Below, in pieces: positions 1 to 64,000 of a DNA stretch of 64,000 nucleotides (positions within the stretch are counted from its first letter, which is position 1; each line of letters opens with the position of its first letter). The notes beneath the pieces were generated by a model that ran no database searches, was not told where the DNA came from, and saw only the letters and a program-made list of their open reading frames with translations. The stretch is taken from assembly GCA_034658935.1 (NCBI GenBank), contig JAYEGE010000006.1, positions 24,912 to 88,911 on the forward strand, given 5' to 3'. This DNA is from Patescibacteria group bacterium. Lineage in GTDB: Bacteria > Patescibacteriota > Minisyncoccia > Phycocordibacterales > JACOZG01. Made by a program: the position numbers and the translations under genes.

Positions 1-2253
1 TTTAATCTCGTAAAGAAGTTCATCGTGAACTTGGAGCAATAAATGTGCCTCGTCAGTAACCTTTTCTTCACGAAGCATTTTATCCACCGCGGTCATTGCT
101 AATTTTACAATGTCGGCCGCAGTTCCCTGGAGCGGCGCGTTCATCGCCATCCGTTCATTCATCGCTTTAACAAAAGGTAAGCGCGACTTTAACCCTGGAA
201 AATAACGTCGTCGTCCAAAAAGGGTTTCGGTATAGCCATCCTTCTTGGCGCCAGTAATTACTTCTTCGAAATAATTCTTGATCTTGGGGAAAGTCTCAAA
301 GTATTGATTATAAAAATGCTGGGCCTCTTCACGCGTCACCGTTTCCCCAGTAGGCGAAGAACTTAAATTCTTTTTGAGCGCGTTCACCCCCATCCCGTAA
401 ATAATACCGAAATTAATCACCTTGGCTCGACGACGCATTTCCTTAGTCACCTCCTCCTCGCTAACCCCAAAAACTTTTTGCGCTACCGATGTGTGAGCGT
501 CTTCCTTACTGTTAAAAATCCGAATTAATTCCCCGTCACCAGAGAGCAGAGCTAAAACTCGCATCTCCACTTGGGCGTAATCAAAGGAAGCAATCTGATA
601 ACCGGGTGTCGCCACAAAGGCCCGCCTGATCGCCTCCCCCCTCTTAGTCTTAGCTGGAATATTCTGAAGATTCGGATCAGTCGATGACATCCGACCAGTG
701 GTAGTGCCAGTTTGATTTAGATTGGTATGTAACCTGCCCCCCTTGTCTAATTTTGGTGGAATAGCATCAATATAGGTTGAGAGGAGTTTCTGCAATTCGC
801 GGTAGGCCAGAATTTCTCCAATGATGGGGTGGGCATCTTGGAGTTTCAAGAGTTCCGATTCGCGCGTTGAACGCGCTCCGCCGGCTGTCTTCTTCAGCCC
901 CTTGGCTTGGAGATGCAATTTATCGAACAAAACTTCGCCTAATTGTTTAGGGGAATTAATGTTGAAAGTAGCCTCAGCCTGCTTATGGATATTTGTTTCT
1001 AACTTATCTAATTCCTGGTGATGTCCCTTAGAAAGTTTCTTTAAATAACCCGCGTCGATTAATATACCCCGCTCTTCAGCCGCTTTAATAATAGGGATGA
1101 GGGGTAACTCTACCTCACGATAGATCTTCTCTAATTTCTTCTCCTTAATTTCAGCCAATAATTTCTTTTCCGCCCCCGCTAGATCTTTAGTGCCACTGAA
1201 TTGCAATATATCCTCAGTCTTTGGACTGGTTATATCAGAGTTCAGTAGCCAAAGAGCAATACAGAGCTCTTGCGGTACTACCTCCTCCTCAGTCTCCGCC
1301 GGGAAGAGTTGGTCCAGCTTGCCATCTAGGCTGCTTAACAAATTCTTAAATCTAGTTCCTAAGGTTCTAAACTCCAGCTCAGCAAATAATTTCTCCACCG
1401 GCTCCAATTTAGCTGTTTCTCGCCAAGCCTTACTGGGCAATTTAAACTTGATGGCTGCATCGCGGCGGATCGTCGCCAAGGCTTTAGAAAAAAGTGCCTC
1501 CTCTTCCCCCTCCTTAAGTAAGCCGATAACCCGCTTCTTAATACCCGCTTTCTCAAATTTCTCTTCACCCTTAGCCAGAGCCTTGTAGATTTGCTCGATT
1601 GTACCAAATTTAGAAATAAGAATCGTGGCTGTCTTATCACCTATACCTTTAATGCCGACAATATTATCTGATTGATCACCAGCTAAGCCCTTATAATCCG
1701 GCAAGAGTTTGGGACCAAAACTAAAGCGCTTCTCTACCCCAGCCTCATCATAAGTTATCGTCTCGCTCAACCCCCGCTTTAGAGTGTAAACAGTCACTCT
1801 ATCCTTATCTACCAATTGCAGAGTGTCCATATCGCCCGAAGCAATAATCACCTGAAGATCTTTATTGCCTTTAGTTGCTTCAACAATGGTGCCGATGATA
1901 TCGTCCGCCTCAAAGCCTGCTTTGTCGTAAACTGGAATTTGTAAAGCTTCTATTAATTCCCGCGACTTCTCTAATTGAGAGACTAACTCATTGTCAGCTT
2001 TAGCTCGTGTCGCCTTATAATTCTCGTAGACTTGCTTGCGAAAAGTTTTGTCTGCTCTATCGTAACAAGCCACTACGTAATCGGGTTTTAAATCACCAAT
2101 GATCCGCAGCAGCATGGTTACCAATCCGTAGAGGGCGCCTGTTGGTTCACCCTTACTAGAAACAAAATCGGGTAACGCATGGTAAGCTCGATGGATAATG
2201 GCGTGAGTATCGAGTACAACCAGAGTTTTCTTTTTATTTTCTTTGGTCACCAT
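1..2253 (-). CDS. polA: DNA polymerase I (5-prime exonuclease plus polymerase domains); C-terminus runs off the window start
   Basis: The minus-strand translation from the ATG at 2253 is continuous to position 1. It carries family A motifs RRRAKVINFGIIYGMG and VHDELLYE, and a 5-prime nuclease N-terminal region. The ORF track omits it because it lacks an in-window stop. Confidence 0.9.
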   Translation of the reverse strand, partial: MVTKENKKKTLVVLDTHAIIHRAYHALPDFVSSKGEPTGALYGLVTMLLRIIGDLKPDYVVACYDRADKTFRKQVYENYKATRAKADNELVSQLEKSRELIEALQIPVYDKAGFEADDIIGTIVEATKGNKDLQVIIASGDMDTLQLVDKDRVTVYTLKRGLSETITYDEAGVEKRFSFGPKLLPDYKGLAGDQSDNIVGIKGIGDKTATILISKFGTIEQIYKALAKGEEKFEKAGIKKRVIGLLKEGEEEALFSKALATIRRDAAIKFKLPSKAWRETAKLEPVEKLFAELEFRTLGTRFKNLLSSLDGKLDQLFPAETEEEVVPQELCIALWLLNSDITSPKTEDILQFSGTKDLAGAEKKLLAEIKEKKLEKIYREVELPLIPIIKAAEERGILIDAGYLKKLSKGHHQELDKLETNIHKQAEATFNINSPKQLGEVLFDKLHLQAKGLKKTAGGARSTRESELLKLQDAHPIIGEILAYRELQKLLSTYIDAIPPKLDKGGRLHTNLNQTGTTTGRMSSTDPNLQNIPAKTKRGEAIRRAFVATPGYQIASFDYAQVEMRVLALLSGDGELIRIFNSKEDAHTSVAQKVFGVSEEEVTKEMRRRAKVINFGIIYGMGVNALKKNLSSSPTGETVTREEAQHFYNQYFETFPKIKNYFEEVITGAKKDGYTETLFGRRRYFPGLKSRLPFVKAMNERMAMNAPLQGTAADIVKLAMTAVDKMLREEKVTDEAHLLLQVHDELLYEIK

Positions 2254-2714
2254 GAAATATTACGAGTATCTTCGTCAACGAATTTGAAATTGAGAGTCAG
2301 ATGGTCTGGCGGCAAGAGCCTACGGATCTTATCGGCCCACTCAATCATAATTAGGTTACGTTCATTGGCTGCAATCTCTTTCCAACCTAAATGTTGTAAT
2401 TCCTGAGGATTATCCAAACGATAGCAATCAATATGAATTAGGTGTTCGAAAGATGTGGCCGCCTGCCCCGGCCTCTGCGTTGGAGGTAATAAGTGGTAGA
2501 TCTTCTCGATTACGAAAGTGGGGCTAACAACGTTCTCAACAATCCTCAACTCGCGGGCCACAGCCTGGACAAAGGTGGTCTTACCTGAGCCTAAATCACC
2601 AAGCATGGCTACTACACGGGCCTGACCATGAAGTGGCATCTTACTCACCTCCTCCAACCATCGTTTAGCGGCGTCTGTGGTTTGCTGTAAATTACTGGAA
2701 ATAACAACGGGCAT
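2247..2714 (-). CDS. tsaE: tRNA t6A37 biosynthesis ATPase TsaE (YjeE)
   Basis: 155 aa with P-loop GDLGSGKTT and TsaE-like size and layout; it overlaps the polA start by 7 nt. Confidence 0.8.
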   Translation of the reverse strand: MPVVISSNLQQTTDAAKRWLEEVSKMPLHGQARVVAMLGDLGSGKTTFVQAVARELRIVENVVSPTFVIEKIYHLLPPTQRPGQAATSFEHLIHIDCYRLDNPQELQHLGWKEIAANERNLIMIEWADKIRRLLPPDHLTLNFKFVDEDTRNISW

Positions 2715-2788
2715 GGGGTAATTTTAGCATAAAAAAAGAGCGTCCCGATGTGCGTCGGGACGCTCTACTACTTGCTTGTCGGCATCAA

Positions 2789-3712
2789 CTAATCGTCGAT
2801 GTCGACGTCGTCGATCTCGCCGTTGTCCTCAAACTCGATCTTGACCTTAAACCCGTCTGGGGTTCGACCCTTGATCCAGTCGAGGAGTCCAGCGTCGCCA
2901 CCCTTCTTGTGGTAACGTCGACTCGTCTCGCGGAAAATGTGGGCCCGTCCTTTGTGGACAACTCGGCTCCACATCACCTGCCTTCTCCGCACCATTGGCC
3001 TTGGTTCGGCCCTTGGCTCAGGTGCTGGCCGGGCTTCTCGTCTCGGCGCTCTAGCACTGAGCACTCCACCCGCCGATCTTTCGACTTCTGAAGCTTCGGC
3101 GATTGGCATTGCTTCCTCGGCACTAGGCTGAGTAGTGGCCGCCAGAGCTCTTTCAGGCTCCACAGACCCCACACATATGGATGGTCCGACCACTGGCGGC
3201 GGCTGCATGTCGACAACAACATGTTCCACCACAAGAACCGGGCGTTCGACGTACACCGGCACCAATTGCTCTACTACCACTGGCCGGGGCCGGCGGAGAT
3301 AGGAAAAGCCAAAGTCTAGATAACCTTGCCGATAATCAACCCGGCGATCGCGACACCCAGAGTAAACTCTGTAATTGTTGCGATCATGGCGACCCTGATT
3401 CCGGATGGCTTGTCGAAAGGCCCAACTCCGGTCCCTATCACGTCGTCGCTTGGCGGCCAATCGGACGCTTTGTCGTCGCCGTCTGGAGATGCGTCGATCA
3501 TTTTCACGTCGTCGCTTGGCGGCCCGCCGGTCATTCTCTCGCCGTTGTTGGGCGCGGTGCCTATTGGCTTCGCGTCGCCGCTGAGCAGCCCTCTGATGGG
3601 ACCGGCTCACCGAATGCCGCCTGGAATTCCAACGCGGCCTTCTGTCGGCCATCGCGAATTCCGGAGCCAAGAACAAACACATGAGCACGCAAACAAAAAC
3701 TTTCTTCAACAT
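2789..3712 (-). CDS. hypothetical secreted arginine-rich repeat protein
   Basis: Signal-peptide-like MLKKVFVCVLMCLFLAPEFAMA from an internal ATG at 3712; the track start at 3763 is TTG. The product is extremely Arg-rich with repeated RRENDRR(A/I) blocks that derive from a nucleotide tandem repeat. No family was recognised. Confidence 0.5.
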   Translation of the reverse strand: MLKKVFVCVLMCLFLAPEFAMADRRPRWNSRRHSVSRSHQRAAQRRREANRHRAQQRRENDRRAAKRRRENDRRISRRRRQSVRLAAKRRRDRDRSWAFRQAIRNQGRHDRNNYRVYSGCRDRRVDYRQGYLDFGFSYLRRPRPVVVEQLVPVYVERPVLVVEHVVVDMQPPPVVGPSICVGSVEPERALAATTQPSAEEAMPIAEASEVERSAGGVLSARAPRREARPAPEPRAEPRPMVRRRQVMWSRVVHKGRAHIFRETSRRYHKKGGDAGLLDWIKGRTPDGFKVKIEFEDNGEIDDVDIDD

Positions 3713-3920
3713 TAGACCTACCCTTTCTTTGACAGAGACCTTTTTTACCCAAACTATAGCCAAGATACACTCTCAGCTACCTTTTTTCCATCTACTTATA
3801 GTCTGTCATATTTTGACCTCGCTGTCAAGTGCCAAATGGGGTCTAATCTAGGCCTCATTTGAACGAGTTTTCCACTACCATCGCTACCATTAAAGACGCG
3901 GCCATGATAGGACTAAGGTA

Positions 3921-5618
3921 ATGTTGAAGTTTAATGATGAGAAAGATAAGCAGCGCTTAAGTGAGCTCCACTCACAAGAAGCAGAGAGACTAGCCCAGAC
4001 CCTTGCCACCAAATACAAGCTCCCCTACATAGACCTCTCTAAAGTAGCCATCAATACCGACGCCCTACGCATCGTCCCCGAAGCAGAGGCGCGTGAAGGC
4101 CAGCTAGCCGCCTTCAGAGTTACTGGCAAGCATCTTTACCTAGCTCTCCGAGCACCGGCTCACCCCAAAGCCAAAGCAATCTTAAAAGATTTAGAAGCCA
4201 AGAACTATATCCTCGAAAAATATCTGGTATCGGAAGCTGGTCTCATTCGTGCCTGGGATCGCTATAAAGAGATTTCGAAATCAACCCGCACTGAAGCGGG
4301 GGTGATCGATATATCTAGCGCAGATATCGATCGTTTTATTGAAGAAATTAAGGACCTAGAGGACTTAGCGCAAATCCTAGAGAAAGAGAGTGGCATCGCC
4401 TTCAAAGAAGGGGGGATCTCCGACCTTCTAGAGATCATTTTAGCTGGAGGCATTAGCACTTTGGCTTCTGACATCCATATAGAACCTCAGGAAGGCAAGG
4501 TGCGAATGCGTTATCGCCTAGACGGTGTCTTGAAGAATGTCATCTTCTTCCACGAGCGACTTTATAAACAAATACTCTCACGAGTCAAATTAATTTCTGG
4601 CCTCAAGCTGAATGTTAAAAAGAGCGCTCAAGATGGACGCTTCAGTATCCGCCTAGCTGAAACTGATATTGAAATTAGGACCTCTATCCTCCCTGGCGCC
4701 TATGGCGAATCCACCGTTCTCCGAATTCTGAATCCTGAAACTATCGCTGTATCCTTCGATACATTAGGGATAGAATCCGCTCTACTTAAAATCGTTAACC
4801 GTGAAATCAGTAAGCCCAACGGTATGGTCCTCCTCACTGGCCCCACCGGCTCTGGTAAAACAACCACTCTCTACGCCTTCTTACGGAAGATCAGCACCAC
4901 CGCTAATAAAATTATCACTATCGAGGACCCAATCGAGTACCATCTCCAAGGTGTTAACCAGACCCAAGTTAACTCCAAGCAAAACTACACCTTCCTTTCA
5001 GGCCTACGTAGCGCCCTGCGCCAGGACCCAGACATAATTATGATTGGTGAAATCCGCGACTCAGAAACAGCTAAGATTGCCGTTGATTCTTCGCTCACCG
5101 GCCACTTAGTATTCTCCACTCTGCATACCAATAATGCCGCCGGAACCATCCCCCGCTTGATAGATCTCGGAGTGAACCCAAAGGTCCTCGATGCCTCCCT
5201 AAATATTGCCATGGCCCAGCGCCTAGTTAGAGTTCTTTGCAAACATTGCAAGGTCACCGACACACCAAACGTCGAAGAGAAAAAACTCTTAGACGGCATT
5301 GTTGCCGCCATTAAAACTAAGCGGCCAGATTTAGCTTCTCCGGACACAGACCAAATCTGGCGCCCAACAAAGGCTGGGTGTGGCCAATGTCATCACACCG
5401 GTTATCGTGGCCAGGTTGGTATCTTTGAGGGCATCCTCGTCGACCCAGCTATTTCCAAACTATTGATTAGCAATCCCAACGAACGAGAAATCCGCTTGGC
5501 CGCCAAACCGCAAGGCATCCTCGACATGCGCGAGGATGGAGTGATGAAGGTCTTGTCCGGAATAACCGACCTAAGTGAATTAGGCCGAGTAGTCGATATT
5601 CACGAAGAAATTCTTTAA
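3921..5618 (+). CDS. pilB: type IV pilus / type II secretion assembly ATPase (PilB/GspE family)
   Basis: 565 aa with Walker A GPTGSGKTT and the GspE-type N-terminal domain and C-terminal tetracysteine region (CKHC...CGQCHHTGY). Confidence 0.9.
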   Translation: MLKFNDEKDKQRLSELHSQEAERLAQTLATKYKLPYIDLSKVAINTDALRIVPEAEAREGQLAAFRVTGKHLYLALRAPAHPKAKAILKDLEAKNYILEKYLVSEAGLIRAWDRYKEISKSTRTEAGVIDISSADIDRFIEEIKDLEDLAQILEKESGIAFKEGGISDLLEIILAGGISTLASDIHIEPQEGKVRMRYRLDGVLKNVIFFHERLYKQILSRVKLISGLKLNVKKSAQDGRFSIRLAETDIEIRTSILPGAYGESTVLRILNPETIAVSFDTLGIESALLKIVNREISKPNGMVLLTGPTGSGKTTTLYAFLRKISTTANKIITIEDPIEYHLQGVNQTQVNSKQNYTFLSGLRSALRQDPDIIMIGEIRDSETAKIAVDSSLTGHLVFSTLHTNNAAGTIPRLIDLGVNPKVLDASLNIAMAQRLVRVLCKHCKVTDTPNVEEKKLLDGIVAAIKTKRPDLASPDTDQIWRPTKAGCGQCHHTGYRGQVGIFEGILVDPAISKLLISNPNEREIRLAAKPQGILDMREDGVMKVLSGITDLSELGRVVDIHEEIL

Positions 5619-5832
5619 CAATCGAGTATCTAAATCCCAAAGCAACCCCCCGACTATGTAGTCAGAGTTAGGTGGGGACGTAAGGATAGGGCGAGCAAGC
5701 CCGATTATAAATATAGAGGACAAACTATCCCGTCCTTTCGTCCAAACCCGATAAAGCTCCAAGGAGCCCCTGCTTTGGGGTTTAGGCACTCGATTAATAA
5801 GACCAACTGGAGGATATCACAAAAAGAAACCA

Positions 5833-6846
5833 ATGTCAAGTAAGCCATCAAACCCTTCACACAACGGGCATTTCCTAGATAGCGCTCTGCGGCCCAGTAT
5901 TTGGGCGGATTATATTGGCCAACAGAGCATCAAAGACAACCTGCAGGTACTACTCCAAGCCGCCAAAGAGCGTGAACAACCTCCAGAACACCTCTTGTTC
6001 TACGGTCCTCCAGGATTGGGTAAAACTACTCTAGCACATTTGATCGCTAAGGAATCAGCCGCCCAACTCAAGGTAACTTCTGGCCCAGCGATCGAGAAAG
6101 TAGGCGACCTAGCCTCTATTTTGACTAATCTCTCCCCCGGCGACATCCTGTTCATCGACGAGGTGCATCGTCTTAATAAATTGATTGAGGAAGTGCTTTA
6201 CCCAGCTATGGAAGCGGGCACCCTGAATATTGTGATCGGTAAAGGGCCGGGGGCACGAGTCATCCAACTAGATCTGCCCCCCTTCACCTTGATTGCGGCC
6301 ACCACTCGCCTGGCTCTTCTCTCAGCGCCGCTCCGCTCCCGCTTCTCTGGCGGCACTTTCCGTCTCGAGTTTTATAATAATGATGAAATTAAATCTATTG
6401 TTCGACGTTCAGCCAATATTCTAGAAACACCAATCGACGAAGGTGGATCTGAGGAAATCGCTAAGCGGAGTCGCTTTACTCCTCGGATTGCTAATCATTT
6501 CTTAAAACGCTGTCGCGACGTCGCTCAATTACGTAAGTCGACTATCGATAATTCAGTGGTCCGCGAGGCCCTAGCGATGCTTGGTATCGATGAGCTTGGC
6601 CTAAACGATGCCGACCGCAATATCCTAACTACTCTAATCGAGAAATTTAACGGCGGGCCGGTGGGCTTAAACACTATCGCCACTGCCACTAGTGAAGAAG
6701 AGGCGGCGATTGAAGATGTCCACGAACCCTATCTCATCCAACTTGGCCTTCTCGAACGCACCCCTCGCGGCCGCGTCACTACTCCCAAAGCCTACGAGCA
6801 TCTTGGTTTCGACCTACCAAAAGACAACCAAAGCAAGTTACTTTAA
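5833..6846 (+). CDS. ruvB: Holliday junction branch migration ATPase RuvB
   Basis: 337 aa with GPPGLGKTTLA and the AAA+ RuvB architecture (sensor and arginine finger region). Confidence 0.93.
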   Translation: MSSKPSNPSHNGHFLDSALRPSIWADYIGQQSIKDNLQVLLQAAKEREQPPEHLLFYGPPGLGKTTLAHLIAKESAAQLKVTSGPAIEKVGDLASILTNLSPGDILFIDEVHRLNKLIEEVLYPAMEAGTLNIVIGKGPGARVIQLDLPPFTLIAATTRLALLSAPLRSRFSGGTFRLEFYNNDEIKSIVRRSANILETPIDEGGSEEIAKRSRFTPRIANHFLKRCRDVAQLRKSTIDNSVVREALAMLGIDELGLNDADRNILTTLIEKFNGGPVGLNTIATATSEEEAAIEDVHEPYLIQLGLLERTPRGRVTTPKAYEHLGFDLPKDNQSKLL

Positions 6847-6858
6847 TTCCCCCACAAA

Positions 6859-6887
6859 GAATGTTGAACACCGAGTGTTTAACATTC
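6859..6887. repeat. palindromic element GAATGTTgAACAC-CGA-GTGTTTAACATTC (second palindrome family)
   Basis: Near-perfect 29-bp inverted repeat 12 bp after the ruvB stop. It shares the AAACAC-NNN-GTGTTT core with the element at 45792. Confidence 0.6.
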
Positions 6888-6890
6888 TAA

Positions 6891-6924
6891 AGAAAAAACC
6901 GGCAAGGTGGCGTCTTACCGGTTT
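6891..6924 (-). terminator. rho-independent terminator oriented for a minus-strand transcript
   Basis: Hairpin AACCGGcAAGG...CTTACCGGTT preceded on the plus strand by AAAAAA, so the U-run follows the hairpin on the minus strand. Confidence 0.55.
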
Positions 6925-7291
6925 GCTCCGACTGTAGTGTCAGAGTTTACTTCGACTTGATTACCGTTCGCCTAGCAAGACTCAGGCCGAACTGGACGGC
7001 ACATGAAGACATACTGACTGCTAGTACAGAGATCTGGCAGAGTCCTAAACGGCGATGGACACCCAGGCACGCCTAGAGAGCTGAGTAAATCTACGTGTCT
7101 GGTCATCAAGTCCCTGACATCTTCTAGTCTCACAAACTCCTGTTCCGCGTCCTCGGCTATACCGGCCTCCTTTCTACGATTAATTGTGAAGGCGGCCACA
7201 TAGCCACTAACTATTCCATTATTATTCCTACACCTCAAATCAATAATAGTCAATTCTAGCGGCCTCTAGCTTCAAGATATATAATCAATCT

Positions 7292-7834
7292 ATGTCTGGA
7301 CATAATAAATGGTCTAAAATTAAACATAAGAAGGGGGCGGCGGACGCTAAGCGGAGTAAATTATTCTCTATTCTTTCGCGGCAGATCACTATTGAGGCTC
7401 GGGGTTGTGGTGGCGACAAGAGCCACCCAGCGCTCCGCAAAGCCATCGAGCGAGCTAAAGCGGCCAATATCCCTAACGATAATATCGAGCGAGCCGTCGC
7501 CCGAGCAACCAGCACTGAGGCCAGCAGTTTAGAAGAAGTCCGTTACGAAGCCTATGGCCCTGGCGGCGTAGCAATGCTCATTGAAGGAATCACCGACAAC
7601 ACCAACCGCACTTCTCAAGAGATCAAGCATCTTTTATCTGAGCACGGTGGCTCTTTAGCTACTCCCGGCGCCGCCATTTGGGCCTTCACTAAAGTTGATG
7701 CAGAAACTGGATCATCATGGCAGGCCAATGCACCCATCCCCCTATCAGAATCGGAGAAAGAAAAAGTTCTCAATCTAATTACCACCCTGGAGGAACACGA
7801 CGACGTTAAAAACGTCTACGATAATAGTGCTTAA
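7292..7834 (+). CDS. YebC/PmpR family DNA-binding regulatory protein
   Basis: 180 aa with a typical YebC N-terminus MSGHNKWSKIKHKKG. Confidence 0.85.
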   Translation: MSGHNKWSKIKHKKGAADAKRSKLFSILSRQITIEARGCGGDKSHPALRKAIERAKAANIPNDNIERAVARATSTEASSLEEVRYEAYGPGGVAMLIEGITDNTNRTSQEIKHLLSEHGGSLATPGAAIWAFTKVDAETGSSWQANAPIPLSESEKEKVLNLITTLEEHDDVKNVYDNSA

Positions 7835-8309
7835 TATGCGAGTGCTCGGCATTGATCCAGGTTACGACAGATTAGGGGCGGCGATAATTGAACGAGAAGG
7901 CGGAAAAGAGGCCGTACTTTTTTCTACCTGTTTAATAACCAACAAGAAAGATGACTTGCCAGAACGTTATCTTTATTTAGGAAAAGAGTTAAAGAAATTA
8001 ATTAAGAAATATCAACCAAACACCCTAGCAATAGAAAAACTTTTTTTTACTAACAATAAAAAGACGGCTAGCCAAGTTTCAGAAGTCCGGGGCATGATTA
8101 TTTATTTAGCTGCCGATCAAGGTCTGAATATTTTTGAATACACACCACTAGAAATAAAAACTACTGTAGCTGGCTTTGGTCAGGCCGACAAGAAACAAGT
8201 GGCCGACATGGTAAAACAATTAGTGCACTTAGACGAAATCAGGCGGCACGACGACGAGTATGATGCCATCGCCGTCGCCCTTACTGCGCTAGCCCGAGAA
8301 CGTTTCTAG
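7827..8309 (+). CDS. ruvC: crossover junction endodeoxyribonuclease RuvC
   Basis: 160 aa with the GIDPG motif and acidic catalytic residues in the RuvC arrangement. Confidence 0.88.
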   Translation: MLNMRVLGIDPGYDRLGAAIIEREGGKEAVLFSTCLITNKKDDLPERYLYLGKELKKLIKKYQPNTLAIEKLFFTNNKKTASQVSEVRGMIIYLAADQGLNIFEYTPLEIKTTVAGFGQADKKQVADMVKQLVHLDEIRRHDDEYDAIAVALTALARERF

Positions 8310-8452
8310 ACCTAAGATTAGGCTTATCCACAGCCTTTTTTAAATTCAGTTGCAAAAAGCCGGAGGTATGATAAAAATGAGGCGTTCCAACAAAGTAAAT
8401 CAAAAAGGTCGAAAGCACGTATCATTTTATTAAGCATATTGGTAACAAACAA

Positions 8453-8557
8453 TATGGACGAAGATCAAATGACTCCAACAGACACTGTCGGAGACGATGA
8501 AACAACCAACATGGCCAACGACCTGGAGGAAGATACTGACGACGACGAAACTCTGTA
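8453..8557 (+). CDS. possible small acidic protein (34 aa)
   Basis: ATG ORF MDEDQMTPTDTVGDDETTNMANDLEEDTDDDETL directly followed by a strong bidirectional terminator. Too short for the ORF track and there is no clear SD. Confidence 0.25.
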
Positions 8558-8568
8558 AAATCGTTAAA

Positions 8569-8613
8569 TAAAAAAAACACCCCTCATCCAGATCTGGGTG
8601 AGGGGTGTTTTTT
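8569..8613. terminator. bidirectional rho-independent terminator
   Basis: Hairpin ACACCCCTCATCCAGATCTGGGTGAGGGGTGT flanked by an A-run upstream and a T-run downstream. It sits between the small plus-strand ORF and the tyrS stop. Confidence 0.7.
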
Positions 8614-8621
8614 GTATTTTC

Positions 8622-10013
8622 TTATTTAATCTTAATCACGAGAAAGCGACGCTTGCCGATCTTTAAACGCCAACTATCTTTTACCGTCGCATCTAAGTCG
8701 GTCAAAGTCTCACCGGCATCTAGGTCATGCAGAGCACCCTCTTCAAGTAAGCGGCGGAAGTCCGACTTAGATTTAACCAACTCGCCTCGCAATAAGACAT
8801 CGGCTAATTTTTCTCCTTCCTTAGCTTCTACTTCTAGCAAATCGTCAGGGATATTCTTTTTACTAAACGTATCGACGAAAGACTCCTCAGCTTCTTGCGC
8901 CGCCGCATCCCCGTGGTAGATAGCAATTATCTCCCGCGCCAAGCGCATTTTAATGTCACGCGGATTAGTATCGTCAGAAGATAATTGCTTATTAATCTTT
9001 TCAACTTCAGCAAGTGGGGTATAAGTGCAGAGTCTAAAATAATCAACAATGAAATTATCAGGTAGAGACATGGTCTTACCGTACATCGTCTTTGGATCAT
9101 CAGTGATGGCAATATAATTATCACTTGATTTACTCATCTTCTCATCACCATCTAAGCCAGAGAGTAACTCCAGAGCGAACACCGCCTGGGGCTCTTGCTT
9201 GTTCATCTTCATCACATCACGTCCCATGAGCATATTGAAGGTCTGGTCAGTCCCGCCAATTTCTAAGTCGCAAGAGCCAAAGACCTTGGCAATAGCGTGC
9301 GAATCAATCCCCTGGAGCACTGGGTACATCATTTCGTTCATGTAGAGCTCCTCGCCTTTCTTTATTCTGTCCTGGAAAAAATCCCGCTGAACCAATTGGC
9401 CGTGAGTGACGCCCCGGAGAGTAGAAAGAAAGCCACGGAAAGTGATATTCACTACATTCTTAGTGAAGTTTTTTTGCAGATTAATACGCTCGTACCCCGC
9501 CGCCTTACCTACAAAGCTATTGGCAGGAACAGAAACTTTGCTATCGCCAGACTTAATCTCAACTGTAACCTTGGAGTCAAACACCAAATCAGTAACCGAG
9601 TAGAACCAAGAAGAGTTAGTTATCCAGGCATAATTATGTTTCTCTGTAAGCAAGATCTTCCCCGCTTGTTCAACAAAGGTCTTCATATTAGCCTCCACCT
9701 CAGCTTGCGCTAGTTCTGGCCTCACTTTGCTCTTACCGCTTGGATCACCAATCTGAGCGGTGAAATCACCAATGAGGAACACTACTTTGCAGCCGAGATC
9801 CTGGAGTTCACGCAATTTACGAAAGACTACCGCGTGCCCAAGATGAATATCGGGGCGCGTTGGGTCAACTCCAAACTTAATAATGATTTCGTCGGAGTAA
9901 TTACCAGACGCCTTGGCAATAATCTTCTCCTTAAACTTATCTCCCGGGTCAATTAATTCGGCCACCCCACGATCAAATATCTGATCAATTTTGTTCTTGA
10001 TATCGTCGGTCAT
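8622..10013 (-). CDS. tyrS: tyrosyl-tRNA synthetase
   Basis: Class I HIGH-type HLGH and KMSKS motifs and a C-terminal S4-like domain. The track start at 10112 is TTG and would overlap the divergent PBP gene; the ATG at 10013 (MTDDIKNK) is the more likely start. The product is longer than typical TyrRS, with an insertion between the catalytic motifs. Confidence 0.85.
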   Translation of the reverse strand: MTDDIKNKIDQIFDRGVAELIDPGDKFKEKIIAKASGNYSDEIIIKFGVDPTRPDIHLGHAVVFRKLRELQDLGCKVVFLIGDFTAQIGDPSGKSKVRPELAQAEVEANMKTFVEQAGKILLTEKHNYAWITNSSWFYSVTDLVFDSKVTVEIKSGDSKVSVPANSFVGKAAGYERINLQKNFTKNVVNITFRGFLSTLRGVTHGQLVQRDFFQDRIKKGEELYMNEMMYPVLQGIDSHAIAKVFGSCDLEIGGTDQTFNMLMGRDVMKMNKQEPQAVFALELLSGLDGDEKMSKSSDNYIAITDDPKTMYGKTMSLPDNFIVDYFRLCTYTPLAEVEKINKQLSSDDTNPRDIKMRLAREIIAIYHGDAAAQEAEESFVDTFSKKNIPDDLLEVEAKEGEKLADVLLRGELVKSKSDFRRLLEEGALHDLDAGETLTDLDATVKDSWRLKIGKRRFLVIKIK

Positions 10014-10070
10014 TATGGCCAATAATTTACCACAGTTAACGCTTTCTGCCAATTGTGTTAAATTGTGTAA

Positions 10071-12593
10071 ATGCGAAAAAAGCGTCGACGCAGAATACTT
10101 TTCAGTAAACAATTATGGCTATTAATCCTGACCCTAGGTCTACTCGGGTTCAGCGTCTTTTTGTGGTGGATTATTACCTTAGACATCCCCAGTTTTGAGT
10201 CTTTCACTGAACGGATAGTCACTGAATCAACTAAAATCTACGATCGGACTGGTAAAATTCTTCTCTACGACGTCCACGAGGACATCAAGCGTAAGGTTAT
10301 TCCCTTTGAAGAAATATCTAAGCACGTCAAGAACGCCACTGTTGCCATCGAAGACAACGAATTTTATGAGCATAAGGGGATCAAACCCAGTGCTATCCTC
10401 CGTTCTGTCTTAGTTAATCTCGGTGCCGGTTCGGTTAAGCAAGGTGGCTCTACCATTACCCAGCAATTGGTAAAGAACACTCTACTCACACGGGAGAAAT
10501 TATTATCCCGCAAGATCAAGGAAGCCGTTCTAGCTATCAAGATCGAGCAAGTGCTCTCTAAGGAGGAAATCCTTAACCTATACCTCAACGAAATCCCTTA
10601 CGGCGGCAGCCTTTATGGCATTGAGGAGGCATCGCAGGCCTTCTTCCGCAAACCAGCAAGCGAATTAAGCCTAACTGAGGCGGCCTATTTGGCGGCTATC
10701 CCCAAGGCTCCGACCTATTACTCCCCCTATGGCCAACACCGCGATAAATTAGAAGAGCGTAAAAATGTAGTAATAATGCGGATGGAGGAGCTTGGCTTTA
10801 TTAACGCTGAAGAAGCGCGGACTGCCAGAGAAGAGAGAGCCACTTTCTCAATACCAGAAGATAATAGTCTCAAGGCGCCTCATTTCGTGATGATGATCCG
10901 AAATTATCTAGAGCAGGAATACGGTCGCGAAGCGTTATTAACTCAGGGGTTAAAAGTGACTACCACCATAGATTGGGATCTCCAACGCCAGGCAGAAGAG
11001 ATCATTAATCGCTATGCCACAGAGAACATTGAGAAATTCAACGCCAATAACGCCGGTCTAGTAGCCATCGACCCAAAAACTGGGCAAATCATCGCCATGG
11101 TAGGCTCACGCGATTACTTCGACTCTGAGAATGAGGGTAATTTCAATATCACCTTGGCTCATCGCCAGCCTGGTTCCTCCTTTAAACCCTTCGTCTACGC
11201 CGCCGCCTTCAACAAAGGTTACACACCCGAGACGGTAGTCTTCGACCTACAAACTCAATTCGACACCAATTGCCGGCACAATCCATCAAGTTGCTACACC
11301 CCAAATAATTATGACGACACTTTCCGTGGCCCCATCACCCTACGTAGCGCCCTAGCTCAATCTATCAACGTCCCAGCAATTAAAGTTCTTTATTTGGTCG
11401 GCCTACGTGAGGCGATCGCTCAAGCTACCGCTATGGGCATCGCAAGTCTGGGCTCACCAAATCTCTACGGCCTAACCCTAGTCTTGGGAGGCGGAGAAGT
11501 TTCTTTGCTAGACATGGTCAGCTCTTACAGTGTCTTCGCTGCTGAGGGCGAGCGTCATTCTTACGCTTCAATTTTAAAGATTGAGGATGATAAGGGGACT
11601 GTTTTGGAAGAATTCGAGAATAGAAGCCGTTCTGTCTTGCCCACCAATAGTGCTCGCCTAATATCTAGCATCTTGTCAGACAATGAGGCTCGCCACCCCT
11701 CTTACGGCACCGGCTCACCACTAGAGTTCACCGATAGGCCAGTGGCAGTAAAAACTGGTACTACCAACGACTATCGTGATGCCTGGATCATTGGCTACAC
11801 TCCTAATATTGTCATTGGCGCCTGGGCTGGCAATAACGACAACTCACCGATGGAGAGGAAAGTGGCCGGCCTGATTGTCGCCCCAATGTGGCGAGCGACA
11901 ATGAACGCGGCACTTAAAAATCTACCTATAGAGCGTTTTACTGCCCCAGAAACAGCAGACCCAGACTCGAAACCCGTCTTCCGCGGCTATTGGCAAGGAA
12001 GCGAGAATTATTTTATTGATAAAATCTCTGGCAAATTGGCAACGGATTACACTCCAGAAGAGACACGCGAGGAGCGAATACTTCAAAGCGTCCATTCCAT
12101 CCTCCATTGGGTAAAACGTAGTGACCCCTTAGGTTCAGTGCCGAACAATCCCGCTAACGACTCGCAATATGCGCTTTGGGAGACACCAATCCGAACCTGG
12201 GCGGCAGCTCGTGGTATGTCTACTGAGCAAGGCGCAGAAAACCTGCCTCGAGACTACGACGACGTACATACCCCTAGCACCAAACCTAGTTTTGAAATCA
12301 CCAGTCCAGACCATGAGACTATTTATAACGCCAACCAGAGCATCGCTGTTCAAGTCAATTACAGTGGACGCTACCCCTTAGCTCAAATCGACGCCTTCTT
12401 GGGCGACACCTATCTCGGCTCAGCCAAAAGTGCCCCACATACCCTCATCTTCACTCCCCAGGAACTCGACGATTGGCAAACAAGCAATAGGCTCCGAGTA
12501 GTAGCCTACGATTCAGTACGCAATAGGGCAGAGCAGAACACCACTCTCCGCCTAAGCGGCACTCCAACCCAACCTACCCAACCCGAGGAATAA
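10071..12593 (+). CDS. mrcA: class A penicillin-binding protein (glycosyltransferase plus transpeptidase)
   Basis: 840 aa with an N-terminal TM. GT51 motifs EDNEFYEHKGI and GGSTITQQL; transpeptidase SSFKP (SxxK), SxN and KTGT; extra C-terminal domain. Confidence 0.9.
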   Translation: MRKKRRRRILFSKQLWLLILTLGLLGFSVFLWWIITLDIPSFESFTERIVTESTKIYDRTGKILLYDVHEDIKRKVIPFEEISKHVKNATVAIEDNEFYEHKGIKPSAILRSVLVNLGAGSVKQGGSTITQQLVKNTLLTREKLLSRKIKEAVLAIKIEQVLSKEEILNLYLNEIPYGGSLYGIEEASQAFFRKPASELSLTEAAYLAAIPKAPTYYSPYGQHRDKLEERKNVVIMRMEELGFINAEEARTAREERATFSIPEDNSLKAPHFVMMIRNYLEQEYGREALLTQGLKVTTTIDWDLQRQAEEIINRYATENIEKFNANNAGLVAIDPKTGQIIAMVGSRDYFDSENEGNFNITLAHRQPGSSFKPFVYAAAFNKGYTPETVVFDLQTQFDTNCRHNPSSCYTPNNYDDTFRGPITLRSALAQSINVPAIKVLYLVGLREAIAQATAMGIASLGSPNLYGLTLVLGGGEVSLLDMVSSYSVFAAEGERHSYASILKIEDDKGTVLEEFENRSRSVLPTNSARLISSILSDNEARHPSYGTGSPLEFTDRPVAVKTGTTNDYRDAWIIGYTPNIVIGAWAGNNDNSPMERKVAGLIVAPMWRATMNAALKNLPIERFTAPETADPDSKPVFRGYWQGSENYFIDKISGKLATDYTPEETREERILQSVHSILHWVKRSDPLGSVPNNPANDSQYALWETPIRTWAAARGMSTEQGAENLPRDYDDVHTPSTKPSFEITSPDHETIYNANQSIAVQVNYSGRYPLAQIDAFLGDTYLGSAKSAPHTLIFTPQELDDWQTSNRLRVVAYDSVRNRAEQNTTLRLSGTPTQPTQPEE

Positions 12594-12617
12594 TTTGGAC
12601 ACGGCGTGTCCAAATTT
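12593..12617. repeat. REP palindrome AATTTGGACACGGCGTGTCCAAATT
   Basis: Perfect palindrome. It is paired with a second copy 52 bp downstream. Confidence 0.9.
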
Positions 12618-12644
12618 TAATAGAGCTTAGTTGAGCCGTTTCCT

Positions 12645-12669
12645 AATTTGGACACGCCGTGTCCAAATT
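12645..12669. repeat. REP palindrome AATTTGGACACGCCGTGTCCAAATT
   Basis: Perfect palindrome; second member of a doublet. Confidence 0.9.
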
Positions 12670-12681
12670 CAGGCCCGATAG

Positions 12682-12939
12682 CTAAATGAGTTTTTTGGGG
12701 GCTTTTTGGCCTAGTTTTTCGACTAACTCGGCCATAATTGCTTCTCGATGGAGCATAATCTCACTCCGGAGTATGGGTTTAATCCTCAGATAAACAGTGA
12801 AACCGGCCAAACGGATGTCGTCGTTAGACACATCCTCCTGCCAGCGACCCTTAATAATCTCTTGCAGGGCATCCTTAAGCGCCGCGTCAGTAGGACGCCA
12901 ATCTTTAAACTTCTCTAAATAAAGCTTAATCTGATCCAT
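12682..12939 (-). CDS. DUF721/DciA-like small protein downstream of dnaN
   Basis: 85 aa, conserved in position immediately after dnaN. The call rests on context and size. Confidence 0.5.
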   Translation of the reverse strand: MDQIKLYLEKFKDWRPTDAALKDALQEIIKGRWQEDVSNDDIRLAGFTVYLRIKPILRSEIMLHREAIMAELVEKLGQKAPKKLI

Positions 12940-14045
12940 TAACGGTTCAGCGGCATAATTAAGTAAGTGAAAGTATTGTCACCAATGCCAGAAACTAAAA
13001 TTGGTTTACCGCGACCATTGAAACGTAGGCTCACACTGTCACTAGGAATGACAGCTAGGCAGTCAAGCAGGTAGCGAACGTTAAAGCTAATTTCCAAATC
13101 TTCGCCCTGCAGTGTCGCCTCTAACTTCGTGGTGCTTTCTCCTAGGTCTGTATTATGCGAATTTAGCTCGAAGAGAGCATCTTTGACCGCCACCCTAAGG
13201 CTAACCTGGTTTAACCTATCAGCGAACACATGGGAGAGTTTTAAGGCATTCTGGAGATCATTTTTCAAAACCACTGCACCAGTTTTAGTTTCCACGGGGA
13301 CAATTTGCCTATAATCAGGATAAATACCCTCCACAAGCCGTGAGGTAAGATAATAACCTTCGCCAGAAAAAACCATCTGATGATTATTGTAGCTAATCTC
13401 TACTGGCTCACTCTGGCCTTCAAGTACACGCAGGATATCGGCCACATTTTTAACAGGCATCATTAGTTTAAGTTCCCCTTCGATAGGCTGCTCTAGCGGC
13501 AAGTGCTTTTCCGCCAAGCGAAAAGAGTCGGTGGCCACCAGATTTAATTCCCCTTCCCGCTGATAAAGATAAACGCTAGCAATCTCTGGCTTAATATCAG
13601 ACAAGGCGGCAGCGTAAGCGACCATCTTTAACCCAGCCACAAAAGAGGGGATGGCTAAGGTAAATTTCCCAGTAATTGCCTCTAGTTTAGGTAGAGTAGG
13701 GAAGTCGTCCTGAGGATACACCTTAATAAGACCAGAATGGTGAAGGCCCTGAAGAGAAATATTCTCACCAACGCTGGTCAAACTCACTTTTTCGTCCCTG
13801 CCTAGATTAGCCAAGAAATTAGACAAGATGGCACCACTGACCATAACCGATCCCTCGGTCTCCACCTTAGCTGGTACTTCCAAGCGTAGTCCTACATCAA
13901 GATTGGTGGCCGTTAAAGACAAGTAACGGCCACTGGCCTTTAAAAGGACATGGGACAAAGCCGGAAGGGACAAATTTTTACCAGTGACCTTTTCAGCAAT
14001 GCTGATCGCTCGATACAATTTCTCTTTAGGGCATTCTAATTTCAT
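12939..14045 (-). CDS. dnaN: DNA polymerase III beta sliding clamp
   Basis: 368 aa with three-domain clamp organisation, located downstream of dnaA. Confidence 0.9.
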   Translation of the reverse strand: MKLECPKEKLYRAISIAEKVTGKNLSLPALSHVLLKASGRYLSLTATNLDVGLRLEVPAKVETEGSVMVSGAILSNFLANLGRDEKVSLTSVGENISLQGLHHSGLIKVYPQDDFPTLPKLEAITGKFTLAIPSFVAGLKMVAYAAALSDIKPEIASVYLYQREGELNLVATDSFRLAEKHLPLEQPIEGELKLMMPVKNVADILRVLEGQSEPVEISYNNHQMVFSGEGYYLTSRLVEGIYPDYRQIVPVETKTGAVVLKNDLQNALKLSHVFADRLNQVSLRVAVKDALFELNSHNTDLGESTTKLEATLQGEDLEISFNVRYLLDCLAVIPSDSVSLRFNGRGKPILVSGIGDNTFTYLIMPLNR

Positions 14046-14300
14046 AAGCTTATCTTTTATCTTATAGTATTCTTTAATTAATTGCTTAAGTATCTGTTAT
14101 TACTACTAAGCCTGGTGATAATGTGGACAAGTCAGACTTGTGGCCCTGTCGGGCCGTACTTTTTCCTCTCCCTTTGTTGGTAAGTACCTGGAGAACTGCC
14201 TTGTTGAGGGTGGGTTTATCCAGGTCAGTTTTATGAAGATCTGCTCACTTTGTTTCTCCCCAGACTTTTCCTGGGCTATCCACTGACTTATCCCCCTCTA
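14046..14300. other. candidate chromosomal replication origin (oriC) in the dnaA-dnaN spacer
   Basis: AT-rich stretch 14046-14110, plus DnaA-box-like 9-mers TGTGGACAA (14120), TTATCCAGG (14215), TATCCACTG (14276) and TTATCCCCC (14288), between dnaA and dnaN. Confidence 0.5.
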
Positions 14301-15671
14301 TCAGTCTTCTTTATACAGGAGTAGGCGGATTTGTTCTATCTCTTGGGACAGCAGGCTATTGTCCTTAAGGTCCTGTCGGATTTTCTCATAGGCGTGTATA
14401 ACGGTCGTGTGATCTCTATTGCCCATCTTCTGTCCTATATATGGGTAAGAGGTATTAAAGTCTTCACGCAAGATATACATGATCACTTGACGAGGTTTGA
14501 CCACTTCCTTCTTTCTGGTTTTCTCGTAGAGATATCTTTCGTTTATATTGTAGAAATTTGCCACTATGTTGGCGACATCTTTAACGGCAATCGTTTTCTT
14601 GGGTTTAACGTTGTTCTTGATCAGATTTTTGACTTCATTGAGGTTTAAATTTCGTTTTTTCAATTGGCATTGGCAAACAATAGAATTAACTGTCCCCTCT
14701 AGTTCACGAATACTGTCCTGGATAGCGTTAGCGACATATTCAATCACCTCTTTCTCTAAAGAGAAGGGACTGGCTGTGAGTTTGCTGTTAAGAATAGCTA
14801 GACGGGACTCATAATCAGGCTTAATAACGTCAACCATCATTCCGCCCTCAAAACGCGACCGCAATCGCTCCTCTAACTTGACAATTTGCTTAGGCGGCTT
14901 GTCTGATGAAAAGAGAATCTGCTTATTATGCTCGTGATAATGGTTGAAAAGGTGGAATAATTCCTCTTGGGTTCGGTCTTTGTTAGAAAAAAACTGGACA
15001 TCATCCATAATTAAGACATCGTACTTGCGATATTTTTCTTTAAACTGATTGGCGCGGTTATTCCTAACTGAGTTGACGTAATCAACACCGAATTGTTCAG
15101 AAGTAACGTAAAAAACTTTTTTATTGGGGTGGTGTTTCTTAATGTAATTGCCAACTGCTTGAATTAAATGGGTTTTACCTAAGCCAGTACCACCGTAGAT
15201 ATATAATGGGTTGTAAACTTGACCAACTTTCTTTGTTACAGCCTGGCAAGCGGCATGGGCGAGCTCATTAAAGGGGCCCACAACAAAAGAGTCAAAGATA
15301 TACTTAGGATTAAGGTTGTCTTCACGGCTAGTGTAGAGCTCCTCCAGGTTTAGCTGATTGCTGAAAGATGGCTTAACTGTGGGCTTAATTGGTGTTTGCT
15401 GATCATTAGTTGCTCGTGGGGCGATGATGTATTCTACTCCCCTGACGGTTGGTTCTAATTGACGAAGTGAACGTAAAATTAAAGTATGGTACTTGTCAGA
15501 CAGCCAATCGCGAACGAAATGATTGGGTACTCCGATTACTAAAGTGCTGCCATCCTGTTTTATAACGCGTGTTTTACTGAACCAAGTACCGAAGCTTGCT
15601 TTAGACACCTCAACTTCGATCCCTGCTAAGGTGTCGTCCCATAACTTCTTTGAGTCGAGGGTCATCGTCAC
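14301..15671 (-). CDS. dnaA: chromosomal replication initiator DnaA
   Basis: 456 aa with Walker A GGTGLGKTHL, AAA+ domain III and a C-terminal DNA-binding domain. Confidence 0.95.
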   Translation of the reverse strand: MTMTLDSKKLWDDTLAGIEVEVSKASFGTWFSKTRVIKQDGSTLVIGVPNHFVRDWLSDKYHTLILRSLRQLEPTVRGVEYIIAPRATNDQQTPIKPTVKPSFSNQLNLEELYTSREDNLNPKYIFDSFVVGPFNELAHAACQAVTKKVGQVYNPLYIYGGTGLGKTHLIQAVGNYIKKHHPNKKVFYVTSEQFGVDYVNSVRNNRANQFKEKYRKYDVLIMDDVQFFSNKDRTQEELFHLFNHYHEHNKQILFSSDKPPKQIVKLEERLRSRFEGGMMVDVIKPDYESRLAILNSKLTASPFSLEKEVIEYVANAIQDSIRELEGTVNSIVCQCQLKKRNLNLNEVKNLIKNNVKPKKTIAVKDVANIVANFYNINERYLYEKTRKKEVVKPRQVIMYILREDFNTSYPYIGQKMGNRDHTTVIHAYEKIRQDLKDNSLLSQEIEQIRLLLYKED

Positions 15672-15760
15672 TGATTATATTCTTTTGATTGAGAATATCA
15701 AATAAGCCACAAAGTTAATAAGAAGTGGATTATTAGACCAGGCTATGATAGAGTCTGGCC

Positions 15761-15895
15761 ATGTCACAAACGTACCAACCTAAACGACGAAAGCGCCAAA
15801 CTACTCATGGTTTTTTGGTCCGTCAGGCTAAACCAGGCGGACGGCGGGTAATTCAAGCTAGAAGGCGCAAAGGACGGGCGCGATTAGCGGTCTAG
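15761..15895 (+). CDS. rpmH: 50S ribosomal protein L34
   Basis: 44-aa [47 protein letters not shown], matching the L34 pattern. It sits immediately upstream of rnpA and is below the ORF-track length cutoff. Confidence 0.85.
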
Positions 15896-15901
15896 AGGCT
15901 T

Positions 15902-16252
15902 ATGTTGCCGAGGCAACAACGGCTAAAAAGAGAGGAAATAAGCCGTATTTTAAAGAAGGGTAAGGGTTGGAGGGGGCAAGGTCTCTCTTTAAAGATTGCT
16001 CCCCTATTGAGCCAACCATCTACTCCTAGTCAAGTGGCGATTATCGTCACTTCAGGTACTGTTCGGACTGCGGTTACTCGGAATCGTCTCAAGCGTCGCT
16101 TGCGACAATGGGTTATTCGGCATCGCTCCCAGATTCGTCCAGGGCAAGGGGTGATCATACTTGCTTACCCGCCGGCAGCCAAATTAACAATTGGAGATTT
16201 GGGGACGATGTTGCAGCTCCTCTTTACTCGGGCTAAAATGCTAACAGCTTAA
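15902..16252 (+). CDS. rnpA: ribonuclease P protein component
   Basis: 116 aa basic protein in the conserved rpmH-rnpA-yidC arrangement. Confidence 0.85.
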   Translation: MLPRQQRLKREEISRILKKGKGWRGQGLSLKIAPLLSQPSTPSQVAIIVTSGTVRTAVTRNRLKRRLRQWVIRHRSQIRPGQGVIILAYPPAAKLTIGDLGTMLQLLFTRAKMLTA

Positions 16253-16255
16253 AGA

Positions 16256-16999
16256 ATGAAAGCTCTCTTCAAAACAGTTTTTTATATTCCGCTTTATAAT
16301 GGCTTAGCCGGCCTAGCGATTATTTTACCAGGCCATAATCTCGGATTGGCCGTTATTGTTTTGACTCTGATAGTGAAATTAATCCTTTCTCCTCTCCAAC
16401 GTCGAGTTTCTCATGCTCAACATAGGATGAAGGCGTTAGAACCTAAGATTAAGGCAATTAAGGACAAGCACAGTAAGGATAATACCGAGCAAGCACGCCA
16501 CATTATGGCGCTCTATAAGGAGTATCGGGTTAATCCTTTCTCGAGTATTATTGTTTTAATCATTCAAATTCCTATCCTGTTCGCTCTATATTACGTTTTT
16601 CGTAGCGGTTTCGACTTTGATCCTAACTTGCTCTACTCCTTCGTCCCCTCTCCAGTTGGTCTTAATCATTTCTTCTTGGGAATAGACCTAACTGTTGGTA
16701 ATTACGTCTTAGCTTTTTTGACGGGGTTAACGCAATTCTTCCAAGTTCGTTTTATGATGCCAGCGTCTACTGCGTCCTCGTCAGCTGATCCCTCTGACAT
16801 TAAGGCAAACTTGGCCAAGAGCATGCAGACTCAGATGAAGTATTTCCTACCTATAGTAGTGATTTTCATTGCCGCCAGTCTCCCGGCCGCTATCTCTCTT
16901 TATTGGATCACTAGTAACCTCTTTGCTTTAGCTCAAGAATGGTGGTTTAGAAGGCGGCTCCCAAGTCTAGAGCCCATAACTCCTGATCAGTCTTGTTAA
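16256..16999 (+). CDS. yidC: membrane protein insertase YidC (short form)
   Basis: 247 aa polytopic membrane protein downstream of rnpA, with a YidC/Oxa1-like hydrophobic core. Confidence 0.85.
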   Translation: MKALFKTVFYIPLYNGLAGLAIILPGHNLGLAVIVLTLIVKLILSPLQRRVSHAQHRMKALEPKIKAIKDKHSKDNTEQARHIMALYKEYRVNPFSSIIVLIIQIPILFALYYVFRSGFDFDPNLLYSFVPSPVGLNHFFLGIDLTVGNYVLAFLTGLTQFFQVRFMMPASTASSSADPSDIKANLAKSMQTQMKYFLPIVVIFIAASLPAAISLYWITSNLFALAQEWWFRRRLPSLEPITPDQSC

Positions 17000-18233
17000 T
17001 TAAGAAAAGATTCTCCTCTTTAGCATCGAGGAAGAGCTTGGTCGCATCTAAAGTGCGGCCCAGGTTGGCTAGTTCTGGGTTGTAGATAATCTCTGTTTTC
17101 CCTGAGTCTGTATCAATTTTCCAAATATTATCAGTGAAGCTAAACTCGCCTCTATACCAACCGTCGGGAAGAGAGCCGAGTGGCAAGCGAACTGGCACGC
17201 CACAATAGATGGTGACATTATCGCTGCTCCAAACACATTTCTCAGCTAGGGTATTAACTAGTAAACGTTTGAAAAGGTTTTCGCTAATAGGGTAAACGCC
17301 GAAGGCTAAACCATCACGAGTATTGCCACTATAGAGAACCTGTCGGCCATTGGGGCTTAATAAAGTAGACAAGCCGGGCACGCGATTGAAAACTAGCTGC
17401 TCGGTTTTAGTTTGTGTATTAATGGTGTAAAGCAAGCTGTCGAGATTGCTGGCAGTCTTAGTTTGTAATGCCAGCAATTCTTCGTTGGGCCAACTGATCA
17501 GCCATTCACTGAGCGGAGAAGAAAAGATTTCTACTTTTCCAGTCCCATCCCAATTAGCTAAGTAGCCAGTTGTGTTGTTTCTGCCGTCCTCAAGGTAAAA
17601 AATCCTGTCCTTTTGAGGCGAGGTGGCAATTTGGGTAATATTGGGGCTAAGAAAACTACCTTCCAATTCGCCTAGGTCGTTAATTGTGCCTGAATCTAGG
17701 CCGATTAAGGCGGCGCTAAAGTTTTGTAGTCTATTGTCGGTTTGGTATCTGGCGATTATTTGGATGGTCGTACTGGCATTATTTGTAGTCTCGCCGATCA
17801 ATAATTCTTCTACCTTAGGAATAGTGGTGTTACTCAATTGGCGTGAGGACAAAAGATCATCAGGACGGACGCCGAACAGATGGCCCCGTGCCTTGTCCAT
17901 ATAGATGACCATTGAGCTGCTGGCGTTGCCCACTAGGCTAGCCCCGGCGACCGGGCCAGAGGAGATTTTATTGAAGCCAGAAGCGAGACTTAGGTTGGGG
18001 TCGCCGGTGGTTCCTGTGCCGTCAGGTTGAGTTCCAGTTCCTGTGGGGCCTGTGATATCTGTGCCAGTTCCGGCACCAAGAGGTTGCCCACTAGGGAAGA
18101 AGGAGCCATTATCCGTATCGAGGGAGCTATCCCCTACTCCGCCGTCTTCAGGTGCTTGGCTGCCTCGCCACCAAATCCAAATGCCGCCAAGGACAACTAA
18201 GATAATTAAAACAATGATGATTATTTTTCTCAT
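16947..18233 (-). CDS. hypothetical membrane-anchored protein with Gly/Thr-rich linker
   Basis: 428 aa with an N-terminal TM, then GTGTDITGPTGTGTQPDGTGTTGDP low-complexity and a beta-rich C-terminal domain. It is the first gene of the T4SS-like minus-strand cluster. Confidence 0.55.
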   Translation of the reverse strand: MRKIIIIVLIILVVLGGIWIWWRGSQAPEDGGVGDSSLDTDNGSFFPSGQPLGAGTGTDITGPTGTGTQPDGTGTTGDPNLSLASGFNKISSGPVAGASLVGNASSSMVIYMDKARGHLFGVRPDDLLSSRQLSNTTIPKVEELLIGETTNNASTTIQIIARYQTDNRLQNFSAALIGLDSGTINDLGELEGSFLSPNITQIATSPQKDRIFYLEDGRNNTTGYLANWDGTGKVEIFSSPLSEWLISWPNEELLALQTKTASNLDSLLYTINTQTKTEQLVFNRVPGLSTLLSPNGRQVLYSGNTRDGLAFGVYPISENLFKRLLVNTLAEKCVWSSDNVTIYCGVPVRLPLGSLPDGWYRGEFSFTDNIWKIDTDSGKTEIIYNPELANLGRTLDATKLFLDAKEENLFLINKTDQELWALDLGAAF

Positions 18234-18595
18234 GATGATGATCCACCAAAAATATTAGAAAGTTTTACTAGGTCGGGGTTAATCTCATTTAAGATTAGCC
18301 AGGCGGCTAACAGTAATATTAGGCCCCAAACGGCCGACTTCATTTTACCCGTACCATTGCTTTTGCCGCTAGGTAATTCGCTCATCATATGAAGGAGGCC
18401 TCCGTAAGCGAATTGGACTACGGCGATAGCGGCAGCTAGACCTAGAACAACCGTGAAAGCGGGGCCGAGATACTTCTCAATGCCAGAGACTTCATTGCCT
18501 AACCCAGGAATTGTTTCTAGTAATTGCACGCTATCTGCCGCTAGGGCCTGGGCAATAAATTTTTTGGCTACCAGCCAATCCATTAGAGTATTCAT
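18230..18595 (-). CDS. putative VirB2/TrbC-like pilin-type protein
   Basis: 121 aa with two hydrophobic helices separated by a short loop. Size and topology fit T4SS pilin subunits; the call is topological only. Confidence 0.4.
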   Translation of the reverse strand: MNTLMDWLVAKKFIAQALAADSVQLLETIPGLGNEVSGIEKYLGPAFTVVLGLAAAIAVVQFAYGGLLHMMSELPSGKSNGTGKMKSAVWGLILLLAAWLILNEINPDLVKLSNIFGGSSS

Positions 18596-19347
18596 TAGAA
18601 GTCGAAATTTGGTTGGTTAAATTGGATACTCAATTTAGCTGTAGTTTCCTGGAGTAATTTATCCAGAGCCTTGGCCGCGAGTCTAAGTTCGTTGCTCCCA
18701 CTCCTGCCTTCTGGGGCGATCAATGTTACTTGCCACGGCTTATTTTGGTCGAGAATGATTGGTTCGCCGTTTAGGGACCAGGAAAATTGCACTCGATGAC
18801 CGAGCACGTCGGGATGAGAGAAGAAAAATGGCTCAGCACTTAGAGTAATCTCTGGTCGAGTCAAATTGATTATGCCCGTCCTAGCCCGATGACGTGCTAG
18901 GCCGGTTGAGGGCTTGTCTTCGTAGATCATTAGACGAGGCTCAATTACTGGAATACTTGTTTCCTTACTAAGTAATTCCCCATTGGGGCTAGTGACGGTC
19001 ACTTTGATTTGGTGGGCCAAGCCTTCAGCCCCAGTGGTGAAGGTCATTTGGCGCTCACCTGCCCCAGAAACACTGCTTATTCTCCGGCCGTCCTTTTCCC
19101 ACTTGAATAACAAATCATTATGGCTGATTTGGTTACCCTGACTATTGTAGAATTCAGTATCAGCCACAATGATGACCTTGCTTTTGGTGCTGGCGGCACT
19201 ATGACCACGATAAAGGGGTGGTGTGTAAGTCTCAGCCTCCCAAAGCAGGTCTACTCTATTAGTAGTTTGGGCAGTGGCTAGTCCGCAACTTAGGGTAACC
19301 CCTAGGGCTAAGACGAGTGTTAGAATAATATTGAAACGATAACTCAT
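18595..19347 (-). CDS. hypothetical secreted protein
   Basis: 250 aa with signal peptide MSYRFNIILTLVLALGVTLSCGLATA; no known motifs. Confidence 0.55.
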   Translation of the reverse strand: MSYRFNIILTLVLALGVTLSCGLATAQTTNRVDLLWEAETYTPPLYRGHSAASTKSKVIIVADTEFYNSQGNQISHNDLLFKWEKDGRRISSVSGAGERQMTFTTGAEGLAHQIKVTVTSPNGELLSKETSIPVIEPRLMIYEDKPSTGLARHRARTGIINLTRPEITLSAEPFFFSHPDVLGHRVQFSWSLNGEPIILDQNKPWQVTLIAPEGRSGSNELRLAAKALDKLLQETTAKLSIQFNQPNFDF

Positions 19348-19851
19348 TTATTTCTTGGCCAGCTTCTTAGTTGGCAATTTGATGCCCGATTTCTCTTCAA
19401 ATCTTACTATAACTATAGTGATAATCATAGCGAGCGTGAGTGATGGTATGACGCTTACAGCCGGTATTACCTCAATGATCAAACTAATGATTGGCGCCGC
19501 TAATCGGCGCATATTCAAGAGACCAACTCCTAAGATATATAACCAGAGGCCGAAGATTATCCAGGCGGTCGGGGCAACAATTATATTTACTATTGGGATC
19601 AGGCTAATAAGATCGAGGACAAGGGCAACCACGATCAAGAATGCGGCTGATAGCCAACTAATTTTGGGTGCGGCTTGAGATTCTCCAGCCCCTTTCTTTG
19701 CTGCCGGAGCTCCCTTTTTGGCCAGTCTGCCTCCCTGCTTTAGCCGACCAACTGGTCTTCCGCCAGCCGGACCCGGCCTCTCTGGAGCCTGTTTAGCTCT
19801 CCTATTAAGCACTTGGGCTACTTCGCCTCCGACTTTAGGTGATGGATCCAT
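19348..19851 (-). CDS. hypothetical polytopic membrane protein
   Basis: 167 aa with a basic N-terminal region and 3-4 predicted TM helices, next to the VirB4-like ATPase. Confidence 0.5.
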   Translation of the reverse strand: MDPSPKVGGEVAQVLNRRAKQAPERPGPAGGRPVGRLKQGGRLAKKGAPAAKKGAGESQAAPKISWLSAAFLIVVALVLDLISLIPIVNIIVAPTAWIIFGLWLYILGVGLLNMRRLAAPIISLIIEVIPAVSVIPSLTLAMIITIVIVRFEEKSGIKLPTKKLAKK

Positions 19852-19863
19852 ACGATTTTATGT

Positions 19864-21684
19864 CTATTTCTCGGTCCCTTCTTCCAGCTCTTGCTTGGCC
19901 TTCTTGATTGCCAGGAGTTGAGAAGGATCAGAAGTGATGATTTGGTCTTCGGTATAGGAGGCGATGATCTTGATGGCCACGTGCTTGAGGCCGGCGAAGA
20001 AGATGCCCTCCCCTACTCCTGACTCTAATAGTAGGTATTTCTCCTCGTCGGTTAATTGGAAAGTTCTTTGAACTACATCAATCGAGGCCGGCGATTGTTT
20101 GAGTAGAAGTTGCATAGAGGAATTGGTGATAATCGGCAAGCCATATTCAGATTTTAAGAAGTCGCTAATATCTTGGGTGATTGTGGAGACGCCAAGAAAA
20201 TATTTACGACCACGTTTAACTAGAGAGAAAAGGAATGAAGCGGTGTCGGGTGATTTCATCATCCACCAAGCCTCGTCGATTATTAGGAGTCGTTTCTTTA
20301 GATTACGCCTAATCGAGTTCCAAATATTATGCATTACAATATACATGGCAACGGGTTTGAGCTCATCCTCCATATCGCGAACCGAGAAGACAACGAACTT
20401 CTTATTGATGTCTACATTGGTTGGCTTGTTGATGAAACCTGCCCAGGTGCCGCGGGTGTACTTCAATAATCTTTGAGCTAAAGATTCTCCACCCTCCATT
20501 CCCACTAGGACTAACTCTAGGTCAGAGAGAAGTGGGGCTGGTTTGTTGGTGAAATCAGAGTCGGCGGTGATGTCTTTGAGGGCGTAAGTTTCAGTAATGG
20601 CGCTGTCGATGATGGCATCCTCCTCAGGCGTGAGGCCACCAAGCATTAATCTAAAGAGTCCGACTAGATTGATGATGTTGGAGCGCAATACGTCGGCCGG
20701 CGACTCGTCTTCGCGGGGGAAAGGTAGGTCGAAAGGATTGATGTGGTGTTCACTTGTTAAAGAGATATTGAAATAGCGTCCGCCCACTGCTTTAGCCAAG
20801 AATTCATACTCTCGTTCGGGATCAATAACGATGATGTCGGAGCCAAACATCAGGCTCCGCAAGATTTCTAATTTAGTAGCGTAAGACTTGCCAGAACCAG
20901 ATTGGGCAAATACTACTGAGTTGTAGTTTTCTAGGCTGAAGCGGTCAAAAAGGACCAAGGAGGAGTTGTGGCGATTGATACCATGGAGGATGCCTTTATT
21001 TGAAGTAAGGTCGAAGGAGACGAAGGGGAAAATGGAGGATAGAGGAGTAGAATTAAGCTTATAATTAACTCCTAATAGGTCGGTGGCTATTGGTAGGACA
21101 CTCTTGAAGCCCTCGGCTTGCTGGAAGAGGGCGGGCTTAATATAGACCAATTTAGCGTCTAGAATGCCCTTAATCTCATTCTCGATACGATCGAGCTCGT
21201 CTGCGCTGTCGCCATAGATGGTGACGTAAACACCAACGTCGAAAATTTTTTCTCGGGCTTGTTGGAGACTGTCACGTAGAGCCTCGATGTCAGCATAGGC
21301 GGTATCAAGAATCGGGTCGCGGACTAGACCCTTCTTTTCTTTAATATTGATTTGGCTTTGTACCTCAGCCACTTTCTTCTCTAATTGCCTTAAAGCTAAG
21401 GCGGAATTGATTGGGTGAATAAGGATGGAGACGTCGAAAATCTTGTCGAGATTGATCACTGGCGAGAACCAGTCTCCACTTAGGAAGCGTGGATAGGAGA
21501 TAATATAGAAGGTGCGGGCTATTTTATCGCCCAAATTAAGCATTCGTGGCGTAACCCGTAATGCCGATGGAGCGATAATATCGCGGAATTCTAACACCCC
21601 CATTTGGTAGATGTCTTGAGGGTAAACAGGTGTTGTCACCGCTTCCTCCTTATCTTTTTTTCCTAATAAGCCAAATAAAGCCAT
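19864..21684 (-). CDS. VirB4/TraE-like type IV secretion ATPase (main part)
   Basis: 606 aa with Walker A SGSGKSY, Walker B IIDEAWW, and an N-terminal region ARTFYIISYPRFLSGDWFSPVINL typical of VirB4 homologues from Gram-positive conjugation systems. Confidence 0.85.
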   Translation of the reverse strand: MALFGLLGKKDKEEAVTTPVYPQDIYQMGVLEFRDIIAPSALRVTPRMLNLGDKIARTFYIISYPRFLSGDWFSPVINLDKIFDVSILIHPINSALALRQLEKKVAEVQSQINIKEKKGLVRDPILDTAYADIEALRDSLQQAREKIFDVGVYVTIYGDSADELDRIENEIKGILDAKLVYIKPALFQQAEGFKSVLPIATDLLGVNYKLNSTPLSSIFPFVSFDLTSNKGILHGINRHNSSLVLFDRFSLENYNSVVFAQSGSGKSYATKLEILRSLMFGSDIIVIDPEREYEFLAKAVGGRYFNISLTSEHHINPFDLPFPREDESPADVLRSNIINLVGLFRLMLGGLTPEEDAIIDSAITETYALKDITADSDFTNKPAPLLSDLELVLVGMEGGESLAQRLLKYTRGTWAGFINKPTNVDINKKFVVFSVRDMEDELKPVAMYIVMHNIWNSIRRNLKKRLLIIDEAWWMMKSPDTASFLFSLVKRGRKYFLGVSTITQDISDFLKSEYGLPIITNSSMQLLLKQSPASIDVVQRTFQLTDEEKYLLLESGVGEGIFFAGLKHVAIKIIASYTEDQIITSDPSQLLAIKKAKQELEEGTEK

Positions 21685-21686
21685 AA

Positions 21687-22349
21687 TTAAATTGATGGTA
21701 CTTCTGATTCTCCCGGATTAAAGATTTTGAAATAAACCTCAACCAATTCTTCGGTACCCAATTGGACTGTCCGTAGGCCCATACTACCAAAGCCCTGTTC
21801 GACAACTGCACTACGTTGCTCAAGCTGCATTCGACGTTCTTCGAAGTCCTTACTCTGCTCGCTGTCAGCCCCCTCTTTCTTCTTAGTTGGTAAGATCCAA
21901 CTGATTATTCCTTTGCGGCCCCCGCCTTCCCCAATGATCGGTGGGCTATAAGGGATAACCACGAAGAAACTCTTAGACATGATCTCTGTTGACTCGGTAA
22001 ATTTACGGATAAACTCGATATACTCTCGAGTCTGGATCTTCATTAGGTCATTAGTTTGTTCAGTCAAGCGCTCCTCTAAGGTCCGTAGATAAGGACGGAT
22101 ATCAAGGCGGCGCGACTGGACAAAAATTTGCAGGCTGAAGTCTAGGGAGTTAAGGAAATTTTGGAATTGCAACAAGATGGCGGTTTGCTCGTCCGTTGAT
22201 TTTAGAGCGAAGTTGATTGAGGAGACCATTAAGAGCATTCGTAGGGAACCGTCCTTCAAGATAACAACGCCATCGCGGATTTCTTTGATGGGTACGAAAT
22301 CTTGTGCCGCTCTCGCTGGTTTACCTGATTTAATAGTGCTATCAGCCAT
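21687..22349 (-). CDS. VirB4 N-terminal-domain-like protein (separate ORF)
   Basis: 220 aa. DFVPIKEIRDGVVILKDGSLRMLLMVSSINFALKSTDEQ resembles the N-terminus of conjugative VirB4-family ATPases. Its stop lies 2 nt before the ATG of the 606-aa ATPase. Confidence 0.55.
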   Translation of the reverse strand: MADSTIKSGKPARAAQDFVPIKEIRDGVVILKDGSLRMLLMVSSINFALKSTDEQTAILLQFQNFLNSLDFSLQIFVQSRRLDIRPYLRTLEERLTEQTNDLMKIQTREYIEFIRKFTESTEIMSKSFFVVIPYSPPIIGEGGGRKGIISWILPTKKKEGADSEQSKDFEERRMQLEQRSAVVEQGFGSMGLRTVQLGTEELVEVYFKIFNPGESEVPSI

Positions 22350-22386
22350 GCTTTTTATTTTAGCATCTTTTATTAGATGCCCGGTA

Positions 22387-22794
22387 TTATCTAATGGTTT
22401 CTTTAACGTCTAGGCTCCAGGCTAGGTCCTTCAATTTGCTTTGTGAGAGACGAGGGACTTGGACTCCTTTTTTAGTTGAGTCTGCTTGCTCGGCCTCAGT
22501 ATTGGTCTCAGGCGCTTGGTGGCGCCAGATGAATAGCTTGCCCGACATAAAGTAACGGAGGGCCGACTCCATTACTAAGATGAAGGATCTATTGTTGATC
22601 CTATAGAAGGCTAAGGCTAGGGCCAGAGCGGCGATTGGTGCCATTAATATAATAGCTAGTGGTTTGAAAGATATCAGGGACCAGATAAGGAAGCATGTTC
22701 CTCCTCCACCGGCCAGGTAGGCAAATTGTTTGAAGGTTAGGGGGCCGAAAATTTTGTCTTCGACCTCAATAAATTGTGGTACCTGGAAATTCAT
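22387..22794 (-). CDS. PrgI/VirB3-like small membrane protein
   Basis: 135 aa. MNFQVPQFIEVEDKIFGPLTFKQFAYLAGGGG followed by two TM helices matches the PrgI-family (VirB3 analogue) pattern. Confidence 0.6.
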   Translation of the reverse strand: MNFQVPQFIEVEDKIFGPLTFKQFAYLAGGGGTCFLIWSLISFKPLAIILMAPIAALALALAFYRINNRSFILVMESALRYFMSGKLFIWRHQAPETNTEAEQADSTKKGVQVPRLSQSKLKDLAWSLDVKETIR

Positions 22795-22795
22795 T

Positions 22796-23674
22796 TTAAT
22801 TGGTTGGTTCTCTATAGGGATCTACGTGTTTGGGCGCAGTATCGACTGGTAGAGATTCAATCGGGGAACCAAAGTTCTTTTTAGTGGCGATCTCCACTCG
22901 CGGTAATTTATAATGACCGCCTAATTTTTGTTCAAACATATTGGGCTGACCGGCCTCGCCACTCGGTGCGGTCTTTTTTGCTCCACCTTCGGGGGCGACG
23001 GGTAGGTTGTTTGGTGGCGCGGCCGTGCTTAGCTCACTTAAGTCGGGTTTCTCAACGTCGCGCATAGCTATCCGTATGGGGAGGAAGATCTGCTTATTAA
23101 TTTCTTCGCTGATCTTAGTTGCTGTTTCCATATCTATGCCTAAACTAGTCTGCAATTGCTTAGGGAATTGGGTGGCGGTAGTTTGCCCAAGAATAACTTT
23201 GGTAGCTTCTTCGTTTAATTTCCCCATCTGATCGATATGGAGATTGTGTTGTTGGGCGATGAACATTGTCTTTGCCTCGGTATCCATGGAAGATAGTACC
23301 TCGCGAATACTCGTAGGCAAGGTAGAGTAACGGTCGTTGATTTTCTGCTCTCGAGCCTGTTGTTCAGTGTTGAGCTTTAGGATTGTTTCTTCAACATCTC
23401 GGAAGACTCTCTCTCGGACGCCGTTTATTAGTTGATCGGTAGTTGGTAAATTAATTGCCTTCTTGATATTGCTACCGAAATCATTTAGTTCTTCTAAACC
23501 AAAGAGAACTAGAGCGACCTCTATCTTTAGATCGTGTATTTGCCCACTATCTAATTGGTATCGGCGACCGATTTCAATTAGCTTATCTTCCCAATTATCA
23601 TGCCGAATAAAGTCCTGCAGGCGTGAAGGCAGGTATGGAAGCTCGGCAGCAAATTGTTTGATTATTTCATCCAT
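22796..23674 (-). CDS. hypothetical protein
   Basis: 292 aa, largely alpha-helical and charged, with a Pro-rich C-terminal region; located within the T4SS-like cluster. Confidence 0.5.
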   Translation of the reverse strand: MDEIIKQFAAELPYLPSRLQDFIRHDNWEDKLIEIGRRYQLDSGQIHDLKIEVALVLFGLEELNDFGSNIKKAINLPTTDQLINGVRERVFRDVEETILKLNTEQQAREQKINDRYSTLPTSIREVLSSMDTEAKTMFIAQQHNLHIDQMGKLNEEATKVILGQTTATQFPKQLQTSLGIDMETATKISEEINKQIFLPIRIAMRDVEKPDLSELSTAAPPNNLPVAPEGGAKKTAPSGEAGQPNMFEQKLGGHYKLPRVEIATKKNFGSPIESLPVDTAPKHVDPYREPTN

Positions 23675-23684
23675 AGTATTTTAA

Positions 23685-26051
23685 TTATGACGCCTCACCA
23701 CCTGCAGGCGCTCTCCCTTCTCCACCTTCGCTACTACCTCCACTGGTCCTGTCGCTCTTTTCTTGACCCTTCTTGAAATCCGACAATAATTTGGCCATTT
23801 TCTTCGCCTCTTTGTTTCCCTTGGATTCTCTAGCGTCGTCTCTGACTTTCTTCGCCATGGCTTTGCGCGTTTTCTTGGTATTAAAGGTTGCTAAGGTATA
23901 GAGGAGGCCCCCCTCTTCCAGCCTCTTGGCGTATGCCTCCTTACGCTCTATCCGCGCCTTTGTTGGGGCCTCTTCCGCCTCTTTTTTGGCGGTTTTTAAT
24001 TTAGCCTCGGCTTGTCGGACGCGCTCCTCATAGTTGCCAATTGTATTTCGTGCTTGTCTTGCTTTGACGGTCGAGGAATTTGGATTAGTGGCGAATTCCT
24101 CGATTCTCTCTAGATCGGCTTTCCTAGCAGTAACTTCACGTGCCGCCTCCTCTCGCCTCTGTACAGCCGCCGTGGTGGCCGCTTCCATTGCGGCTTTGTC
24201 CTTATCGCCCAGGACTTCATCACTGAATTTCTGTGCCTTCTCAGCCTTTTTCTTGACGCCCCCAGTATAACCACCCTTGCCTCCGGCTTTGCCTAGGTCC
24301 AGCCCAGTATGCTTACCTGCCGCTTTACCAAGTTTGCCGCCGAGTTTAGTGGCTCGAACATCGAAGCTGGCACCCGATGTTTTCTTAGAGACCTTAAGAG
24401 TTTGTCTCGCAGCCCAACCACCAAAGCCTCCCTGCTCCTCTCTCCTCTTGAGTCTATCTGAGTCACTCAATCTGGTAGCTACTCGGCCGATGGTGTTGCG
24501 TCCAGCAAGGGCCGCGCCACCAAGTACTGCTGCTCCAGTAGCGACCCCCGCTACTTTCATGGCGGAACCAGCAGTTGCCCCACCAAGTTTTTTGGCGGCT
24601 ATGAGAGATCCGAACATAAAGCCGATGATTAATAATTGGTAGACAATTTGGTTTACCCAACCACCATCGGCTCCGACAGCGGTCCTTGTTGTTGGACCCA
24701 GTAATTCAAAGGTTACGAAGATAAAGAACAAAAAGAAGGGGGCCAAGAAGGCTTCGCTGAGTAATTTGCGTAGCCACTTATCCCAATGTTTTCGCATTTC
24801 AGGTATAGCGTAAGCGGCGAAGGCCGCAGGAGAAAGGATCATCAAGACTATTAGGGTTATCGCCCTGATGAGAAGAATCACTGCTCCGGCTATTAGGACG
24901 AAGGTCGCGAGTAGTATTAGGACAAAGGCTCCAGCAAAATTTATGACAACCTGTTTGAACGATAATTGAGTTTTTTCCTCGGGAGCAGATGCGTTAGTCT
25001 GATCTTTTGGTGTAAATGCGTTATCAAGCTTCAGGCGATTGTAAAATTCCCCGGAGATGCCCCATTCAGTGACGCCCTCACTGGTTTTACTGACTCGGTC
25101 ATAAAATTGAACAGCTAAGATATTGGAGACGTCGATTATTACTCTGGTGAAAAACAAGCTGAAATTGATCAGCAGGGCAATCAAGACGACATTCTTTATT
25201 AGCCCCCCACTTTCCCCCTCTTTTACCTGCAGGATGGTGCGGATGGCAACGAAGAGGAGGATAAATATAAAGACGACATTTGCTAGGTTTCTTAACACAC
25301 TCCATACTGCTCGGATTGCCGGGATGTTGCCTAACCCCACAGAGCCCTCAGCAGCAGCTCCAGTGACCCCATTAGAGGAGGCATTAGCTCCAAAGTCTCT
25401 GATTGTAACGTCTAGTATGATGTCGAAGGCTTTGCCAGCCAGCCACATTAACCAGCTGAGTATCCAAAGTATCCAGTTCAGGGTGGCTGCCAAGAGATCG
25501 ATAGCACATTGCCCGAGATTGCTAAGACCACATTTTCCACCTCCCGATTCTTCTCCTGTTCCCCTAATCGCTTTTTGTTTTTGGTTAAGGCGCCCGTTGA
25601 CTAGCTTGTCTCTTAGGTCGTTAGCAGTACCAGTTTGTCTTTCTATAAAACCTGGTGCACTATTTGGGTCTTCGAAGAGAGATCCCGGGAATTTGGTCGC
25701 CTGAGTTATCCGGGCCATAGTGGCGTTGAGCTGATGTCTGAAACGTTCGGGATTGCCAACAGGGAGCTCATTGTTTTGGCTCATTTGTTCTTGCGCGTAA
25801 TCATTCAGTTGTCGCGCACTCATTTCATCTAGTGTCTGTTGCGTATCGCGGTCTTCGGTCGCTATTTGGTTGTCAGTCTCTACCTCAGCCAAATTATCTT
25901 CTGCGGCGTAAGGGTCACCAGGCTCATAGAATTGACCTCTGGCCAATTGAGGATGAGCGAGGAAAGAAGATGCGACCAACAGACACAAACAAATAAAAAT
26001 TAACCCTATTGATCTGCCCCCCGCGTTTCTATTTTCTGGAGAATCCGCCAT
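23685..26051 (-). CDS. VirB6/TrbL-like polytopic membrane protein with long Lys/Ala/Gly-rich C-terminal tail
   Basis: 788 aa with a signal peptide, an extracellular region, about 6 TM helices, then a roughly 300-aa basic low-complexity tail (KK, GGK, AAK repeats). Confidence 0.6.
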   Translation of the reverse strand: MADSPENRNAGGRSIGLIFICLCLLVASSFLAHPQLARGQFYEPGDPYAAEDNLAEVETDNQIATEDRDTQQTLDEMSARQLNDYAQEQMSQNNELPVGNPERFRHQLNATMARITQATKFPGSLFEDPNSAPGFIERQTGTANDLRDKLVNGRLNQKQKAIRGTGEESGGGKCGLSNLGQCAIDLLAATLNWILWILSWLMWLAGKAFDIILDVTIRDFGANASSNGVTGAAAEGSVGLGNIPAIRAVWSVLRNLANVVFIFILLFVAIRTILQVKEGESGGLIKNVVLIALLINFSLFFTRVIIDVSNILAVQFYDRVSKTSEGVTEWGISGEFYNRLKLDNAFTPKDQTNASAPEEKTQLSFKQVVINFAGAFVLILLATFVLIAGAVILLIRAITLIVLMILSPAAFAAYAIPEMRKHWDKWLRKLLSEAFLAPFFLFFIFVTFELLGPTTRTAVGADGGWVNQIVYQLLIIGFMFGSLIAAKKLGGATAGSAMKVAGVATGAAVLGGAALAGRNTIGRVATRLSDSDRLKRREEQGGFGGWAARQTLKVSKKTSGASFDVRATKLGGKLGKAAGKHTGLDLGKAGGKGGYTGGVKKKAEKAQKFSDEVLGDKDKAAMEAATTAAVQRREEAAREVTARKADLERIEEFATNPNSSTVKARQARNTIGNYEERVRQAEAKLKTAKKEAEEAPTKARIERKEAYAKRLEEGGLLYTLATFNTKKTRKAMAKKVRDDARESKGNKEAKKMAKLLSDFKKGQEKSDRTSGGSSEGGEGRAPAGGEAS

Positions 26052-26052
26052 C

Positions 26053-28440
26053 TTAATTGGTTACTGACTGAAGCAAAGTTATGATAAAGTTGATGATCGC
26101 ATTTCGTAAATTCTCTACGGCATCGGGTCCTAAATCATCTCGTAGCAGGTCTTGATTGTTGGCAACAAATTGGTCGGCAAAGTCGGGGATGGTGTGGTTT
26201 ACATCCCATTGGCTCGGAGCCCTGTCCCCTTCGAATAGGTTAGTTATGTCTTGGAAATCAATCAAATCATTGAGAGCGTCTTCTCCTCCTTGAAAGAAAT
26301 CATCGATTAAGTCGTTAAGAAAGTCGTCGAGGTTGTCGGTAAGGGTGTTACCGAAATCCGCTTGCCAACTGCTGGGCCCTTGGCTATTGGTAGTGACGTC
26401 ACTTCCCGGGAAACCTTCTCTGTCTGGGGTAGCTTCTTCGTTCTCCCAGCCGGTGTCTGGGCATGGCTCAGTGCCGGGGCAAGGGTCGCCATCTTCCATT
26501 GGGTTCTCGATCTCTTCTTCGTCGATGAAGCCAGATTCACCCAGCTTCTTATTAATCGCTTGGATTTGTTTGACTAAGTAATCAGCATTGAAGGAAGGGT
26601 CATTGATCGCCAAGTCGAGATAAGCCTTAAGGTAGGCTTGTTGCATTGCCCGCATGGTGGCAGCGTCAGTGATGATCTCTTCTCTCCGACAATGCCCGTT
26701 TTTACTAAAGTCAACACATATTTTGATTCCCAGCCAGCCTTCGTTGGCGATGAGTTCTTCCCTGATATTTTGTTCAGTTACCTCCGTCTTTTGGTCGACT
26801 TCTCGTCTGGTTAGTAGGTAGGCGGTAAATTGATTATTGCCGGCTGTTGGGTCCCAAAAGTCAATATTGTCTCGCAGGGGGTCGTCACTCTCCCCTCTCA
26901 GAAAGGCGTCTCCTCTCTCTTGCCAAGTTTCGGAGGGCCCGACCCTGTCAGCAAGGTTTTGTCGTTGCTGATTTTCTTCGAGGATATCTCTGGCGGACTG
27001 AGCAGCCAATGGGGCTTCATTTTCTATTTCCTCTAAGTCGTCAATAACTACCAGAAAAGCATTTCTAATTTCGTCTAGGACCCTACGACGAAGGTTGGTG
27101 GTATAGAGAGGTGTAGTATTGGTGCCCTCAACATCCGTTGCTGATTTGGGCAAGACATGACCTGCGTTAACTAAGGAGAAATTTTCCCCAGCCGCTTTGT
27201 TTATGCCTCGGGCTCGGTTTTTAAAAGAATCAGGTTGGAGCTTACGGAAATAATTATTAAGGGCGGTGAGTTCACCAAGGATCATGTGCAAGCGGAAACA
27301 AGATTCAGAAAGCAAGTTCTTGTGCTTGAGTTGCTCCTCATAGTCTCGGTCCTCGTTCTCGTTACTCTGCTTAGTTTGTTTGTCTATGTTGCCTAGGATT
27401 TGGTGAGTAGTTGCGTCTGAGACTGGCACGCTATTTATTCCGCCGAGCCCCCCCAGATCTCCACCGCTAAACATCCCACCAAGGAAGTCAGTTAATGTGC
27501 CGTCTGTGAAATTGCTGAGGAGGCCATCAAAGCCATCTTCGATACCAAATCCTTCGAGAATGCTACTGGCGCCCCCGAGCCCAAAATCATCGAGGAGATT
27601 GTTAAAACTGAATCCTTCCTCTCCATCTCCAAGACCAAAGCCTTCGAAGAGGTCATTGAGAAAGCCTCCGTCCTGTTCCTGCTCCTTTTCGCACTTTTTC
27701 CGGTACTGTTTCCGCATGTCCTCTAAGCTTTTTTGATCAACAGCGCCGAAATTACCGCTAGTTCCTCCCCCAAAGATGCCGCCAAGATTTCCGATAGTGG
27801 AGAGGTCGCCTAAGTCGCCTGCTCCAACGATTTCACCAACGCTTCCCAGGGTGCCGGCATTGCCGAGGATCCCGTCTGCATCTCCAAGAATATTTCCGAC
27901 GTCTGCAATACTGCTAATATCTCCGATGTCTCCAAAGTCACCGATACTAAAGTCTCCAAGGATATCCCCAAAATCTCCGAGGAAGCCACCCTCTCCAAGA
28001 GCTCCGACACTCTCAAGAATATCTCCAATATCTCCAATACTGCCGATGTCTCCCACATCTCCAATAAGATCACCGAGGTCTCCAAGGCCACTGATCTCGC
28101 CGAGGTTAATGAAGTCTCCTAGGTCTCCGATGCTATCAATACCTGTGAAGTCCCCCAGATCTCCTAGCACTCCGTCAAGATCTCCAAGGAGATTTCCCAT
28201 GTCACCAAGGTCGTTGATATCTCCCAAATCGCTGAAGATACTACTGAAGTCGTCGAAATTAAAGTCTCCAGTGTCGCCGAGATCGGTTAGAAGGTCCCCA
28301 AGATCTCCAAGACTGGTGATGTCTCCGAAATTATCGAAAGAGAATTGAGCAGAAGCGCGTTGTGGCACCAGGCTGGCCGCTGTCACCAGGAGCCCTATTG
28401 CTAACCCGCTGGTGATAAATTTTTTCAATAAGGTTTTCAT
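26053..28440 (-). CDS. hypothetical secreted Gly-Asp repeat protein
   Basis: 795 aa with signal peptide MKTLLKKFITSGLAIGLLVTAASLVPQRASA. The N-terminal roughly 230 aa consist of about 40 degenerate (L/I)GD(L/I/F)GD units, followed by an acidic non-repetitive C-terminal domain. Confidence 0.6.
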   Translation of the reverse strand: MKTLLKKFITSGLAIGLLVTAASLVPQRASAQFSFDNFGDITSLGDLGDLLTDLGDTGDFNFDDFSSIFSDLGDINDLGDMGNLLGDLDGVLGDLGDFTGIDSIGDLGDFINLGEISGLGDLGDLIGDVGDIGSIGDIGDILESVGALGEGGFLGDFGDILGDFSIGDFGDIGDISSIADVGNILGDADGILGNAGTLGSVGEIVGAGDLGDLSTIGNLGGIFGGGTSGNFGAVDQKSLEDMRKQYRKKCEKEQEQDGGFLNDLFEGFGLGDGEEGFSFNNLLDDFGLGGASSILEGFGIEDGFDGLLSNFTDGTLTDFLGGMFSGGDLGGLGGINSVPVSDATTHQILGNIDKQTKQSNENEDRDYEEQLKHKNLLSESCFRLHMILGELTALNNYFRKLQPDSFKNRARGINKAAGENFSLVNAGHVLPKSATDVEGTNTTPLYTTNLRRRVLDEIRNAFLVVIDDLEEIENEAPLAAQSARDILEENQQRQNLADRVGPSETWQERGDAFLRGESDDPLRDNIDFWDPTAGNNQFTAYLLTRREVDQKTEVTEQNIREELIANEGWLGIKICVDFSKNGHCRREEIITDAATMRAMQQAYLKAYLDLAINDPSFNADYLVKQIQAINKKLGESGFIDEEEIENPMEDGDPCPGTEPCPDTGWENEEATPDREGFPGSDVTTNSQGPSSWQADFGNTLTDNLDDFLNDLIDDFFQGGEDALNDLIDFQDITNLFEGDRAPSQWDVNHTIPDFADQFVANNQDLLRDDLGPDAVENLRNAIINFIITLLQSVTN

Positions 28441-29285
28441 TATTTATATTGATCGAGATCTATACCTTGGTTATAAAAATAGCGATCCAATTGAGCGATG
28501 GCGCCGGCCACAGCTATCGCCTTGCCGGTATATACTTGGGTACTTTGGAAGGCGAGGACTGGTTCGTTAGGGATGCGAGAGATGTCGCGGATATTATTGG
28601 ATAGATCTTGCAAGCTATTAACCACATCTAGGTGCGTGGCTGCTGCGCTTTGTGGTACTGCGGCGCCACTCATCCTAGTGGCTCGTTGTTGGAAGAAATT
28701 ACTCATGCCAATGAGTTTGGTAATAATTGCTGGGTTACTATTTTCGTCGTAAGCCAAGGCGAGCCCAACAGCATTTTCTCCAGAGAAGGTCCGCATGTTT
28801 CTGAGGAACCCAACGAATACCAGGGTGTAAGCCTCAAGGGTGGCCTGATTAGTAGCCACAATATTGAGATCAGAGATCCGATAGCTGGTCTGACGCTGAG
28901 CTAATTCTTCCTGCTCTAGTTTCAGGAGCGGCTTCGTCCTCTCTTTTAGAGCTTGGCCCAGGGTGGCGGCTGCCCGCTCTTCTGGTCGGATCAATTGATC
29001 CCCTGGTCCAGGCTTGGTGGGGCTACGATCAGCTAGAACCTCGGCTCCATCGACGGTGCCGTCGCCGTCCGTGTCAGGATTATCTAGGTCACTACCCCAA
29101 AGCAGTTCTTCCCAATCGGCCAAGCCGTCGTTGTCACTGTCGCCCTGTTCTTGAAGGTAGAAAGGGACGTCGCTGTCTGTACCTGGGTTTTGTAGGCTTT
29201 TATCGCCGACGTACCATAAGGAAAATAACCCACCAGCAAGGAGGACAACCAGTAGCAAAACTACAATAAAAATTCTTCTCCCCAC
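28440..29285 (-). CDS. hypothetical membrane-anchored protein with DxDxDG calcium-binding-like motifs
   Basis: 281 aa with an N-terminal TM and motifs DSDNDGLADWEE and DTDGDGTVDGAE (thrombospondin type 3 / EF-hand-like). Confidence 0.55.
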   Translation of the reverse strand: MGRRIFIVVLLLVVLLAGGLFSLWYVGDKSLQNPGTDSDVPFYLQEQGDSDNDGLADWEELLWGSDLDNPDTDGDGTVDGAEVLADRSPTKPGPGDQLIRPEERAAATLGQALKERTKPLLKLEQEELAQRQTSYRISDLNIVATNQATLEAYTLVFVGFLRNMRTFSGENAVGLALAYDENSNPAIITKLIGMSNFFQQRATRMSGAAVPQSAAATHLDVVNSLQDLSNNIRDISRIPNEPVLAFQSTQVYTGKAIAVAGAIAQLDRYFYNQGIDLDQYK

Positions 29286-29380
29286 CTTCTCTAATTGTAG
29301 CCTTATTGTGGCGATAAAAACATAGAGATAGCAACAAGATAGTGGATAATTAATAAGGGTGTTCGTGCTACAGTAGACCC

Positions 29381-29998
29381 ATGTTTAAGTTCTCAGTTTG
29401 GCTTGTAATTGTGTTACTTATTTTGCCTGTTTTGGGTGCGGGGCCGATGGTCTCGGCTAGCATTTTGGATGTTGATAGGCATACGGCTACGCTTCCTCAG
29501 GAACCTGATCCAGAACCTATTCCTGCGGCGCCTGGTGAGTTTTTTAGTAATCGGCAGGAGTTGATCGCTACGTTGACGACAATGATAGGTCTCCTGCAGC
29601 AAATTATAATTTTAAAGCAAGAAAAGACTCCTGCTACTCAAAATACGACTAACCTTAGTCAGAGTAAGGTCGAAGCTGATGATGACGATTCTCTTTCCCT
29701 ACTTTCCACTGCTCCTACTATCACTAGCGTTAGCCCCACCTACGGTCCAAATGGCACCAGGGTTACCTTGCGGGGGGAAGGATTTACTCCCACCGACAAT
29801 ATTATCTTTACTGGTTTTGATCGAGTTGTCGCTAGTTCGGCCAATGGCGAGAGCCTAAGTTTTACTTTAGTTTCACCTTGGCGACCGGACGCAGCTTGGT
29901 CCCCCGGCTCTAACTTCCCTGAAATTAAATTACGTTTTTATGTCCGCAATAGCTGGGGGCAGACGGAAGTGCCAGGAGAATTTGTTTTCGATTTTTAA
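29381..29998 (+). CDS. hypothetical secreted protein with IPT/TIG-like domain
   Basis: 205 aa with a signal peptide; ITSVSPTYGPNGTRVTLRGEGF resembles an IPT/TIG Ig-like fold. Confidence 0.5.
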   Translation: MFKFSVWLVIVLLILPVLGAGPMVSASILDVDRHTATLPQEPDPEPIPAAPGEFFSNRQELIATLTTMIGLLQQIIILKQEKTPATQNTTNLSQSKVEADDDDSLSLLSTAPTITSVSPTYGPNGTRVTLRGEGFTPTDNIIFTGFDRVVASSANGESLSFTLVSPWRPDAAWSPGSNFPEIKLRFYVRNSWGQTEVPGEFVFDF

Positions 29999-30004
29999 TT
30001 TTGC

Positions 30005-30397
30005 TTGAATAATCCTATGTTTAATTTTAGAAAATCTAAGTTTACCTTTCTTAGTTTGTTGATTGCCCTTGTTTTGATCTTTGGTGCCCAATGGTTGTCT
30101 GGTTCACGAACAGAAAAAGCGGAGGCCCTATCGATGACTAATTTTGGCGGCCCGGTTTTAATGTCTCTCGTTTGTTGTGATGGGATAATGATCGTAGTTG
30201 GCCCACCGGCGCCCGGCAGGTTCCTATTTGGTATCAGTTCTATTCCTTACGCCTGGTACAATTTTGCCACTCCTGGAGCGAATGTCTTGGGGACTTATAA
30301 TCCTGGTGGCTCATGCAGGTTATTGCCCTATTGTTATCCTATTATTCCGCTTGATGGGACGATCGGAATAATCGGTAGCTCTGGTCTGGGGATCTAG
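30005..30397 (+). CDS. hypothetical small secreted/membrane protein
   Basis: 130 aa with an N-terminal TM; Cys and Gly/Pro-rich. Confidence 0.45.
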   Translation: MNNPMFNFRKSKFTFLSLLIALVLIFGAQWLSGSRTEKAEALSMTNFGGPVLMSLVCCDGIMIVVGPPAPGRFLFGISSIPYAWYNFATPGANVLGTYNPGGSCRLLPYCYPIIPLDGTIGIIGSSGLGI

Positions 30398-30399
30398 AT

Positions 30400-30900
30400 T
30401 TATAAACTAATACCGTCTCCGGTTTGGAGATTAAAGTTCTCGGCCAAGCCGGCGTTAACCTCTAAAACATAACGAATGGGTTGAGGTGGAGAGAAGGTCT
30501 GGGGGAAGGAGTCCGGCTGGACATTATGTTCGATTTCGATAATACGCAATTGACTGTCTAGCCACAGGATATCAATGGGGAAATTCATATCCTTCATCCA
30601 AAAAGATGGCTCAGCCGGGCGCTCAAATGAGAAAAGCATTCCCTCGAATTCGCCCAAACTTTCGCGCCCAGAGAGCCCGCGAGCCTGCTCTTGAGAGGTC
30701 TTAGCTAGCTTTACCTGGAGGCGTAGACTCCGCACGCGGAGTTCAATAGACTCGGTTTGTTGCTCTGCGATTATTTTATCTAAACGATAAGCGGGGGTGC
30801 GGAATATTTGCACTAAGAAAGCAACAAAGATCAGAATGATGATAATAAGAAACCAACTTACTTTGCTTGTGTGTTGATGAAGTTCGTGAGACATAGCCAT
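30400..30900 (-). CDS. DUF192 family protein
   Basis: 166 aa with an N-terminal TM; MKDMNFPIDILWLD matches the DUF192 core. Confidence 0.65.
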   Translation of the reverse strand: MAMSHELHQHTSKVSWFLIIIILIFVAFLVQIFRTPAYRLDKIIAEQQTESIELRVRSLRLQVKLAKTSQEQARGLSGRESLGEFEGMLFSFERPAEPSFWMKDMNFPIDILWLDSQLRIIEIEHNVQPDSFPQTFSPPQPIRYVLEVNAGLAENFNLQTGDGISL

Positions 30901-31643
30901 TGTTCTAAAGTTAATTCTTCAGCTCTCGCCTTGGGTTCAATTTTACAACTCTCTAATACGTCTGTCGATACATTTAAATTGCTAGCAAGTAATTTACGTT
31001 TATGAGCAAAGCCCTTTTTAAGTAAAGTGAAGAATCTTTCTTCCTCTCCCTTGGTAGCCAACCTATCTCGAGAAATCTCATCAATAAGTAATATGGCCGA
31101 ATCAACTTTAGACCTTGGTGTGAAGTGCCTGGCGGCAACTCTGGCAACGAGACGTGGCTGACCAAAAACTTTCACGCTTAAAGACAGTAAACTTTCTTTA
31201 ACTTTGGTGCGGGCGCCGCGGCGAGCCGTGGTTGCGATGCGCTCTGCTACTTCTTGTTGGAGCATTAAGACCACTAACTCGGGTTGTTGCACGGCGGTTA
31301 GTAGCTGGCGCAGGATCTGTCCGGTCAGATAATACGGAATATTGGCCACCACCTTGTATTTACCCTTAAGCGCTTGGTCGACGATATCGCCATGAATGAC
31401 CACTAATTTCCCCGTTTCCACCGCCCCACTGAAGCGATTATTGAGAAAACTGATTAACCGATCGTCTTTTTCCACTGCCACCACCTTCCCCGCCTGTTTC
31501 AATAGGGCCCCAGTTAGGAAACCCCTTCCCGGCCCTATTTCGAGTACGGCGTCTTTGGTTCCCAATTTGGCAGCCTTAATGATTTTGCTCCGAATAGCCG
31601 CGCTATTCAGCCAATTTTGCCCCAATGATTTCTTCGCCCTCAT
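30858..31643 (-). CDS. rsmA: 16S rRNA (adenine1518/1519-N6)-dimethyltransferase
   Basis: 261 aa with SAM-binding motif LEIGPGRGFLT and the NIPY motif (VVANIPYY). Confidence 0.9.
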   Translation of the reverse strand: MRAKKSLGQNWLNSAAIRSKIIKAAKLGTKDAVLEIGPGRGFLTGALLKQAGKVVAVEKDDRLISFLNNRFSGAVETGKLVVIHGDIVDQALKGKYKVVANIPYYLTGQILRQLLTAVQQPELVVLMLQQEVAERIATTARRGARTKVKESLLSLSVKVFGQPRLVARVAARHFTPRSKVDSAILLIDEISRDRLATKGEEERFFTLLKKGFAHKRKLLASNLNVSTDVLESCKIEPKARAEELTLEQWLCLTNFINTQAK

Positions 31644-31674
31644 ACTTCTGTCCCCAATCTGGCCTCCTTATCCC

Positions 31675-31698
31675 ATTTGGACACTTCGTGTCCAAATT
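31675..31698. repeat. REP palindrome TTTGGACACTTCGTGTCCAAAT
   Basis: Perfect palindrome inside the 3-prime end of the RAYT ORF. Confidence 0.9.
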
Positions 31699-31838
31699 TA
31701 TTTTCGACAATATCTTGGAGGGAAGCCTCGGCGAACTCTCGGTATTCTTTGGGGCTCCCGAATTGGCTTAAAATAAGGCTTTTATCGCAGATCGTCCCCG
31801 CGTTATCTCCCAAATACTCACTCCAACTAGTCCGTGCT

Positions 31839-31862
31839 AATTTGGACACTGCGTGTCCAAAT
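31839..31862. repeat. REP palindrome TTTGGACACTGCGTGTCCAAAT
   Basis: Perfect palindrome inside the RAYT ORF. Confidence 0.9.
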
Positions 31863-32344
31863 GAATGGGCTTGATGGTTGAGGTTGATATAGACGCTGAG
31901 ATGCAATAAATACTCATCCGAATCCACATGTTTTGCCTGGAACCCACTTTCCCATAGCCTCCCTTTCCGCTTGTAACGAGCGTTGAAATACTTGCTGTAT
32001 CCCATATTTAGACGTTGCATGAAGCGCTCGATACCTTTTTCGGCAGTTGGTTGAACCAAGAAATGATAATGGTTTGGATTAATGGCGTAAGCTACGAATT
32101 TAACCAATGGTGATTTGGCTCCATTGATAGGTGGATAGCCGAGCTTCTCTAGGCGTTTGTCGATAAAGGGTTTTTCGTAGAGGCTACCAGTGGTTTGTTT
32201 GCTATTGAATTCCCGTAAGGCCAAGAAAAAACGCTCAACATCACTATTATCGAGAAAAACCGACCTTTTCTCTACTCCGCGATTATAAATATGGTAGAAT
32301 TCGCCCTCTACGAATGGTTTTTTCCTCATTGTCGCCATCTTAAC

Positions 32345-32368
32345 ATTTGGACACTGCGTGTCCAAATT
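32345..32368. repeat. REP palindrome TTTGGACACTGCGTGTCCAAAT
   Basis: Perfect palindrome at the 5-prime end of the RAYT ORF. Its translation gives the spurious MDTQCPNV N-terminus. Confidence 0.9.
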
Positions 32369-32375
32369 ATTTAGG

Positions 32376-34358
32376 TTAGAAATCGATGCTAATTAAGGGT
32401 GTATTTCGATCGGCGAGGAGGTTATCGTCGATGTCGGCCAGGAAATCCGAGGGGAGATTGACTCGGCGGGAGCCGAAGATGGTTCGGCTCTGGGCGTAAC
32501 TCAAATAAAGCCTCTCGCGAGCGCGAGTGAGAGCGACGTAGAAGAGTCGTCGTTCCTCTTCCCCGTCTCTCTCCTCGTCTTCTCCGAAGCGTACGTAAGG
32601 GAAGAGCCCCTGTTCCATACCAACAATGAACACGTATTTAAATTCTAAGCCTTTGGCGGCGTGGACGGTCATCAATCTGACGCCCGCCTTTCTGCCTGAT
32701 TGCTTTTGATCCAAACTGTCTTGCTCGCTAGTTAGAGAAGCATCGGTTAACATTTGCCAGGTGCCTTCCCCAGGCGGGAATTGGTCGTACTTCAAGGCCA
32801 AGGTGGCTAACTCTCGCAAGTTACCCAAACGCTCCTCCCCTTCTGGCCCATCTTTCTTTAATTCTTCCTCTAAACCAGAATGTTTGATGGCGAATTTAAT
32901 TAAGTCACTTGGTTTTTCTTTTAATGCCGCTTCTTTGATCTCTGCCAGAACTTTGTCGAAGGCTGCTATTTTCACTCGCGTTTTAGCTGGCAAACTTTCA
33001 CTCAAGCCGGCGGCCATCTTCCCTAAAGTAACTTTGCCTATCCCTCGTGGTGGGACATTAATGATCCGCTTCTTACTCTCCCAATCTTCTGGATTTAAGG
33101 CCGCCCTAATCACTGCCAACACGTCCCTAACTTCTTTGCGTTCAAAGAAGCGAGTGCCCAATACTTGATAAGGCAAACCAGCCCTAAGCAGAGCCTCTTC
33201 TAAGATTCGCGATTGGAAATTGGCCCTATAAAGTATAGCTATTTCGCTAGCCTCTGTCTTTTCCTTAAGTAGGCCCTGGATCTCGTTCGCTACCATCGAG
33301 GCCTCTTCTCCTTCATCAATTCCGACCATGAATTGAATCAATTCGCCGTCTGGATTCTTGGTGAAAAGTTTCTTGTCGTGTCGTTGCTGGTTCTTACTTA
33401 TTACTTGGTTGGCGGCGGTTAAGATTGTTTGAGTGGAGCGATAATTTTCTTCTAATAAAATAATTTTTGCCTCCTTATAATCTTTTTCAAAACGCATTAA
33501 GTTCTTGAAGTCTGCTCCGCGCCAACTATAAATAGATTGATCGACATCGCCAACAACACAAATGTTCTGACTCTTGGCTGCTAGTAATTTAGCTAACTCG
33601 TATTGTGCTACGTTAGTGTCTTGATACTCATCAATATGGAGATAGGGCCAACGTCGTTGGTAATACTCGAGGATCTTAGATTCTTTTTGCAATAACTTAA
33701 CCACTTTAAGAAGCAGGTCGTCGAAGTCGAGAGCTTGGCGTTTAGCTAAGGCTTGTTCATAAAGTGGCCAGATTATGGCGGCAATTTTCATTGGCGGCCA
33801 TTGGCCCTTGCTTGCTTTCTCTCTAAAACTATCTGCTGTTACTAAATTACCTTTCTCGCGGCTGATGATTCCCAAAATTCGTCGCGGCTCTACCTCCCTG
33901 CTCTCTATTCCTCGATCCTTCAGGAGCCCCTTAACAATACTCATGGAATCATCCTTATCGGCGATAGAAAAAAAGCGATTCAAGCCTAGGGCCCCGGCGT
34001 TCTCTTTCAAGATATAGGCGCCGAGAGCGTGGAAGGTGCTAACAAAAGGGCTAGCTGGCCCTCTCCTTCCCTCGTCACCCCAGGCTCCCCCCAATAGTTT
34101 GCTGATTCGCTTGCCCATCTCCTTGGCCGCCTTATTGGTGAAAGTAATCGCTAAGATTTTCTCTGGCTCTACTCCACCATCTATTAATTGACCGATCCGA
34201 TAAGTAATCGCCTTAGTCTTACCAGAGCCGGCACCGGCTACGATGAGGAGCGGCCCTTCTTTATGGGTTACTGCTTCCTTTTGGGCTGGATTGAGGCCGC
34301 TTAAATCTATCATTGTCACCAAGTCTAGCATGCTGAGGGCCACTTCTTGGTTATCCAC
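32376..34358 (-). CDS. pcrA: ATP-dependent DNA helicase PcrA/UvrD family
   Basis: 660 aa with Walker A AGAGSGKTKAIT and the UvrD/Rep superfamily 1 helicase motifs. Confidence 0.9.
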   Translation of the reverse strand: MDNQEVALSMLDLVTMIDLSGLNPAQKEAVTHKEGPLLIVAGAGSGKTKAITYRIGQLIDGGVEPEKILAITFTNKAAKEMGKRISKLLGGAWGDEGRRGPASPFVSTFHALGAYILKENAGALGLNRFFSIADKDDSMSIVKGLLKDRGIESREVEPRRILGIISREKGNLVTADSFREKASKGQWPPMKIAAIIWPLYEQALAKRQALDFDDLLLKVVKLLQKESKILEYYQRRWPYLHIDEYQDTNVAQYELAKLLAAKSQNICVVGDVDQSIYSWRGADFKNLMRFEKDYKEAKIILLEENYRSTQTILTAANQVISKNQQRHDKKLFTKNPDGELIQFMVGIDEGEEASMVANEIQGLLKEKTEASEIAILYRANFQSRILEEALLRAGLPYQVLGTRFFERKEVRDVLAVIRAALNPEDWESKKRIINVPPRGIGKVTLGKMAAGLSESLPAKTRVKIAAFDKVLAEIKEAALKEKPSDLIKFAIKHSGLEEELKKDGPEGEERLGNLRELATLALKYDQFPPGEGTWQMLTDASLTSEQDSLDQKQSGRKAGVRLMTVHAAKGLEFKYVFIVGMEQGLFPYVRFGEDEERDGEEERRLFYVALTRARERLYLSYAQSRTIFGSRRVNLPSDFLADIDDNLLADRNTPLISIDF

Positions 34359-34523
34359 AAAGGGTCCTGGCAGACTTGAAGTGGGTCTACCCTCATGCTA
34401 GGATAACAGTCTCCGCTCTTCTGACTGCCAATATGGCTGATCGACCGGAATACCGCTTAAACTGGGCTTATTTTACCTCAACTATCAGCGTCTAACCCCT
34501 CTCGGTTCTCGGGTTGGACTGTC

Positions 34524-35468
34524 ATGATCGCTCTATTTATAGTCCTTCTCTCGGCAGGGCTATTTTGGCCTGTCTGGCATGCCCAGGCGGGCCTTATTGG
34601 TTCTAATTCTCAGACCTTGGGTTTGGCGCCTAATTCGCCTAACCCAGCCACTGCAATCGGTGGGAGTGAGATCACGATTACTGGTGGTGCCCTTCTCCCC
34701 GATAGTGGGGTGATCGGTACTATGGCCGATGTTGAGGATAAGCCTAAGAGCGATCAGATTAGTCTGTATGTTGTTCGCGAGGGCGACTCTTTATCTCAGA
34801 TCGCCGAGATGTTTAGTGTTTCAGTGAACACTATCGCCTGGGCCAACGACTTCGAGCGTGGTGCCACCATTAGGCCTGGTCAGATGCTCCTTATTCTCCC
34901 TGTTTCAGGTATCCGCCACACTGTGGCCGAGGGTGAGACGGTGAGGAGTATCGCCAAGAAGTATCAGGGTGACGCGGAGGAGATTATTCAATTCAACGGC
35001 TTAGACGCTGAAGGCATTTTGGCTAAGGGTGATGTCGTTACGATTCCTGGTGGCGCCCATTCTGTGGCACCATCTAGCAAGAAGGTTTATGCCGAAGTCC
35101 GAGGTTCTAATGGCCCGTCCTATGCTGGGTATTACATACGGCCTATTGTCGGTGGAGTCCGTTCTCAAGGCCTGCACGGCCATAATGCCATTGACCTAGC
35201 GGCCCCTGCCGGAACCCCTATCATGGCCGCCGCCTCCGGTCAGGTTATTGTCAGCCGGTCTGGTGGTTGGAACGGGGGTTATGGTAATTACGTAGTAATT
35301 AGACATGATAATGACACTCAGACACTTTATGCTCACAATACCAGCAATACCGTCGGGGTGGGTCAGCGAGTGGTCCAGGGTCAGGTGATCGGTTATATGG
35401 GTTCGACTGGCCGCTCGACCGGCAATCATGTCCACTTTGAAATCCGTGGGGCTAAAAATCCATTTTAG
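34524..35468 (+). CDS. LysM domain-containing M23 family metallopeptidase
   Basis: 314 aa with a signal peptide, two LysM-like segments, and M23 motifs HNAIDLAAPAGTPI and GNHVHFEIR. Confidence 0.85.
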   Translation: MIALFIVLLSAGLFWPVWHAQAGLIGSNSQTLGLAPNSPNPATAIGGSEITITGGALLPDSGVIGTMADVEDKPKSDQISLYVVREGDSLSQIAEMFSVSVNTIAWANDFERGATIRPGQMLLILPVSGIRHTVAEGETVRSIAKKYQGDAEEIIQFNGLDAEGILAKGDVVTIPGGAHSVAPSSKKVYAEVRGSNGPSYAGYYIRPIVGGVRSQGLHGHNAIDLAAPAGTPIMAAASGQVIVSRSGGWNGGYGNYVVIRHDNDTQTLYAHNTSNTVGVGQRVVQGQVIGYMGSTGRSTGNHVHFEIRGAKNPF

Positions 35469-35565
35469 TTTTATGACGTTTGATTTTATTTTGATGGCAT
35501 TAATTTTCGCTCGACAATATGTAGCGTAATTTTATTTTTTATCTTTTGATCTAGATAATATTCCA

Positions 35566-35607
35566 AATTGAAAAACTACCCCGATGGACATCGGGGTAGT
35601 TTTTCAA
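35566..35607. terminator. bidirectional terminator hairpin
   Basis: Perfect 16-bp stem GAAAAACTACCCCGATG-GACA-CATCGGGGTAGTTTTTC with A/T runs on both sides. Confidence 0.65.
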
Positions 35608-35654
35608 TTTGCCCTGAGCAAGCCCCTTCCCCGCGAGTCGAGGGGGCTTATTCG

Positions 35655-35677
35655 CTTGGACATTGAATGTCCAAATT
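35655..35677. repeat. REP variant CTTGGACATTGAATGTCCAAATT
   Basis: Palindrome with GGACAT arms instead of GGACAC. Confidence 0.8.
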
Positions 35678-35785
35678 CGGGGTAAACCGTGTTCTGACTT
35701 TCTACCGGGATTCCCGGTAAATATATGAAAATACATCTCCCAAATAGCGCCTTTTTGGCCAATATAGACTCTTTTTTAAGGAATT

Positions 35786-36219
35786 TTGACCCTTCCCGAA
35801 AAGACGTGCTTCATATTACCGCAAATAAAAAGCTCCGAAGAATTAACTAGATTTCTCACAGAAATAGTTCCCCTACTTCGTCTGGAACCCAGACATGCGA
35901 AACCGATCCAGTATATTATTAGTGAATTAGTAAGAAACGTTTTAGAACATGCTCAAGCTGATAACGGTGCAATTGTATGTGCTCAGTACCATAAGAAAAG
36001 TAATATGATCCGAATAGGGATAGCTGATACTGGACTTGGTATAAAAAGAACAATCAATAAGTCCTACAATGCCGCCGATGATCTAGAGGCCATAAAACTT
36101 GCGCTTGTACCAGGAATCACTGGTACTACAAAAAAGCAGGTGGCTCTGAGCTTAATGCTGGGGCGGGCTTGTTTTTCATAAAATCGATTATATGCAACAA
36201 AGTTAGCGATAGGATTTAA
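35786..36219 (+). pseudogene. HATPase_c-type anti-sigma factor/serine kinase-like gene interrupted by a frameshift in an A6 run
   Basis: Frame 1 (35786-36181) gives ELVRNVLEHA...IGIADTGLGI...GITGTTKK, then terminates. The A6 run lies at 36130-36135. The shifted frame from 36130, ending at 36219, continues KKAGGSELNAGAGLFFIKSIICNKVSDRI, which includes the expected G-x-G-L ATP-lid motif. Confidence 0.55.
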
Positions 36220-36242
36220 TTTGGACACTCAGTGTCCAAATT
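36218..36242. repeat. REP palindrome AATTTGGACACTCAGTGTCCAAATT
   Basis: Perfect palindrome. Confidence 0.9.
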
Positions 36243-36246
36243 CTGA

Positions 36247-37308
36247 TTAGTGCACTAGTTGTGGGGTGCCTTGTTTGACTTGGTAAATTTTCTCTGCACG
36301 GTCGGCTGTCCTGCTGGGACCAAAAACTTTATCAAGTCCAGATTTTAGTGAAGAATCAAGATTTTTAGCATCCATTAACTTAACGATCCCATCGTAACCG
36401 AAGGAAACTAAAGCTGCGTCGAGGATGTCGGTGCCATAGACGGATTTATACTTGGACATTAGCTCTTCCGCCTTATCAGTATAGAAGTTGGTGAAGAAGA
36501 CACCCTCAGCGGCAGAGCCAGCCTCGTTAATTACATCTTGGATTAGAGGGTCGCCAGTCATGAGAGTTGCCCCTAATCCCATTTGCCCAGCTTGGGTCAA
36601 AAATTGAGCATTATGGGGCGGGATCAAAGGAAAATAGACACCATCAGTATCAGACTGTTTAGCTTTAGTTATCGCAGTGCGGTAATCAGTGGTCTCAACT
36701 GAAAGAGTCTCATTGAATGTTACTTCTCCGCCAAGACTTTTAAAGGTTTCGGTGAACACACCAGTAGAAATTTCTGCCCAGGGATCGACGTGGCCGACGA
36801 TTGCTACTTTTCTAAGATTTAGAGTCTCAGAGGCATATTTAGCCATATCTCTAGCTGCTTGCTCGGTAGAGAAACCGTTGCTGAAAATATATTCACCGCC
36901 AGTGTTAATTAAGTGATTGCTATCCCAAAGAACCAAGAGAGGCGTTTTCTCAGTAGCAAAGAGGGGCATAATAGGTTGTGCTTCTTCGATGAGCATCGTC
37001 ACAACTACATCTACCTCGTCTATGTTAATTAACTTATTGGCCGCGCTGACAGATTGCTTGAGGTCAAAGGCGTCATCTTCATAAATGACCTCAATCCGCT
37101 CGCCATTTTCATTAATCTCTTGCACGGCCAGATCAATACCTTTTTTAATTTCCTCACCGACAAAGGCGATATCTCCGGTCAGCGGCAGGATTGCCCCTAC
37201 TTTTAATAAGTCGTCTGGTGCTTTTCGGTCTTGACCAAGGGAAAAAGCTATAAAACCCATGACAATTAGTCCACATAGAACGATTACAGCTATTTTAATC
37301 TTTTGCAT
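36247..37308 (-). CDS. periplasmic substrate-binding protein, branched-chain amino acid (LivJ/LivK)-like, type 1 PBP fold
   Basis: Signal/anchor MQKIKIAVIVLCGLIVMGFIAF and the PLTGDIAFVGEEIKKG pattern of cluster-4 SBPs. No permease or ATPase genes are adjacent. Confidence 0.7.
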   Translation of the reverse strand: MQKIKIAVIVLCGLIVMGFIAFSLGQDRKAPDDLLKVGAILPLTGDIAFVGEEIKKGIDLAVQEINENGERIEVIYEDDAFDLKQSVSAANKLINIDEVDVVVTMLIEEAQPIMPLFATEKTPLLVLWDSNHLINTGGEYIFSNGFSTEQAARDMAKYASETLNLRKVAIVGHVDPWAEISTGVFTETFKSLGGEVTFNETLSVETTDYRTAITKAKQSDTDGVYFPLIPPHNAQFLTQAGQMGLGATLMTGDPLIQDVINEAGSAAEGVFFTNFYTDKAEELMSKYKSVYGTDILDAALVSFGYDGIVKLMDAKNLDSSLKSGLDKVFGPSRTADRAEKIYQVKQGTPQLVH

Positions 37309-37482
37309 AAACGATAATTTTATTTGAATAACGATATTTATCTTAATCAACTTATACCTTTTTGTTAACGGCTCGGTCAAAATTCTAGTTTTGTACTCCC
37401 CAAAGCCTTATTTTACGGGCTCCATATTTAAAAAACTGTCAGGAATATTGACAAAGTAGAGAGTAAGTTCATACTTAATTGG

Positions 37483-38193
37483 ATGTATAAACTTGGACTA
37501 AGCGAGAAGGCATTGGATCTATATAAAGCCGCTATCGAGAGTGGTGTAACCACTGTCGCCCATTTGGCGCAGGTGACAGGGATTAAAAGGCCGACTGCCT
37601 ATATGCAATTAGAAGAACTTATCACCGCCGGTTTAATGGAGAAGGTGAAAATAAATAAAAAGACCTACTTTAAGGCCTCGGACCCTAAAGTGTTGTCAGA
37701 TAGATTAGCTGAAGACAAAAACCTGATCGAACAATTAAGTATTAAATATCAAGAGGGGCTTCTCCATTTGGGCCAGCCTCAAGCAAGAGTCTTAGAGGGG
37801 GTTTCTCACATTAAGGAGCTATATAAAGAAGTAGGAGAGGCGAACAGTATCCGAATATGGTCAAATGTTGGGGAAATATACCATCTTTTTAGTGATGCAT
37901 ATCAAAAATTGGCTGAGCAAGTACGTCAAAATGAGATAAATACTAGAGAAATTATTGCTAGCGGTAAGGCGTCTATGAGGTATGCGAAATATCTGAAACA
38001 AATTGCTGGGCCAACTTATAGCTTTCGGGCATCAACTTTTAAAGATATTGAGAATGACACGATCGTCTTTGGTAATTGTGTGGCGATTTTTAGGTTACAT
38101 GAGAAGAATATCTTTGCCGTCAGAATAGAAGATAGCTCCATTGCCAAAACCTTCAGAGCTATCTTCGATATGTCTTGGGGCGGCCTTAAATAA
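37483..38193 (+). CDS. TrmB-like HTH transcriptional regulator
   Basis: 236 aa with an N-terminal winged HTH (VTTVAHLAQVTGIKRPTAYMQLEELITAGLMEK). Confidence 0.6.
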   Translation: MYKLGLSEKALDLYKAAIESGVTTVAHLAQVTGIKRPTAYMQLEELITAGLMEKVKINKKTYFKASDPKVLSDRLAEDKNLIEQLSIKYQEGLLHLGQPQARVLEGVSHIKELYKEVGEANSIRIWSNVGEIYHLFSDAYQKLAEQVRQNEINTREIIASGKASMRYAKYLKQIAGPTYSFRASTFKDIENDTIVFGNCVAIFRLHEKNIFAVRIEDSSIAKTFRAIFDMSWGGLK

Positions 38194-38215
38194 ATTTGGA
38201 CACCGGGTGTCCAAA

Positions 38216-38217
<2 letters not shown>
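38193..38217. repeat. REP palindrome AATTTGGACACCGGGTGTCCAAATT
   Basis: Perfect palindrome between convergent genes. Confidence 0.9.
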
Positions 38218-39832
<1,615 letters not shown>

Positions 39833-39844
39833 GTAGGAGTGGTT

Positions 39845-40222
39845 CTATTTTAGAGTGTCTTCTTTGTCGAGGTGTTGCGTGCAAGTTCTAGCAGCTGGAT
39901 TGGCCTGAAGCCGATCTTCTTCGATGTCTTGATCACTGACTTCACATTTCCCATAGGTACCCTGGTCGATTTTCTCTAGAGCTAGGTCGATATTCTTGAG
40001 TCGCTTAACTAGCGCTGACTCGGTAGCCTGTCGCTCTTCCATATCTTCTATTTCATCTGCTACCTCATCGCGGAACTCAATGTCGGTCTCATCCTCGATT
40101 GGCTTAGGGAGCCAACGTCCGTTCTCTAGTTTGTAGCCGATTTTGGATAATGAGGTCTCTATTTCCTGCTTTTCAACTCGCAGCTTCTCCTCCTCCTCAA
40201 AGTTTTTGGTGTCTAACGTCAT
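39845..40222 (-). CDS. DksA/TraR-family zinc-finger-like protein
   Basis: 125 aa acidic coiled-coil with a C-terminal GTYGKCEVSDQDIEEDRLQANPAARTC (DksA/TraR C4-type region, partially degenerate). Confidence 0.6.
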   Translation of the reverse strand: MTLDTKNFEEEEKLRVEKQEIETSLSKIGYKLENGRWLPKPIEDETDIEFRDEVADEIEDMEERQATESALVKRLKNIDLALEKIDQGTYGKCEVSDQDIEEDRLQANPAARTCTQHLDKEDTLK

Positions 40223-40260
40223 ATAGGGCCATTGTAGAAACTCAGGCCCCCTGTGTCAAA

Positions 40261-41466
40261 TTAAGATGCCCCGGTGATAAAGCGTTGGAAGATAGTATCA
40301 AAAGCGCCCTCACTAGTGGTGATTAAGATATGATTTTGATCGAGGAAGACGTAGAGCAGGAGTACGTCTCCATCTGGGTTGGTTAGGAGGCGAATATCTT
40401 TATTGCGTATTCGTTTGTCACTGAAATTGGGGGTAATAGCGGGTGGCTGGCGCTCGCCGCTATAGAGGAGCGGCAATAGATCGGTTAGCATCTTATCTTC
40501 CCATTCAATGAAGCCGGCGTAGGCTTGCTCGTGGATGTTACTTTCTAAAATAAGGAAGCGTGAAGTGCGCCCCTCATCATGGTAAACACCAAAACTAAAC
40601 TCAGGGTTAAGGTTGCGGCTGAGTCTATTGCTTATTCCTAAGTCGAAGGTCTGCCTGAGGGCATTAAAAGTTAAGAGAGATTGGCCGCGAAGGAAATAAA
40701 TAGTTTTAACATACAATTGGTCTGATTCTATTAGGTCAGCCTCGGTATCGAGTGAGGCCTTCGGCACCTCGATCCCTTGGCCTAGGCCTAAGGGCTTATT
40801 GTATTCGGAGAAAATGAGGGAGTCTGGCGATGGGGTGGGGGCTGGCGTTACGGGGCCAGTGTCCGTTGCCGGCCAGGACATGTAGGCTACTATACCGCCA
40901 CCGATAATTAAAATGATTACGATGATTAATAACCAAGGCGTCTTTCTATTGGAACGTATTTTAGTTGTTTGCTGCAGCCCTTTTGTTTTCCGTTTTTGCT
41001 CTGATAGAGCAATCTTTACTGCTGAAACATCCCGATTCTTTACTGCCCGAGCAAAGTCTCGAGTATAAGTACGGATAGGGCTAAGGGTAGAGCCAGAATT
41101 CTTCAATTGCTCAATCTTCTCCTGGCTCGTTTGGATTTTAGATACCCGCTTCTGCTTAGCTTTAGCCGCTGTCTCACTTACTCGGCGTTTCTCGATCAGT
41201 ACCGCTTCTTCTTGGCGTTTCTTGTTTTCAGCCTGCCGTTTGCGTTTGGCCTCCAGAGTCGCCTGGGTGGTAGCCTTGCGCCCAGCTATTTGCTCGTTTG
41301 TCTCTCGGCGCCGTTTTTGCTCGGAGCTCTCCATTGCGTGGCGTGCATCTTGGCGCCGCTTGGTTAGGTCAGAGAGTTCCTTTTCTAAATTGGCGTAGCG
41401 CTCTTCACCAGCCAGAGCCTTGCGCGCTGCGTCTCGCTTTGATTCACCGGGGTCGGCCTTCGTCAT
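40261..41466 (-). CDS. hypothetical membrane-anchored protein
   Basis: 401 aa with a Lys/Arg/Glu-rich cytoplasmic N-terminal region, a single TM (WLLIIVIILIIGGGIVAYM), and an extracytoplasmic C-terminal domain. Confidence 0.5.
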   Translation of the reverse strand: MTKADPGESKRDAARKALAGEERYANLEKELSDLTKRRQDARHAMESSEQKRRRETNEQIAGRKATTQATLEAKRKRQAENKKRQEEAVLIEKRRVSETAAKAKQKRVSKIQTSQEKIEQLKNSGSTLSPIRTYTRDFARAVKNRDVSAVKIALSEQKRKTKGLQQTTKIRSNRKTPWLLIIVIILIIGGGIVAYMSWPATDTGPVTPAPTPSPDSLIFSEYNKPLGLGQGIEVPKASLDTEADLIESDQLYVKTIYFLRGQSLLTFNALRQTFDLGISNRLSRNLNPEFSFGVYHDEGRTSRFLILESNIHEQAYAGFIEWEDKMLTDLLPLLYSGERQPPAITPNFSDKRIRNKDIRLLTNPDGDVLLLYVFLDQNHILITTSEGAFDTIFQRFITGAS

Positions 41467-41470
41467 AGCT

Positions 41471-42064
41471 CTATACTCCCCCCTCAGCTTTTAATTGGTC
41501 TTCTAGTCGGTGGAGTTTGTCCTCTTCATCCAAAAGTTGGCGATAGAGAGTCGTGTTCTCATTGACTGTAACTTCGATCTTGCTGAGCTTCTCCTCCTCA
41601 CCCCATTTTCTCTTTTCGACCTCCTTACGTTTGTCTTGTACGTCCCAACGTTTCTTCTCTACTACCTGTTTCTCGCTTGCGACTCCGATCTTCTGCTCCT
41701 CTGCTTCTAAGGCCGCCTCCTCTGCTTCGGTCTTTTTTTCTTCTGCTAAGATTGGATCTACAATTGTCCTAATTTGACGTCGGGCATTATCTAAATCTAT
41801 CCAAGCTAATTCCAGTTTTTCCTTCTCGGCCGCTATTTCCGCTAAACGTTTACCGACCTCACTTAATTTATTTTTAAGCTCTCTTGATTTGGTTTCAGCC
41901 TCACGCTTGGTTGTCCACTCAGCGCCCTCCATGGCACGTTGAGCTTCTTGTCGCTTATCTTCTTGTGTTGACTCCGGTTTATCCTGAGGCTTGTCCTCAG
42001 TAGGAGCTGTAGTTTTGTCGTCTGCCATGGCCAATATTATAAAACAAGACGTCCGACGACCCAA
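41471..42064 (-). CDS. hypothetical charged coiled-coil protein
   Basis: 197 aa, strongly charged (E/K/R-rich). Confidence 0.45.
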   Translation of the reverse strand: MGRRTSCFIILAMADDKTTAPTEDKPQDKPESTQEDKRQEAQRAMEGAEWTTKREAETKSRELKNKLSEVGKRLAEIAAEKEKLELAWIDLDNARRQIRTIVDPILAEEKKTEAEEAALEAEEQKIGVASEKQVVEKKRWDVQDKRKEVEKRKWGEEEKLSKIEVTVNENTTLYRQLLDEEDKLHRLEDQLKAEGGV

Positions 42065-42078
42065 GCTCTTGGGTTAGA

Positions 42079-42660
42079 TCAGGACGCTTTTTTGGTTGTT
42101 AGAGTAGTTCGAGTGTTGGTTCGTCTGCTATTGGGGCGGCGCTGTTTGGTGCCGTTACCGAGTAGATAACGTTTAGTGTTCTCGCCAAGATCGATGAAAT
42201 CGTCTGTTGCCTCCTTTAATTTTCCAGAAGTACTTTTGCCGAAGGCGATCACCTCTACCTGATTACCGCTATTTATTTTCAAATATTCCACTAGGGGGAC
42301 GAAGTCACCATCTCCGGAGGCAATAATGATGGTGTCTACCTTAGAGGCTATCTTGATGGCGTCGACAGCTAAGCCAACGTCCCAATCGGCCTTCTTGGCT
42401 CCGCCGGGGAAGATTTGCAGGTCTTTAGTTTTAACCTCGATGCCCATCTTACCCATTGCCTCCATGAAGGCCTTCTCTTCCCCACTCTCAGTGGTGACCA
42501 TGTAGGCCACTGCTCGAACTAAATTACGGTCAGCGACTGCGTCTTTAAGGATGGCGTCAAAATTAACCCGTGCTCCATATAGATTCTTGGCACAATGGTA
42601 TAGATTCTGAGTATCGATAAAGACCGCCACACGCTGGCCTTGATGTTTGATTATGCTCAT
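42079..42660 (-). CDS. NYN/LabA-like domain protein
   Basis: 193 aa; VAVFIDTQNLYH...ASGDGDFVPLV matches the NYN (DUF88) nuclease-like fold. Confidence 0.7.
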   Translation of the reverse strand: MSIIKHQGQRVAVFIDTQNLYHCAKNLYGARVNFDAILKDAVADRNLVRAVAYMVTTESGEEKAFMEAMGKMGIEVKTKDLQIFPGGAKKADWDVGLAVDAIKIASKVDTIIIASGDGDFVPLVEYLKINSGNQVEVIAFGKSTSGKLKEATDDFIDLGENTKRYLLGNGTKQRRPNSRRTNTRTTLTTKKAS

Positions 42661-42690
42661 AGTAAATTAATTAAATTCCAAACTCGAGCC

Positions 42691-42942
42691 TTATTTTTTG
42701 GACTTTGAGCTTTGGCTTTTGGACTTCTTGCTCCCCAGGTACTTCTCGTGACGACGACGTTGGGCCACCATCTTTAAGAGGCCGCGGCGTGTATGTTCGT
42801 CTTTGGCGTTCTTTTTCAAATGTTTAGTAACTTCGCTAATTCGCTCATTCAAAACTGCCACCTGCACTGACGAAGAACCAGTGTCCTTGTCGTGCTTGCG
42901 ACTCTTCTTTATTAAAGCTTGTTTCTTTTCCATCTTAATCAT
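42691..42942 (-). CDS. rpsO: 30S ribosomal protein S15
   Basis: 83 aa; [38 protein letters not shown] matches the S15 core, with a Lys/Ser-rich C-terminal tail. Confidence 0.85.
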
Positions 42943-42992
42943 ACAATGGATACTAGCATAAAAAGATTATAAAAGCAAGGGTCAATTTATCT

Positions 42993-43907
42993 ATGAAACA
43001 ATATCAACGCTTTTTGGGGGTTGCCGTAGCATTAGCGGTAGTTTGGGCCCTAATATCTAGCGATGGCCATCCTGGGCTGGTCCCGCAGGAGCAATTAGGC
43101 CAGGCGGCTTTGTCTTCACCCCGTACTGTGTTTAGAGGTAGCCACTTTGGATCAGTCTTGCAAGGACAATCAGAACAAATGGCTCCAACTTCACTTCTCT
43201 CCGCCCTTTATACATTTGACGATGCTTATCCTGAATTAGTTCCGTACGAACAATATGAGCAGTCGGGTCAGGTAGTTTTGGCTCCACCTGCTGTAGCGCA
43301 ATTGACGTGCAATAAAACCGAGAGCAATACCGGGAGCATCCCTGTGCGCATTTACAGTGTTTGGGCTTATAAGGCAGAGGCCGAGAGGCTTATAAAAGAT
43401 GCCCTAGCCAAACAGATAGAGTTGCAGGCTTGGTTAGACAGTAAAATTTGTGCAAAACCCTGTGTGAAAACCACTACTGGACCAACAACAGTGATCCACA
43501 TAGACCCTGTCTATACCAATCCTTCTACCTGCCCAAGTCCGCCGTCGCCAGCAGTACACAATCTTTTGTCTACTAAAGTCAGCAAAACCTCTTGTGTGGA
43601 GGCAGAGGCATCGGCACTACAAGGTCTTATCAAGCAAATGGGGGATTTGGCGAATCCCTGTGCGGGGTCGGGTTGTAGTCGTTATTCCCAGGCCTCTAAC
43701 ATCTCAATGGCCTGTACGACAAGTACCTACATAAATTGGCTTGGCAAAAAAAAGCCTAAATATATCGCGGTCGGCAAGGCGACGATAACTATAACTTGCG
43801 GTAAGCAGATTACCGAAACGTTTCCCACAATCAAGGGCTGGTTTGATTGGGGCGCTAGTTATACCTGCGCCCCAAGGCAAGCGCGAATAACCCCTGAGTC
43901 TTCTTGA
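42993..43907 (+). CDS. hypothetical secreted cysteine-rich protein
   Basis: 304 aa with a signal peptide and many Cys. Confidence 0.5.
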   Translation: MKQYQRFLGVAVALAVVWALISSDGHPGLVPQEQLGQAALSSPRTVFRGSHFGSVLQGQSEQMAPTSLLSALYTFDDAYPELVPYEQYEQSGQVVLAPPAVAQLTCNKTESNTGSIPVRIYSVWAYKAEAERLIKDALAKQIELQAWLDSKICAKPCVKTTTGPTTVIHIDPVYTNPSTCPSPPSPAVHNLLSTKVSKTSCVEAEASALQGLIKQMGDLANPCAGSGCSRYSQASNISMACTTSTYINWLGKKKPKYIAVGKATITITCGKQITETFPTIKGWFDWGASYTCAPRQARITPESS

Positions 43908-44004
43908 CATATTGAATAAGCGGGTGTATAATTAATACCAGAGTCATTTTCCGGCACGTTGCTGAGAAAAAGAACTTAGGACTTCGTCAACAAAAGGGAG
44001 TTGA

Positions 44005-44715
44005 GTGATGAGCGGAAATTGTTTTTTTGCGTATTGTGTTCTAGTTTTTTGTGGTTTGGCGGCCGTTTACGGCTGTGTTCACCGGCCGTTCATAGACAAT
44101 GTGCGCCCTGTCGACCCCCAATTCGAGTTCGAATTGATTGGGTTTGGGGCCGATCTGAACCTGTCTCTTTCAGACCAGGACGAGACCACAATTCTCTTCG
44201 AGGGTTTATTTGCCCAAGAAGGCAAGGTGCCACTCGAGGTTATGGTCTCAGTTGATCTGGAGCCCCTGGTTTCGGATTATCGATCCCATGACGTGACCCC
44301 TTACAGCGATCGGGTTTATATCATTAGGCCGGAGCTTGGGACGTCCGCCGTGACCTTTGAGGGAGAAGATTTTTTGCTGGTTTTGCCAGCTTTGCCAGGG
44401 GGCATCGAACGTCTTGCGCCAGCCAAGGGAACTTCTCGCGGGTTTGACCATCACATGGTGGCTTGGATTACTTCTCGCCTACTTGAGTCCTATGGCCCGC
44501 TCGAAGAAGCTGCTGCTTGTGACCCGTGTTGGATCTGGCTGTCTCTGCAAAGTGATGGTTGGGGTTTGGCAACGGGCCAACGTAACGAGCAAGGTGGCTG
44601 CCCGCCTCTACCTCACCCCCTGAAACCAGAGCTTGAACAGGAGCAGAGACCAATCGTTCCCAAGCCACCGAAGCCCGCACTAGCGCGGGCTTTTTTCTTT
44701 GGATTAATTAATTGA
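44005..44715 (+). CDS. hypothetical membrane/lipoprotein-like protein
   Basis: 236 aa with an N-terminal hydrophobic segment ending in Cys (LAAVYGC); lies in a visibly G+C-richer segment. Confidence 0.45.
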   Translation: MMSGNCFFAYCVLVFCGLAAVYGCVHRPFIDNVRPVDPQFEFELIGFGADLNLSLSDQDETTILFEGLFAQEGKVPLEVMVSVDLEPLVSDYRSHDVTPYSDRVYIIRPELGTSAVTFEGEDFLLVLPALPGGIERLAPAKGTSRGFDHHMVAWITSRLLESYGPLEEAAACDPCWIWLSLQSDGWGLATGQRNEQGGCPPLPHPLKPELEQEQRPIVPKPPKPALARAFFFGLIN

Positions 44716-44782
44716 AGAATAAAATAAGCCCCCTTCCGCGCTGTGGCGGTCGGGGGCTGTGGTTTGGAATGCGGGCGAGGGT

Positions 44783-45616
44783 CTAGGCGTCTTCAGGTTT
44801 GCCCTCTTCGGCTGCGCCGCTTTCTGTCCCGGTTGTTCCTGTCTCGGCGTCTCCAGCTCCAGATGTGGGGTCGGGATCGACCGCCTTGGTGTCGTCAGGG
44901 GTGCCTTCCTCTTTCTTCCCCCCGCTAGTTTCGAGAAGGAAGTCGGTTCGGGGGCGCCGGGCGAGACCCAAGCGGTCTAGGGTTAAATAGACTCGATGGA
45001 AACGGGCCTTGGCATCTCCGTGTAATCTCGGCCTGTTCTCGACCGCCCTCGCTTCATCGGCGAGTTCCTGAAGTGCCGCCTTTGCCCTTTTCTCTCGTGT
45101 AGGGGGGTCGGCTTCACTCATGGCACTGTAGGTCAGGTCTAGGATGAGGGCTGTTTCCTCAAGTGCTCTGGCGAATTCGTTGGCCGACTTTTTTTCGTCG
45201 TCTGTTGGGCCGTTCGTCTGGTAGTAAGCGGAGTAGCAGGAGTTAACACCAAGACCGATACATATCACTATAAACGGACAGAAAAACTGGAGGAAGGGGC
45301 TGGAAACTCCCCACCACATCATAAAGGAGGTCCAAGAAATAATAGCCCCGGCTATGTAACTGATTTGTGTCGCCCAGCGCCATCGCTGGAGTCGCTCTGC
45401 CTCCTTTTCCCAACGTTTGGTTTTTAGGGGGTCTGGGTGCCCTTTGAGCACCCAAGTCGCGAGGAAGGTGTGTGGTATCCCGTCCTTCTCGTCGATCTCC
45501 AGGATGTCTACCCCTACCGGGGAATGTACATTACCCGGTTTTCTCAACTCGTTACCCAACATGATAAGGAACTCCTTGTCTAGGCCTAAGTTTGAGGGTA
45601 GATAGCCACAAGCCAC
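44783..45616 (-). CDS. hypothetical membrane protein
   Basis: 277 aa with 2-3 TM helices and an acidic low-complexity C-terminus; G+C-rich. Confidence 0.5.
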   Translation of the reverse strand: MACGYLPSNLGLDKEFLIMLGNELRKPGNVHSPVGVDILEIDEKDGIPHTFLATWVLKGHPDPLKTKRWEKEAERLQRWRWATQISYIAGAIISWTSFMMWWGVSSPFLQFFCPFIVICIGLGVNSCYSAYYQTNGPTDDEKKSANEFARALEETALILDLTYSAMSEADPPTREKRAKAALQELADEARAVENRPRLHGDAKARFHRVYLTLDRLGLARRPRTDFLLETSGGKKEEGTPDDTKAVDPDPTSGAGDAETGTTGTESGAAEEGKPEDA

Positions 45617-45706
45617 CTACCCCCTGCTATTAAGGCCATTTTCACAGTACTGCCGTGATCCTACACTATTGTGAGAGTTTTGTCAATGTGGTCGGACGGG
45701 TAGCCA

Positions 45707-45753
45707 CTTGGACACTAAGTGTCACACTCCCAGACACTCAGTGTCCAAGTGGC
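45707..45753. repeat. composite double-REP element ACTTGGACAC-TAA-GTGTCACACTCCCAGACAC-TCA-GTGTCCAAGT
   Basis: Two REP half-palindromes fused through an ACTCCCAGACAC core. The same architecture occurs at 54131 and, inverted, at 59328. Confidence 0.8.
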
Positions 45754-45791
45754 TTACAAAAGTGTCGGAGGGTGTATAGCGGAGTATCCAT

Positions 45792-45839
45792 GTTGTTAAA
45801 CACCGGGTGTTTAACAAAGTTGCGACGTCGCAACTTTGT
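45792..45839. repeat. two adjacent perfect palindromes TTGTTAAACACCGGGTGTTTAACAA and CAAAGTTGCGACGTCGCAACTTTG
   Basis: Perfect inverted repeats read directly. The first belongs to the AAACAC-NNN-GTGTTT family seen at 6859. Confidence 0.75.
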
Positions 45840-45850
45840 GCAACGGAAAC

Positions 45851-45884
45851 AAAAAAGCCTCGATTCACTAAAGTGAATCGAGGC
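45851..45884 (-). terminator. terminator hairpin oriented for a minus-strand transcript
   Basis: AAAAAA followed by GCCTCGATTCACTAAAGTGAATCGAGGC. On the minus strand the hairpin is followed by a U-run. Confidence 0.55.
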
Positions 45885-45905
45885 CGGGACTCTCCTTGGA
45901 GAGCC

Positions 45906-46100
45906 TTACGATGTCCTCGCCCGGTCCTGCAGAATAGCCAGCAATCTCTTTTTGGCCGCCCTTCCGTGGAGCCATGAACTCTGTTCCAAGCGGACAATCT
46001 GGCTAACTCCCTTGTCTGAACCATCCCCCGACATTTGAGCTAGAGCCAACACGCTTACTCCGCTCGCCCTTCTGCGCCGCATCAATTTCTTGCCTCCCAC
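45906..46100 (-). CDS. candidate small basic protein (64 aa)
   Basis: GTG start preceded by GGAGG at a 7-nt spacing; the ORF ends 20 nt before the 45851-45884 terminator. No homology was recognised. Confidence 0.3.
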   Translation of the reverse strand: MGGKKLMRRRRASGVSVLALAQMSGDGSDKGVSQIVRLEQSSWLHGRAAKKRLLAILQDRARTS

Positions 46101-46227
46101 TTGCGTACCTCCCTGCGTTATTGCAACTCTACCGTGTCATCATTTACCGATAGGCACCTCTCTGGCGCGAAAGAGAAATATAACATCAAATGATTTGTAG
46201 TACAATAGTAGGGTCGCACAATATCTT

Positions 46228-47139
46228 ATGGTCAAAGATTTAAAACAATTAAAGGGGCAGTTTTTAGAATATTTAGAGATTGAACGTGGGCGGAGTCTAT
46301 TGACTGTCGCTAATTACGATCGCTATCTCCAGCGCTTTTTTGACCACAGCAAAGTGAAGTCGCCCTCTGATATCAACGATGAGGCGGTTAGGAAATTTAG
46401 GTTGTGGTTAAATCGCTTACCCGGCGACAAAATGGTGACAGGTAGTTTAAAGAAGAATACCCAGAATTATTATTTAATCGCCTTGCGCACTTTCCTTAAG
46501 TATTTGGCCAAGATGGACATTAAGTCTTTGCCGCCAGAGCGGATTGAGTTAGCTAAGACACCCGCCCGAGAACTAGATTTGATCAGTGGTGATGAGCTAG
46601 GGCGGCTGCTCAAGGCGCCAGATGGTAAGGCTGAGAAGGACTTGCGCGATAAGGCTATCTTGGAACTCCTTTTCTCTACTGGCCTGCGTGTTTCAGAGCT
46701 ATGCGGGTTAGACACTGGTACTGTGGATTTAAAGAAGACGGAGTTCACAGTCCGGGGCAAGGGCGATAAGGTGCGGCTGGTCTTCGTCTCCCCTGCCGCT
46801 AAGACCGCTCTTAAGAATTATCTGGGGGCCAGGCGAGATATGAGTGATGCCCTCTTTGTAAATATTGGTGATGAACCAGGCCGCCTAACCCCTCGGAGTA
46901 TCGAGCGCCTAATTAAGTTCCACGCTGTTAAAGCGGGCATTACTAAGAAGGTCACCCCGCACGTTATTCGGCATAGTTTCGCCACTGACCTACTCCGTAA
47001 CGGTGCTGATATCCGCTCTGTCCAGATGATGCTTGGCCACGCCGATATCTCCACTACTCAAATCTATACTCACGTTACCGACCAGCACCTAAAAGATATC
47101 CACAAGGATTTTCATAACAATCCCAAATCAGATTCTTGA
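46228..47139 (+). CDS. tyrosine site-specific recombinase XerC/XerD family
   Basis: 303 aa with an N-terminal SAM-like domain and catalytic-domain motifs R...HVIRHSFAT...LGHADISTTQIYTHV (R-H-R-Y tetrad). Confidence 0.88.
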   Translation: MVKDLKQLKGQFLEYLEIERGRSLLTVANYDRYLQRFFDHSKVKSPSDINDEAVRKFRLWLNRLPGDKMVTGSLKKNTQNYYLIALRTFLKYLAKMDIKSLPPERIELAKTPARELDLISGDELGRLLKAPDGKAEKDLRDKAILELLFSTGLRVSELCGLDTGTVDLKKTEFTVRGKGDKVRLVFVSPAAKTALKNYLGARRDMSDALFVNIGDEPGRLTPRSIERLIKFHAVKAGITKKVTPHVIRHSFATDLLRNGADIRSVQMMLGHADISTTQIYTHVTDQHLKDIHKDFHNNPKSDS

Positions 47140-47296
47140 GTTATCCACATGCAAGGTATTGCGCTATAGGACATAGCGGATATAATAAAGGACAGATATG
47201 ATTTGGTCATTAACGGAGCATCCGGCCCGGAGTGTCTTTTAAAACAAAAAGAGCCCATCTCTCCACCTTGGACACCCCTCTGGCCGCACTCTTTGC

Positions 47297-47324
47297 CACC
47301 CTCATAAGGGTGGTTTGTTTTTTG
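47297..47324 (+). terminator. rho-independent terminator after xerC/D-like gene
   Basis: Hairpin CCACCCTCATAAGGGTGG followed by TTTGTTTTTT. Confidence 0.6.
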
Positions 47325-47326
47325 TC

Positions 47327-48799
47327 CTACTTTACGCCGTATTTAGAGCGAATCTTAGAAATCTCAGCTTGTTCAATCTTTTCTTTCTTCTCTTTGCCCC
47401 CCTCCCCCATTTTCTTAAGTTCTTTTTTGTCTAGTTTAGCTAATTCTTTAGCTCGTGCTATTAATTTATCTGTTTCGTTATTCTCGGGTTTATCTAAGGT
47501 TTCTTCCAATAGAGCATGCAAAATATGGCCAATCTTGGGCCCAGCCTCTAGGCCGGTTTCATGTATAACGTTGTCACCGTCTATTTTGAGCATTGTCACC
47601 GAGGTTGGGGCCCTCAGAGCCTCCTCTATCATCGACTCGTATTTCCTTAGCCGATAAGGACTCTCCTTTGGTCGGCCCATGCCAATACGGTCGCACATTC
47701 TGACAGACATCAGATCCCAAACCTCTTCTCGGCCAACGTTCCTAATGATCCGCCTTACGGCCGACAAAGTGATTTTCTCTATATCGGTGAAGAACATATG
47801 GTTACGCACTAATTTGGCGATCAGGTCGGTTGTTTTCTTGGGGAACTTAAGGCGCTCGAGGACCTGCCTGGCTGTTCTTGCTCCTACCACGTCATGACCA
47901 TAGAAGGTCCAGTCCTTCTTTTCGTCCCCCCATTTCCTAGTCCTTGGTTTACCAATGTCGTGGAAGAGGGCGGCTAGTCTCACGTGTAACGGATATTTCC
48001 TGTCAGCTGAGTGTTGGAGGGCCCGCAAACTATGTTCCCAGACCTCGTACATGTGATCTCCGTTCTGTTTCACATGAATCCCTTCCTCTAATTCAGGCAA
48101 GAATTCTCGTAGAACCCCCAACTTATTGGCTAAAACTAGCCCTATCATGGGTTGGTCGGTCATTATAATCCGAATAAACTCCTCCCTAATTCGCTCAGCA
48201 GAGATAATCTTCAATAAATGGGCGTTCTTGCTTATACTAGTGGCCGTTTCAGACTCAATAGCAAAGTTCAATTGAGTGGCCAGTCTAATTCCCCTCAATA
48301 TTCGTAGAGAATCTTCAGAAAGGCGCTCGTCCGGGTCCCCTACTGCCCTGATCAGCTTGTCCTTTAGGTCCTCCTGGCCACTATAAAGGTCAATCACCTT
48401 GTTTTCGTCTTGGTCGAGAGCCAGAGCGTTAACCGTGAAGTCTCGTCTTTTGAGGTCATCTTCTAGATTATTGCTCCAAGTAACCTCGTCGGGCCGCCTT
48501 TGGTCTGAGTACTTGGCCTCTAGTCTGAACGGTGTAATCTCTACACATCTAATGCTCTTATCTTCGCACTCTTCATTGACCACTGATACGGTGCCGTAAT
48601 CGTTTTCGTAAAAAGTTTTAGGGAATAAGGCGGCAATTTCCTCTGGTCTAGCGTTGGTGGTAATATCCCAATCTTTAGGTTTTAGGCCGGCGACAAGGTC
48701 ACGAACGCAGCCACCGACCAAGTAGGCCTGAAAACCGCCCTTTTTCAGGCTTTTAGTTATACGTGTAACCTCTTCTGGGATGGAGAACTTAGATACCAT
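47327..48799 (-). CDS. cca: CCA-adding tRNA nucleotidyltransferase with HD domain
   Basis: GGCVRDLVAG head motif, an HD domain, and a Lys/Glu-rich C-terminal tail. The track N-terminal extension to 48904 translates the upstream tRNA-Gly gene; the start is the ATG at 48799 (MVSKFSIPEE). Confidence 0.85.
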   Translation of the reverse strand: MVSKFSIPEEVTRITKSLKKGGFQAYLVGGCVRDLVAGLKPKDWDITTNARPEEIAALFPKTFYENDYGTVSVVNEECEDKSIRCVEITPFRLEAKYSDQRRPDEVTWSNNLEDDLKRRDFTVNALALDQDENKVIDLYSGQEDLKDKLIRAVGDPDERLSEDSLRILRGIRLATQLNFAIESETATSISKNAHLLKIISAERIREEFIRIIMTDQPMIGLVLANKLGVLREFLPELEEGIHVKQNGDHMYEVWEHSLRALQHSADRKYPLHVRLAALFHDIGKPRTRKWGDEKKDWTFYGHDVVGARTARQVLERLKFPKKTTDLIAKLVRNHMFFTDIEKITLSAVRRIIRNVGREEVWDLMSVRMCDRIGMGRPKESPYRLRKYESMIEEALRAPTSVTMLKIDGDNVIHETGLEAGPKIGHILHALLEETLDKPENNETDKLIARAKELAKLDKKELKKMGEGGKEKKEKIEQAEISKIRSKYGVK

Positions 48800-48814
48800 A
48801 TGGTGCTTATGTTG

Positions 48815-48885
48815 TGCGGGTAGGGAGAATCGAACTCCCGACTCATCCTTGGCAAGGACGTATTTTACCACTAAACCATACCCGC
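48815..48885 (-). tRNA. tRNA-Gly (anticodon GCC)
   Basis: The 71-nt sequence GCGGGTATGGTTTAGTGGTAAAATACGTCCTTGCCAAGGATGAGTCGGGAGTTCGATTCTCCCTACCCGCA folds as a cloverleaf: acceptor GCGGGTA/TACCCGC, anticodon loop TTGCCAA, T-loop TTCGATT. No CCA is encoded. Confidence 0.9.
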
Positions 48886-48947
48886 TTACGCCTAAATGTA
48901 GCATAATATTTTTAAAAGAGCTAGAATTATAAAGCTCTTATTTGCAA

Positions 48948-49019
48948 AGCGCCTGTGGTGAAATGGATATCACAACGGTCTTCGGAACCGTCGTTCTGGG
49001 TTCGAATCCTGGCAGGCGC
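48948..49019 (+). tRNA. tRNA-Arg (anticodon TCG)
   Basis: GCGCCTGTGGTGAAATGGATATCACAACGGTCTTCGGAACCGTCGTTCTGGGTTCGAATCCTGGCAGGCGCG with a 7-bp acceptor, anticodon stem ACGGT/ACCGT and loop CTTCGGA. Confidence 0.85.
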
Positions 49020-49184
49020 GTTAAGTAAGTACCCAAAAGTTCGGGTTATCGGTCAAAACTGTGCATAAGCCTGGGGACAATGTGTATAAACGGACAAGTC
49101 TTTAATAATGCCTATATGTCTCTATCTGCCCATACCCTTGTTTCTAGCCATATTTACTACTTGTCTCTAAGTGTATAAGGCATT

Positions 49185-49574
49185 ATGTTTCATAAGAAAC
49201 CTAATAAGCAGGAAATCGGCCAAAGAGGAGAAGACGTGGCGGCCAAGTATCTTGAAGAACGTGGTTTCAAAGTAATTGATCGTAATTATCGCCGACCTTG
49301 GGGCGAAATAGATCTCGTGGTACAGAGGGACAAGGAGGTTGGATTTATAGAGGTCAAGACTGTTTCCCGTGTAACTCTGAGCGAGGACGATTACGAGCCG
49401 GAGGACAATTTGCATCCTTGGAAACTTAAACGTCTCCGACGAATTATTCAAACTTATGTTTTGGCAAAAAATTTTGATGACGATATTGATTGGCAAGTTG
49501 ACGTCATTTCCGTCTACCTAGATCTGGCGGGGGAGACCCTAAAAATCGACTGGCTAGAAGATATCACCCCCTAA
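49185..49574 (+). CDS. yraN: YraN/UPF0102 family endonuclease
   Basis: 129 aa; IGQRGEDVAAKYLEERGFKVIDRNYRRPWGEIDLV matches the YraN core. Confidence 0.8.
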   Translation: MFHKKPNKQEIGQRGEDVAAKYLEERGFKVIDRNYRRPWGEIDLVVQRDKEVGFIEVKTVSRVTLSEDDYEPEDNLHPWKLKRLRRIIQTYVLAKNFDDDIDWQVDVISVYLDLAGETLKIDWLEDITP

Positions 49575-49590
49575 TCTACTATTTGGACAG

Positions 49591-49613
49591 ATTTGGACAC
49601 TCAATGTCCAAAT
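49591..49613. repeat. REP palindrome ATTTGGACACTCAATGTCCAAAT (preceded by a half-site ATTTGGACAG)
   Basis: Palindrome with one arm mismatch, plus an extra upstream half-site. Confidence 0.85.
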
Positions 49614-49647
49614 ATCCTCAAACCACGGCTTGAAATAAGGTTTTAAA

Positions 49648-49672
49648 ATTTGGACATTGAGTGTCCAAATTA
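49648..49672. repeat. REP palindrome AATTTGGACATTGAGTGTCCAAATT
   Basis: Second member of a doublet 35 bp from the previous copy. Confidence 0.85.
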
Positions 49673-49984
49673 TTTGGTAGATGGAGTGTGGGGTACGGAT
49701 GGATAAAAAGAAGCCCCATCCGTAAGATGCGAATGAGGCCCGGTCTAGTCTGAGAGATTTAGCTGGGCTTGTTGCTCCATGAGGAGGGCAGGTCCTTCGT
49801 TGCTGTTGCTCAGCGACGGGGTTACCTTCGGTTTCCTGATTACCGAGTCTACTTAGCCGGCTCTGACCAGCTAAGTGGAGTGGTAAAATGTCGTTTCAAC
49901 CTCTTCCTCACGACAATCTCTCTGACAAGACCTGGATCCAATGTCTACCCTACCTAGGATAGGAATTAATGTTAATCCCTTTGT

Positions 49985-50055
49985 TCGGGCTGCCGGGAAT
50001 CGAACCCGGTCTACACCCACCCCATGGGCGCGTACTACCGGTATACTACAGTCCG
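49985..50055 (-). tRNA. tRNA-Pro (anticodon GGG)
   Basis: CGGACTGTAGTATACCGGTAGTACGCGCCCATGGGGTGGGTGTAGACCGGGTTCGATTCCCGGCAGCCCGA with the C1-G72 pair typical of bacterial tRNA-Pro and anticodon loop ATGGGGT. There is one A-C mismatch in the acceptor stem. Confidence 0.7.
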
Positions 50056-50164
50056 TTACCTCTACATCTATCTTATCTGCAAGTCGCCGATGAGGCGGCT
50101 ACAGCCCGAAAATGTAGAAAATGCTTATGTATTATGCTAAGATGACGCACTAGAAGCAAGTAAT

Positions 50165-50235
50165 CGGGCCGTAGTGTAACGGTAGCACGAGACGTTTGGG
50201 ACGTTTTAGTCCGAGTTCAAATCTCGGCGGCCCGA
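50165..50235 (+). tRNA. tRNA-Pro (anticodon TGG)
   Basis: CGGGCCGTAGTGTAACGGTAGCACGAGACGTTTGGGACGTTTTAGTCCGAGTTCAAATCTCGGCGGCCCGA with a C1-G72 pair, anticodon loop TTTGGGA and T-loop TTCAAAT. Confidence 0.85.
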
Positions 50236-50269
50236 CAGTGAAATAGGCGAAACGGAGCATAGCGGCAAC

Positions 50270-51397
50270 ATGTCTGACCAATTCTATGCAGCAAGAGACA
50301 AAATTATGGGCGGTCTATACCGACAGGTTTTGAAGCGCTTTTTTTTTCTCCAAGATCCGGAGCGGGTTCACGACGGGATGATCTCGATGGGGGAGCGGCT
50401 AGGGAAATATGCCGCCGCCTGTGCCCTGGTGGGGGAGGCTTTTGGTTATGAAAATAAAATTTTGGAGCAAACGCTTTTGGGAATTGATTTTGCCAGCCCA
50501 ATTGGATTGGCGGCCGGCTTTGATAAGGATGCTCGTTTAACGCAGATCTTACCGGCAGTTGGCTTTGGATTTGGAGAAGTTGGTTCGATTACCGGCGAAG
50601 TTTGCGGGGGCAATCCTAAGCCGCGCTTACAACGTCTGCCTAAATCCCGATCTCTTCTTATTTATTATGGTTTAAAAAACGATGGTTGTGAGACCATCTC
50701 TGCTCGTTTGGAAAAACAAAATTTTAAAATTCCCATCGGGATTAGTGTGGCCAAAACCAATTGCGCTGCGACTGTGCCAACTGAAGCGGGCATCGCTGAC
50801 TATCTTAAGGCCTTCAAAATTTTTGTTGATAGGGGGGTGGGGGATTATTTCACTATCAATATTAGTTGCCCCAATGCTTTTGGTGGGCAGCCTTTCACTG
50901 ATGCTGACAGTCTGGAAAAACTTCTGACGGCCATTAATCAGGTGCCTACCACCAAGCCGATCTTCATTAAGCTCTCACCTGATCTGTCGCGAGAGGAAAT
51001 AGATCGGATCTTAGGAACTACCGGCCGCCATCGCATTGATGGTTTCATTTGCACTAATCTCACTAAGAATCGTGATAGTACGAAGATTAAGGAAACTAAA
51101 ATTCTCGAAAAAGGCGGCTTGTCTGGCCATGTTGTCCAGGGCTTGTCAGACGACTTGATTAAATACATTTATCGAAAAGTTGGAGACCGATACGTAATTA
51201 TCGGTTGCGGCGGAATCTTCTCAGCGGAGGACGCTTATCGTAAGATTCGTCTTGGCGCTTCTTTAATTCAAATGATCACTGGTATGATTTACCAAGGGCC
51301 GCAAGTTATTGGTGAGATCAATCGCGGTCTGGTAAAATTGCTCCGCCGCGACGGCTTTAAAAATATCTCTGAAGCCGTCGGCGTCGACAATCGCTAG
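50270..51397 (+). CDS. pyrD: dihydroorotate dehydrogenase (quinone, class 2)
   Basis: 375 aa with an N-terminal membrane-association helix, GLAAGFDKDA, and a TIM-barrel FMN-binding C-terminal region IGCGGIFSAEDAY. Confidence 0.88.
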   Translation: MSDQFYAARDKIMGGLYRQVLKRFFFLQDPERVHDGMISMGERLGKYAAACALVGEAFGYENKILEQTLLGIDFASPIGLAAGFDKDARLTQILPAVGFGFGEVGSITGEVCGGNPKPRLQRLPKSRSLLIYYGLKNDGCETISARLEKQNFKIPIGISVAKTNCAATVPTEAGIADYLKAFKIFVDRGVGDYFTINISCPNAFGGQPFTDADSLEKLLTAINQVPTTKPIFIKLSPDLSREEIDRILGTTGRHRIDGFICTNLTKNRDSTKIKETKILEKGGLSGHVVQGLSDDLIKYIYRKVGDRYVIIGCGGIFSAEDAYRKIRLGASLIQMITGMIYQGPQVIGEINRGLVKLLRRDGFKNISEAVGVDNR

Positions 51398-51489
51398 CCC
51401 TTGCTCTTTACGGCTTCACGTGTTATCTTGAAATTGGTAAATTGGTAAAGGAGTTTGTTCTTTTCTTTGTGTAAAAAGGGAGTAGAGTC

Positions 51490-51939
51490 ATGAGAATAAT
51501 AGCCGGTTTGATCCCGCGACGTCTTCGATTATATGTTCTCGCCGAACGGCCGCGTACCGAGAGTCAATATCTTGCGCTTGCCGCGGCAATTAAGGCGGGT
51601 GTGGGGAAATTGTCGAAACATAATGACCTATTGGTGCAAATGGAAGTCTATAGTTGCCCGGCGGCGTTGGCCGCCCATGACCCGATCGCCGCTGTCTTAG
51701 ATTTTGTCGCGGGGCCGAAGGTCATGGATCAAGAAGCTCTGGTGCTCGTAGACGGAGTCCATCTGGTGAATCGCCATGTAATAGCGTCAGTTGCCGAACA
51801 GGTTAGCATCCCACTACTTTGGGCCCAGCGCTTTGTGTCCGCCACTGGCAAAAGTGGAAGACTGATGAAGATTATTACTCAGAATAAAGATGACAAGCCG
51901 ATCTGGCCGCTTTCTGTCGTTTCTCCTGCCCCCGCTTGA
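51490..51939 (+). CDS. hypothetical protein
   Basis: 149 aa in a locally G+C-richer segment, followed by a terminator; no motif recognised. Confidence 0.4.
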   Translation: MRIIAGLIPRRLRLYVLAERPRTESQYLALAAAIKAGVGKLSKHNDLLVQMEVYSCPAALAAHDPIAAVLDFVAGPKVMDQEALVLVDGVHLVNRHVIASVAEQVSIPLLWAQRFVSATGKSGRLMKIITQNKDDKPIWPLSVVSPAPA

Positions 51940-51954
51940 CGGGGGCTCTTTTTA
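51929..51954. terminator. terminator hairpin GCCCCCGCTTGACGGGGGC plus T-run
   Basis: Read directly; it lies between convergent genes. Confidence 0.6.
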
Positions 51955-53148
51955 CTTCGAATAAATCCGTTTCATCAAAGGATTAAGTCTGGTCACAATT
52001 TCGTAATTAGTAGTCCCGGTAAGTGCCGCCAATTCGTCAGCGTTAACTTCTTTCTCGCCGTCTTTACCAATTAAAATAACTTCTTCGCCAACTTTGTCTT
52101 TGGCCTTGGGCCCAAGATTGATAATTAAGATGTCCATTGAAACACGACCTAGTATCCGACAACGCCTACCGCTTACCAAGACGTGACCAATGCTAGAGAG
52201 CGCTCGTGGGTAGCCATGCCAATACCCTATAGGGCAGATACCGGCAACAGTTTCTTGTTCTAGAGTTTCAGTGAAGTCGTAACCAATTCGATCGCCACGC
52301 TTCAGCTTCTTCGTTTCACCGACGACTGTCTTCCAAGTCAGGACGGGTTGTAATTTAATATGATCTCCCAGGGCAGCGGCTACTTCAGCTGAGGGCCAAA
52401 GGCCATAGAGAGAGATCCCTATTCGCACTAGATCGAAATGGGTTTCGGGGAAGAGTAAGGTGCCAGAGCTAGCGGCGGCGTGTCGGATGGGGGAGTAGCC
52501 CGCCTTCTCGATCAACCCCACCGCCTGGCGGAACAGATCAGATTGTTGGCGAGTGTCTCGGGGGAAGGCGGGGTTCTTGGCCGCCGCGAAATGAGTATAA
52601 ATACCAACGAGATTTTCTGTGGGGACACTTTTTTGTTTTAGGAAACGGATGATCGCTGGGAGCTCCGCCAATCGCAGACCTTGCCTACACATACCGGTGT
52701 CTATCTTGAGATGAAACCGGAGTCCTCTATTGGAAACATGTTCCATGGCGCGAACCAATGCTTCCAATCCCTCCTTGGTTGAGATACTTAAATCGAGATT
52801 ATGTCCGCTCGCTTTAGCTAATCTCTCCGGCAAGGTGTGGCCGAGAATAAGGATGGGGGCCTTGGCGCCATGCTCGCGGAGAGCGGTCCCTTCAACAATA
52901 GAATCAACTGCCAACCAATCGGCGCCGAGCCGCTCCATCTCGCGTGCGAATTGGAAGATGTCGTGGCCATAAGCATTAGATTTAACCACTGCCATTAGCT
53001 TGGTCTTCTTCCCAATCAATTGGCGGAAGATTTGATAATTGTTCTTGAGGGCCGAGCGGCTGATCTCTACCCAGGTTCTTAATCCCGCATTAGCAGAACT
53101 TAGGCTCTTGGGCGCTTTAACCTTAGGTTTATTGCTTTTGGGTTTCAC
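51952..53148 (-). CDS. alr: alanine racemase
   Basis: 398 aa with PLP-binding motif AVVKSNAYGHD and a C-terminal beta domain. Confidence 0.88.
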   Translation of the reverse strand: MKPKSNKPKVKAPKSLSSANAGLRTWVEISRSALKNNYQIFRQLIGKKTKLMAVVKSNAYGHDIFQFAREMERLGADWLAVDSIVEGTALREHGAKAPILILGHTLPERLAKASGHNLDLSISTKEGLEALVRAMEHVSNRGLRFHLKIDTGMCRQGLRLAELPAIIRFLKQKSVPTENLVGIYTHFAAAKNPAFPRDTRQQSDLFRQAVGLIEKAGYSPIRHAAASSGTLLFPETHFDLVRIGISLYGLWPSAEVAAALGDHIKLQPVLTWKTVVGETKKLKRGDRIGYDFTETLEQETVAGICPIGYWHGYPRALSSIGHVLVSGRRCRILGRVSMDILIINLGPKAKDKVGEEVILIGKDGEKEVNADELAALTGTTNYEIVTRLNPLMKRIYSK

Positions 53149-53266
53149 AATCTCATCCTAACGGAAGTCTGCCGCCCCCGCAAACCGTTGGAAGAGGCGG
53201 CTTGTCCGGGGCGCCCCTTTCGACTACAATGCGGCCATAGATTATTGTTAGTAATTACACTCTTAT

Positions 53267-54121
53267 ATGAATGAATCTTTAGCGAAAGTGTGGGCCAGCA
53301 TCCTGCCCTGGCTCACTGATCATGGAGTCAAGATCGTGCTTATTATCTTGATGGCGTTCATCGTCCAGAAATTCGGCGGTCTCTTTATCGAGAAATTGAT
53401 CAGGAGGATCATCGTGGCCGATCCTTTGCGTCCACCTAATTCAGAGAGGAAGCGCGAGGACACTCTTATTCAAATATTCGTTGGTACCTTGAAGATCGTC
53501 TTGTGGTTGGTGGTCCTGATGCTTGTGTTAGAAGAAGTGGGGATTGCCATTGGTCCGATTATCGCTGCTGCTGGGATTGTGGGCTTAGCCTTCGGCTTCG
53601 GTGGTCAATACTTGATCCGCGATCTCATTAGTGGGCTCTTTGTAATCATGGAGAATCAATACCGGATCGGCGATGTGGTAAGCATCGCTGGTATTAGTGG
53701 TTCGGTAGAAGACATTAGTTTACGGATGACGACTCTGCGTGATCTTGATGGGGCGGTTCATCACATACCACACGGAGAGATTACTACGGTTTCTAACTTG
53801 TCCAAATATTTTGCTCGGGTCAATCTAGATATTGGTATTTCTTACGACGCTAATTTAGAAAAGGTTATTGCGGTAGTTGATAAGGTGGGGGAGGACATGG
53901 CCGCTGATGCAGAATGGAAGGAGCATATTACTAAACCGCCGAAATTCTTGCGAGTGAATGATTTTGCCGATTCCTCTGTGATGATTAAAATCCTCGGTGA
54001 GACTAAGCCGCTCAAGCAATGGGAAATTACTGGCGAGCTCCGCAAGCGCCTCAAGATTGCCTTCGACCGCGAAGGCATCGAGATCCCTTTCCCTCAACGC
54101 GTCATCCATCAAGCTAAATAA
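53267..54121 (+). CDS. small-conductance mechanosensitive channel (MscS family)
   Basis: 284 aa with three N-terminal TM helices and the MscS beta-domain. Confidence 0.8.
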   Translation: MNESLAKVWASILPWLTDHGVKIVLIILMAFIVQKFGGLFIEKLIRRIIVADPLRPPNSERKREDTLIQIFVGTLKIVLWLVVLMLVLEEVGIAIGPIIAAAGIVGLAFGFGGQYLIRDLISGLFVIMENQYRIGDVVSIAGISGSVEDISLRMTTLRDLDGAVHHIPHGEITTVSNLSKYFARVNLDIGISYDANLEKVIAVVDKVGEDMAADAEWKEHITKPPKFLRVNDFADSSVMIKILGETKPLKQWEITGELRKRLKIAFDREGIEIPFPQRVIHQAK

Positions 54122-54130
54122 GATAAAAAA

Positions 54131-54176
54131 ACTTAGACACAGCATGTCGAACTCCCAGACACGACGTGCCCAAGTT
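54131..54176. repeat. degenerate composite double-REP element
   Basis: ACTTAGACAC-AGC-ATGTCGAACTCCCAGACAC-GAC-GTGCCCAAGT has the same architecture as the 45707 and 59328 elements, with arm mutations. Confidence 0.65.
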
Positions 54177-54402
54177 TTTGTTTCCTGCTGAAAATTTCCC
54201 TGGCTCTCGCGCCGTCGCGCTCCGAGACGGTCTTTCTAGCAACATCGGCTTCCGTGGATTCGAACACTTCGTGTCTTGCTTGCCCGTCACGGAGTGCCCA
54301 AATCCACATTGGAGTGAAACTAGACATTTTTGTCGCCATGGCACAAATATGCTAGCCTTGGCTTAGTTTTAGACATTATTAATCGTAATTTCTGTATTAA
54401 TT

Positions 54403-55524
54403 ATGAATGCAACAATAAAGTGGATAATTGGCATAATCATTGTTATCGCGATCATCTGGATCGGTTTCTCGCTAGGAGATAAGCAGCCAGCTGAAACGGG
54501 GCCAATCAAGATCGGCCTCTCTGCCCCCCTCACTGGTGAAGGGACCAGCTTCGGCGACGGGATGAGAGCTGGGGCCCAACTCGCCGTCAGCGAGATAAAT
54601 GAAGCTGGTGGTGTTGATGGGAGGATGGTGGAAGTTATCTATGAAGATGATACATGTACTGCTAGGGGTGGATCCACTGTCTTTAACAAATTGGTGAATG
54701 TGGACCGAGTTGATGCTATTGCTGGGCCACTTTGCTCAGCAGTTGGGGCGGCTGGTTTACCAATAGCTCAGGAAGCCGGAGTCCCAACAATTGAGTTTGG
54801 ATCGGCTCCAGCTCTCCCAGCGATAGGGGATTATATTTTCCGAACTTACCCCTCCGATTCTTTCCAGGGGAAATTTACCGCTGAGTATTTAACCGATGAG
54901 CTCAGTAAGAAAAAAGCTGCTGTGTTGTATGTAAAGAATGATTGGGGGCAGGGTCTTAGTGATGTCTTCGAAGCATCCTTTACTGAATTGGGTGGCGAAG
55001 TGGTTTATAACGAGGGTGTAGCCCCAGAGACTAAAGATCTCAAAAGCTTCATCGCTAAGATCAAATTGGCCGAACCCGATGTTATCTATTTACCTGCTTA
55101 CCCAAATATTGCCATCATTGGGTTGAGGCAAATGGCAGAAGCGGGGATAGATGTTCCTATCTGGTCTGGCGATGCCTTCGACACAGATGAGATCGTCAAG
55201 TCTGGTGTGGCTGATGGTGCGGTATATGTTAGGGCTCTGACGGCTAGCCCAGATGACTTCAAACAACGTATCAAAGATGAGACAGGAATAGATTCTAATC
55301 TGCCTACCCCTTTGACCTACGATGCTATTCACATCCTTGCCAAGGTTTTTGGGGAGGTTGGAACAGACAAGGAGGCAGTTAGAGATGCTCTAGCCAGTTT
55401 GTCTTACAGAGACGCTGTTTCCCTACCCCTTATTGAGTTCGACGAATTGGGAGACCTCACTACGGCTGAGTTCGAAATCATGACTATCCAGAATGGTGAG
55501 GCAGTGCCGTACGTCCAGGAATAA
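54403..55524 (+). CDS. periplasmic substrate-binding protein, LivJ-like (paralog of 36247-37308)
   Basis: 373 aa with an N-terminal TM anchor; IKIGLSAPLTGEGTSFGDGMRAGAQLAVSEINEAGG is the same family as the earlier SBP. No transporter partners are adjacent. Confidence 0.7.
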   Translation: MNATIKWIIGIIIVIAIIWIGFSLGDKQPAETGPIKIGLSAPLTGEGTSFGDGMRAGAQLAVSEINEAGGVDGRMVEVIYEDDTCTARGGSTVFNKLVNVDRVDAIAGPLCSAVGAAGLPIAQEAGVPTIEFGSAPALPAIGDYIFRTYPSDSFQGKFTAEYLTDELSKKKAAVLYVKNDWGQGLSDVFEASFTELGGEVVYNEGVAPETKDLKSFIAKIKLAEPDVIYLPAYPNIAIIGLRQMAEAGIDVPIWSGDAFDTDEIVKSGVADGAVYVRALTASPDDFKQRIKDETGIDSNLPTPLTYDAIHILAKVFGEVGTDKEAVRDALASLSYRDAVSLPLIEFDELGDLTTAEFEIMTIQNGEAVPYVQE

Positions 55525-55552
55525 AAATTCAGACGACGTAAATTGAGAAATC

Positions 55553-55590
55553 AAAAACCAGTCAGGCATCGCCTGGCTGGTTTTTGATTG
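55553..55590 (+). terminator. rho-independent terminator after SBP gene
   Basis: Hairpin CCAGTCAGGCATCGCCTGGCTGG followed by TTTTTG. Confidence 0.6.
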
Positions 55591-55687
55591 CGACAGAAAT
55601 AGTCTTAAAGAATCTACGGTCGTAGGTTTTGTAAGACTGGGGGACAATTAAAGGTTACCCTTGGTACGGGTTTAGGCCCTGATTTTA

Positions 55688-55712
55688 GTTTTGGACACTG
55701 CGTGTCCAAATT
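55688..55712. repeat. REP palindrome TTTTGGACACTGCGTGTCCAAATT
   Basis: Perfect core palindrome. Confidence 0.9.
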
Positions 55713-55792
55713 CAATCGTTTTCTCACCGGCAAGAATCTTAGGTATCAACCGCCACGACTTATTTATTATCGCTAGATGGTCCATCATATAT

Positions 55793-56203
55793 CTATTTAG
55801 TTATATCAGCTCCGCCATTAAAGTATCCCTCGGTAACTTCTAGGGAATCATCGACGGGGATGACGGTTCCATTCTGCATTGCTATTTCGATCTCGACGTT
55901 ACCTTCTGTGGGCCTGACTCCTTCAGCTATCGATAGGGTGATGTGGGGGTGCTCATTGGTGGACTTCTCATTCTCTACCAATAATACATCCACTTTATCT
56001 GTTGTAACGCGGCCGGTGATTGCGATGGTTTGCTTCTCACCCACCTCGATATCGGCCAGCCCGTTCTGCGGTCTGAACTCGATTGTTGAATGATGATAAA
56101 AATGCCTTGGGTGGACGGGCGGATATTTCGCCTTCAGCGCCCCAACATCATCGACAAATCTCGCTGTATATATCACCCGTTCATTTCTTTGTGATGGTTC
56201 CAT
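55793..56203 (-). CDS. hypothetical protein
   Basis: 136 aa with no recognised motif. Confidence 0.45.
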   Translation of the reverse strand: MEPSQRNERVIYTARFVDDVGALKAKYPPVHPRHFYHHSTIEFRPQNGLADIEVGEKQTIAITGRVTTDKVDVLLVENEKSTNEHPHITLSIAEGVRPTEGNVEIEIAMQNGTVIPVDDSLEVTEGYFNGGADITK

Positions 56204-56225
56204 GGTTTTGTAGGTTAACTATTTT

Positions 56226-56417
56226 GGTGCGGGATGGGAGAATCGGTCACGAGTTACTAAGCTTTTTACTCCAGGTATTCGTAAAAATCTAAGTACTCTC
56301 GACTCCGACTCGCGACCCCGCAAGCTTGCGGGGTATCCGCTCCGTCTTTCGATTCTCCCTCCGCGCGGATGGAAACCAAGAAAGGCTAGCCTTTCAGGCC
56401 AACCTTTCTTGGTTTTA
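56226..56417 (-). other. tRNA-Gly 3-prime-end direct repeat plus 172-bp palindrome-rich segment
   Basis: TGCGGGATGGGAGAATCG (18 nt) at 56228-56245 is identical to the tRNA 3-prime end at 56418-56435. The enclosed segment holds the perfect 18-nt palindrome CCCCGCAAGCTTGCGGGG, a 10-bp stem CCAAGAAAGG/CCTTTCTTGG, and an inverted CGATTCTCCC copy. Confidence 0.6.
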
Positions 56418-56488
56418 TGCGGGATGGGAGAATCGAACTCCCAACCACAGTTTGGAAAACTGTTATTTTACCATTAAACTAATCCCGC
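56418..56488 (-). tRNA. tRNA-Gly (anticodon TCC)
   Basis: GCGGGATTAGTTTAATGGTAAAATAACAGTTTTCCAAACTGTGGTTGGGAGTTCGATTCTCCCATCCCGCA has a standard cloverleaf with anticodon loop TTTCCAA. Confidence 0.9.
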
Positions 56489-56596
56489 CTGCGCTAAAGC
56501 TTCGGCGGGCAAGGCCCGCTTTGGCTATATTCCTATGCTACCACAAAATTAAAACCCCGCGAGTGGGGCTTTAATCTTTTAGTTTAACCAAAGTCG

Positions 56597-56869
56597 TTAT
56601 TTAACAGCGTCTTTTAGGGCCTTGGCTGGTCGGAACTTAGGCACACGCATGGCTTGGACCTGGATAGGCTCTCCAGTGCGTGGATTACGAGCTGTACGCG
56701 CAGCTCGCTTGCGGGTGGAAAAAATACCCAAGCCAGCGATCGAAACTTCGCCGTCACCTTTCAAGGTTTGGATGATAGAGCTGACAACAGTATCGACTGC
56801 CTGCTCTGCCATTACCTTAGTGCCGCCAATAGTCTCGTGTACTGCGTCAATAAGTGCTTGTTTATTCAT
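56597..56869 (-). CDS. hup: DNA-binding protein HU
   Basis: 90 aa; GLGIFSTRKRAARTARNPRTGEPIQV matches the HU arm. Confidence 0.9.
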   Translation of the reverse strand: MNKQALIDAVHETIGGTKVMAEQAVDTVVSSIIQTLKGDGEVSIAGLGIFSTRKRAARTARNPRTGEPIQVQAMRVPKFRPAKALKDAVK

Positions 56870-56987
56870 GTATATATTTTATGGCTACTAAACTCGACCA
56901 TATCCTCTAACTGCGACCCATTATACTCCTGGCCCTATTTTTAGGCAATATCTGGAGGATTAGACATATATTTGACGTTTCTTGCCA

Positions 56988-58517
56988 TTATCTGGCGTAG
57001 TCAATCACTCGTGACTCACGAATTACTGTCACTTTGATCTCGCCGGGGTAACGTAGCTCTCGTTCTACCCGGATGGCTATCTCTCGGGCCAGTTTTTTAG
57101 CTCTCAAGTCGCTAATTTCGTTTGGTCGGACAAAGACTCTAATCTCTCGTCCAGCTTGGATGGCGTAGGCCTTCTCTATTCCAGAGAAAGAGGCGGCCAA
57201 GTCTTCAAGCTCCTTCAATCGTTTGAGGTAATTCTCGACACTGTCGCGCCGAGCGCCTGGTCGGCTACCCGAAATAGCGTCAGCCACTTGGACGATGATG
57301 GACTCTAATGTCTCGTAAGGATATTCCTCATGATGCGATTGCATTGCTTTAACTATCGCTTCGCTGGCGCCAAATTTCTCTAAGATGCGTCGGCCTATCT
57401 CCACATGAGTACCAGGCACTTCGTGGTCAACCGCCTTACCAATATCATGTAGCAGGGCGCCAGCGCGGGCTACGGCTGGATCTGCGCCTAATTCTCCAGC
57501 TAACATGCCAGCGATATGTGACATCTCTATTGAGTGCTGGAGGACATTCTGGCCATAGGAAGTCCGGAAATGGAGTCGTCCGAGAATGAGGACAATACGT
57601 GGGTCTAGATTGAAAACTCCTGCCTCATAAGTGGCTTGCTCGCCCTTCTGTTTGATGATCTGGGAGACATTTTCCTTAGCTTGCTCTGTCATCTCTTCAA
57701 TCTTAGCCGGTTGGATGCGTCCGTCAGCTATTAGGTTCTCTAAGGCGACTTTGGCGATTTGCCGTCTGACGGGGTCAAAGGAGGAGAGAACAATAGTCCC
57801 TGGGGTGTCATCGATGATGACTTCCACCCCGGTGGATTTCTCGAAGGCGCGGATATTGCGCCCCTCCTTACCTATAATCTTACCCTTCACCTCATCAGAG
57901 GGGATTTCGATCACTGTCGACATTATCTCAGGCACAGTGGCGTTGGCGAGTCGCTGAACAACCGAAGTCAAAATAGACTTGGCCTTATTCTCTAACTTTT
58001 CATTATGCTCGCTCTCTACCTTACGTATCCGAACGAGGAAATCCTCTTCGCCTTCCTTCTCGATCACGGCAATAATCTGCTCTCGAGCCTCCTCGGCAGT
58101 TAATTGAGCCACCTTCTCAAGCTCATTCTTCCTAGCTTTCTCTAGTTCGCTAACTCGTTTAGTGGCTTGGTCTAGGTTCTCGTTCCTACTCTTTAAAGAT
58201 TCTGCTTCTCGCTCGATATCTCCTTGGCGCTTGTCTAAGAGCTCGTCTTTCTTTATTAGGCGTTCTTCGCGTTTCCGAGACTCTTCTTCCTTGCCACGTC
58301 CAGTCTCCTTAACTTCTTTCAATAATTGTTCGGCCTGTTCGTCGGCCCGGTCAACAATCTGTTGGGCCTGATCCTTGGCCTCCAGGAGCATCTGCTTAAC
58401 TTTTAATTCCATCGAGCCTTTCTGCCCGAGGGTGATGATCCAACGGAGGAAATAACCAAAGACAATGCCTGCCAGAGTGCCGGTGCCGGCGATCAGTAGC
58501 CAGGTCATCGTATTCAT
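56988..58517 (-). CDS. rny: ribonuclease Y
   Basis: 509 aa with an N-terminal TM, coiled-coil, a KH domain (KGKIIGKEGRNIRAFE) and an HD domain (HDIGK). Confidence 0.9.
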   Translation of the reverse strand: MNTMTWLLIAGTGTLAGIVFGYFLRWIITLGQKGSMELKVKQMLLEAKDQAQQIVDRADEQAEQLLKEVKETGRGKEEESRKREERLIKKDELLDKRQGDIEREAESLKSRNENLDQATKRVSELEKARKNELEKVAQLTAEEAREQIIAVIEKEGEEDFLVRIRKVESEHNEKLENKAKSILTSVVQRLANATVPEIMSTVIEIPSDEVKGKIIGKEGRNIRAFEKSTGVEVIIDDTPGTIVLSSFDPVRRQIAKVALENLIADGRIQPAKIEEMTEQAKENVSQIIKQKGEQATYEAGVFNLDPRIVLILGRLHFRTSYGQNVLQHSIEMSHIAGMLAGELGADPAVARAGALLHDIGKAVDHEVPGTHVEIGRRILEKFGASEAIVKAMQSHHEEYPYETLESIIVQVADAISGSRPGARRDSVENYLKRLKELEDLAASFSGIEKAYAIQAGREIRVFVRPNEISDLRAKKLAREIAIRVERELRYPGEIKVTVIRESRVIDYAR

Positions 58518-58730
58518 GATGTAACGACGACGGCAATAGAGCTTAAGTTGTCAATCAAATCAAATCGATCAGAATCGCAATGAGATTGGGGGGAAAGGCG
58601 ATGATAATAACAAAGATTTAATAGTAGTTGACAACATATTGAAAACTAGAGCAGTCGTAAAATCTAAAAGACTAAAATTAATAAGGTTGCAGGCTTAGTA
58701 TAACAGATTTATCGCCCCTTGCCAACTTCC

Positions 58731-59315
58731 TTAATTATTTTTTCCTTTGATGATCTCGTCAACGAGTTTATAAGTCTTGGCCTCATCGGCGGACATGTAG
58801 TAATCACGGTCGGAGTCTTTCTCCACTTGAGCGGCAGTCTTGCCAGTGTTCTTGGCGAGAATTTTGTTTAGTTTTTCTTTAATCCGCAGAATTTGCTTGG
58901 CGGTAATGGCGATATCAGTAGCCTGTCCCTCTGTCCCACCCATTGGTTGGTGGATCATAATCTCAGCATTAGGGAGAGCGAAGCGCTTTTTCTTCTGACC
59001 AGAAGAGAGGATAATGGCGGCGCCGGAAGCGGCTAAGCCTACACAAACAGTAGAGACATCGGACTTCACGTAATTCATGGTGTCTAAAATCGCCATGGTA
59101 GAGGAAACAGACCCACCGGGGGAGTTGATATACATAGTGATATCCTTCTTCGGTCCCTCGCTCTCAAGAAAGAGGAGTTGAGCGATAATATTATTGGCTA
59201 GATTATCATCAATAGGGCCGCCAAGAAAAATAATCCTATCCTTTAATAGACGCGAATAGATATCGTAGGCCCGCTCGCCAAATTGTGATTTCTCAATAAC
59301 TGTTGGAATAAGCAT
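58731..59315 (-). CDS. clpP: ATP-dependent Clp protease proteolytic subunit
   Basis: The ClpP fold has the active-site Ser context [11 protein letters not shown] and His/Asp downstream. The track N-terminal extension to 59447 is a translated REP; the start is taken at MLIPTVIEK. Confidence 0.88.
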
Positions 59316-59327
59316 GATGATATTTGA

Positions 59328-59373
59328 ACTTGGACACTCGGTGTCTGGGAGTTCGACACCGAGTGTCCAAGTT
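59328..59373. repeat. composite double-REP element (inverted orientation)
   Basis: ACTTGGACAC-TCG-GTGTCTGGGAGTTCGACAC-CGA-GTGTCCAAGT. Confidence 0.85.
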
Positions 59374-59533
59374 CCTTGTCGATTAATAACTGAACCCACA
59401 ACATAGCATAAATCCACCATTTTGCAAGAGGTGGCATTGACAACCACCCCATGTCATGATAATCTCACAACAGAAGGCTAGATGTCCTGGCTGTTCGGGT
59501 CTAGATCCCTGACAAATGAAAGGAGGTGATCGC

Positions 59534-59656
59534 ATGTATCATCGAAAAGACTGGACGTTGATCGGGACGGACACCGTTATCATAATTCTGGGTGTTCTAG
59601 CGGTGCCGGCGATTCCCGTCTATCTGGATTACCAGAAAGACATCGCAAAGCAGTAG
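59534..59656 (+). CDS. pilin-like microprotein (pseudopilin N-terminal helix only) or pilin gene remnant
   Basis: AAAGGAGGTGA SD 8 nt upstream of the ATG. The 40 aa MYHRKDWTLIGTDTVIIILGVLAVPAIPVYLDYQKDIAKQ mimic the type IV pilin/pseudopilin alpha-1 helix, but lack Gly-1 and Glu5. Confidence 0.45.
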   Translation: MYHRKDWTLIGTDTVIIILGVLAVPAIPVYLDYQKDIAKQ

Positions 59657-60037
59657 GTATTGAATGAGCAACCAGCCACGGCAGGCGTGGATGAAGCCGT
59701 GCCCGACCCATCCCCGACGCCGCGGGCGGGAGAGGTGAAAGCAGAAGTCGATGGGTTATCTTGGTAGGCGATTGGATGAGGAGCAAGCGGCGATTCGCTT
59801 GGCGATGGCCGGTTGGCCAGCAGGGGACATTCGCATTGCCCTCTTTGCTCGACTGAGTCAGCCGCTAAAGGATATGTTCTATGGCGCCGCTTTCCCGCTG
59901 GAGGTTGTCGTCCAGGGCTCTGGGCCTGTGAAGGATTGGGCCAGGCGACAGAGCATCGCGATCGTTTGACTCGAACAAGTGGGGAACACGCAACTCCCGA
60001 CCGGATTTATCTGGTTGGGAGTTTTTTCATTTTCGCG

Positions 60038-60063
60038 AATTTGGACACGAAGTGTCCAAATTT
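60038..60063. repeat. REP palindrome AATTTGGACACGAAGTGTCCAAATTT
   Basis: Perfect palindrome overlapping the tig stop codon. Confidence 0.9.
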
Positions 60064-61081
60064 ACTTCTGCCCTTCCAACCACTCAAACACCTTCTCGTT
60101 GGTGATCAGGCTAGTGACGTATTGGCGTAACCTATCTTCAGAAGTATTAGGATAATGCTGTTTAAGGTGATCAAGTTCCTTCTTAATCTCTTCTTCTGGT
60201 GCAGTGATCTTTTCTTGCTGTGCAATCCGACCAAGGATAAGACCAGTCTTAACCCGCTTCTTAGCATCCTCCTGCCAACCAGCGCGTAACTCAGCCTCAG
60301 TTTTCTTAAGATGACCCAAGTACTCATCCCATTTCAGATTCATCCGCTCTGCCTCATAGCGCATTTCGGCCAGCATCTTATCTACTTCAGCTTCAACTAA
60401 GACAGGCGGTAGAGGAATATCACTCTCTTTTATTATTCCCTCGATAATTTTCAGTCGGCGCTTATCGCGAGCTTTCATCTCCTTATCTCGCTTGATGTTT
60501 TCTTTCAATTTGGTTTTCAAATCTGCCAGACCCTCAAACTTACCAAGTGACTTGGCGAACTCATCGTTCAATTCTGGTTCGGGCCCCAGTTCACCTGTCT
60601 TTTCATCCTTCTTGGCGCGGCTTTTCCGGACCTCGGCGATTAGATCGTCCGCCTCCTTATCAGTTACCTCGATTTTCTCTGCCGCTTCACCCATAATCTT
60701 CTTAGCAATCACACCACAATCACCCAATTTAATTTCTGGATTAATGGCGGTCTTAATTTTGAAACCTAACGGGTTGTCCTTGGCTATTTTGGTAATACTG
60801 ATCATCGGACGCCCAATGGCATCTAGCTTCTGCTCCTCAACAATACTTGGGTAAGCTTTCTGGAGAGCGAGTTCGGCCATCTCAGTAAGGACCTTTTCTG
60901 CGCCAAACTTAGCGATAATGGCTTGCTCGGTGGCGTGCCCTTTGCGGAAGCCGTCTATGGTTACATCGGCGTTAATATTGGCCACGGCCGATTGCCGATA
61001 GTTCTCGAATTGCTCTGTAGGAATCTCTCCCTCGATCTCCACTTCTGAGTCAGGTAATTTATTGATTTTGACGTTTATCAT
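60062..61081 (-). CDS. tig: trigger factor (short form)
   Basis: Ribosome-binding N-terminal domain and C-terminal chaperone arm; it sits next to clpP as in tig-clpP operons. The start is the internal ATG (MINVKINK), giving about 339 aa, roughly 100 aa shorter than canonical trigger factor. Confidence 0.75.
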   Translation of the reverse strand: MINVKINKLPDSEVEIEGEIPTEQFENYRQSAVANINADVTIDGFRKGHATEQAIIAKFGAEKVLTEMAELALQKAYPSIVEEQKLDAIGRPMISITKIAKDNPLGFKIKTAINPEIKLGDCGVIAKKIMGEAAEKIEVTDKEADDLIAEVRKSRAKKDEKTGELGPEPELNDEFAKSLGKFEGLADLKTKLKENIKRDKEMKARDKRRLKIIEGIIKESDIPLPPVLVEAEVDKMLAEMRYEAERMNLKWDEYLGHLKKTEAELRAGWQEDAKKRVKTGLILGRIAQQEKITAPEEEIKKELDHLKQHYPNTSEDRLRQYVTSLITNEKVFEWLEGQK

Positions 61082-61160
61082 AATTCGACTTTGCTCATTA
61101 TAAATAGTGCGCCCTAGTTTAGCGGTTTTTTTACTAAATTTCAAATTTTCCCCTAAAAAC

Positions 61161-61190
61161 AAAATCCCCCGAGGCGCCTCGGGGGATTTT
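61161..61190. terminator. bidirectional terminator hairpin
   Basis: AAAATCCCCCGAGGCGCCTCGGGGGATTTT perfect stem with flanking A/T runs. Confidence 0.7.
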
Positions 61191-61215
61191 GTTAAACACT
61201 TGTTTGCTTGGTGGA

Positions 61216-61617
61216 TTACTCGCCCGATCCGTTACTCGCACCATCTGTTGGTTCAGTTGGTTCACCGGCGTCTGTGTCGGTGCTGTCCGAGCCGGAGCTA
61301 GCATCTCCCATCGGAGGTAATATGCCGCTTGGGTCAGGAATCTCAGGGATTGTTGGTTGCAAGTCCCCTAGATTACTGCCGCTACCGCCGCCACTGCCAT
61401 CCGTGGCTTCCATAGTCTCTGGTGCTGTTGGCTTGGTTGGCTCGTTTGGTGTATTGGCCCCGTTATAGAAGAAGTAAATAGCGCCAATTATAAGGATGAT
61501 TATAACGATAATAGAACCGATCATCGTTCCCTTACCGCCACCTTGTTCGGGCGCCGGTTGGCTTGGTTTTATTGGGCTGGCTTCTGGTGCTGGGCCAGCA
61601 TTTTCTGTTCCATCCAT
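61216..61617 (-). CDS. hypothetical membrane-anchored low-complexity protein
   Basis: 133 aa with one TM (MIGSIIVIIILIIGAIYFF) and a Pro/Thr/Gly/Ser/Asp-rich extracytoplasmic tail. Confidence 0.5.
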   Translation of the reverse strand: MDGTENAGPAPEASPIKPSQPAPEQGGGKGTMIGSIIVIIILIIGAIYFFYNGANTPNEPTKPTAPETMEATDGSGGGSGSNLGDLQPTIPEIPDPSGILPPMGDASSGSDSTDTDAGEPTEPTDGASNGSGE

Positions 61618-61681
61618 ATTGTTCTATATGAGTTAATAAATGTTAATAATCTGCCCTCCATTATACTTAGGAAAAGGCGGA

Positions 61682-63685
61682 TTACAATAAGAGGCCTACA
61701 ATGAGCAGGGCGACCACATTAACGATTTTAATCATCGGATTGATGGCCGGCCCAGCGGTGTCCTTATAGGGGTCACCGACAGTGTCGCCAGTAATGGCGG
61801 CTTGATGGGCGAGAGAGTTTTTACCCCCGTGCTTACCTTCCTCGATGTATTTCTTGGCATTATCCCAGGCGGCTCCACCGGCGGTCATTGAGAGGGCGAC
61901 GAAGAGTCCGGTAATAATAGTACCGACAAGCAAACCACCCAACGCCTCGAGTCCTAAGAAATAACCAACGATAATTGGAGCGATAACAGGCAAGAGGGCG
62001 GGCACGATCATTTCTTTCAGGGCCGCTTTGGTTACGATATCAACAGCGGTGCCGTACTCTGGTTTGCCACTACCATCCATAATGCCGGCAATCTCGCGGA
62101 ATTGACGACGAACTTCCCCTACTACCTTAGCGGCTGTTCGTCCAACAGTCTTCATGGCGATGGAGGCAAAGAGATAGGGGAGGGCACCACCAATGAAGAG
62201 GCCAATCAAGACGCGGTAATCGTTGAGGGCAAAGCTAATTTCATGGCCCAACTCGGTGATTTCTTGAACATAGGCGGCAAAGAGAACCATGGCGGCTAAA
62301 CCAGCCGAAGCAATGGCGTAGCCCTTAGTTATTGCTTTAGTAGTGTTGCCAACGGCGTCGAGGGGGTCAGTGGTTGCTCGGACGCTGTCTGGTAAGCCGG
62401 CCATCTCGGCGATGCCACCGGCGTTATCAGTAATGGGGCCGAAGGAGTCAATGGCCACAATGATGCCGGCTAACGAAAGCATAGACATCGTTGCGATGGC
62501 GATACCATAGAGGCCGAGGAATTGATAAGCGACGGCGATGCCGGCGACAATTACAATGGTTGGTAAGAAAGTGGACTCCATGCTGACAGACAAACCGGTG
62601 ATGATATTAGTGCCGTGACCACTCTCTGAAGACTGAGCGATACTTTTAACTGGTCTGAACTTGGTAGCGGTGTAGTATTCAGTAATCAAAACAATTAGAG
62701 CGGTAACCACTAGGCCGACCAAACTGGTGTAGAAAATCTTGCTAGCATAACTGTCACCAAAGATGTTGTTAGCCGCCCAATAGAAGAGTCCTGCGGCTAC
62801 GATGCCACTAGCGGCCATCCCCTTATAAAGGGCCCCCATAATACTTTTCTTAAGGGAGACGAAAAAGGATCCAATGATGGAGGCGATAATGGCTAAGGCT
62901 CCAAGGACGAGAGGAAATCGGGTTGCAGTTTCTACTATTGCGGCATTATCTGAGCCGGCGAGATTGGCAAAGAATAGATTGCCCAATAGCATAGCGGCGA
63001 TGGTGGAGACGGCATAAGTTTCAAACAAGTCGGCGGCCATACCAGCACAATCGCCTACGTTGTCGCCTACATTGTCAGCAATAACGGCTGGGTTGCGCGG
63101 GTCATCCTCGGGGATACCCGCTTCTACCTTACCAACTAAGTCTGCGCCTACGTCAGCCCCCTTGGTGAAGATACCGCCACCCAAGCGAGCGAAGATAGAA
63201 ATCAGGGATCCACCCAGGCCCAAGCCGATCAGGGCTTTAAGGTCAGTGGTTACGAAATAAAATCCAGCTACCGATAGGAGGCCAAGGCCCACAACCATGA
63301 AGCCAGTCACAGCTCCTCCACGGAAGGCGATGTCGAAAGCTTTCTTGATTCCAGTCTTTGCCCCTTCTGCTGTGCGGACATTGGTTCGTACGGCTACGTT
63401 CATTCCAATATAACCGGCTAGGGCAGAAGCGATGGCGCCAATCAAGAAGCCGACAGAAGTGTTTAGGCCCAAGAAGATATAAAGAATGATAGCTAAGATG
63501 ACGGCTACTATTGCCACTGTCCTGTATTCACGTCGCAAGAAGGCCTGCGAGCCTTCCTTAATTGCTTGGGCGATCTCTAATTGCTTGCCGCTGCCGGTGG
63601 GTTGTTTTAAAACTGCCCAGGCTAGATAGGCTCCGTATACCAGGGCGGCAATGGCTGCAATGAAAATCAAGGTGATGCTATTCAT
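61682..63685 (-). CDS. hppA: membrane-bound proton/sodium-translocating pyrophosphatase
   Basis: 667 aa with about 16 TM helices and the signature GDNVGDCAG. Confidence 0.93.
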
Positions 63686-63709
63686 GTTCTTTATTTCTAA
63701 TTGGTATTA

Positions 63710-64000
63710 TTAATCTTTATTCTCTTCAATTTTCTCTGTGCTCTCATCTTTTTCTTCTGGCTCGCTCTCTGGCTCGTCTTCCTCAGTATCTACCTGGTCG
63801 GTAGACGGAATCGGGGCTTCCTCCTTCTCGTTTTCTTGTTCAGGAGAGACGATATCGATCTTCCAACCACTCAGCTTAGCCGCTAGGCGGGCGTTTTGCC
63901 CACCTTTACCAACGGCTAGGGAGAATTGGTCGGGGTCGACTAGAATAGTAGCTGTTTTGTCTACTTCATTAAGGGCGACCTCATTAATCTTGGCGGGCGA
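63710..64000 (-). CDS. nusA: transcription termination/antitermination factor NusA (C-terminal part; N-terminus beyond window)
   Basis: The minus-strand translation ends ...[38 protein letters not shown]...EENKD, with TAA at 63710-63712. The KH2 motif is [16 protein letters not shown]. Confidence 0.8.

Follow-up and report, generated by a model that had tools for sequence, protein, structure and literature searches.

The locus lies at positions 16947-29285 of a 64-kb stretch of Patescibacteria DNA (64,000 nucleotides, hereafter the window) and consists of 11 tightly packed genes, all in one direction on the minus strand, which we number from g1, the last gene of the operon, to g11, the first. 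The sequence-only reading that drew attention to it had described a tightly packed, co-directional minus-strand array; open reading frames are present at every coordinate it gave, with intergenic distances ranging from -4 to +37 nt, and its count of 12 genes is to be corrected to 11. Six accessory genes (g1, g3, g4, g8, g10 and g11) are interleaved with the genes of a type IV secretion system (T4SS) core, with gaps of 0-12 nt or overlaps. The operon is chromosomal and its flanks are made of housekeeping genes, yidC, rnpA, dnaA and dnaN on one side and a DUF192 gene, ksgA and uvrD on the other; it adjoins the replication origin in a Paceibacteria-type Patescibacteria genome. Neither a relaxase, nor VirD4, nor VirB8, VirB9, VirB10 or VirB11, nor an integrase was found in the locus or among the scanned ORFs of the 64-kb window, and no relaxase or coupling protein gene stands beside virB4; extending the contig beyond the window in the search for VirD4 added about 3 kb, with housekeeping genes only. 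The operon itself contains no gene for a VirB8-like protein or a cell-wall hydrolase; the closest hydrolase candidate, an M23/LysM peptidase, is encoded 5 kb away. Promoter and terminator scans gave no excess over shuffled expectation, a DnaA-box search returned 20 matches against 12 expected, with no cluster at dnaA, and an Rfam scan found tRNAs only.

Among the core components, the VirB4 ATPase is encoded in two parts. The ATPase body, g5 (19864-21684, 606 residues), displays a Walker A motif (SGSGKS) and a Walker B motif (LLIIDE) and matches the VirB4-like CD1110 family NF045971 above its cut-off (E=3.5e-107, 359.5 bits for a cut-off of 325) over model positions 179-733. It also matches the TraC, VirB4/CagE and TrbE models as well as PF19044 (8e-25), the second-best VirB4 model being that of the Mycoplasma ICE family (2.4e-77, below the curated cut-off). 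The Pfam name P-loop_TraG designates the Bacteroides VirB4-type TraG. An FtsK/HerA or VirD4 identity of g5 is ruled out: the strong matches are all to VirB4, TraC and TrbE, and the SXT TraD model scores only E=0.14. The preceding gene, g6 (21687-22349, 220 residues), encodes a TrsD-like protein that corresponds to a separate VirB4 N-terminal domain. It covers positions 2-111 of the CD1110-type VirB4 model and 99-233 of the Mycoplasma VirB4 model and matches TrsD/TraD NF041427 at 1.7e-7, every one of its scores being below the curated cut-offs; g6 and g5 jointly tile a full-length VirB4 model. The split VirB4 proposed earlier is thus borne out, with a body above threshold and an N-domain gene that matches the first ~110 positions of VirB4 models below threshold.

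The product of g7 (22387-22794, 135 residues) belongs to the PrgI family, the equivalent of VirB3, as the earlier reading had it: it matches PF12666 (E=4.8e-10, 40.3 bits, cut-off 27) and contains a hydrophobic hairpin (residues 32-67). The product of g9 (23685-26051, 788 residues) is a polytopic protein whose hydropathy profile displays an N-terminal hydrophobic segment and some six more TM-like segments between residues 183 and 484 (about seven in total), followed by a hydrophilic, Lys/Ala/Gly/Glu-rich tail of ~300 residues. Topology and tail are as described for the VirB6-like protein that had been proposed; the family signal is weak and sub-threshold: the CD3337/EF1877 mobilome membrane protein model matches at 5.2e-5 and TraJ at 1.3e-3, TrbL/VirB6 (PF04610) is the only family that recurs among the orthologues (8/43, best 6e-5), and a PDB profile search with g9 found no VirB6. 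We regard the VirB6-like assignment, which draws on these sub-threshold matches, as weak. Finally, g2 (18230-18595, 121 residues) encodes a VirB2-like T4SS pilin with two hydrophobic helices, in agreement with the initial description. It matches T4SS_pilin PF18895 above cut-off (E=3.3e-8, 33.9 bits, cut-off 26.6), as do 50 of 58 orthologues, its only NCBIfam match being the Mbov_0395 pilin-like family NF045849 (6.5e-7, below the curated cut-off). The g2 pilin stands alone, and a search with its family HMM found no second copy in the window. The pilin-like proteins of most relatives are extended at the C-terminus, and about 12 of 58 contain a cell-wall enzyme domain, suggesting that the pilin-like module may be a membrane anchor rather than a filament subunit.

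The accessory proteins had all been credited with a signal peptide or a TM anchor. This holds for five of them; the exception is g8 (22796-23674, 292 residues), in which the hydropathy profile reveals no signal peptide and no TM segment, and whose product is predicted to be cytoplasmic. The g8 protein contains two copies of a helical domain of ~90 residues and a variable Pro-rich linker and ends with a near-invariant DPYRE motif, in which D285, P286, Y287 and E289 are at least 90% conserved in an alignment of 43 orthologues. It has no Pfam or PDB match. The 30 database homologues are all annotated as hypothetical, with no domain and no fusion; in particular, none is fused to PrgI.

The sequence features by which three of the accessory proteins had been singled out, namely a Gly/Thr linker, GD repeats and a DxDxDG motif, are all present. 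The first is found in g1 (16947-18233, 428 residues), which comprises a TM-like segment (residues 1-25), a Gly/Thr-rich linker and conserved Cys residues. The g1 family profile matches TolB beta-propellers (7mx5, 6.1e-5), and orthologues match PD40 (three), DPPIV_N (one) and PG_binding_1 (four); judging from these profiles, g1 is probably a membrane-anchored TolB/PD40-like beta-propeller. The product of g3 (18595-19347, 250 residues) has a Sec-type signal peptide, with a hydrophobic N-terminus followed by an A-x-A-like site, and is presumably secreted. Its family profile aligns with the Ig-like phage decoration protein Hoc (3shs, 6e-4), which suggests that it possibly adopts a beta-sandwich/Ig-like fold, and a Pfam scan of 70 family members returned nothing recurrent. 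The fold matches for g1 and g3 are weak, with E-values of about 1e-4 to 1e-5. The small membrane protein encoded by g4 (19348-19851, 167 residues) has a basic, Gly/Pro/Lys-rich N-terminus and then hydrophobic segments (residues 60-152). The DxDxDG motif belongs to g11 (28440-29285, 281 residues), which is composed of an N-terminal TM anchor (TM-like residues 1-28), TSP3-type calcium-binding repeats (residues ~49-85) and a conserved C-terminal domain with no assigned fold, in which Y153 and H218 are invariant. TSP3_bac scores below cut-off in g11 itself, 14 of 31 orthologues match it (best 2.8e-10), and the family profile matches the calcium-binding region of the biofilm surface protein 7c7u (6e-6); on this profile evidence, the predicted repeats of g11 are of the TSP3 type.

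The largest accessory protein, g10 (26053-28440, 795 residues), begins with a signal peptide, after which come an acidic region of GD repeats (residues 39-330, 28 GD dipeptides) and a conserved, mostly alpha-helical C-terminal domain of ~400 residues (~304-725). The GD repeats are found in this genome only, the N-terminal module of relatives being Q/L-rich or G/N/T-rich. The C-terminal domain belongs to a very large, never-described family: it comprises more than 4,000 sequence clusters at 50% identity, lacks a Pfam model and matches no structure in PDB or BFVD, and a PDB profile search gave nothing meaningful. Since the word-index search is too insensitive for proteins that evolve fast, it had retrieved only five proteins with the g10 profile and only two with the single g3 sequence. 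The AlphaFold2 model of the window's own g10 domain was poor (pLDDT 58.8, pTM 0.26), and a canonical family member was modeled instead; the resulting model, of moderate quality, does not support a VirB5-like fold.

To compare the locus with its relatives, we used the best 80 VirB4 relatives (73-86% identity), which all come from metagenome-assembled genomes, mostly labelled Patescibacteria, Parcubacteria or Paceibacterota. The operon arrangement recurs among them, with the order uvrD-ksgA-g11-g10-VirB6-g8-PrgI-TrsD-VirB4-(g4)-g3-pilin-g1-yidC-rnpA-dnaA-dnaN, and the same gene order is present on three unrelated metagenome contigs. The TrsD/VirB4 split is kept in 76 loci, with varying gaps and reading frames, PrgI is present in 76/80 and g9 in 64/80. 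As for the accessory genes, g3 is found in 77 of the 80 loci, g1 in 67, g8 in 45 and a g11 orthologue at the same position in 32, and g10 invariably lies immediately upstream of the VirB6-like gene. Conservation of g4 is partial: sequence similarity extends to 13/80 loci only, whereas in 46/75 loci VirB4 is followed by a small ORF that encodes one or more hydrophobic segments, most often two or three. Contrary to the suggestion that the accessory proteins are lineage-specific parts, five of the six are found at the same place in dozens of species-level genomes of the class, and only the GD-repeat N-terminus of g10 is specific to this genome.

This arrangement matches a published one. The VirB4 proteins of most Patescibacteria form a monophyletic clade within the FATA mating-pair-formation class (MPF-FATA), with genes for TrsD, PrgI, VirB6 and VirB2-like proteins near virB4, usually without a relaxase, and in Paceibacteria the cluster lies near dnaA, dnaN, rnpA and ksgA (Quinonero-Coronel et al. 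2025, PMC12102498). According to the literature, VirD4 homologues are encoded far from virB4 in most Patescibacteria. The operon studied here shares with this Paceibacteria layout the FATA-type VirB4, the TrsD and PrgI/VirB3 proteins, a putative VirB6, the PF18895 pilin adjoining virB4, the absence of a relaxase or coupling protein nearby and the location near dnaA, dnaN, rnpA and ksgA. We see no essential difference between the two, except that five of the other neighbouring genes, unannotated in that study, are found here to be conserved in position (g4 in part only) and are given tentative folds or motifs; particular to this genome are a single stand-alone pilin and a g10 GD-repeat N-terminus shared by no relative. 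The resemblance to the VirB4/VirB6-centred machinery of ultrasmall episymbionts, noted from the sequence, is therefore well founded, and since the Patescibacteria T4SS has already been described, calling the locus novel overstates the case.

A second point of comparison is Southlakia epibionticum ML1, whose cluster SEML1_0004-0019 is essential for epibiotic growth as judged by Tn-seq (Wang et al. 2023, PMC10633639). It also lies by dnaA/dnaN, lacks a recognisable coupling protein or relaxase and encodes VirB4, TrsD-like, PrgI, VirB6-like and PF18895 pilin proteins together with exported beta-sandwich proteins, the Ig-like/prealbumin-like SEML1_0004 and SEML1_0005 being located at the cluster end that matches that of g3. 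The cluster of S. epibionticum, a member of the Saccharimonadia, differs by its six pilin genes, by lysozyme and DD-peptidase genes immediately downstream of virB4 and by an NTF2-like (VirB8-like) protein; the window has one pilin gene, no hydrolase or NTF2-like gene recognised in the operon and, instead, g8, g10, g11 and the TolB-like g1. More distantly, the operon resembles Gram-positive conjugative T4SSs (PrgH-PrgI-PrgJ of pCF10, CD1110 of the C. difficile CTn2 element, TrsD of pGO1) in its VirB6-like-VirB3 (PrgI)-VirB4 order, its CD1110-type VirB4, its TrsD-like N-domain protein and the absence of an outer-membrane core (VirB7/9/10). Those systems are borne by plasmids or ICEs and possess a relaxase, a coupling protein, a cell-wall hydrolase, a VirB8-like protein and surface adhesins but no VirB2-like pilins, whereas the operon is chromosomal, fixed in place and endowed with a pilin, the DNA-processing parts being absent. 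The last likeness is with the Mycoplasma ICE (Mbov_0395, pilin-like, and Mbov_0397, VirB4), the source of the second-best VirB4 model and of the only NCBIfam match of the pilin, both below cut-offs; the Mycoplasma genes are part of mobile ICEs.

Could the locus then be a conventional or decaying ICE that has lost its relaxase, coupling protein and integrase genes or has them elsewhere? The kinship of g5 with the CD1110/CTn2 and Mycoplasma ICE families and the match of the pilin to an ICE pilin-like family point in this direction, and the window does contain an IS200-like transposase gene (31640-32365) and a single recombinase gene (46228-47139). Yet the latter encodes a XerC/D-like tyrosine recombinase and lies 17 kb from the operon among housekeeping genes, the IS200-like gene is missing from all 80 related loci, and the GC content of the operon equals that of its flanks, with no anomaly. 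Moreover, dozens of species-level genomes carry the operon, its ORFs intact, at this one site flanked by yidC/dnaA and ksgA/uvrD, and only ~100 Patescibacteria genomes out of 3,035 have a relaxase (PMC12102498). Together with the lack of a relaxase, of VirD4 and of a flanking integrase in the window, these data make an ICE very improbable and uphold the earlier view that the locus is not a conventional conjugation module. We favor a reading in which the operon is an 11-gene chromosomal T4SS of Patescibacteria, with the Paceibacteria gene order, that has evolved from conjugation machinery of the kind found in single-membrane bacteria and is no longer a conjugation module. Its observed basis is that the core proteins are identified, that the genes form one operon among housekeeping genes, that their order is conserved and that neither a relaxase nor a VirD4 gene was found among the scanned ORFs of the window; we put the probability of this reading at about 0.85.

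Two other readings bear on what such a T4SS does and on which genes belong to it. The machine might import DNA or nucleotides, as the archaeal Ced system does, and thereby feed a bacterium unable to make nucleotides. Patescibacteria lack nucleotide synthesis, S. epibionticum requires its T4SS but not ComEC (PMC10633639, PMC12857230), and a review that speculates on uptake through the pilus proposes that the latter serves as a conduit, either for uptake or for signalling (PMC12857230). The g5 ATPase does bear a weak similarity to CedB (NF041017, 7.4e-9, 34.8 bits), but this score is far under the cut-off of 700 and no counterpart of CedA or of the other Ced components was recognised, so that we deem an import machine of this type unlikely. 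It is about equally unlikely, in our opinion, that the T4SS core is correctly identified and the six accessory proteins are unrelated envelope proteins whose genes share the operon owing to genome compactness. None of the six matches a known T4SS component, and the domains detected (TolB-like propeller, PG_binding_1, TSP3) are generic envelope modules; against this stand the interleaving of these genes with the core genes, the positions that five of them retain in many species and in distant metagenome contigs, and the S. epibionticum cluster, whose corresponding end encodes exported Ig-like proteins that are essential (PMC10633639).

Within the favored reading of a chromosomal Patescibacteria T4SS, analogy with known systems suggests that the machine probably serves the epibiotic lifestyle, through protein export to the host bacterium or uptake of host molecules, rather than plasmid transfer. 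The VirB4 ATPase and its TrsD-like N-domain would dock on PrgI/VirB3 and the extended VirB6-like protein at the cytoplasmic membrane, and ATP hydrolysis would pull the VirB2-like pilin from the membrane and assemble it as a polymer, a short pilus or a conduit that crosses the cell wall. The secreted g3, the tethered propeller g1, the calcium-binding g11 and the helical g10 would form or decorate the wall-spanning, host-touching part, while g8 with its DPYRE motif may act on the inner side of the machine, serving as adaptor or perhaps as substrate. A more specific proposal, which we put forward as tentative and rather unlikely to hold as a whole, is that g10 is an unrecognised extracellular T4SS component whose hypervariable N-terminus sets host specificity and that g8 is an adaptor replacing the coupling protein; on this proposal, g10 would most obviously be a VirB5-like tip or stalk protein or a translocated effector.

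The system itself is known, and the locus adds no new kind of system to a group whose T4SS is the first shown to be essential for its owner; what is new is the recognition of the accessory genes as conserved parts of the cluster, along with the undescribed family of g10. The comparison yields a parts list for the Paceibacteria version of the machine, with eleven genes, including five accessory ones whose position is constant and a sixth for which this holds in part. In this list, g10, with its large uncharacterised family, and g8, with its C-terminal motif, are targets for interaction modelling, cryo-tomography and genetics in cultivable relatives.

The minus-strand type IV secretion system (T4SS) gene cluster at 16947–29285 contains eleven ORFs, numbered here from g11 (first transcribed) to g1 (last), whose neighbors are separated by only −4 to +37 nt, so that they almost certainly form a single operon. 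The sequence-only reading had counted twelve genes in this interval; that number and the topology assigned to g8 (see below) have to be corrected, while its account of the locus and of the parts stands. The plus-strand ORFs found within the interval are short and overlap operon genes, and the GC content of the operon (0.45–0.49) is the same as that of its flanks. Downstream lie yidC (16256–16999), rnpA, dnaA (14301–15671) and dnaN, and upstream a divergent TIG-domain gene, a DUF192 gene, ksgA, an IS200-like transposase gene and uvrD. The sign of the GC skew switches near 14 kb (~14000–16000), beside dnaN–dnaA and rnpA–yidC, which fits what is expected for a replication origin beside dnaA. DnaA-box matches number 20 versus 12 expected in the window, with no clustering near ~14000–16000.

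The core of the operon is made up of recognizable secretion components. The product of g5 (19864–21684, minus strand, 606 aa) scores 359.5 bits against the NCBIfam model for CD1110-family VirB4 (cut-off 325), followed by the models for Mycoplasma ICE VirB4, TraC, VirB4/CagE and TrbE, and displays a Walker A (SGSGKS) and a Walker B (LLIIDE) motif. Its top Pfam match bears the name ‘P-loop_TraG’, which denotes the VirB4-type TraG known from Bacteroides transposons and not a coupling protein. An assignment of g5 as an FtsK/HerA or TraG-like coupling protein was considered and rejected, as the coupling-protein model, SXT TraD, gives only E = 0.14 and the VirB4 models are far stronger. The ORF preceding it, g6 (21687–22349, minus strand, 220 aa), aligns with positions up to ~110 of these VirB4 models and also matches TrsD/TraD at 1.7e-7; since g5 spans model positions 179–733, the two proteins together tile a full-length VirB4. 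This split is genuine, because it is kept in 76 related loci with differing gaps and reading frames. PrgI/VirB3 is encoded by g7 (22387–22794, minus strand, 135 aa; PF12666, 40.3 bits versus a cut-off of 27) and a VirB2-like pilin with two hydrophobic helices by g2 (18230–18595, minus strand, 121 aa; PF18895, 33.9 bits versus 26.6). All four assignments, including the separation of the VirB4 N-domain from the ATPase body, had been proposed from sequence inspection and are borne out by the profile searches. The remaining core protein, g9 (23685–26051, minus strand, 788 aa), is a probable VirB6 judging from its sequence: it has ~7 hydrophobic segments followed by a ~300-aa hydrophilic tail, an ‘extended VirB6’ architecture. 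Profile evidence for the family is weak, with sub-threshold matches to CD3337/EF1877 and TraJ; PF04610 (TrbL/VirB6), found in 8 of 43 orthologues, is the only recurrent family among them.

A VirB4 search of a one-genome-per-species set yielded 555 confirmed relatives. The best 80 of these 555 (73–86% identity) all come from MAGs, most of them labeled Patescibacteria, Parcubacteria, Paceibacterota, Nomurabacteria, Kaiserbacteria and similar; at NCBI, the window proteins are annotated as hypothetical proteins of ‘Patescibacteria group bacterium’ (locus tags U9M92_01495, 01520 and 01530). Comparing every window protein with these 80 loci by tblastn revealed a recurrent gene order, uvrD–ksgA–(DUF192)–g11–[large ORF]–VirB6–g8–PrgI–TrsD–VirB4–(small membrane ORF)–g3–pilin–g1–yidC–rnpA–dnaA–dnaN. 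Matches were obtained in 79/80 loci for TrsD, 77/80 for g3, 76/80 for PrgI, 67/80 for g1, 64/80 for VirB6, 57/80 for the pilin, 45/80 for g8, 32/80 for g11, 13/80 for g4 and 3/80 for g10. Note that some of the best matches contain an in-frame stop, namely those of g3 in L077, L063, L067, L016 and L047, of g1 in L059, of g8 in L053 and L061, and of VirB6 in L018 (L-numbers designate the related loci); these could be pseudogenes, assembly errors or alignment run-through artefacts.

This layout has been published. Among the 3,035 Patescibacteria genomes examined by Quinonero-Coronel et al. 2025 (PMC12102498), 2,417 contain VirB4, and almost all of these proteins group in a single clade within the FATA mating-pair-formation class (MPF-FATA), with TrsD, PrgI/VirB3, VirB6 and VirB2-like pilins encoded near virB4; relaxases are rare, coupling proteins are seldom nearby, and the cluster of Paceibacteria is located close to dnaA, dnaN, rnpA and ksgA. 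Using Tn-seq, Wang et al. 2023 (PMC10633639) found that growth of Southlakia epibionticum on its host requires the homologous cluster; like the operon described here, that cluster sits beside dnaA/dnaN without a recognizable coupling protein or relaxase, and the end equivalent to that of g3 encodes exported Ig-like and prealbumin-like proteins, which are themselves essential. A 2025 review (PMC12857230) treats the Patescibacteria systems as a recognized new branch of the T4SS superfamily, whose pilus is speculated to be a conduit for signals or uptake. The interpretation as relaxase-less, T4SS-like machinery is thus correct, supported by the identity of VirB4 and by agreement with the published layout, and the system is one already known and recently described, of which the operon is one further member. 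What is added is modest: a list of conserved parts, the recognition of the g10 family as both large and orphan, and a C-terminal motif in g8.

An ordinary integrative conjugative element would bring a flanking VirD4, relaxase and integrase; none of these, nor VirB8/9/10/11, was found among the scanned ORFs of the 64-kb window, where a XerC/D-like protein encoded 17 kb from the operon is the sole recombinase. The other scanned ORFs are housekeeping genes (e.g. those for a PilB-like ATPase, RuvABC, PBP1, TyrRS, the CCA-adding enzyme, RNase Y, Alr, ClpP, trigger factor and H+-PPase) or match no family. Because DNA-processing parts are missing, the chromosomal position is fixed and the homologue in Saccharimonadia is essential, the function is probably host interaction, not conjugation. 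A Ced-like role in import is a minority possibility, against which the CedB model gives the window VirB4 only 34.8 bits for a cut-off of 700. For the working of the machinery, studied Gram-negative and Gram-positive T4SSs offer a guide: in these, a VirB4 hexamer docks on VirB3/VirB6 and drives pilin extraction and polymerization. By homology, the VirB4 hexamer would dock on VirB3/PrgI and VirB6, and would drive the VirB2-like pilin out of the membrane and then its polymerization. No outer-membrane core is present, which agrees with a single-membrane envelope. Plausible roles are the construction or decoration of a wall-spanning, host-contacting part for the extracytoplasmic accessory proteins, and a task on the cytoplasmic side for g8.

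The accessory proteins differ in how much can be said of them. The g1 protein (16947–18233, minus strand, 428 aa) has a Gly/Thr linker in addition to its TM anchor, and its family profile matches TolB β-propellers (7mx5, 6.1e-5); a few orthologues match PD40 or DPPIV_N repeats and four have a PG_binding_1 domain, and the protein is probably a wall-associated, membrane-tethered β-propeller. The g3 protein (18595–19347, minus strand, 250 aa) has a Sec signal peptide and a profile matching the Ig-like phage decoration protein Hoc (6e-4); a Pfam scan of its family gave no recurrent domain, and a β-sandwich fold is possible, with low confidence. The small membrane protein g4 (19348–19851, minus strand, 167 aa) has a basic N-terminus and a poorly conserved sequence, and in 46/75 loci the ORF after VirB4 is small and contains at least one hydrophobic segment. 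The g11 protein (28440–29285, minus strand, 281 aa) combines a TM anchor with TSP3/DxDxDG calcium-binding repeats (TSP3_bac is matched by 14/31 orthologues) and a conserved C-terminal domain with no assigned fold. In g8 (22796–23674, minus strand, 292 aa), no signal peptide and no TM segment was found, although one or the other had been attributed to all the unfamiliar proteins of the operon, and the protein is predicted to be cytoplasmic. It contains two copies of a ~90-aa helical domain (one in most relatives), then a hypervariable Pro-rich linker, and ends in a DPYRE motif within the last nine residues. Despite the variability of the linker, conservation of this motif is at least 90% among 43 orthologues, and it has the look of a short peptide for docking or recognition. 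No Pfam match, PDB match or fusion partner was found for g8.

The g10 protein (26053–28440, minus strand, 795 aa) carries a signal peptide, 28 GD dipeptides within residues 39–330 and, C-terminal to them, a conserved domain. The GD repeats occur in no relative, the N-termini of which have other low-complexity sequence or none. An iterative HMM seeded with residues 316–700 detects a conserved ~400-aa domain in the ORF immediately upstream of VirB6 in ~50 loci; the scarcity of tblastn matches to g10 therefore reflects divergence, not absence. Three further, more distant members lie on unrelated metagenome contigs with the same gene order. Among 1.84 billion representatives, the domain profile retrieves 4,093 clusters at E ≤ 1e-3, of which 2,907 also reach E ≤ 1e-10, with no match in Pfam and PDB sequence searches. 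AlphaFold2 gave a poor model for the window domain and a moderate one for a canonical family member (pLDDT 71, pTM 0.57), predicted to be all-α with several helices of 30–40 residues.

No cell-wall hydrolase is encoded within the operon. The pilin, a stand-alone protein of 121 aa here, exceeds 170 aa in 44 of 57 relatives, and ~12 of 58 orthologues have a C-terminal cell-wall enzyme domain (NlpC/P60, YkuD, VanY/M15 or amidase [Amidase_5]); an SLT domain is present on a pilin-like protein of one metagenome contig. These observations come from L083 (18052–19698), L084 (12533–14137) and the pilin-orthologue alignment. In genomes with an extended pilin, the ‘pilin’ module may be the anchor of a VirB1-like wall hydrolase. 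A LysM and Peptidase_M23 protein is encoded 5 kb from the operon (34524–35468, plus strand); its 59%-identical homologue directly adjoins PrgI in locus L036, and it is the nearest candidate wall hydrolase for the system.

Divergent from the operon start, 29381–30397 (plus strand) encodes a TIG/IPT-domain protein (205 aa) and a 130-aa ORF; their homologues adjoin the cluster in only 4/80 related loci, which makes it unlikely that they belong to the core. The IS200-like Y1 transposase ORF between ksgA and uvrD (31640–32365, minus strand; PF01797, 2.4e-10) looks like a genome-specific insertion, since homologues at that site are absent from all 80 related loci. Four ORFs of 236–401 aa gave no Pfam match: 40261–41466 and 2789–3763 (minus strand), 42993–43907 and 44005–44715 (plus strand). 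Finally, the PilB-like T2SSE ATPase encoded at 3921–5618 (plus strand; PF00437, 1.7e-114) indicates that this genome also has a type IV pilus system, in line with reports on other Patescibacteria.

Follow-up and report, generated by a model that had tools for sequence, protein, structure and literature searches.

What is the long Gly-Asp array that a secreted protein carries directly upstream of a VirB6-like gene in a Patescibacteria genome, and does it make this protein a calcium-binding part of the apparatus encoded there? A preliminary description of the window (the whole stretch of 64,000 nucleotides analysed here) had suggested a new Ca-binding or filament-forming repeat on a surface, tip or adhesin component. 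Our verdict differs for the array and largely agrees for the locus: the protein is a conserved accessory component of the T4SS, probably extracellular, and its polyanionic leader is specific to the lineage.

A predicted secreted protein with an N-terminal Gly-Asp array

The 795-aa ORF described earlier was found; it has an ATG start and is 100% identical to the NCBI entry 'MAG: hypothetical protein U9M92_01530 [Patescibacteria group bacterium]'. Its parts, and an ORF opposite the array, are as follows.

26053..28440, minus strand: CDS of the 795-aa secreted protein (ORF list; ATG start, stop codon included)
28348..28440, minus strand: signal peptide, aa 1-31 (MKTLLKK, hydrophobic core, PQRASA/Q), by inspection
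27736..28344, minus strand: degenerate hydrophobic-Gly-Asp tripeptide array, aa 33-235, from triplet counts and period 3
27664..27735, minus strand: first conserved element, aa 236-259 (KSLEDMRKQYRKKCEKEQEQDGGF), containing Cys250, from a homologue motif match
27436..27663, minus strand: short G/F/D/L-rich variable linker, aa 260-335, from composition; counterpart of the variable module of homologues
26446..27435, minus strand: conserved family core, aa 336-665, from phmmer, alignment A1 and the AF2 model
26446-26487, minus strand: core-terminal motif DPCPGTEPCPDTGW, aa 652-665
26056..26445, minus strand: acidic helical C-terminal tail, aa 666-795, with a final amphipathic helix AIINFIITLLQSV, from alignment A1 and AF2
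27776..28348, plus strand: antisense 190-aa SPRSP-rich ORF (ORF list), judged spurious

By inspection, the predicted signal peptide has a Sec-type look, with an 18-residue hydrophobic core between MKTLLKK and PQRASA/Q, and it is the sole hydrophobic 19-mer window or TM-like segment in the protein. Homologues have similar N-termini. We infer that the protein is exported and extracellular. A search of the protein for an LPXTG motif (LP.[TSA]G) and a C-terminal hydrophobic segment found neither, and an LPXTG-anchored repeat adhesin of the Clf/Sdr or PrgB/PrgC type was rejected on these grounds. The six cysteines lie at positions 250, 381, 575, 584, 654 and 660. The first of them sits in an element that is helical in the AF2 prediction and matches the N-proximal 'R..D...C.AEQ.GG' motif of homologues, for example KSLEELRKEAEKACKAEQQGGF at aa 62-83 of P0004, so that a signal peptide followed by this motif, as expected for the family, is present; relative to P0004, the array pushes the motif ~170-200 aa downstream. 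The CPG/CPD motif reported downstream of the array was located as the core-terminal motif. The antisense ORF also exists, and the preliminary description was right to call it spurious: it lies inside the array on the opposite strand as a mirror reading of GGA-GAT/CTT codons, and it is the sense frame that has homologues, a signal peptide and operon coupling.

The array is an irregular tripeptide repeat

We counted 25 [LIFVM]GD triplets in the 203 aa of the array, whereas 10,000 shuffles of the same composition gave 3.5 ± 1.7 (maximum 11). The density of 123 per 1000 aa compares with at most 5.3 in all orthologues, and with 1.9 in the other long ORFs of the window. Residue order in the array is far from random, and the pattern may be under structural selection. 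The array also has 42 acidic residues and contains neither Lys/Arg nor Pro, giving a net charge of -42.

The extent of the array agrees with the region described earlier (27770-28340), but its regularity does not. The period is 3 residues and not 6, with a hydrophobic-residue autocorrelation of 0.52 at lag 3, 0.35 at lag 6 and 0.20 at lag 9, a decay in which a longer period is absent. The earlier figure of about 40 tandem units is therefore true for tripeptides only (37 xG[DENS] triplets), as just 11 stretches contain at least two triplets in a row. Nor is the array nearly uninterrupted, being frequently broken by 1-15 residues. At the DNA level, TRF reported two weak 9-bp arrays and nothing else, and direct-repeat copies were 60-79% identical with mixed codon use, which indicates that the array is not a product of recent slippage.

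Next to this pattern we set a series of fold and family tests. A Pfam scan of the array at E ≤ 10 matched zero families, including RTX/HemolysinCabind, collagen and hexapeptide repeats, and no GGxGxD or DxDxDG motif was found in it. AlphaFold (AF2) modelled the array as coil, with no beta-roll, at a pLDDT of 24-32 from a single sequence without an alignment, a setting that often fails in the absence of disorder. Two further candidates were rejected on motif and periodicity grounds: RTX nonapeptide repeats (no GG.G.D nonapeptides, no Pfam match at E ≤ 10, irregular tripeptide period) and a hexapeptide left-handed beta-helix (dominant decaying period 3, no Hexapep match). The array is missing from all orthologues, and the protein itself forms a singleton cluster from one contig whose nearest relative is 32% identical in the core. 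In the literature, a search for Gly-Asp or GD repeats returned unrelated uses of the term only, such as the OmpK36 'GD repeat'. The array is essentially low in complexity, lacking a predicted regular fold and absent from orthologous loci, a combination that the preliminary description had itself taken to speak against a functional module. It is a lineage-specific acidic tail, probably unstructured. For a classic disordered region, however, it is hydrophobic: L/I/F/V/M make up 31% of the array, and at its mean hydropathy of 0.538 the Uversky boundary is 0.347, so that a net charge of 0.207 places it on the 'compact' side; some collapsed, self-associating or ion-induced structure is conceivable.

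A fixed slot in a T4SS operon

The neighbouring genes on the same strand are as follows.

28440..29285, minus strand: upstream partner, 281 aa, anchored by an N-terminal TM segment and carrying TSP3/EF-hand-like DxDxDG motifs
23685..26051, minus strand: VirB6-like polytopic membrane protein, 788 aa, with seven TM-like segments
16947..23674, minus strand: remaining T4SS operon, encoding proteins of 292 aa, 135 aa (PrgI/VirB3), 220 aa (TrsD), 606 aa (VirB4), 167 aa, 250 aa, 121 aa (T4SS_pilin) and 428 aa

The junctions on both sides of the 795-aa gene are tight. The stop of the 281-aa gene overlaps its ATG (TAATG), and the VirB6-like gene starts 1 nt past its stop (TAA-G-ATG). Family matches in the operon include the VirB4 CD1110 family (3.5e-107), PrgI (4.8e-10), T4SS_pilin (3.3e-8) and TrsD (1.7e-7), with VirB4 and TrsD from NCBIfam; the 281-aa partner matches Pfam TSP3_bac (7e-4) and EF-hand_1 (0.0097) below the curated cut-offs, and the 788-aa protein has weak sub-threshold NCBIfam matches to CD3337/EF1877 and TraJ. 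The cluster adjoins dnaA/dnaN/yidC and contains no relaxase.

The order TSP3-like, 'DPCPGPGPCP' family (as we name the family of the 795-aa protein), VirB6-like, g292, PrgI, TrsD, VirB4, g167, g250 and pilin is identical in L003, L004, L009, L010, L011 and L013 (the L009 family member was recognised by tblastn), partial in L005 and L012, and present in distant versions in L006, L007 and L015. In all related loci whose flank is long enough, the gene just upstream of the VirB6-like one encodes a homologue of the core, and the family's slot is fixed in about ten other Patescibacteria loci; the TSP3-like gene is conserved upstream, and the VirB6-like gene syntenic, in all loci. These data support the assignment of the 795-aa protein to the T4SS apparatus locus. 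Of the earlier proposal that its position marks it as an apparatus component, the link to the locus stands, and the tight stop/start junctions and conserved slot make a surface or apparatus-associated role plausible. The protein is a fixed yet undescribed component of the T4SS operon in Patescibacteria.

A conserved core with exchangeable modules

The family was collected by exhaustive phmmer with aa 341-795 as query, in which match units are cluster representatives. This gave 29 representatives, all of them long proteins matched in their C-terminal part, and the best non-self match was P0004 (1.7e-56). Word-index searches with the full protein, its C-terminal part or profile A1 were swamped by low-complexity words and gave only the protein itself, P0018 and the compositional matches P0002 and P0003. 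In alignment A1 (24 sequences), C381, G568, C575, C584 and P659 are invariant, together with a DPCPGPGPCP.SGW motif; a second alignment, A2 (5 sequences), was used to find related loci. The hallmarks of the core, namely the invariant Cys, the C-x8-C hairpin and the DPCPGxxPCPxxGW motif, are all present in the 795-aa protein. The AF2 model of the core (pLDDT 69.9) is mostly helical, with a beta hairpin at Cys575-x8-Cys584. The C-terminal tail can be aligned only with P0004, P0017 and P0018 and has the top single-sequence pLDDT of the protein, 50-61.

Neither Pfam nor NCBIfam has a model for the protein, its core or the 24-plus family members. Foldseek retrieved no PDB chain at E < 1.9 and nothing significant in BFVD, no PDB sequence matched the family profile at E < 0.68, and tblastn of the core against plasmids gave no match. 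Residues 336-665 define an uncurated family that keeps one core while its peripheral modules are exchanged. The variable module between the Cys motif and the core ranges from 0 to about 640 aa, with the motif joined directly to the core in the orthologues from L004 and L005/P0013, and the N-terminal repeats of homologues differ in type (GNFGQL-like, LPxxL helical, Pro-rich leaders).

What the array may be

The reading that we favour, to which we give an even chance as a whole, is that of a T4SS-operon exoprotein, a fixed component with a flexible, polyanionic, non-solenoid array. The protein would be Sec-exported, cysteine-stabilised and mainly helical, and would belong to a chromosomal, monoderm-type (MPF-FATA-like) Patescibacteria T4SS operon, where it would be translated in tandem with its two neighbours, the membrane-anchored TSP3-like protein on the upstream side and the VirB6-like channel protein on the downstream side. 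A short low-complexity leader, usual in the family, would separate the cleavage site of the signal peptide from the first conserved helix with a Cys; in this genome it appears to have grown into degenerate hydrophobic-Gly-Asp triplets spanning about 200 residues. The array would most likely form no beta-roll or solenoid and instead extend an extracellular T4SS accessory protein as a flexible, strongly polyanionic stretch, which may bind divalent cations. Candidate roles for this extension are a spacer, a shield or a surface for low-affinity contacts where epibiont and host meet. Disorder and cation binding of the array are inferred, as would be any role of the protein in host contact.

Alternatively, the array might be functionless, a neutral low-complexity expansion produced by replication slippage and drift in a linker that tolerates changes in length. 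That the same position in homologues is short, variable and of low complexity fits this explanation, as do the absence of the array from all orthologues and the lack of a predicted fold or family match. However, the copies have diverged, and yet the hydrophobic-G-D pattern and the exclusion of K/R/P have held over 203 residues; such persistence in old, diverged copies points to purifying selection acting on the pattern or the composition. Patescibacteria have small, streamlined genomes, in which 600 nt of useless coding sequence are less likely. We consider neutral expansion rather unlikely.

The calcium-dependent fold proposed in the preliminary description, in which the array would be a short-period relative of RTX forming a beta-roll, solenoid-like or filament-forming structure with Ca2+, draws on its abundance of Asp and Gly, on a composition that the charge-hydropathy plot puts with folded proteins and on the upstream partner, whose TSP3/EF-hand-like Ca-binding motifs hint at a Ca-rich extracellular setting. 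Against this, the motif and Pfam searches were negative, the single-sequence model is coil and orthologues lack the array, and a period of 3 with irregular insertions offers no longer-range periodicity to set the length of a coil. Its chances appear slight, and annotation of the array as a Ca-binding RTX-like domain is not warranted.

We regard with similar doubt a cohesive 'sticker-spacer' domain, resembling FG-nucleoporins, that would self-associate into a gel or plug where the two cells touch. The strong period-3 hydrophobic pattern on a Gly-rich background and the intermediate hydropathy are in keeping with such a domain, and FG/GF/LGG motifs are abundant in the linker (aa 260-335) and in the N-modules of P0008, P0010 and P0015; but many orthologues are without any such module, and a net charge of -42 without basic residues opposes self-association unless it is screened by cations. 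In sticker-spacer terms, the layout of the array has an L/I/F sticker at each third residue and G/D as spacer.

A rigid rod, made as a Gly-X-Y collagen-like triple helix or a polyglycine-II/PPII helix bundle, would suit the period of 3 and the Gly at each third position in regular stretches, but it is scarcely credible for an array whose longest in-frame Gly-X-Y run is 5 triplets and which has no proline, no Collagen Pfam match and a coil model, and the collagen triple helix was rejected as a candidate.

Relation to known systems

The operon in the window fits the description of the MPF-FATA-like T4SS of Patescibacteria (CPR) (Quinonero-Coronel et al. 2025, PMC12102498; Wang et al. 2023, PMC10633639), with which it shares split TrsD and VirB4, PrgI/VirB3, a VirB6-like protein, a VirB2-like T4SS_pilin, dnaA/dnaN/yidC as neighbours and the lack of a relaxase. 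This system lies near dnaA and is essential in S. epibionticum, and no adhesin or VirB5 has been identified in it (PMC12102498, PMC10633639, PMC12857230). Published inventories do not name this large secreted family and report no adhesin; the text of PMC12102498 contains no matching family. Among SEML1_0006-0019 of S. epibionticum, the one system with genetic tests, the supplementary annotation, which does not correspond one-to-one with the operon, identified no orthologue.

A second system for comparison is VirB5/TraC, the minor pilin and pilus-tip proteins of diderm T4SSs. Like VirB5/TraC, the protein is predicted to be Sec-exported and largely alpha-helical, with long helices and a small appendage, and its gene directly precedes the VirB6 gene in an operon with a VirB2-like pilin. 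VirB5 measures about 220 aa, whereas the core here is 330-460 aa long, cysteine-rich and joined to huge variable modules, and there is no sequence or profile match. Similarity to the VirB5/TrbJ families was looked for and not found: the protein and 24 members have no Pfam/NCBIfam match and the PDB-sequence profile found nothing at E < 0.68.

Among repeat proteins, the array resembles RTX (GGxGxDxUx, HemolysinCabind) in being Gly/Asp-rich, acidic and extracellular, but its unit is an irregular tripeptide and not a nonapeptide, with no GGxGxD, Pfam match or modelled beta-roll. The Ser-Asp (SD) repeats of staphylococcal Clf/Sdr are likewise a long, acidic, low-complexity, short-period repeat in a secreted surface protein, and are thought to serve as a flexible stalk or spacer. 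They lie between a ligand-binding domain and an LPXTG wall anchor, whereas the array would have a free N-terminus after signal-peptide cleavage, lacks an LPXTG and has a hydrophobic residue in each unit. Two other large proteins encoded beside T4SS genes, P0002 (type IVB Dot/Icm-like locus) and P0003 (next to a pilin-like conjugal transfer gene), carry long acidic [LI]GD[LIF]-rich arrays with 19-35 [LIFVM]GD per 1000 aa; their units are a 13-mer (LGxLGDLxxLTDx) and a 10-mer (LGDLxxLxxx), and their C-terminal domains are unrelated. Homology to either is not established, because the similarity is limited to the low-complexity region.

A bolder extension of the favoured T4SS-exoprotein reading, which we offer as an improbable idea, is that the family is the missing extracellular host-contact subunit of the Patescibacteria T4SS, an analogue of VirB5 or a pilus-tip adhesin. 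The Cys-rich helical core would dock the protein either to the VirB6 channel or to the VirB2-like pilus, and host specificity would be tuned through swappable modules: the hydrophobic-G-D array in this protein, and GNFGQL, LPxxL or Ig-like types in others. If so, LGDL-type acidic arrays would recur as a device of T4SS-associated exoproteins across T4SS classes that are unrelated, with P0002 and P0003 as examples. This T4SS is the first for which essentiality to its own bacterium has been shown (PMC10633639, PMC12857230). With a fixed slot beside VirB6 and hypervariable outer modules, the family is an obvious candidate for its host-facing part, and one that deletion, localisation and partner-mapping work could take as a concrete target. 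The array is of lesser weight, as an illustration of how readily the family replaces its peripheral modules.

A fixed exoprotein gene in the T4SS operon

The Gly-Asp repeat array lies in a 795-aa protein encoded, with an ATG start, on the minus strand at 26053-28440 in the ORF list of the window. The protein is 100% identical to NCBI 'MAG: hypothetical protein U9M92_01530 [Patescibacteria group bacterium]', which forms a singleton cluster from one contig in a protein database search. The first 31 residues resemble a Sec signal peptide, with MKTLLKK followed by a hydrophobic core of 18 residues and PQRASA before Q, and a scan of the whole protein found this putative signal peptide to be its sole hydrophobic segment and found no LPXTG motif. 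The surrounding operon is given here in transcription order from the 281-aa gene:

Genes of the T4SS operon, all on the minus strand
28440-29285 (-): 281 aa, N-terminal TM anchor, TSP3/EF-hand-like DxDxDG motifs
26053-28440 (-): the 795-aa protein
23685-26051 (-): VirB6-like, 788-aa polytopic; 7 TM-like segments, weak CD3337/EF1877 and TraJ matches
22796-23674 (-): 292 aa, product unassigned
22387-22794 (-): PrgI/VirB3
21687-22349 (-): TrsD, 220 aa
19864-21684 (-): VirB4, 606 aa (CD1110 family, 3.5e-107)
19348-19851 (-): small membrane protein, 167 aa
18595-19347 (-): small membrane protein, 250 aa
18230-18595 (-): T4SS_pilin (PF18895, 3.3e-8)
16947-18233 (-): 428 aa, product unassigned

The genes yidC, dnaA and dnaN follow this cluster, and the whole region (window 12939-29285) lies beside the replication origin. 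The published Patescibacteria T4SS (PMC12102498) is an MPF-FATA-like system located near dnaA; its TrsD and VirB4 are split, its pilins are VirB2-like, and it has no relaxase. The window operon matches that description, and its dnaA/dnaN/yidC adjacency and TrsD/VirB4 split both agree with the 2025 survey; the T4SS context is already known. This system is essential to epibiotic growth in S. epibionticum (PMC10633639; PMC12857230). The large secreted protein is unnamed in these three papers, and an adhesin is reported as not found.

We compared related loci from GTDB genomes and JGI/ENA metagenomes, belonging to Patescibacteria, Vogelbacteria, Saccharibacteria, Kaiserbacteria and Parcubacteria MAGs. 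Wherever the flank sufficed, the window order was repeated: TSP3-like, family member, VirB6-like, g292, PrgI, TrsD, VirB4, g167, g250 and pilin. This conserved order shows the 795-aa protein to be a fixed operon component rather than a passenger, and it supports the preliminary description's assignment of the protein to the T4SS apparatus, in which the VirB6-like gene was correctly placed directly downstream. The 281-aa gene ends in a stop codon that overlaps the start ATG of its 795-aa neighbour (TAATG), and the gap from the 795-aa stop to the VirB6-like ATG is 1 nt, which suggests translational coupling to both neighbours. The membrane-anchored 281-aa protein (DxDxDG motifs at its aa 49-83) probably serves as a physical partner or anchor, since every locus with recovered upstream flank has an ortholog of it ahead of the family member.

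Several other genes of the window were noted. The gene at 29381-29998 (+), divergent from the operon and immediately upstream of it, has a secreted product of 205 aa that contains an IPT/TIG domain and may also be a surface component. An IS200-like Y1 transposase (PF01797, 2.4e-10) lies directly downstream of a UvrD-type helicase (31640-32365 (-) and 32376-34358 (-)), about 2.4 kb from the operon. A T2SSE/PilB-type ATPase at 3921-5618 (+) (PF00437, 1.7e-114) fits with the type IV pilus machinery that Patescibacteria typically have.

An uncurated family with a conserved core

Word-index homology searches with the 795-aa protein were swamped by low-complexity words. Exhaustive phmmer with aa 341-795 returned 29 cluster representatives at E<=1e-3, all long (roughly 280-1290 aa), with the matched region in the C-terminal part of the full-length ones; the top non-self match, P0004, reached 1.7e-56 at 32% identity. 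The alignment revealed an invariant Cys within a C(T/M)xLK helix (C381 in the 795-aa protein), an NNP motif, the block AEQNAREE..AG.GFLP.R.C-x8-C..W.T.TP (including C575 and C584) and DPCPGPGPCP.SGW (including C654 and C660). The last contains the CPG/CPD motif of the preliminary description, present as DPCPGTEPCPDTGW at aa 652-665. A further conserved Cys lies in the N-proximal motif R..D...C.AEQ.GG, which reads KSLEDMRKQYRKKCEKEQEQDGGF in the 795-aa protein (aa 236-259) and KSLEELRKEAEKACKAEQQGGF in P0004. These alignments place the protein in a genuine, uncurated family. No Pfam or NCBIfam model matched any member, a profile search of PDB sequences with the family found no match, and neither did tblastn of the core against plasmids. 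AlphaFold with a 24-sequence alignment predicted a chiefly helical core with a single beta hairpin from C-x8-C (pLDDT 69.9, pTM 0.51), and Foldseek against PDB and BFVD gave no significant match.

Members share the order signal peptide, short leader (often Pro-rich or low-complexity), Cys-motif helix, variable module, core and variable C-terminal module. The variable module ranges from 0 to about 640 aa: it consists of G/F/N-rich 'GNFGQL' arrays in P0008, P0010 and P0015 and of LPxxL helical repeats in P0004-7, P0011 and P0012, and is nearly nil in P0009, P0013, P0014 and the members at loci L004 and L005. At the C-terminal end, members carry either a helical, acidic tail or an extension that is Ig-like and has two Cys. 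In P0005, P0009, P0010, P0012, P0013 and L004 (7734-9872) an extension of about 250-350 aa with the pattern 'TW..NA..C.A.NDW ... Y.L.C' replaces the tail and, by its sequence, looks like an Ig-like/adhesin-type beta domain; the family is therefore variable at both ends.

In the Kaiserbacteria/Parcubacteria loci L006 (6910-8394), L007 (7518-9431) and L015 (6722-8206), the operon slot is filled by shorter proteins (494-637 aa) that have only the GGWDAWLK and G.GF..R.C blocks in common with the family and bear an extra 'NTGF(E/D)G(S/N)PAF' motif. A single-sequence search gave the 29 representatives, and the family probably extends well beyond them.

The array is a degenerate, lineage-specific tripeptide repeat

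27736-28344 (-): repeat array, aa 33-235 of the 795-aa protein

The array has 42 acidic residues, zero basic ones and no proline; Gly accounts for 25% of it, Asp for 18% and L/I/F/V/M for 31%. It holds 25 [LIFVM]GD triplets, against 3.5 +/- 1.7 (maximum 11) in 10,000 same-composition shuffles, and the window's other long ORFs carry 1.9 per 1000 aa; its residue order is therefore non-random beyond composition. Hydrophobic-residue autocorrelation fell from 0.52 at lag 3 through 0.35 at lag 6 to 0.20 at lag 9, with no longer period, so that the unit is a tripeptide and not the six residues first proposed. Only 11 runs of two or more consecutive triplets occur. The DNA copies are merely 60-79% identical, at spacings in multiples of 3, codon use is mixed, and TRF found just two weak 9-bp arrays. 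The array is thus an old, degenerate protein-level repeat, neither a fresh slippage product nor an obvious phase-variation tract. The antisense ORF noted earlier (27776-28348, 190 aa) does exist.

Among orthologs we found no hydrophobic-G-D array (all <=5.3 [LIFVM]GD per 1000 aa versus 123 per 1000 in the array), which indicates that it is lineage-specific. It occupies the leader, upstream of the Cys motif, and consequently shifts that motif to aa 250, whereas homologs have it at about aa 45-115. Of the usual variable module, 76 G/F/D-rich residues are left.

Possible roles of the array

Our preferred reading, to which we give about even odds, is that the array extends an extracellular T4SS accessory protein at its N-terminus as a flexible polyanion. 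Such an extension would act as a spacer, a shield or a low-affinity contact surface, and may bind cations. The main rival, a neutral low-complexity expansion, we consider unlikely. No Pfam model matched the array even at E<=10, it contains neither GGxGxD nor DxDxDG, and full-length AlphaFold from a single sequence without an alignment gave coil (pLDDT 24-32 over aa 73-235). Because of these results we do not assign it to the RTX/beta-roll, collagen or hexapeptide beta-helix families, and the proposal of a new Ca-binding or filament-forming hexapeptide is unsupported. The case that the preliminary description itself named as refuting, a low-complexity region with no predicted regular fold and absent from orthologous loci, is essentially what we found. 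The charge-hydropathy plot puts the array on the 'compact' side (hydropathy 0.538, charge 0.207, boundary 0.347); judged by this, it is hydrophobic enough that it might, depending on ions, collapse or self-associate. A Ca-induced regular fold seems improbable, and we hold an FG-like cohesive domain to be just as improbable. A collagen or PPII rod is very improbable, the longest in-frame Gly-X-Y run being 5 triplets.

Acidic low-complexity repeats in secreted proteins are commonplace, and the array is one of them in an unusual tripeptide form. Of greater value is the conserved, undescribed exoprotein family, whose place in the operon of an essential secretion system is like that of VirB5; the family may provide a host-contact subunit.

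The full-length word-index search had only two non-self matches, the large, unrelated proteins P0002 (L001 10001-12676) and P0003 (L002 2421-6356), which share with the 795-aa protein solely LGDL-type acidic low-complexity repeats (a 13-mer and a 10-mer, respectively). The P0002 gene adjoins DotI/DotH/DotG/DotF/TraQ, a Dot/Icm-like type IVB cluster, and that of P0003 directly follows a pilin-like conjugal transfer gene (Mbov_0395/T4SS_pilin-like). LGDL-type arrays beside T4SS genes may be a recurrent theme, seen here in two cases of compositional similarity only.

Follow-up and report, generated by a model that had tools for sequence, protein, structure and literature searches.

The window, by which we mean the entire 64-kb stretch of Patescibacteria DNA analyzed here, harbors one copy of a RAYT-like gene of the HUH/Y1 type, whose stop codon overlaps the start codon of rsmA in the sequence ATGA (Table 1). 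The product is identical to an NCBI protein annotated as "MAG: transposase [Patescibacteria group bacterium]." The full open reading frame (ORF) occupies positions 31640 to 32365 on the minus strand, and the NCBI annotation starts the gene at MRKK. A preliminary description of the window had rightly regarded the N-terminal extension of this ORF as spurious, but the gene span given there (31868 to 32337) has to be replaced by 31640 to 32329. The gene order UvrD > RAYT > RsmA > DUF192 is common to relatives at 73% and 67% identity and is also found in L006, L024, and L051, and the order UvrD > RAYT > RsmA is kept down to 47% identity. The chromosomal position of the gene is stable. No tnpB gene is present beside it.

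Table 1. Features of the RAYT-like gene and of the palindrome family in the 64-kb window
Feature	Position	Strand	Remarks
RAYT-like HUH/Y1 gene	31640-32329	-	229 aa; ATG at 32329, TGA at 31640-31642
HUH motif H87-Y88-H89	32063-32071	-	CATTATCAT on minus strand
Catalytic tyrosine Y147, motif YINLN	31889-31891	-	In helix 138-149 of the model
Promoter-like site	32337-32364	-	TGGACA, 16 nt, TG-extended TAAGAT; from a consensus scan
REP copy U	32346-32366		10 nt after stop of UvrD-like gene, 16 nt before RAYT ATG
Site S1, degenerate in window	32114-32143	-	CTCGGCTATCCACCTATCAATGGAGCCAAA, encodes LGYPPINGAK
REP copy S2, in frame	31841-31861		F157-G-H-A-V-S-K163 (FGHAVSK), just past catalytic-Tyr helix
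REP copy D, in 3' end of ORF	31676-31696		F212-G-H-E-V-S-K218 (FGHEVSK)
Inverted REP doublet	12592-12669		Copies 12594-12614 and 12647-12667, between PBP1A stop and dnaN stop
Single REP, GGACAT/ATGTCC variant	35655-35675		Change compensated in both arms
Single REP	36220-36240		6 nt beyond stop of minus-strand periplasmic-binding-protein gene
Single REP	38195-38215		Fills spacer between convergent stops of TrmB-like (+) and ComM/Mg-chelatase-like (-) genes
Compound "double-foot" hairpin	45702-45754		Two truncated REPs, inverted, CTTGG feet
Inverted REP doublet	49591-49670		Copies 49592-49612 and 49649-49669, 3' of UPF0102/YraN gene
Single REP	55690-55710		Between convergent genes
Compound "double-foot" hairpin, opposite orientation	59326-59374		Ends 10 nt 5' of real clpP start (59316)
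Single REP	60040-60060		1 nt beyond trigger factor stop (gene on minus strand)

At this gene and at a distance from it, a 21-nt palindrome, TTTGGACAC-NNN-GTGTCCAAA, is found in 12 canonical copies in 64 kb, where 0 are expected. A search of the window for TTTGGACACNNNGTGTCCAAA, tolerating at most 2 mismatches, gave 11 matches (starting at 12594, 12647, 31676, 31841, 32346, 36220, 38195, 49592, 49649, 55690, and 60040), against an expectation of 0.00 from dinucleotide-preserving shuffles. A relaxed core pattern brings in the variant copy at 35655 and an odd site at 59353, which is one half of a longer compound hairpin. Every canonical copy reads (A)ATTTGGACAC-NNN-GTGTCCAAAT(T) and is a perfect palindrome, the members of the family being 21 to 25 bp in length. 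Together with the two compound hairpins, this makes the earlier count of about 15 copies a fair one, with coordinates good to 1 to 2 nt. The copies extend over 48 kb in unrelated intergenic contexts, and the orthologues of two relatives carry the same hairpin, which argues against the local duplication that had been considered. The elements of the window that were folded gave z values of -6.6 to -11. Canonical REPs of the E. coli and Pseudomonas type are imperfect hairpins with a 5' GT[AG]G tetranucleotide at the foot; GTAG and GTGG are absent from the hairpin feet of all copies in the window. Rfam at gathering thresholds detected only tRNAs in the window, and the repeats are covered by no known RNA family. 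When JGI metagenome contigs were scanned with the 25-mer, it was found in only 3 contigs.

Nine canonical copies are dispersed away from the RAYT-like gene, mostly by stop codons and between convergent genes. The impression that many copies form doublets did not hold, as there are only two such pairs (12594/12647 and 49592/49649), the other copies being single. Both pairs do fold into long hairpins. In the doublet at 12592 to 12669, the loops GGC and GCC are mutually reverse complementary, and the whole folds as one long hairpin with 25 outer base pairs (-30.9 kcal/mol, z = -11); in that at 49591 to 49670, the two copies are exact reverse complements of each other, C/T arm variant included (-25.8 kcal/mol, z = -9.2). 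The compound hairpin at 45702 to 45754 folds at -22.3 kcal/mol (z = -9), and that at 59326 to 59374, with a TTGGACAC...GTGTCCAA core at 59330 to 59370 that ends 14 nt upstream of the clpP start, at -24.1 kcal/mol (z = -8). Placement at 3' ends and between convergent genes is typical of elements that act in RNA (PMC3733652). This raises the possibility that the palindromes are host elements (3'-end mRNA stabilizers, terminators, or sites for other proteins) whose spread or persistence does not depend on the Y1 protein, their link to its gene being incidental or only regulatory, and the overlap of copy U with a promoter-like site can be read in the same way. A simple intrinsic-terminator pattern, however, was found at only 2 of 7 canonical copies in the stretch from 30500 to 50400, both on the antisense strand of the gene, and termination is not proposed as the main role of the repeats.

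The identification of the ORF as an HUH protein, originally made from the sequence alone, was confirmed. Both the HYH motif and the Tyr147 codon are present, and the protein matches Pfam Y1_Tnp (PF01797) at 41 bits against a cutoff of 23 (E = 2.4e-10). Its score with NCBIfam NF047646 (REP_Tyr_transpos) is 32.5 bits, which is under the curated cutoff of 80. On this score, and with perfect hairpins that have no GTAG guide, the RAYT-like protein is not a canonical E. coli-type RAYT. An AlphaFold model of the 229-residue protein (pLDDT 85, pTM 0.82) agrees with the RRM-like fold of the superfamily, in which the single catalytic Tyr is on the helix after the beta-sheet. When this model was compared with the PDB by Foldseek, it came closest to 4er8, the complex of the E. 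coli RAYT with a REP hairpin (E = 3.5e-5), followed by the ISDra2 and IS608 TnpA structures (2xo6 and 2a6m). The family alignment, used as a sequence profile against the PDB, gave only noise, with no solved RAYT or IS200 entry, and the kinship of the Patescibacteria family to RAYT/IS200 proteins is visible only at the level of the fold.

The consensus of 120 homologues, which are 210 to 240 residues long, contains NPNHYHF, G-x-LFQG (LWES in the window), YVNLN, and SSW-x-EY, and H87, H89, Y147, N149, and N151 are invariant among them. The tyrosine motif is Y-[IV]-N-[LQ]-N, in which the residue at +4 (N151) is invariably Asn and not Gln, and a following Pro is absent; the corresponding motifs are Y---NP in class 2 RAYT/TnpAREP proteins and Y---Q in IS200 TnpA (Table 1 in PMC6006769).

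Three copies of the palindrome are tied to this one ORF, as had been stated, with U upstream and S2 and D in frame. The latter two, which had been taken for flanks of the gene, are in fact translated and are part of the conserved C-terminal region. As single-stranded DNA, copy U folds at -8.7 kcal/mol (z = -6.6), and copy S2 folds at -9.0 kcal/mol. At S1, which is degenerate in the window, the orthologous genes in L084 and L085 have an intact or near-intact CTTGGACAC...CCAAG hairpin. The D hairpin is in frame in the window and in L084 and follows the stop codon in L085. In the AlphaFold model, S1 corresponds to a loop between helix 53-62 and strand 76-83, pLDDT drops to 73 to 79 at S2, and confidence at the C terminus is low (mean pLDDT of 51 for residues 211 to 220, with values below 50 for 215 to 217 and 220 to 229). 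The intragenic copies fall in loops of the predicted structure, and the confidence of the model is lower there.

Copy U also overlaps the promoter-like site, of which the TGGACA is the left arm of the U hairpin. Because the -10 element of this site ends 7 nt before the ATG, it would be expected to give rise to a leaderless mRNA. The sequence TGnTAnnnT directly follows 26 of 55 U hairpins in the family, compared to 2 of 128 flanks of dispersed copies, and in 15 of these 26 loci the gap between the -10 element and the ATG is 6 nt. The promoter-like site is kept in the two closest relatives. This suggests a regulatory link, with the hairpin doubling as the promoter of a predicted leaderless transcript.

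Systems of this kind are not confined to the genome of the window. Among GTDB species representatives, no fewer than 598 loci encode relatives of the protein, which are annotated only as "transposase," indicating that the ultra-small, streamlined genomes of the CPR keep such systems widely. Our survey of the literature on RAYTs, REPs, and Y1 transposases in Patescibacteria, CPR, and Parcubacteria found no description of such a system and one mention in an archaeal KEGG annotation. The association of gene and palindrome proposed for the window recurs in 79 related loci, where a genome-specific palindrome, NTTGG-N11-CCAAN, is found at four fixed places: upstream (U), at about +175 (S1), at about +450 (S2), and at the stop codon (D). 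A strict test, which demands at least 9 of 11 arm pairs, found U, S1, S2, and D to be occupied at 55, 43, 40, and 50 of 80 loci, respectively. The intragenic copies are almost always in frame 0 (81/83), reading L-G-x-x-x-S-K. The S2 hairpin is a perfect palindrome in most close homologues, and in several loci its arms of 16 to 19 bp reach into the neighboring codons. S1 is absent or of variable length in many homologues, and divergent members of the family have no S2, with a canonical-looking ...YPW(C/S)SY segment in its place. Outside the gene, the related loci contain 64 copies in 1.26 Mb, with few copies in most loci, and high-copy dispersal may be unusual for the RAYT-like family of Patescibacteria.

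The hairpins within a locus resemble one another far more than they resemble those of other loci. Of the site pairs within a locus, 75% have identical arm 6-mers, versus 3.6% between loci; the figure for intragenic-versus-flanking pairs is 77%, and 44 of 61 dispersed copies agree with the hairpin of the gene in their own locus. The feet behave likewise, being TTTGG/CCAAA at every copy in the window and CTTGG/CCAAG at every copy in the two closest relatives, within each of which the copies also have their loops in common. In five MAGs with two paralogues, each paralogue has its own hairpin variant. These results are difficult to reconcile with host elements independent of the Y1 protein, since each genome has its own hairpin variant at the Y1 gene, co-varying at four sites in the 79 loci, and since paralogues in one MAG keep separate variants; we therefore consider that alternative improbable. 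A host role for the dispersed copies is compatible with the REP/RAYT explanation given below and is no replacement for it.

Joint change can be followed between close relatives. The genes of L015 and L025 are 86% identical in DNA, and the inner 11 nt of the hairpin are replaced at all four sites with palindromy kept. Mosaic genes with two hairpin variants are present in L019, L022, L025, L026, and L059. Across 41 fairly close pairs, the divergence of cores was 0.51 to 0.54 and that of flanks 0.38 to 0.46 (0.54 versus 0.38 at S2), a modest difference in a comparison that is confounded by indels. The few closest pairs and the mosaics suggest that hairpin cores are overwritten. The hairpin arm was also considered as a tracer of protein phylogeny and was rejected, as a shared arm makes hardly any difference to how close two members are (0.60 for pairs that share it versus 0.57 for other pairs).

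Taken together, these features probably represent a REP/RAYT-type system, consisting of one intact chromosomal homologue of HUH/Y1 single-strand DNA endonuclease-transposases and its own family of palindromes. The gene is low in copy number, as are RAYT/TnpAREP genes, with one copy in the window and with second copies in the same loci or MAGs that are 33 to 79% identical and not near-identical. Its arrangement, with copies U and D at the gene and nine dispersed copies in the window, is that of a REPtron. An alternative is that the gene and its outer hairpins constitute an autonomous insertion sequence of the IS200/IS605 type, with these hairpins as its left- and right-end structures and the dispersed palindromes as solo ends or MITE derivatives. 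Like IS608 and ISDra2 TnpA, the protein has the HUH/Y1 fold, its Pfam family is that of IS200 transposases, and hairpins that could be recognition elements lie just outside both gene ends in most loci. The neighborhood of the gene differs among most of the 79 loci, and in L014 a shortened second gene copy ends exactly at the S1 hairpin; both observations speak for this alternative. IS200/IS605 elements typically occur as near-identical multiple copies, with distinct imperfect left- and right-end hairpins and often with tnpB. Here, by contrast, there is one copy in 64 kb, paralogues within a MAG have diverged to the extent given above, tnpB is lacking, and both ends carry the same perfect palindrome. 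The tyrosine motif has N and not the Q of IS200 TnpA (Table 1 in PMC6006769), and the gene is syntenic, with UvrD > RAYT > RsmA conserved down to 47% identity and the stop codon overlapping the start of rsmA. An insertion sequence is thus a very improbable explanation.

Among known systems, the closest structural match is to the E. coli REP/BIME system with TnpAREP (subclass 2.2, 4er8), which likewise has a single-copy HUH/Y1 enzyme with its own palindromes on either side, these being dispersed as well, and repeats at gene 3' ends and in inverted pairs. The two differ in that their sequences are too dissimilar to be linked by profiles, that the Patescibacteria hairpins are perfect, short, unbulged, and without 5' GTAG, and that the Patescibacteria protein is 229 residues long with another C-terminal domain and has hairpin copies within its coding sequence. 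REPs in frame within tnpAREP have been reported for subclass 2.4 (Bertels Group 4; Cyanobacteria and Bacteroidetes), in which they sit in peripheral loops and are inserted between HuH and Y, and for which "double-foot" REPs are described too (Quentin et al. 2018, PMC6006769). In the Patescibacteria family, however, the sites are two in number, fixed, and outside the HuH-Y core (one preceding the HUH strand, the other following the Tyr helix), the intragenic unit is 7 codons in one frame, and the motifs NHYH, LFQ or LWE, and YxNLN do not agree with NH[IFV]H, WQ, and YIxNNP of subclass 2.4.

By motif comparison, the family looks like subclass 2.1 (Bertels Group 1; TIRYT), with which it appears to share, by eye and from Table 1 of PMC6006769, NH[YF]H, W[EQ]/FQ, Y[IV]xLN, an SS(W) tail, and a length of ~238 residues, as well as a low copy number. 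Subclass 2.1 has been reported to lack REPs, and some of its members have terminal inverted repeats with the consensus GGGG[AT][CG]A[CG] (PMC6006769; TIRYT: Di Nocera et al. 2013, PMC3733652); the Patescibacteria genes, in contrast, have perfect palindromes at their flanks and within the coding sequence, and in the genome of the window, at least, these palindromes are also dispersed. As in-frame REPs in RAYT genes are already on record for subclass 2.4, what is added here is their link to a 2.1-like family, and hairpin repeats are now tied to a branch of Y1 proteins described as REP-less.

The two doublets, as long inverted hairpins, are reminiscent of REPINs, in which two inverted REPs form a long hairpin that is the main replicating unit and which accompany a vertically inherited single-copy RAYT in P. 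fluorescens (Bertels and Rainey 2011, PMC3116915). They differ from REPINs in that only 2 of 9 dispersed sites are exact inverted doublets (against 7 dispersed single copies), that the spacers of the two are unrelated, and that each REP is itself a perfect palindrome. Rickettsia palindromic elements (RPEs) are also translated in frame within protein genes (PMC3733652), but they are longer and are found in many unrelated genes, whereas the in-frame copies of the window are confined to one gene, that of the repeat's own enzyme.

By analogy with these systems, we infer that the enzyme itself spreads and homogenizes the repeats. It would bind the hairpins in single-stranded DNA and cut and rejoin at their feet, like E. 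coli TnpAREP or IS608 TnpA. New copies would arise in this way, and all copies, those within the enzyme's own gene among them, would stay uniform. The two sites inside the gene would be tolerated loop sites that are reoccupied or overwritten when the hairpin variant of the genome changes. The upstream hairpin would provide the -35 region and the spacer of a promoter for leaderless mRNA, and because it supplies these parts, it could act as an operator at which expression of the enzyme is kept in check, either by the enzyme itself or by hairpin extrusion. We know of no case in which RAYT-driven sequence replacement has been seen directly, and to our knowledge the copying of REPs and REPINs by RAYTs, and their uniformity through it, are still unproven, with no transposition event reconstituted. 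The present family offers an unusually tractable record in this respect, with four fixed sites per gene, two of which are visible in the protein sequence. Its cores change jointly between close relatives and are sometimes half-changed.

The intragenic copies might be more than tolerated passengers and have a function in cis, as self-targets by which the enzyme, or hairpin formation at the DNA or mRNA level, restrains or shuts off the enzyme's own gene. The perfect palindrome at S2 in most close homologues, with its extended arms in several loci, is consistent with this, as are the position of S1 and S2 on either side of the HUH-Tyr catalytic core and the end of the truncated L014 copy exactly at S1. 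There is also an analogy in E. coli TnpAREP, which is autoinhibited by a segment after the Tyr helix (PMC3479197). On the other hand, S1 has decayed in the gene of the window with the ORF still intact, many homologues lack S1 or have it at another length, and divergent members have ...YPW(C/S)SY instead of S2, so that we give a functional role in cis a low probability.

A further-reaching proposal is that enzyme and DNA target are physically coupled in one sequence, the AATTTGGACAC-NNN-GTGTCCAAATT hairpin being written in the enzyme's own frame at two loops that bracket the catalytic core, with all copies, including that in the promoter, rewritten together upon a change of the hairpin variant of the genome. 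We regard this as doubtful. If the self-copies are real substrates or sensors, the gene would have a built-in feedback on the proliferation of the repeat, for example, by self-cleavage, self-repression, or hairpin-bounded rearrangement of the gene itself. If the proposal is true, the peptides encoded by the hairpins might join in hairpin recognition, and the family would provide a natural, datable record of RAYT-driven sequence replacement.

The repeats also have practical consequences. They can be used as strain-typing markers for CPR MAGs, and they account for spurious N-terminal extensions of ORFs and for stop codons that are supplied at repeat borders. One such extension, also suspected earlier, is that of clpP, for which the real start is MLIPTVIE at 59316 and the extended ORF matches Pfam from residue 57 onward.

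The REP/RAYT system of the window is of a known kind but a differing variant: it belongs to a Patescibacteria-wide, 2.1-like family of RAYTs (REP-associated HUH/Y1 tyrosine transposase-like proteins) with a fixed four-hairpin gene layout, in which the hairpin cores change together at all four sites. The ORF at 31640-32365 (minus strand) matched Pfam Y1_Tnp at 41 bits (cut-off, 23), in line with the HUH Y1 assignment made from sequence, and NCBIfam REP_Tyr_transpos at 32.5 bits, below the cut-off of 80. Translation from ATG 32329 gives the same 229 aa as the NCBI protein "MAG: transposase [Patescibacteria group bacterium]." From 120 homologues, AlphaFold2 gave a model (pLDDT 85, pTM 0.82) whose top solved-structure match was 4er8, the E. 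coli RAYT with a REP hairpin (E 3.5e-5), followed by ISDra2 and IS608 TnpA; the sequence profile of the family matched none of these structures. H87, H89, Y147, N149, and N151 were invariant among the 120 homologues. The preliminary description was thus essentially right in reading a RAYT with its REPs but placed the gene borders wrongly. The start is ATG 32329, as in the NCBI protein, and the proposed span, 31868-32337 with repeats as flanks, omits conserved coding sequence (...SSW-x-EY...C-x-K-x-I-L-x-QF...) that the alignment reveals past the 31841 repeat, which therefore lies in frame.

Only this gene carries REP copies inside a long ORF of the window, and tblastn detected no second copy of it in the 64 kb. 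Its stop codon overlaps the rsmA start as ATGA (31640-31643), and UvrD, RAYT, RsmA, and DUF192 follow one another closely on a single strand, an arrangement conserved in relatives; it therefore looks like a transposase-like gene within an apparent housekeeping operon. That it is instead an autonomous IS200-type element is very unlikely.

The palindrome TTTGGACAC-NNN-GTGTCCAAA, with up to two mismatches, had 11 matches in the 64-kb window against 0.00 expected from dinucleotide-preserving shuffles, and single units folded as single-stranded DNA at about -9 kcal/mol (z = -6.6); the proposed palindrome family is therefore real and far beyond chance. Most copies are extended by their flanks to AATTTGG...CCAAATT. 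The GGACAT arm variant noted earlier is present at 35655 under a relaxed core pattern, as GGACAT/ATGTCC, the change in both arms keeping the pairing. In the two doublets of inverted REPs (12594/12647 and 49592/49649), the partners are exact reverse complements, including loop and arm variant, and each doublet folds into one long hairpin with 23 to 25 outer base pairs (-31 and -26 kcal/mol, single-stranded DNA). Two compound hairpins fold at -22 and -24 kcal/mol under the same conditions.

Coordinates of hairpins and genes in the window
Feature	Position	Strand	Description	Basis or setting
Compound hairpin	45702-45754		two truncated inverted units, CTTGG feet	half-site search
Compound hairpin	59326-59374		two truncated inverted units, CTTGG feet	half-site search
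REP U (upstream)	32346-32366			between UvrD-like helicase stop and RAYT ATG
REP S2 (intragenic)	31841-31861		in frame, F157-GHAVS-K163	directly past catalytic-Tyr helix
REP D (at/past stop)	31676-31696		in frame, F212-GHEVS-K218	C-terminal tail, model confidence falling away
dnaN	12939-14045	-		adjoins GC-skew change
456-aa ORF	14301-15671	-	probably dnaA	beside GC-skew change

A protein search with the window RAYT returned 994 matches, nearly all unnamed or from Patescibacteria MAGs, the nearest being ~50% identical over 92% of the length. In the homologue alignment, the peptide L-G-x-x-x-S-K stands at two places, its x residues often equal at both within one protein and different between proteins. 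A scan of GTDB species representatives yielded at least 598 loci with relatives, of which 79 were kept, each with 10-kb flanks. At the DNA level, perfect NTTGG-N11-CCAAN palindromes of 21 nt (7 codons), specific to each genome, were present in nearly every locus at four fixed sites: U, ~40 nt before the ATG; S1, at ~+175; S2, at ~+450; and D, on the stop or immediately beyond it. By a strict criterion that required 9 or more of 11 arm pairs, U was occupied in 55, S1 in 43, S2 in 40, and D in 50 of 80 loci, with three or more sites filled in 45 of 80; 81 of 83 intragenic copies shared one frame. S2 is missing from some divergent members, where a canonical-looking ...YPW(C/S)SY segment takes its place, so S2 looks to have been acquired within the family.

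Within a locus, 75% of site pairs (77% for intragenic-versus-flanking pairs) had the same arm 6-mer, versus 3.6% between loci, and 44 of 61 dispersed copies in the flanks bore the hairpin of their own locus's gene. That the palindromes are host elements unrelated to the enzyme is an improbable reading. Most loci have few copies outside the gene (64 in 1.26 Mb), and nine of these lie in the window, so its genome is comparatively rich in repeats. Double-foot compound hairpins resembling those in the window also occur at related-gene loci L029, L043, L060, L063, L066, L075, and L076. The Patescibacteria-type gene was also present in "binchicken" MAGs titled Gammaproteobacteria or Bdellovibrionales (L002, L005, L029, L044, L065, and L079), and one NCBI protein match was labelled candidate division KSB1; either the Gammaproteobacteria and Bdellovibrionales labels are unreliable or the family extends beyond Patescibacteria.

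Concerted change is seen between the genes of L015 and L025, which are 86% identical in DNA and have identical hairpin-adjacent codons; the inner 11 nt are replaced at U, S1, S2, and D with palindromy retained (for example, CGCTTCGGGCG versus AAGCTCTGCTT), and the L025 gene is a mosaic of two hairpin variants. The two closest relatives of the window gene (73% and 67% identical, from Hainich groundwater) share its UvrD > RAYT > RsmA > DUF192 context and GGACAC arms, whereas the feet are TTTGG/CCAAA at every window copy, gene associated or dispersed, and CTTGG/CCAAG at every site of both relatives. The sites of each relative share their loops, in either orientation. One relative has an intact S1 and the other a nearly intact one, but the window's S1 is degenerate and longer by 9 nt; D follows the stop in one relative, while in the other and in the window it is fused into the ORF. 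Five MAGs have two paralogues on different contigs, each with its own hairpin variant (L050/L071, L059/L068, L004/L038, L036/L052, and L027/L072); in one Minisyncoccia MAG these are GGGGGT and GGCGGT at 79% protein identity. Paralogues of classical RAYTs likewise have separate cognate REP families.

Protein identity hardly predicts the arm (0.60 versus 0.57). The window's exact 25-mer, AATTTGGACAC-NNN-GTGTCCAAATT, occurs at S1 of L080 (3079-3103, JGI Ga0208246_1000487), whose homologue is only 42.5% identical to the window protein; one hairpin variant therefore occurs with distant enzymes. A broader core-versus-flank comparison gave only a modest difference, so it is the closest pairs and the mosaics that favour what would be cassette-like overwriting of cores. 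L014 has a second family gene, truncated to residues 1-62 (14727-14940), that breaks off precisely at a hairpin of the S1 type. The inverted loop of that hairpin introduces a stop codon, and homology ends there, hinting that intragenic hairpins may act as rearrangement breakpoints.

An extended -10 (TGnTAnnnT) came immediately after 26 of 55 U hairpins, versus 2 of 128 dispersed-copy flanks and 0 of 40 S2 sites. The gap from -10 to ATG was 6 nt in 15 of the 26, and the left arm of U (TTGGAA or TTGGAC) takes the expected -35 position. The window has TGGACA, 16 nt, a TG-extended TAAGAT, and then 7 nt to ATG 32329, an arrangement conserved in both close relatives. These features predict a leaderless mRNA from a putative promoter built on the U hairpin.

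Beyond the demonstrated anatomy, co-variation, and fold, we infer by analogy with TnpAREP and IS608 TnpA (PMC3479197) that the enzyme would recognise the hairpins in single-stranded DNA and cut and rejoin at their feet. Copies, including those at two loops of its own gene that tolerate them, would thereby spread and stay uniform, and the promoter hairpin could allow the enzyme to limit itself. That the intragenic copies are functional self-targets is rather doubtful.

REP/RAYT systems, REPINs, double-foot REPs, and translated intragenic REPs are established already (PMC3116915, PMC3733652, PMC6006769). The Patescibacteria family resembles subclass 2.1 (Bertels Group 1) in the motifs compared (NHYH; LFQ or LWE; YxNLN; SSW tail) and in size (~220 aa) but has associated hairpins, whereas REPs were not found for that subclass (PMC5581495). 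Unlike those of known systems, its hairpins lack GT[AG]G and form perfect palindromes, and its upstream copy appears to belong to a likely promoter; its intragenic copies, unlike known translated intragenic REPs, occupy fixed sites in a single frame outside the HuH-Y core. No account of a REP/RAYT system in Patescibacteria turned up in full-text literature searches.

REPs usually lie next to gene 3' ends or stop codons (PMC3733652), as do the dispersed window copies: six of seven sites, each doublet counted once, start within ~20 nt of a stop codon. They include the convergent settings PBP1A/dnaN, TrmB/ComM, and binding protein/hypothetical, and one site downstream of YraN. The repeat at 38195-38215 occupies the whole spacer of TrmB and ComM. 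At 38191-38218, 12591-12614, and 60040-60064, stop codons of the flanking genes touch the repeat or stand no more than 1 nt from it, as TAA-A-REP on one side and REP-TTA on the other, which suggests that the A/T-rich feet may provide or fix the ends of genes in a genome this compact.

The compound hairpin in the tig-clpP spacer (59326-59374, -24 kcal/mol) ends 10 nt before the real clpP start at 59316, its TTGGACAC...GTGTCCAA core (59330-59370) ending 14 nt upstream of that start, and could affect clpP expression. It also causes the N-terminal clpP extension of 44 codons, correctly suspected to be spurious. Between 35469 and 36246, 778 nt have no called gene in the Logan annotation, with REPs near both ends (35655 and 36220); the sole ORF (35786-36181) scored a subthreshold 24 bits for HATPase_c (cut-off, 26 to 27) and may be a decaying or small anti-sigma-like gene. 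GC skew changes sign at 12 to 16 kb of the window (12000-16000; about -0.09 to about +0.03), a likely replication origin; dnaN is followed closely by the REP doublet at 12592-12669. ARAGORN called five tRNAs in the window, and four passed the Rfam gathering threshold, which missed tRNA-Pro-GGG. The cluster Gly-GCC, Arg-TCG, Pro-GGG, and Pro-TGG (48814-50236) surrounds the REP doublet at 49591-49670. Another, tRNA-Gly-TCC, lies at 56418-56488.
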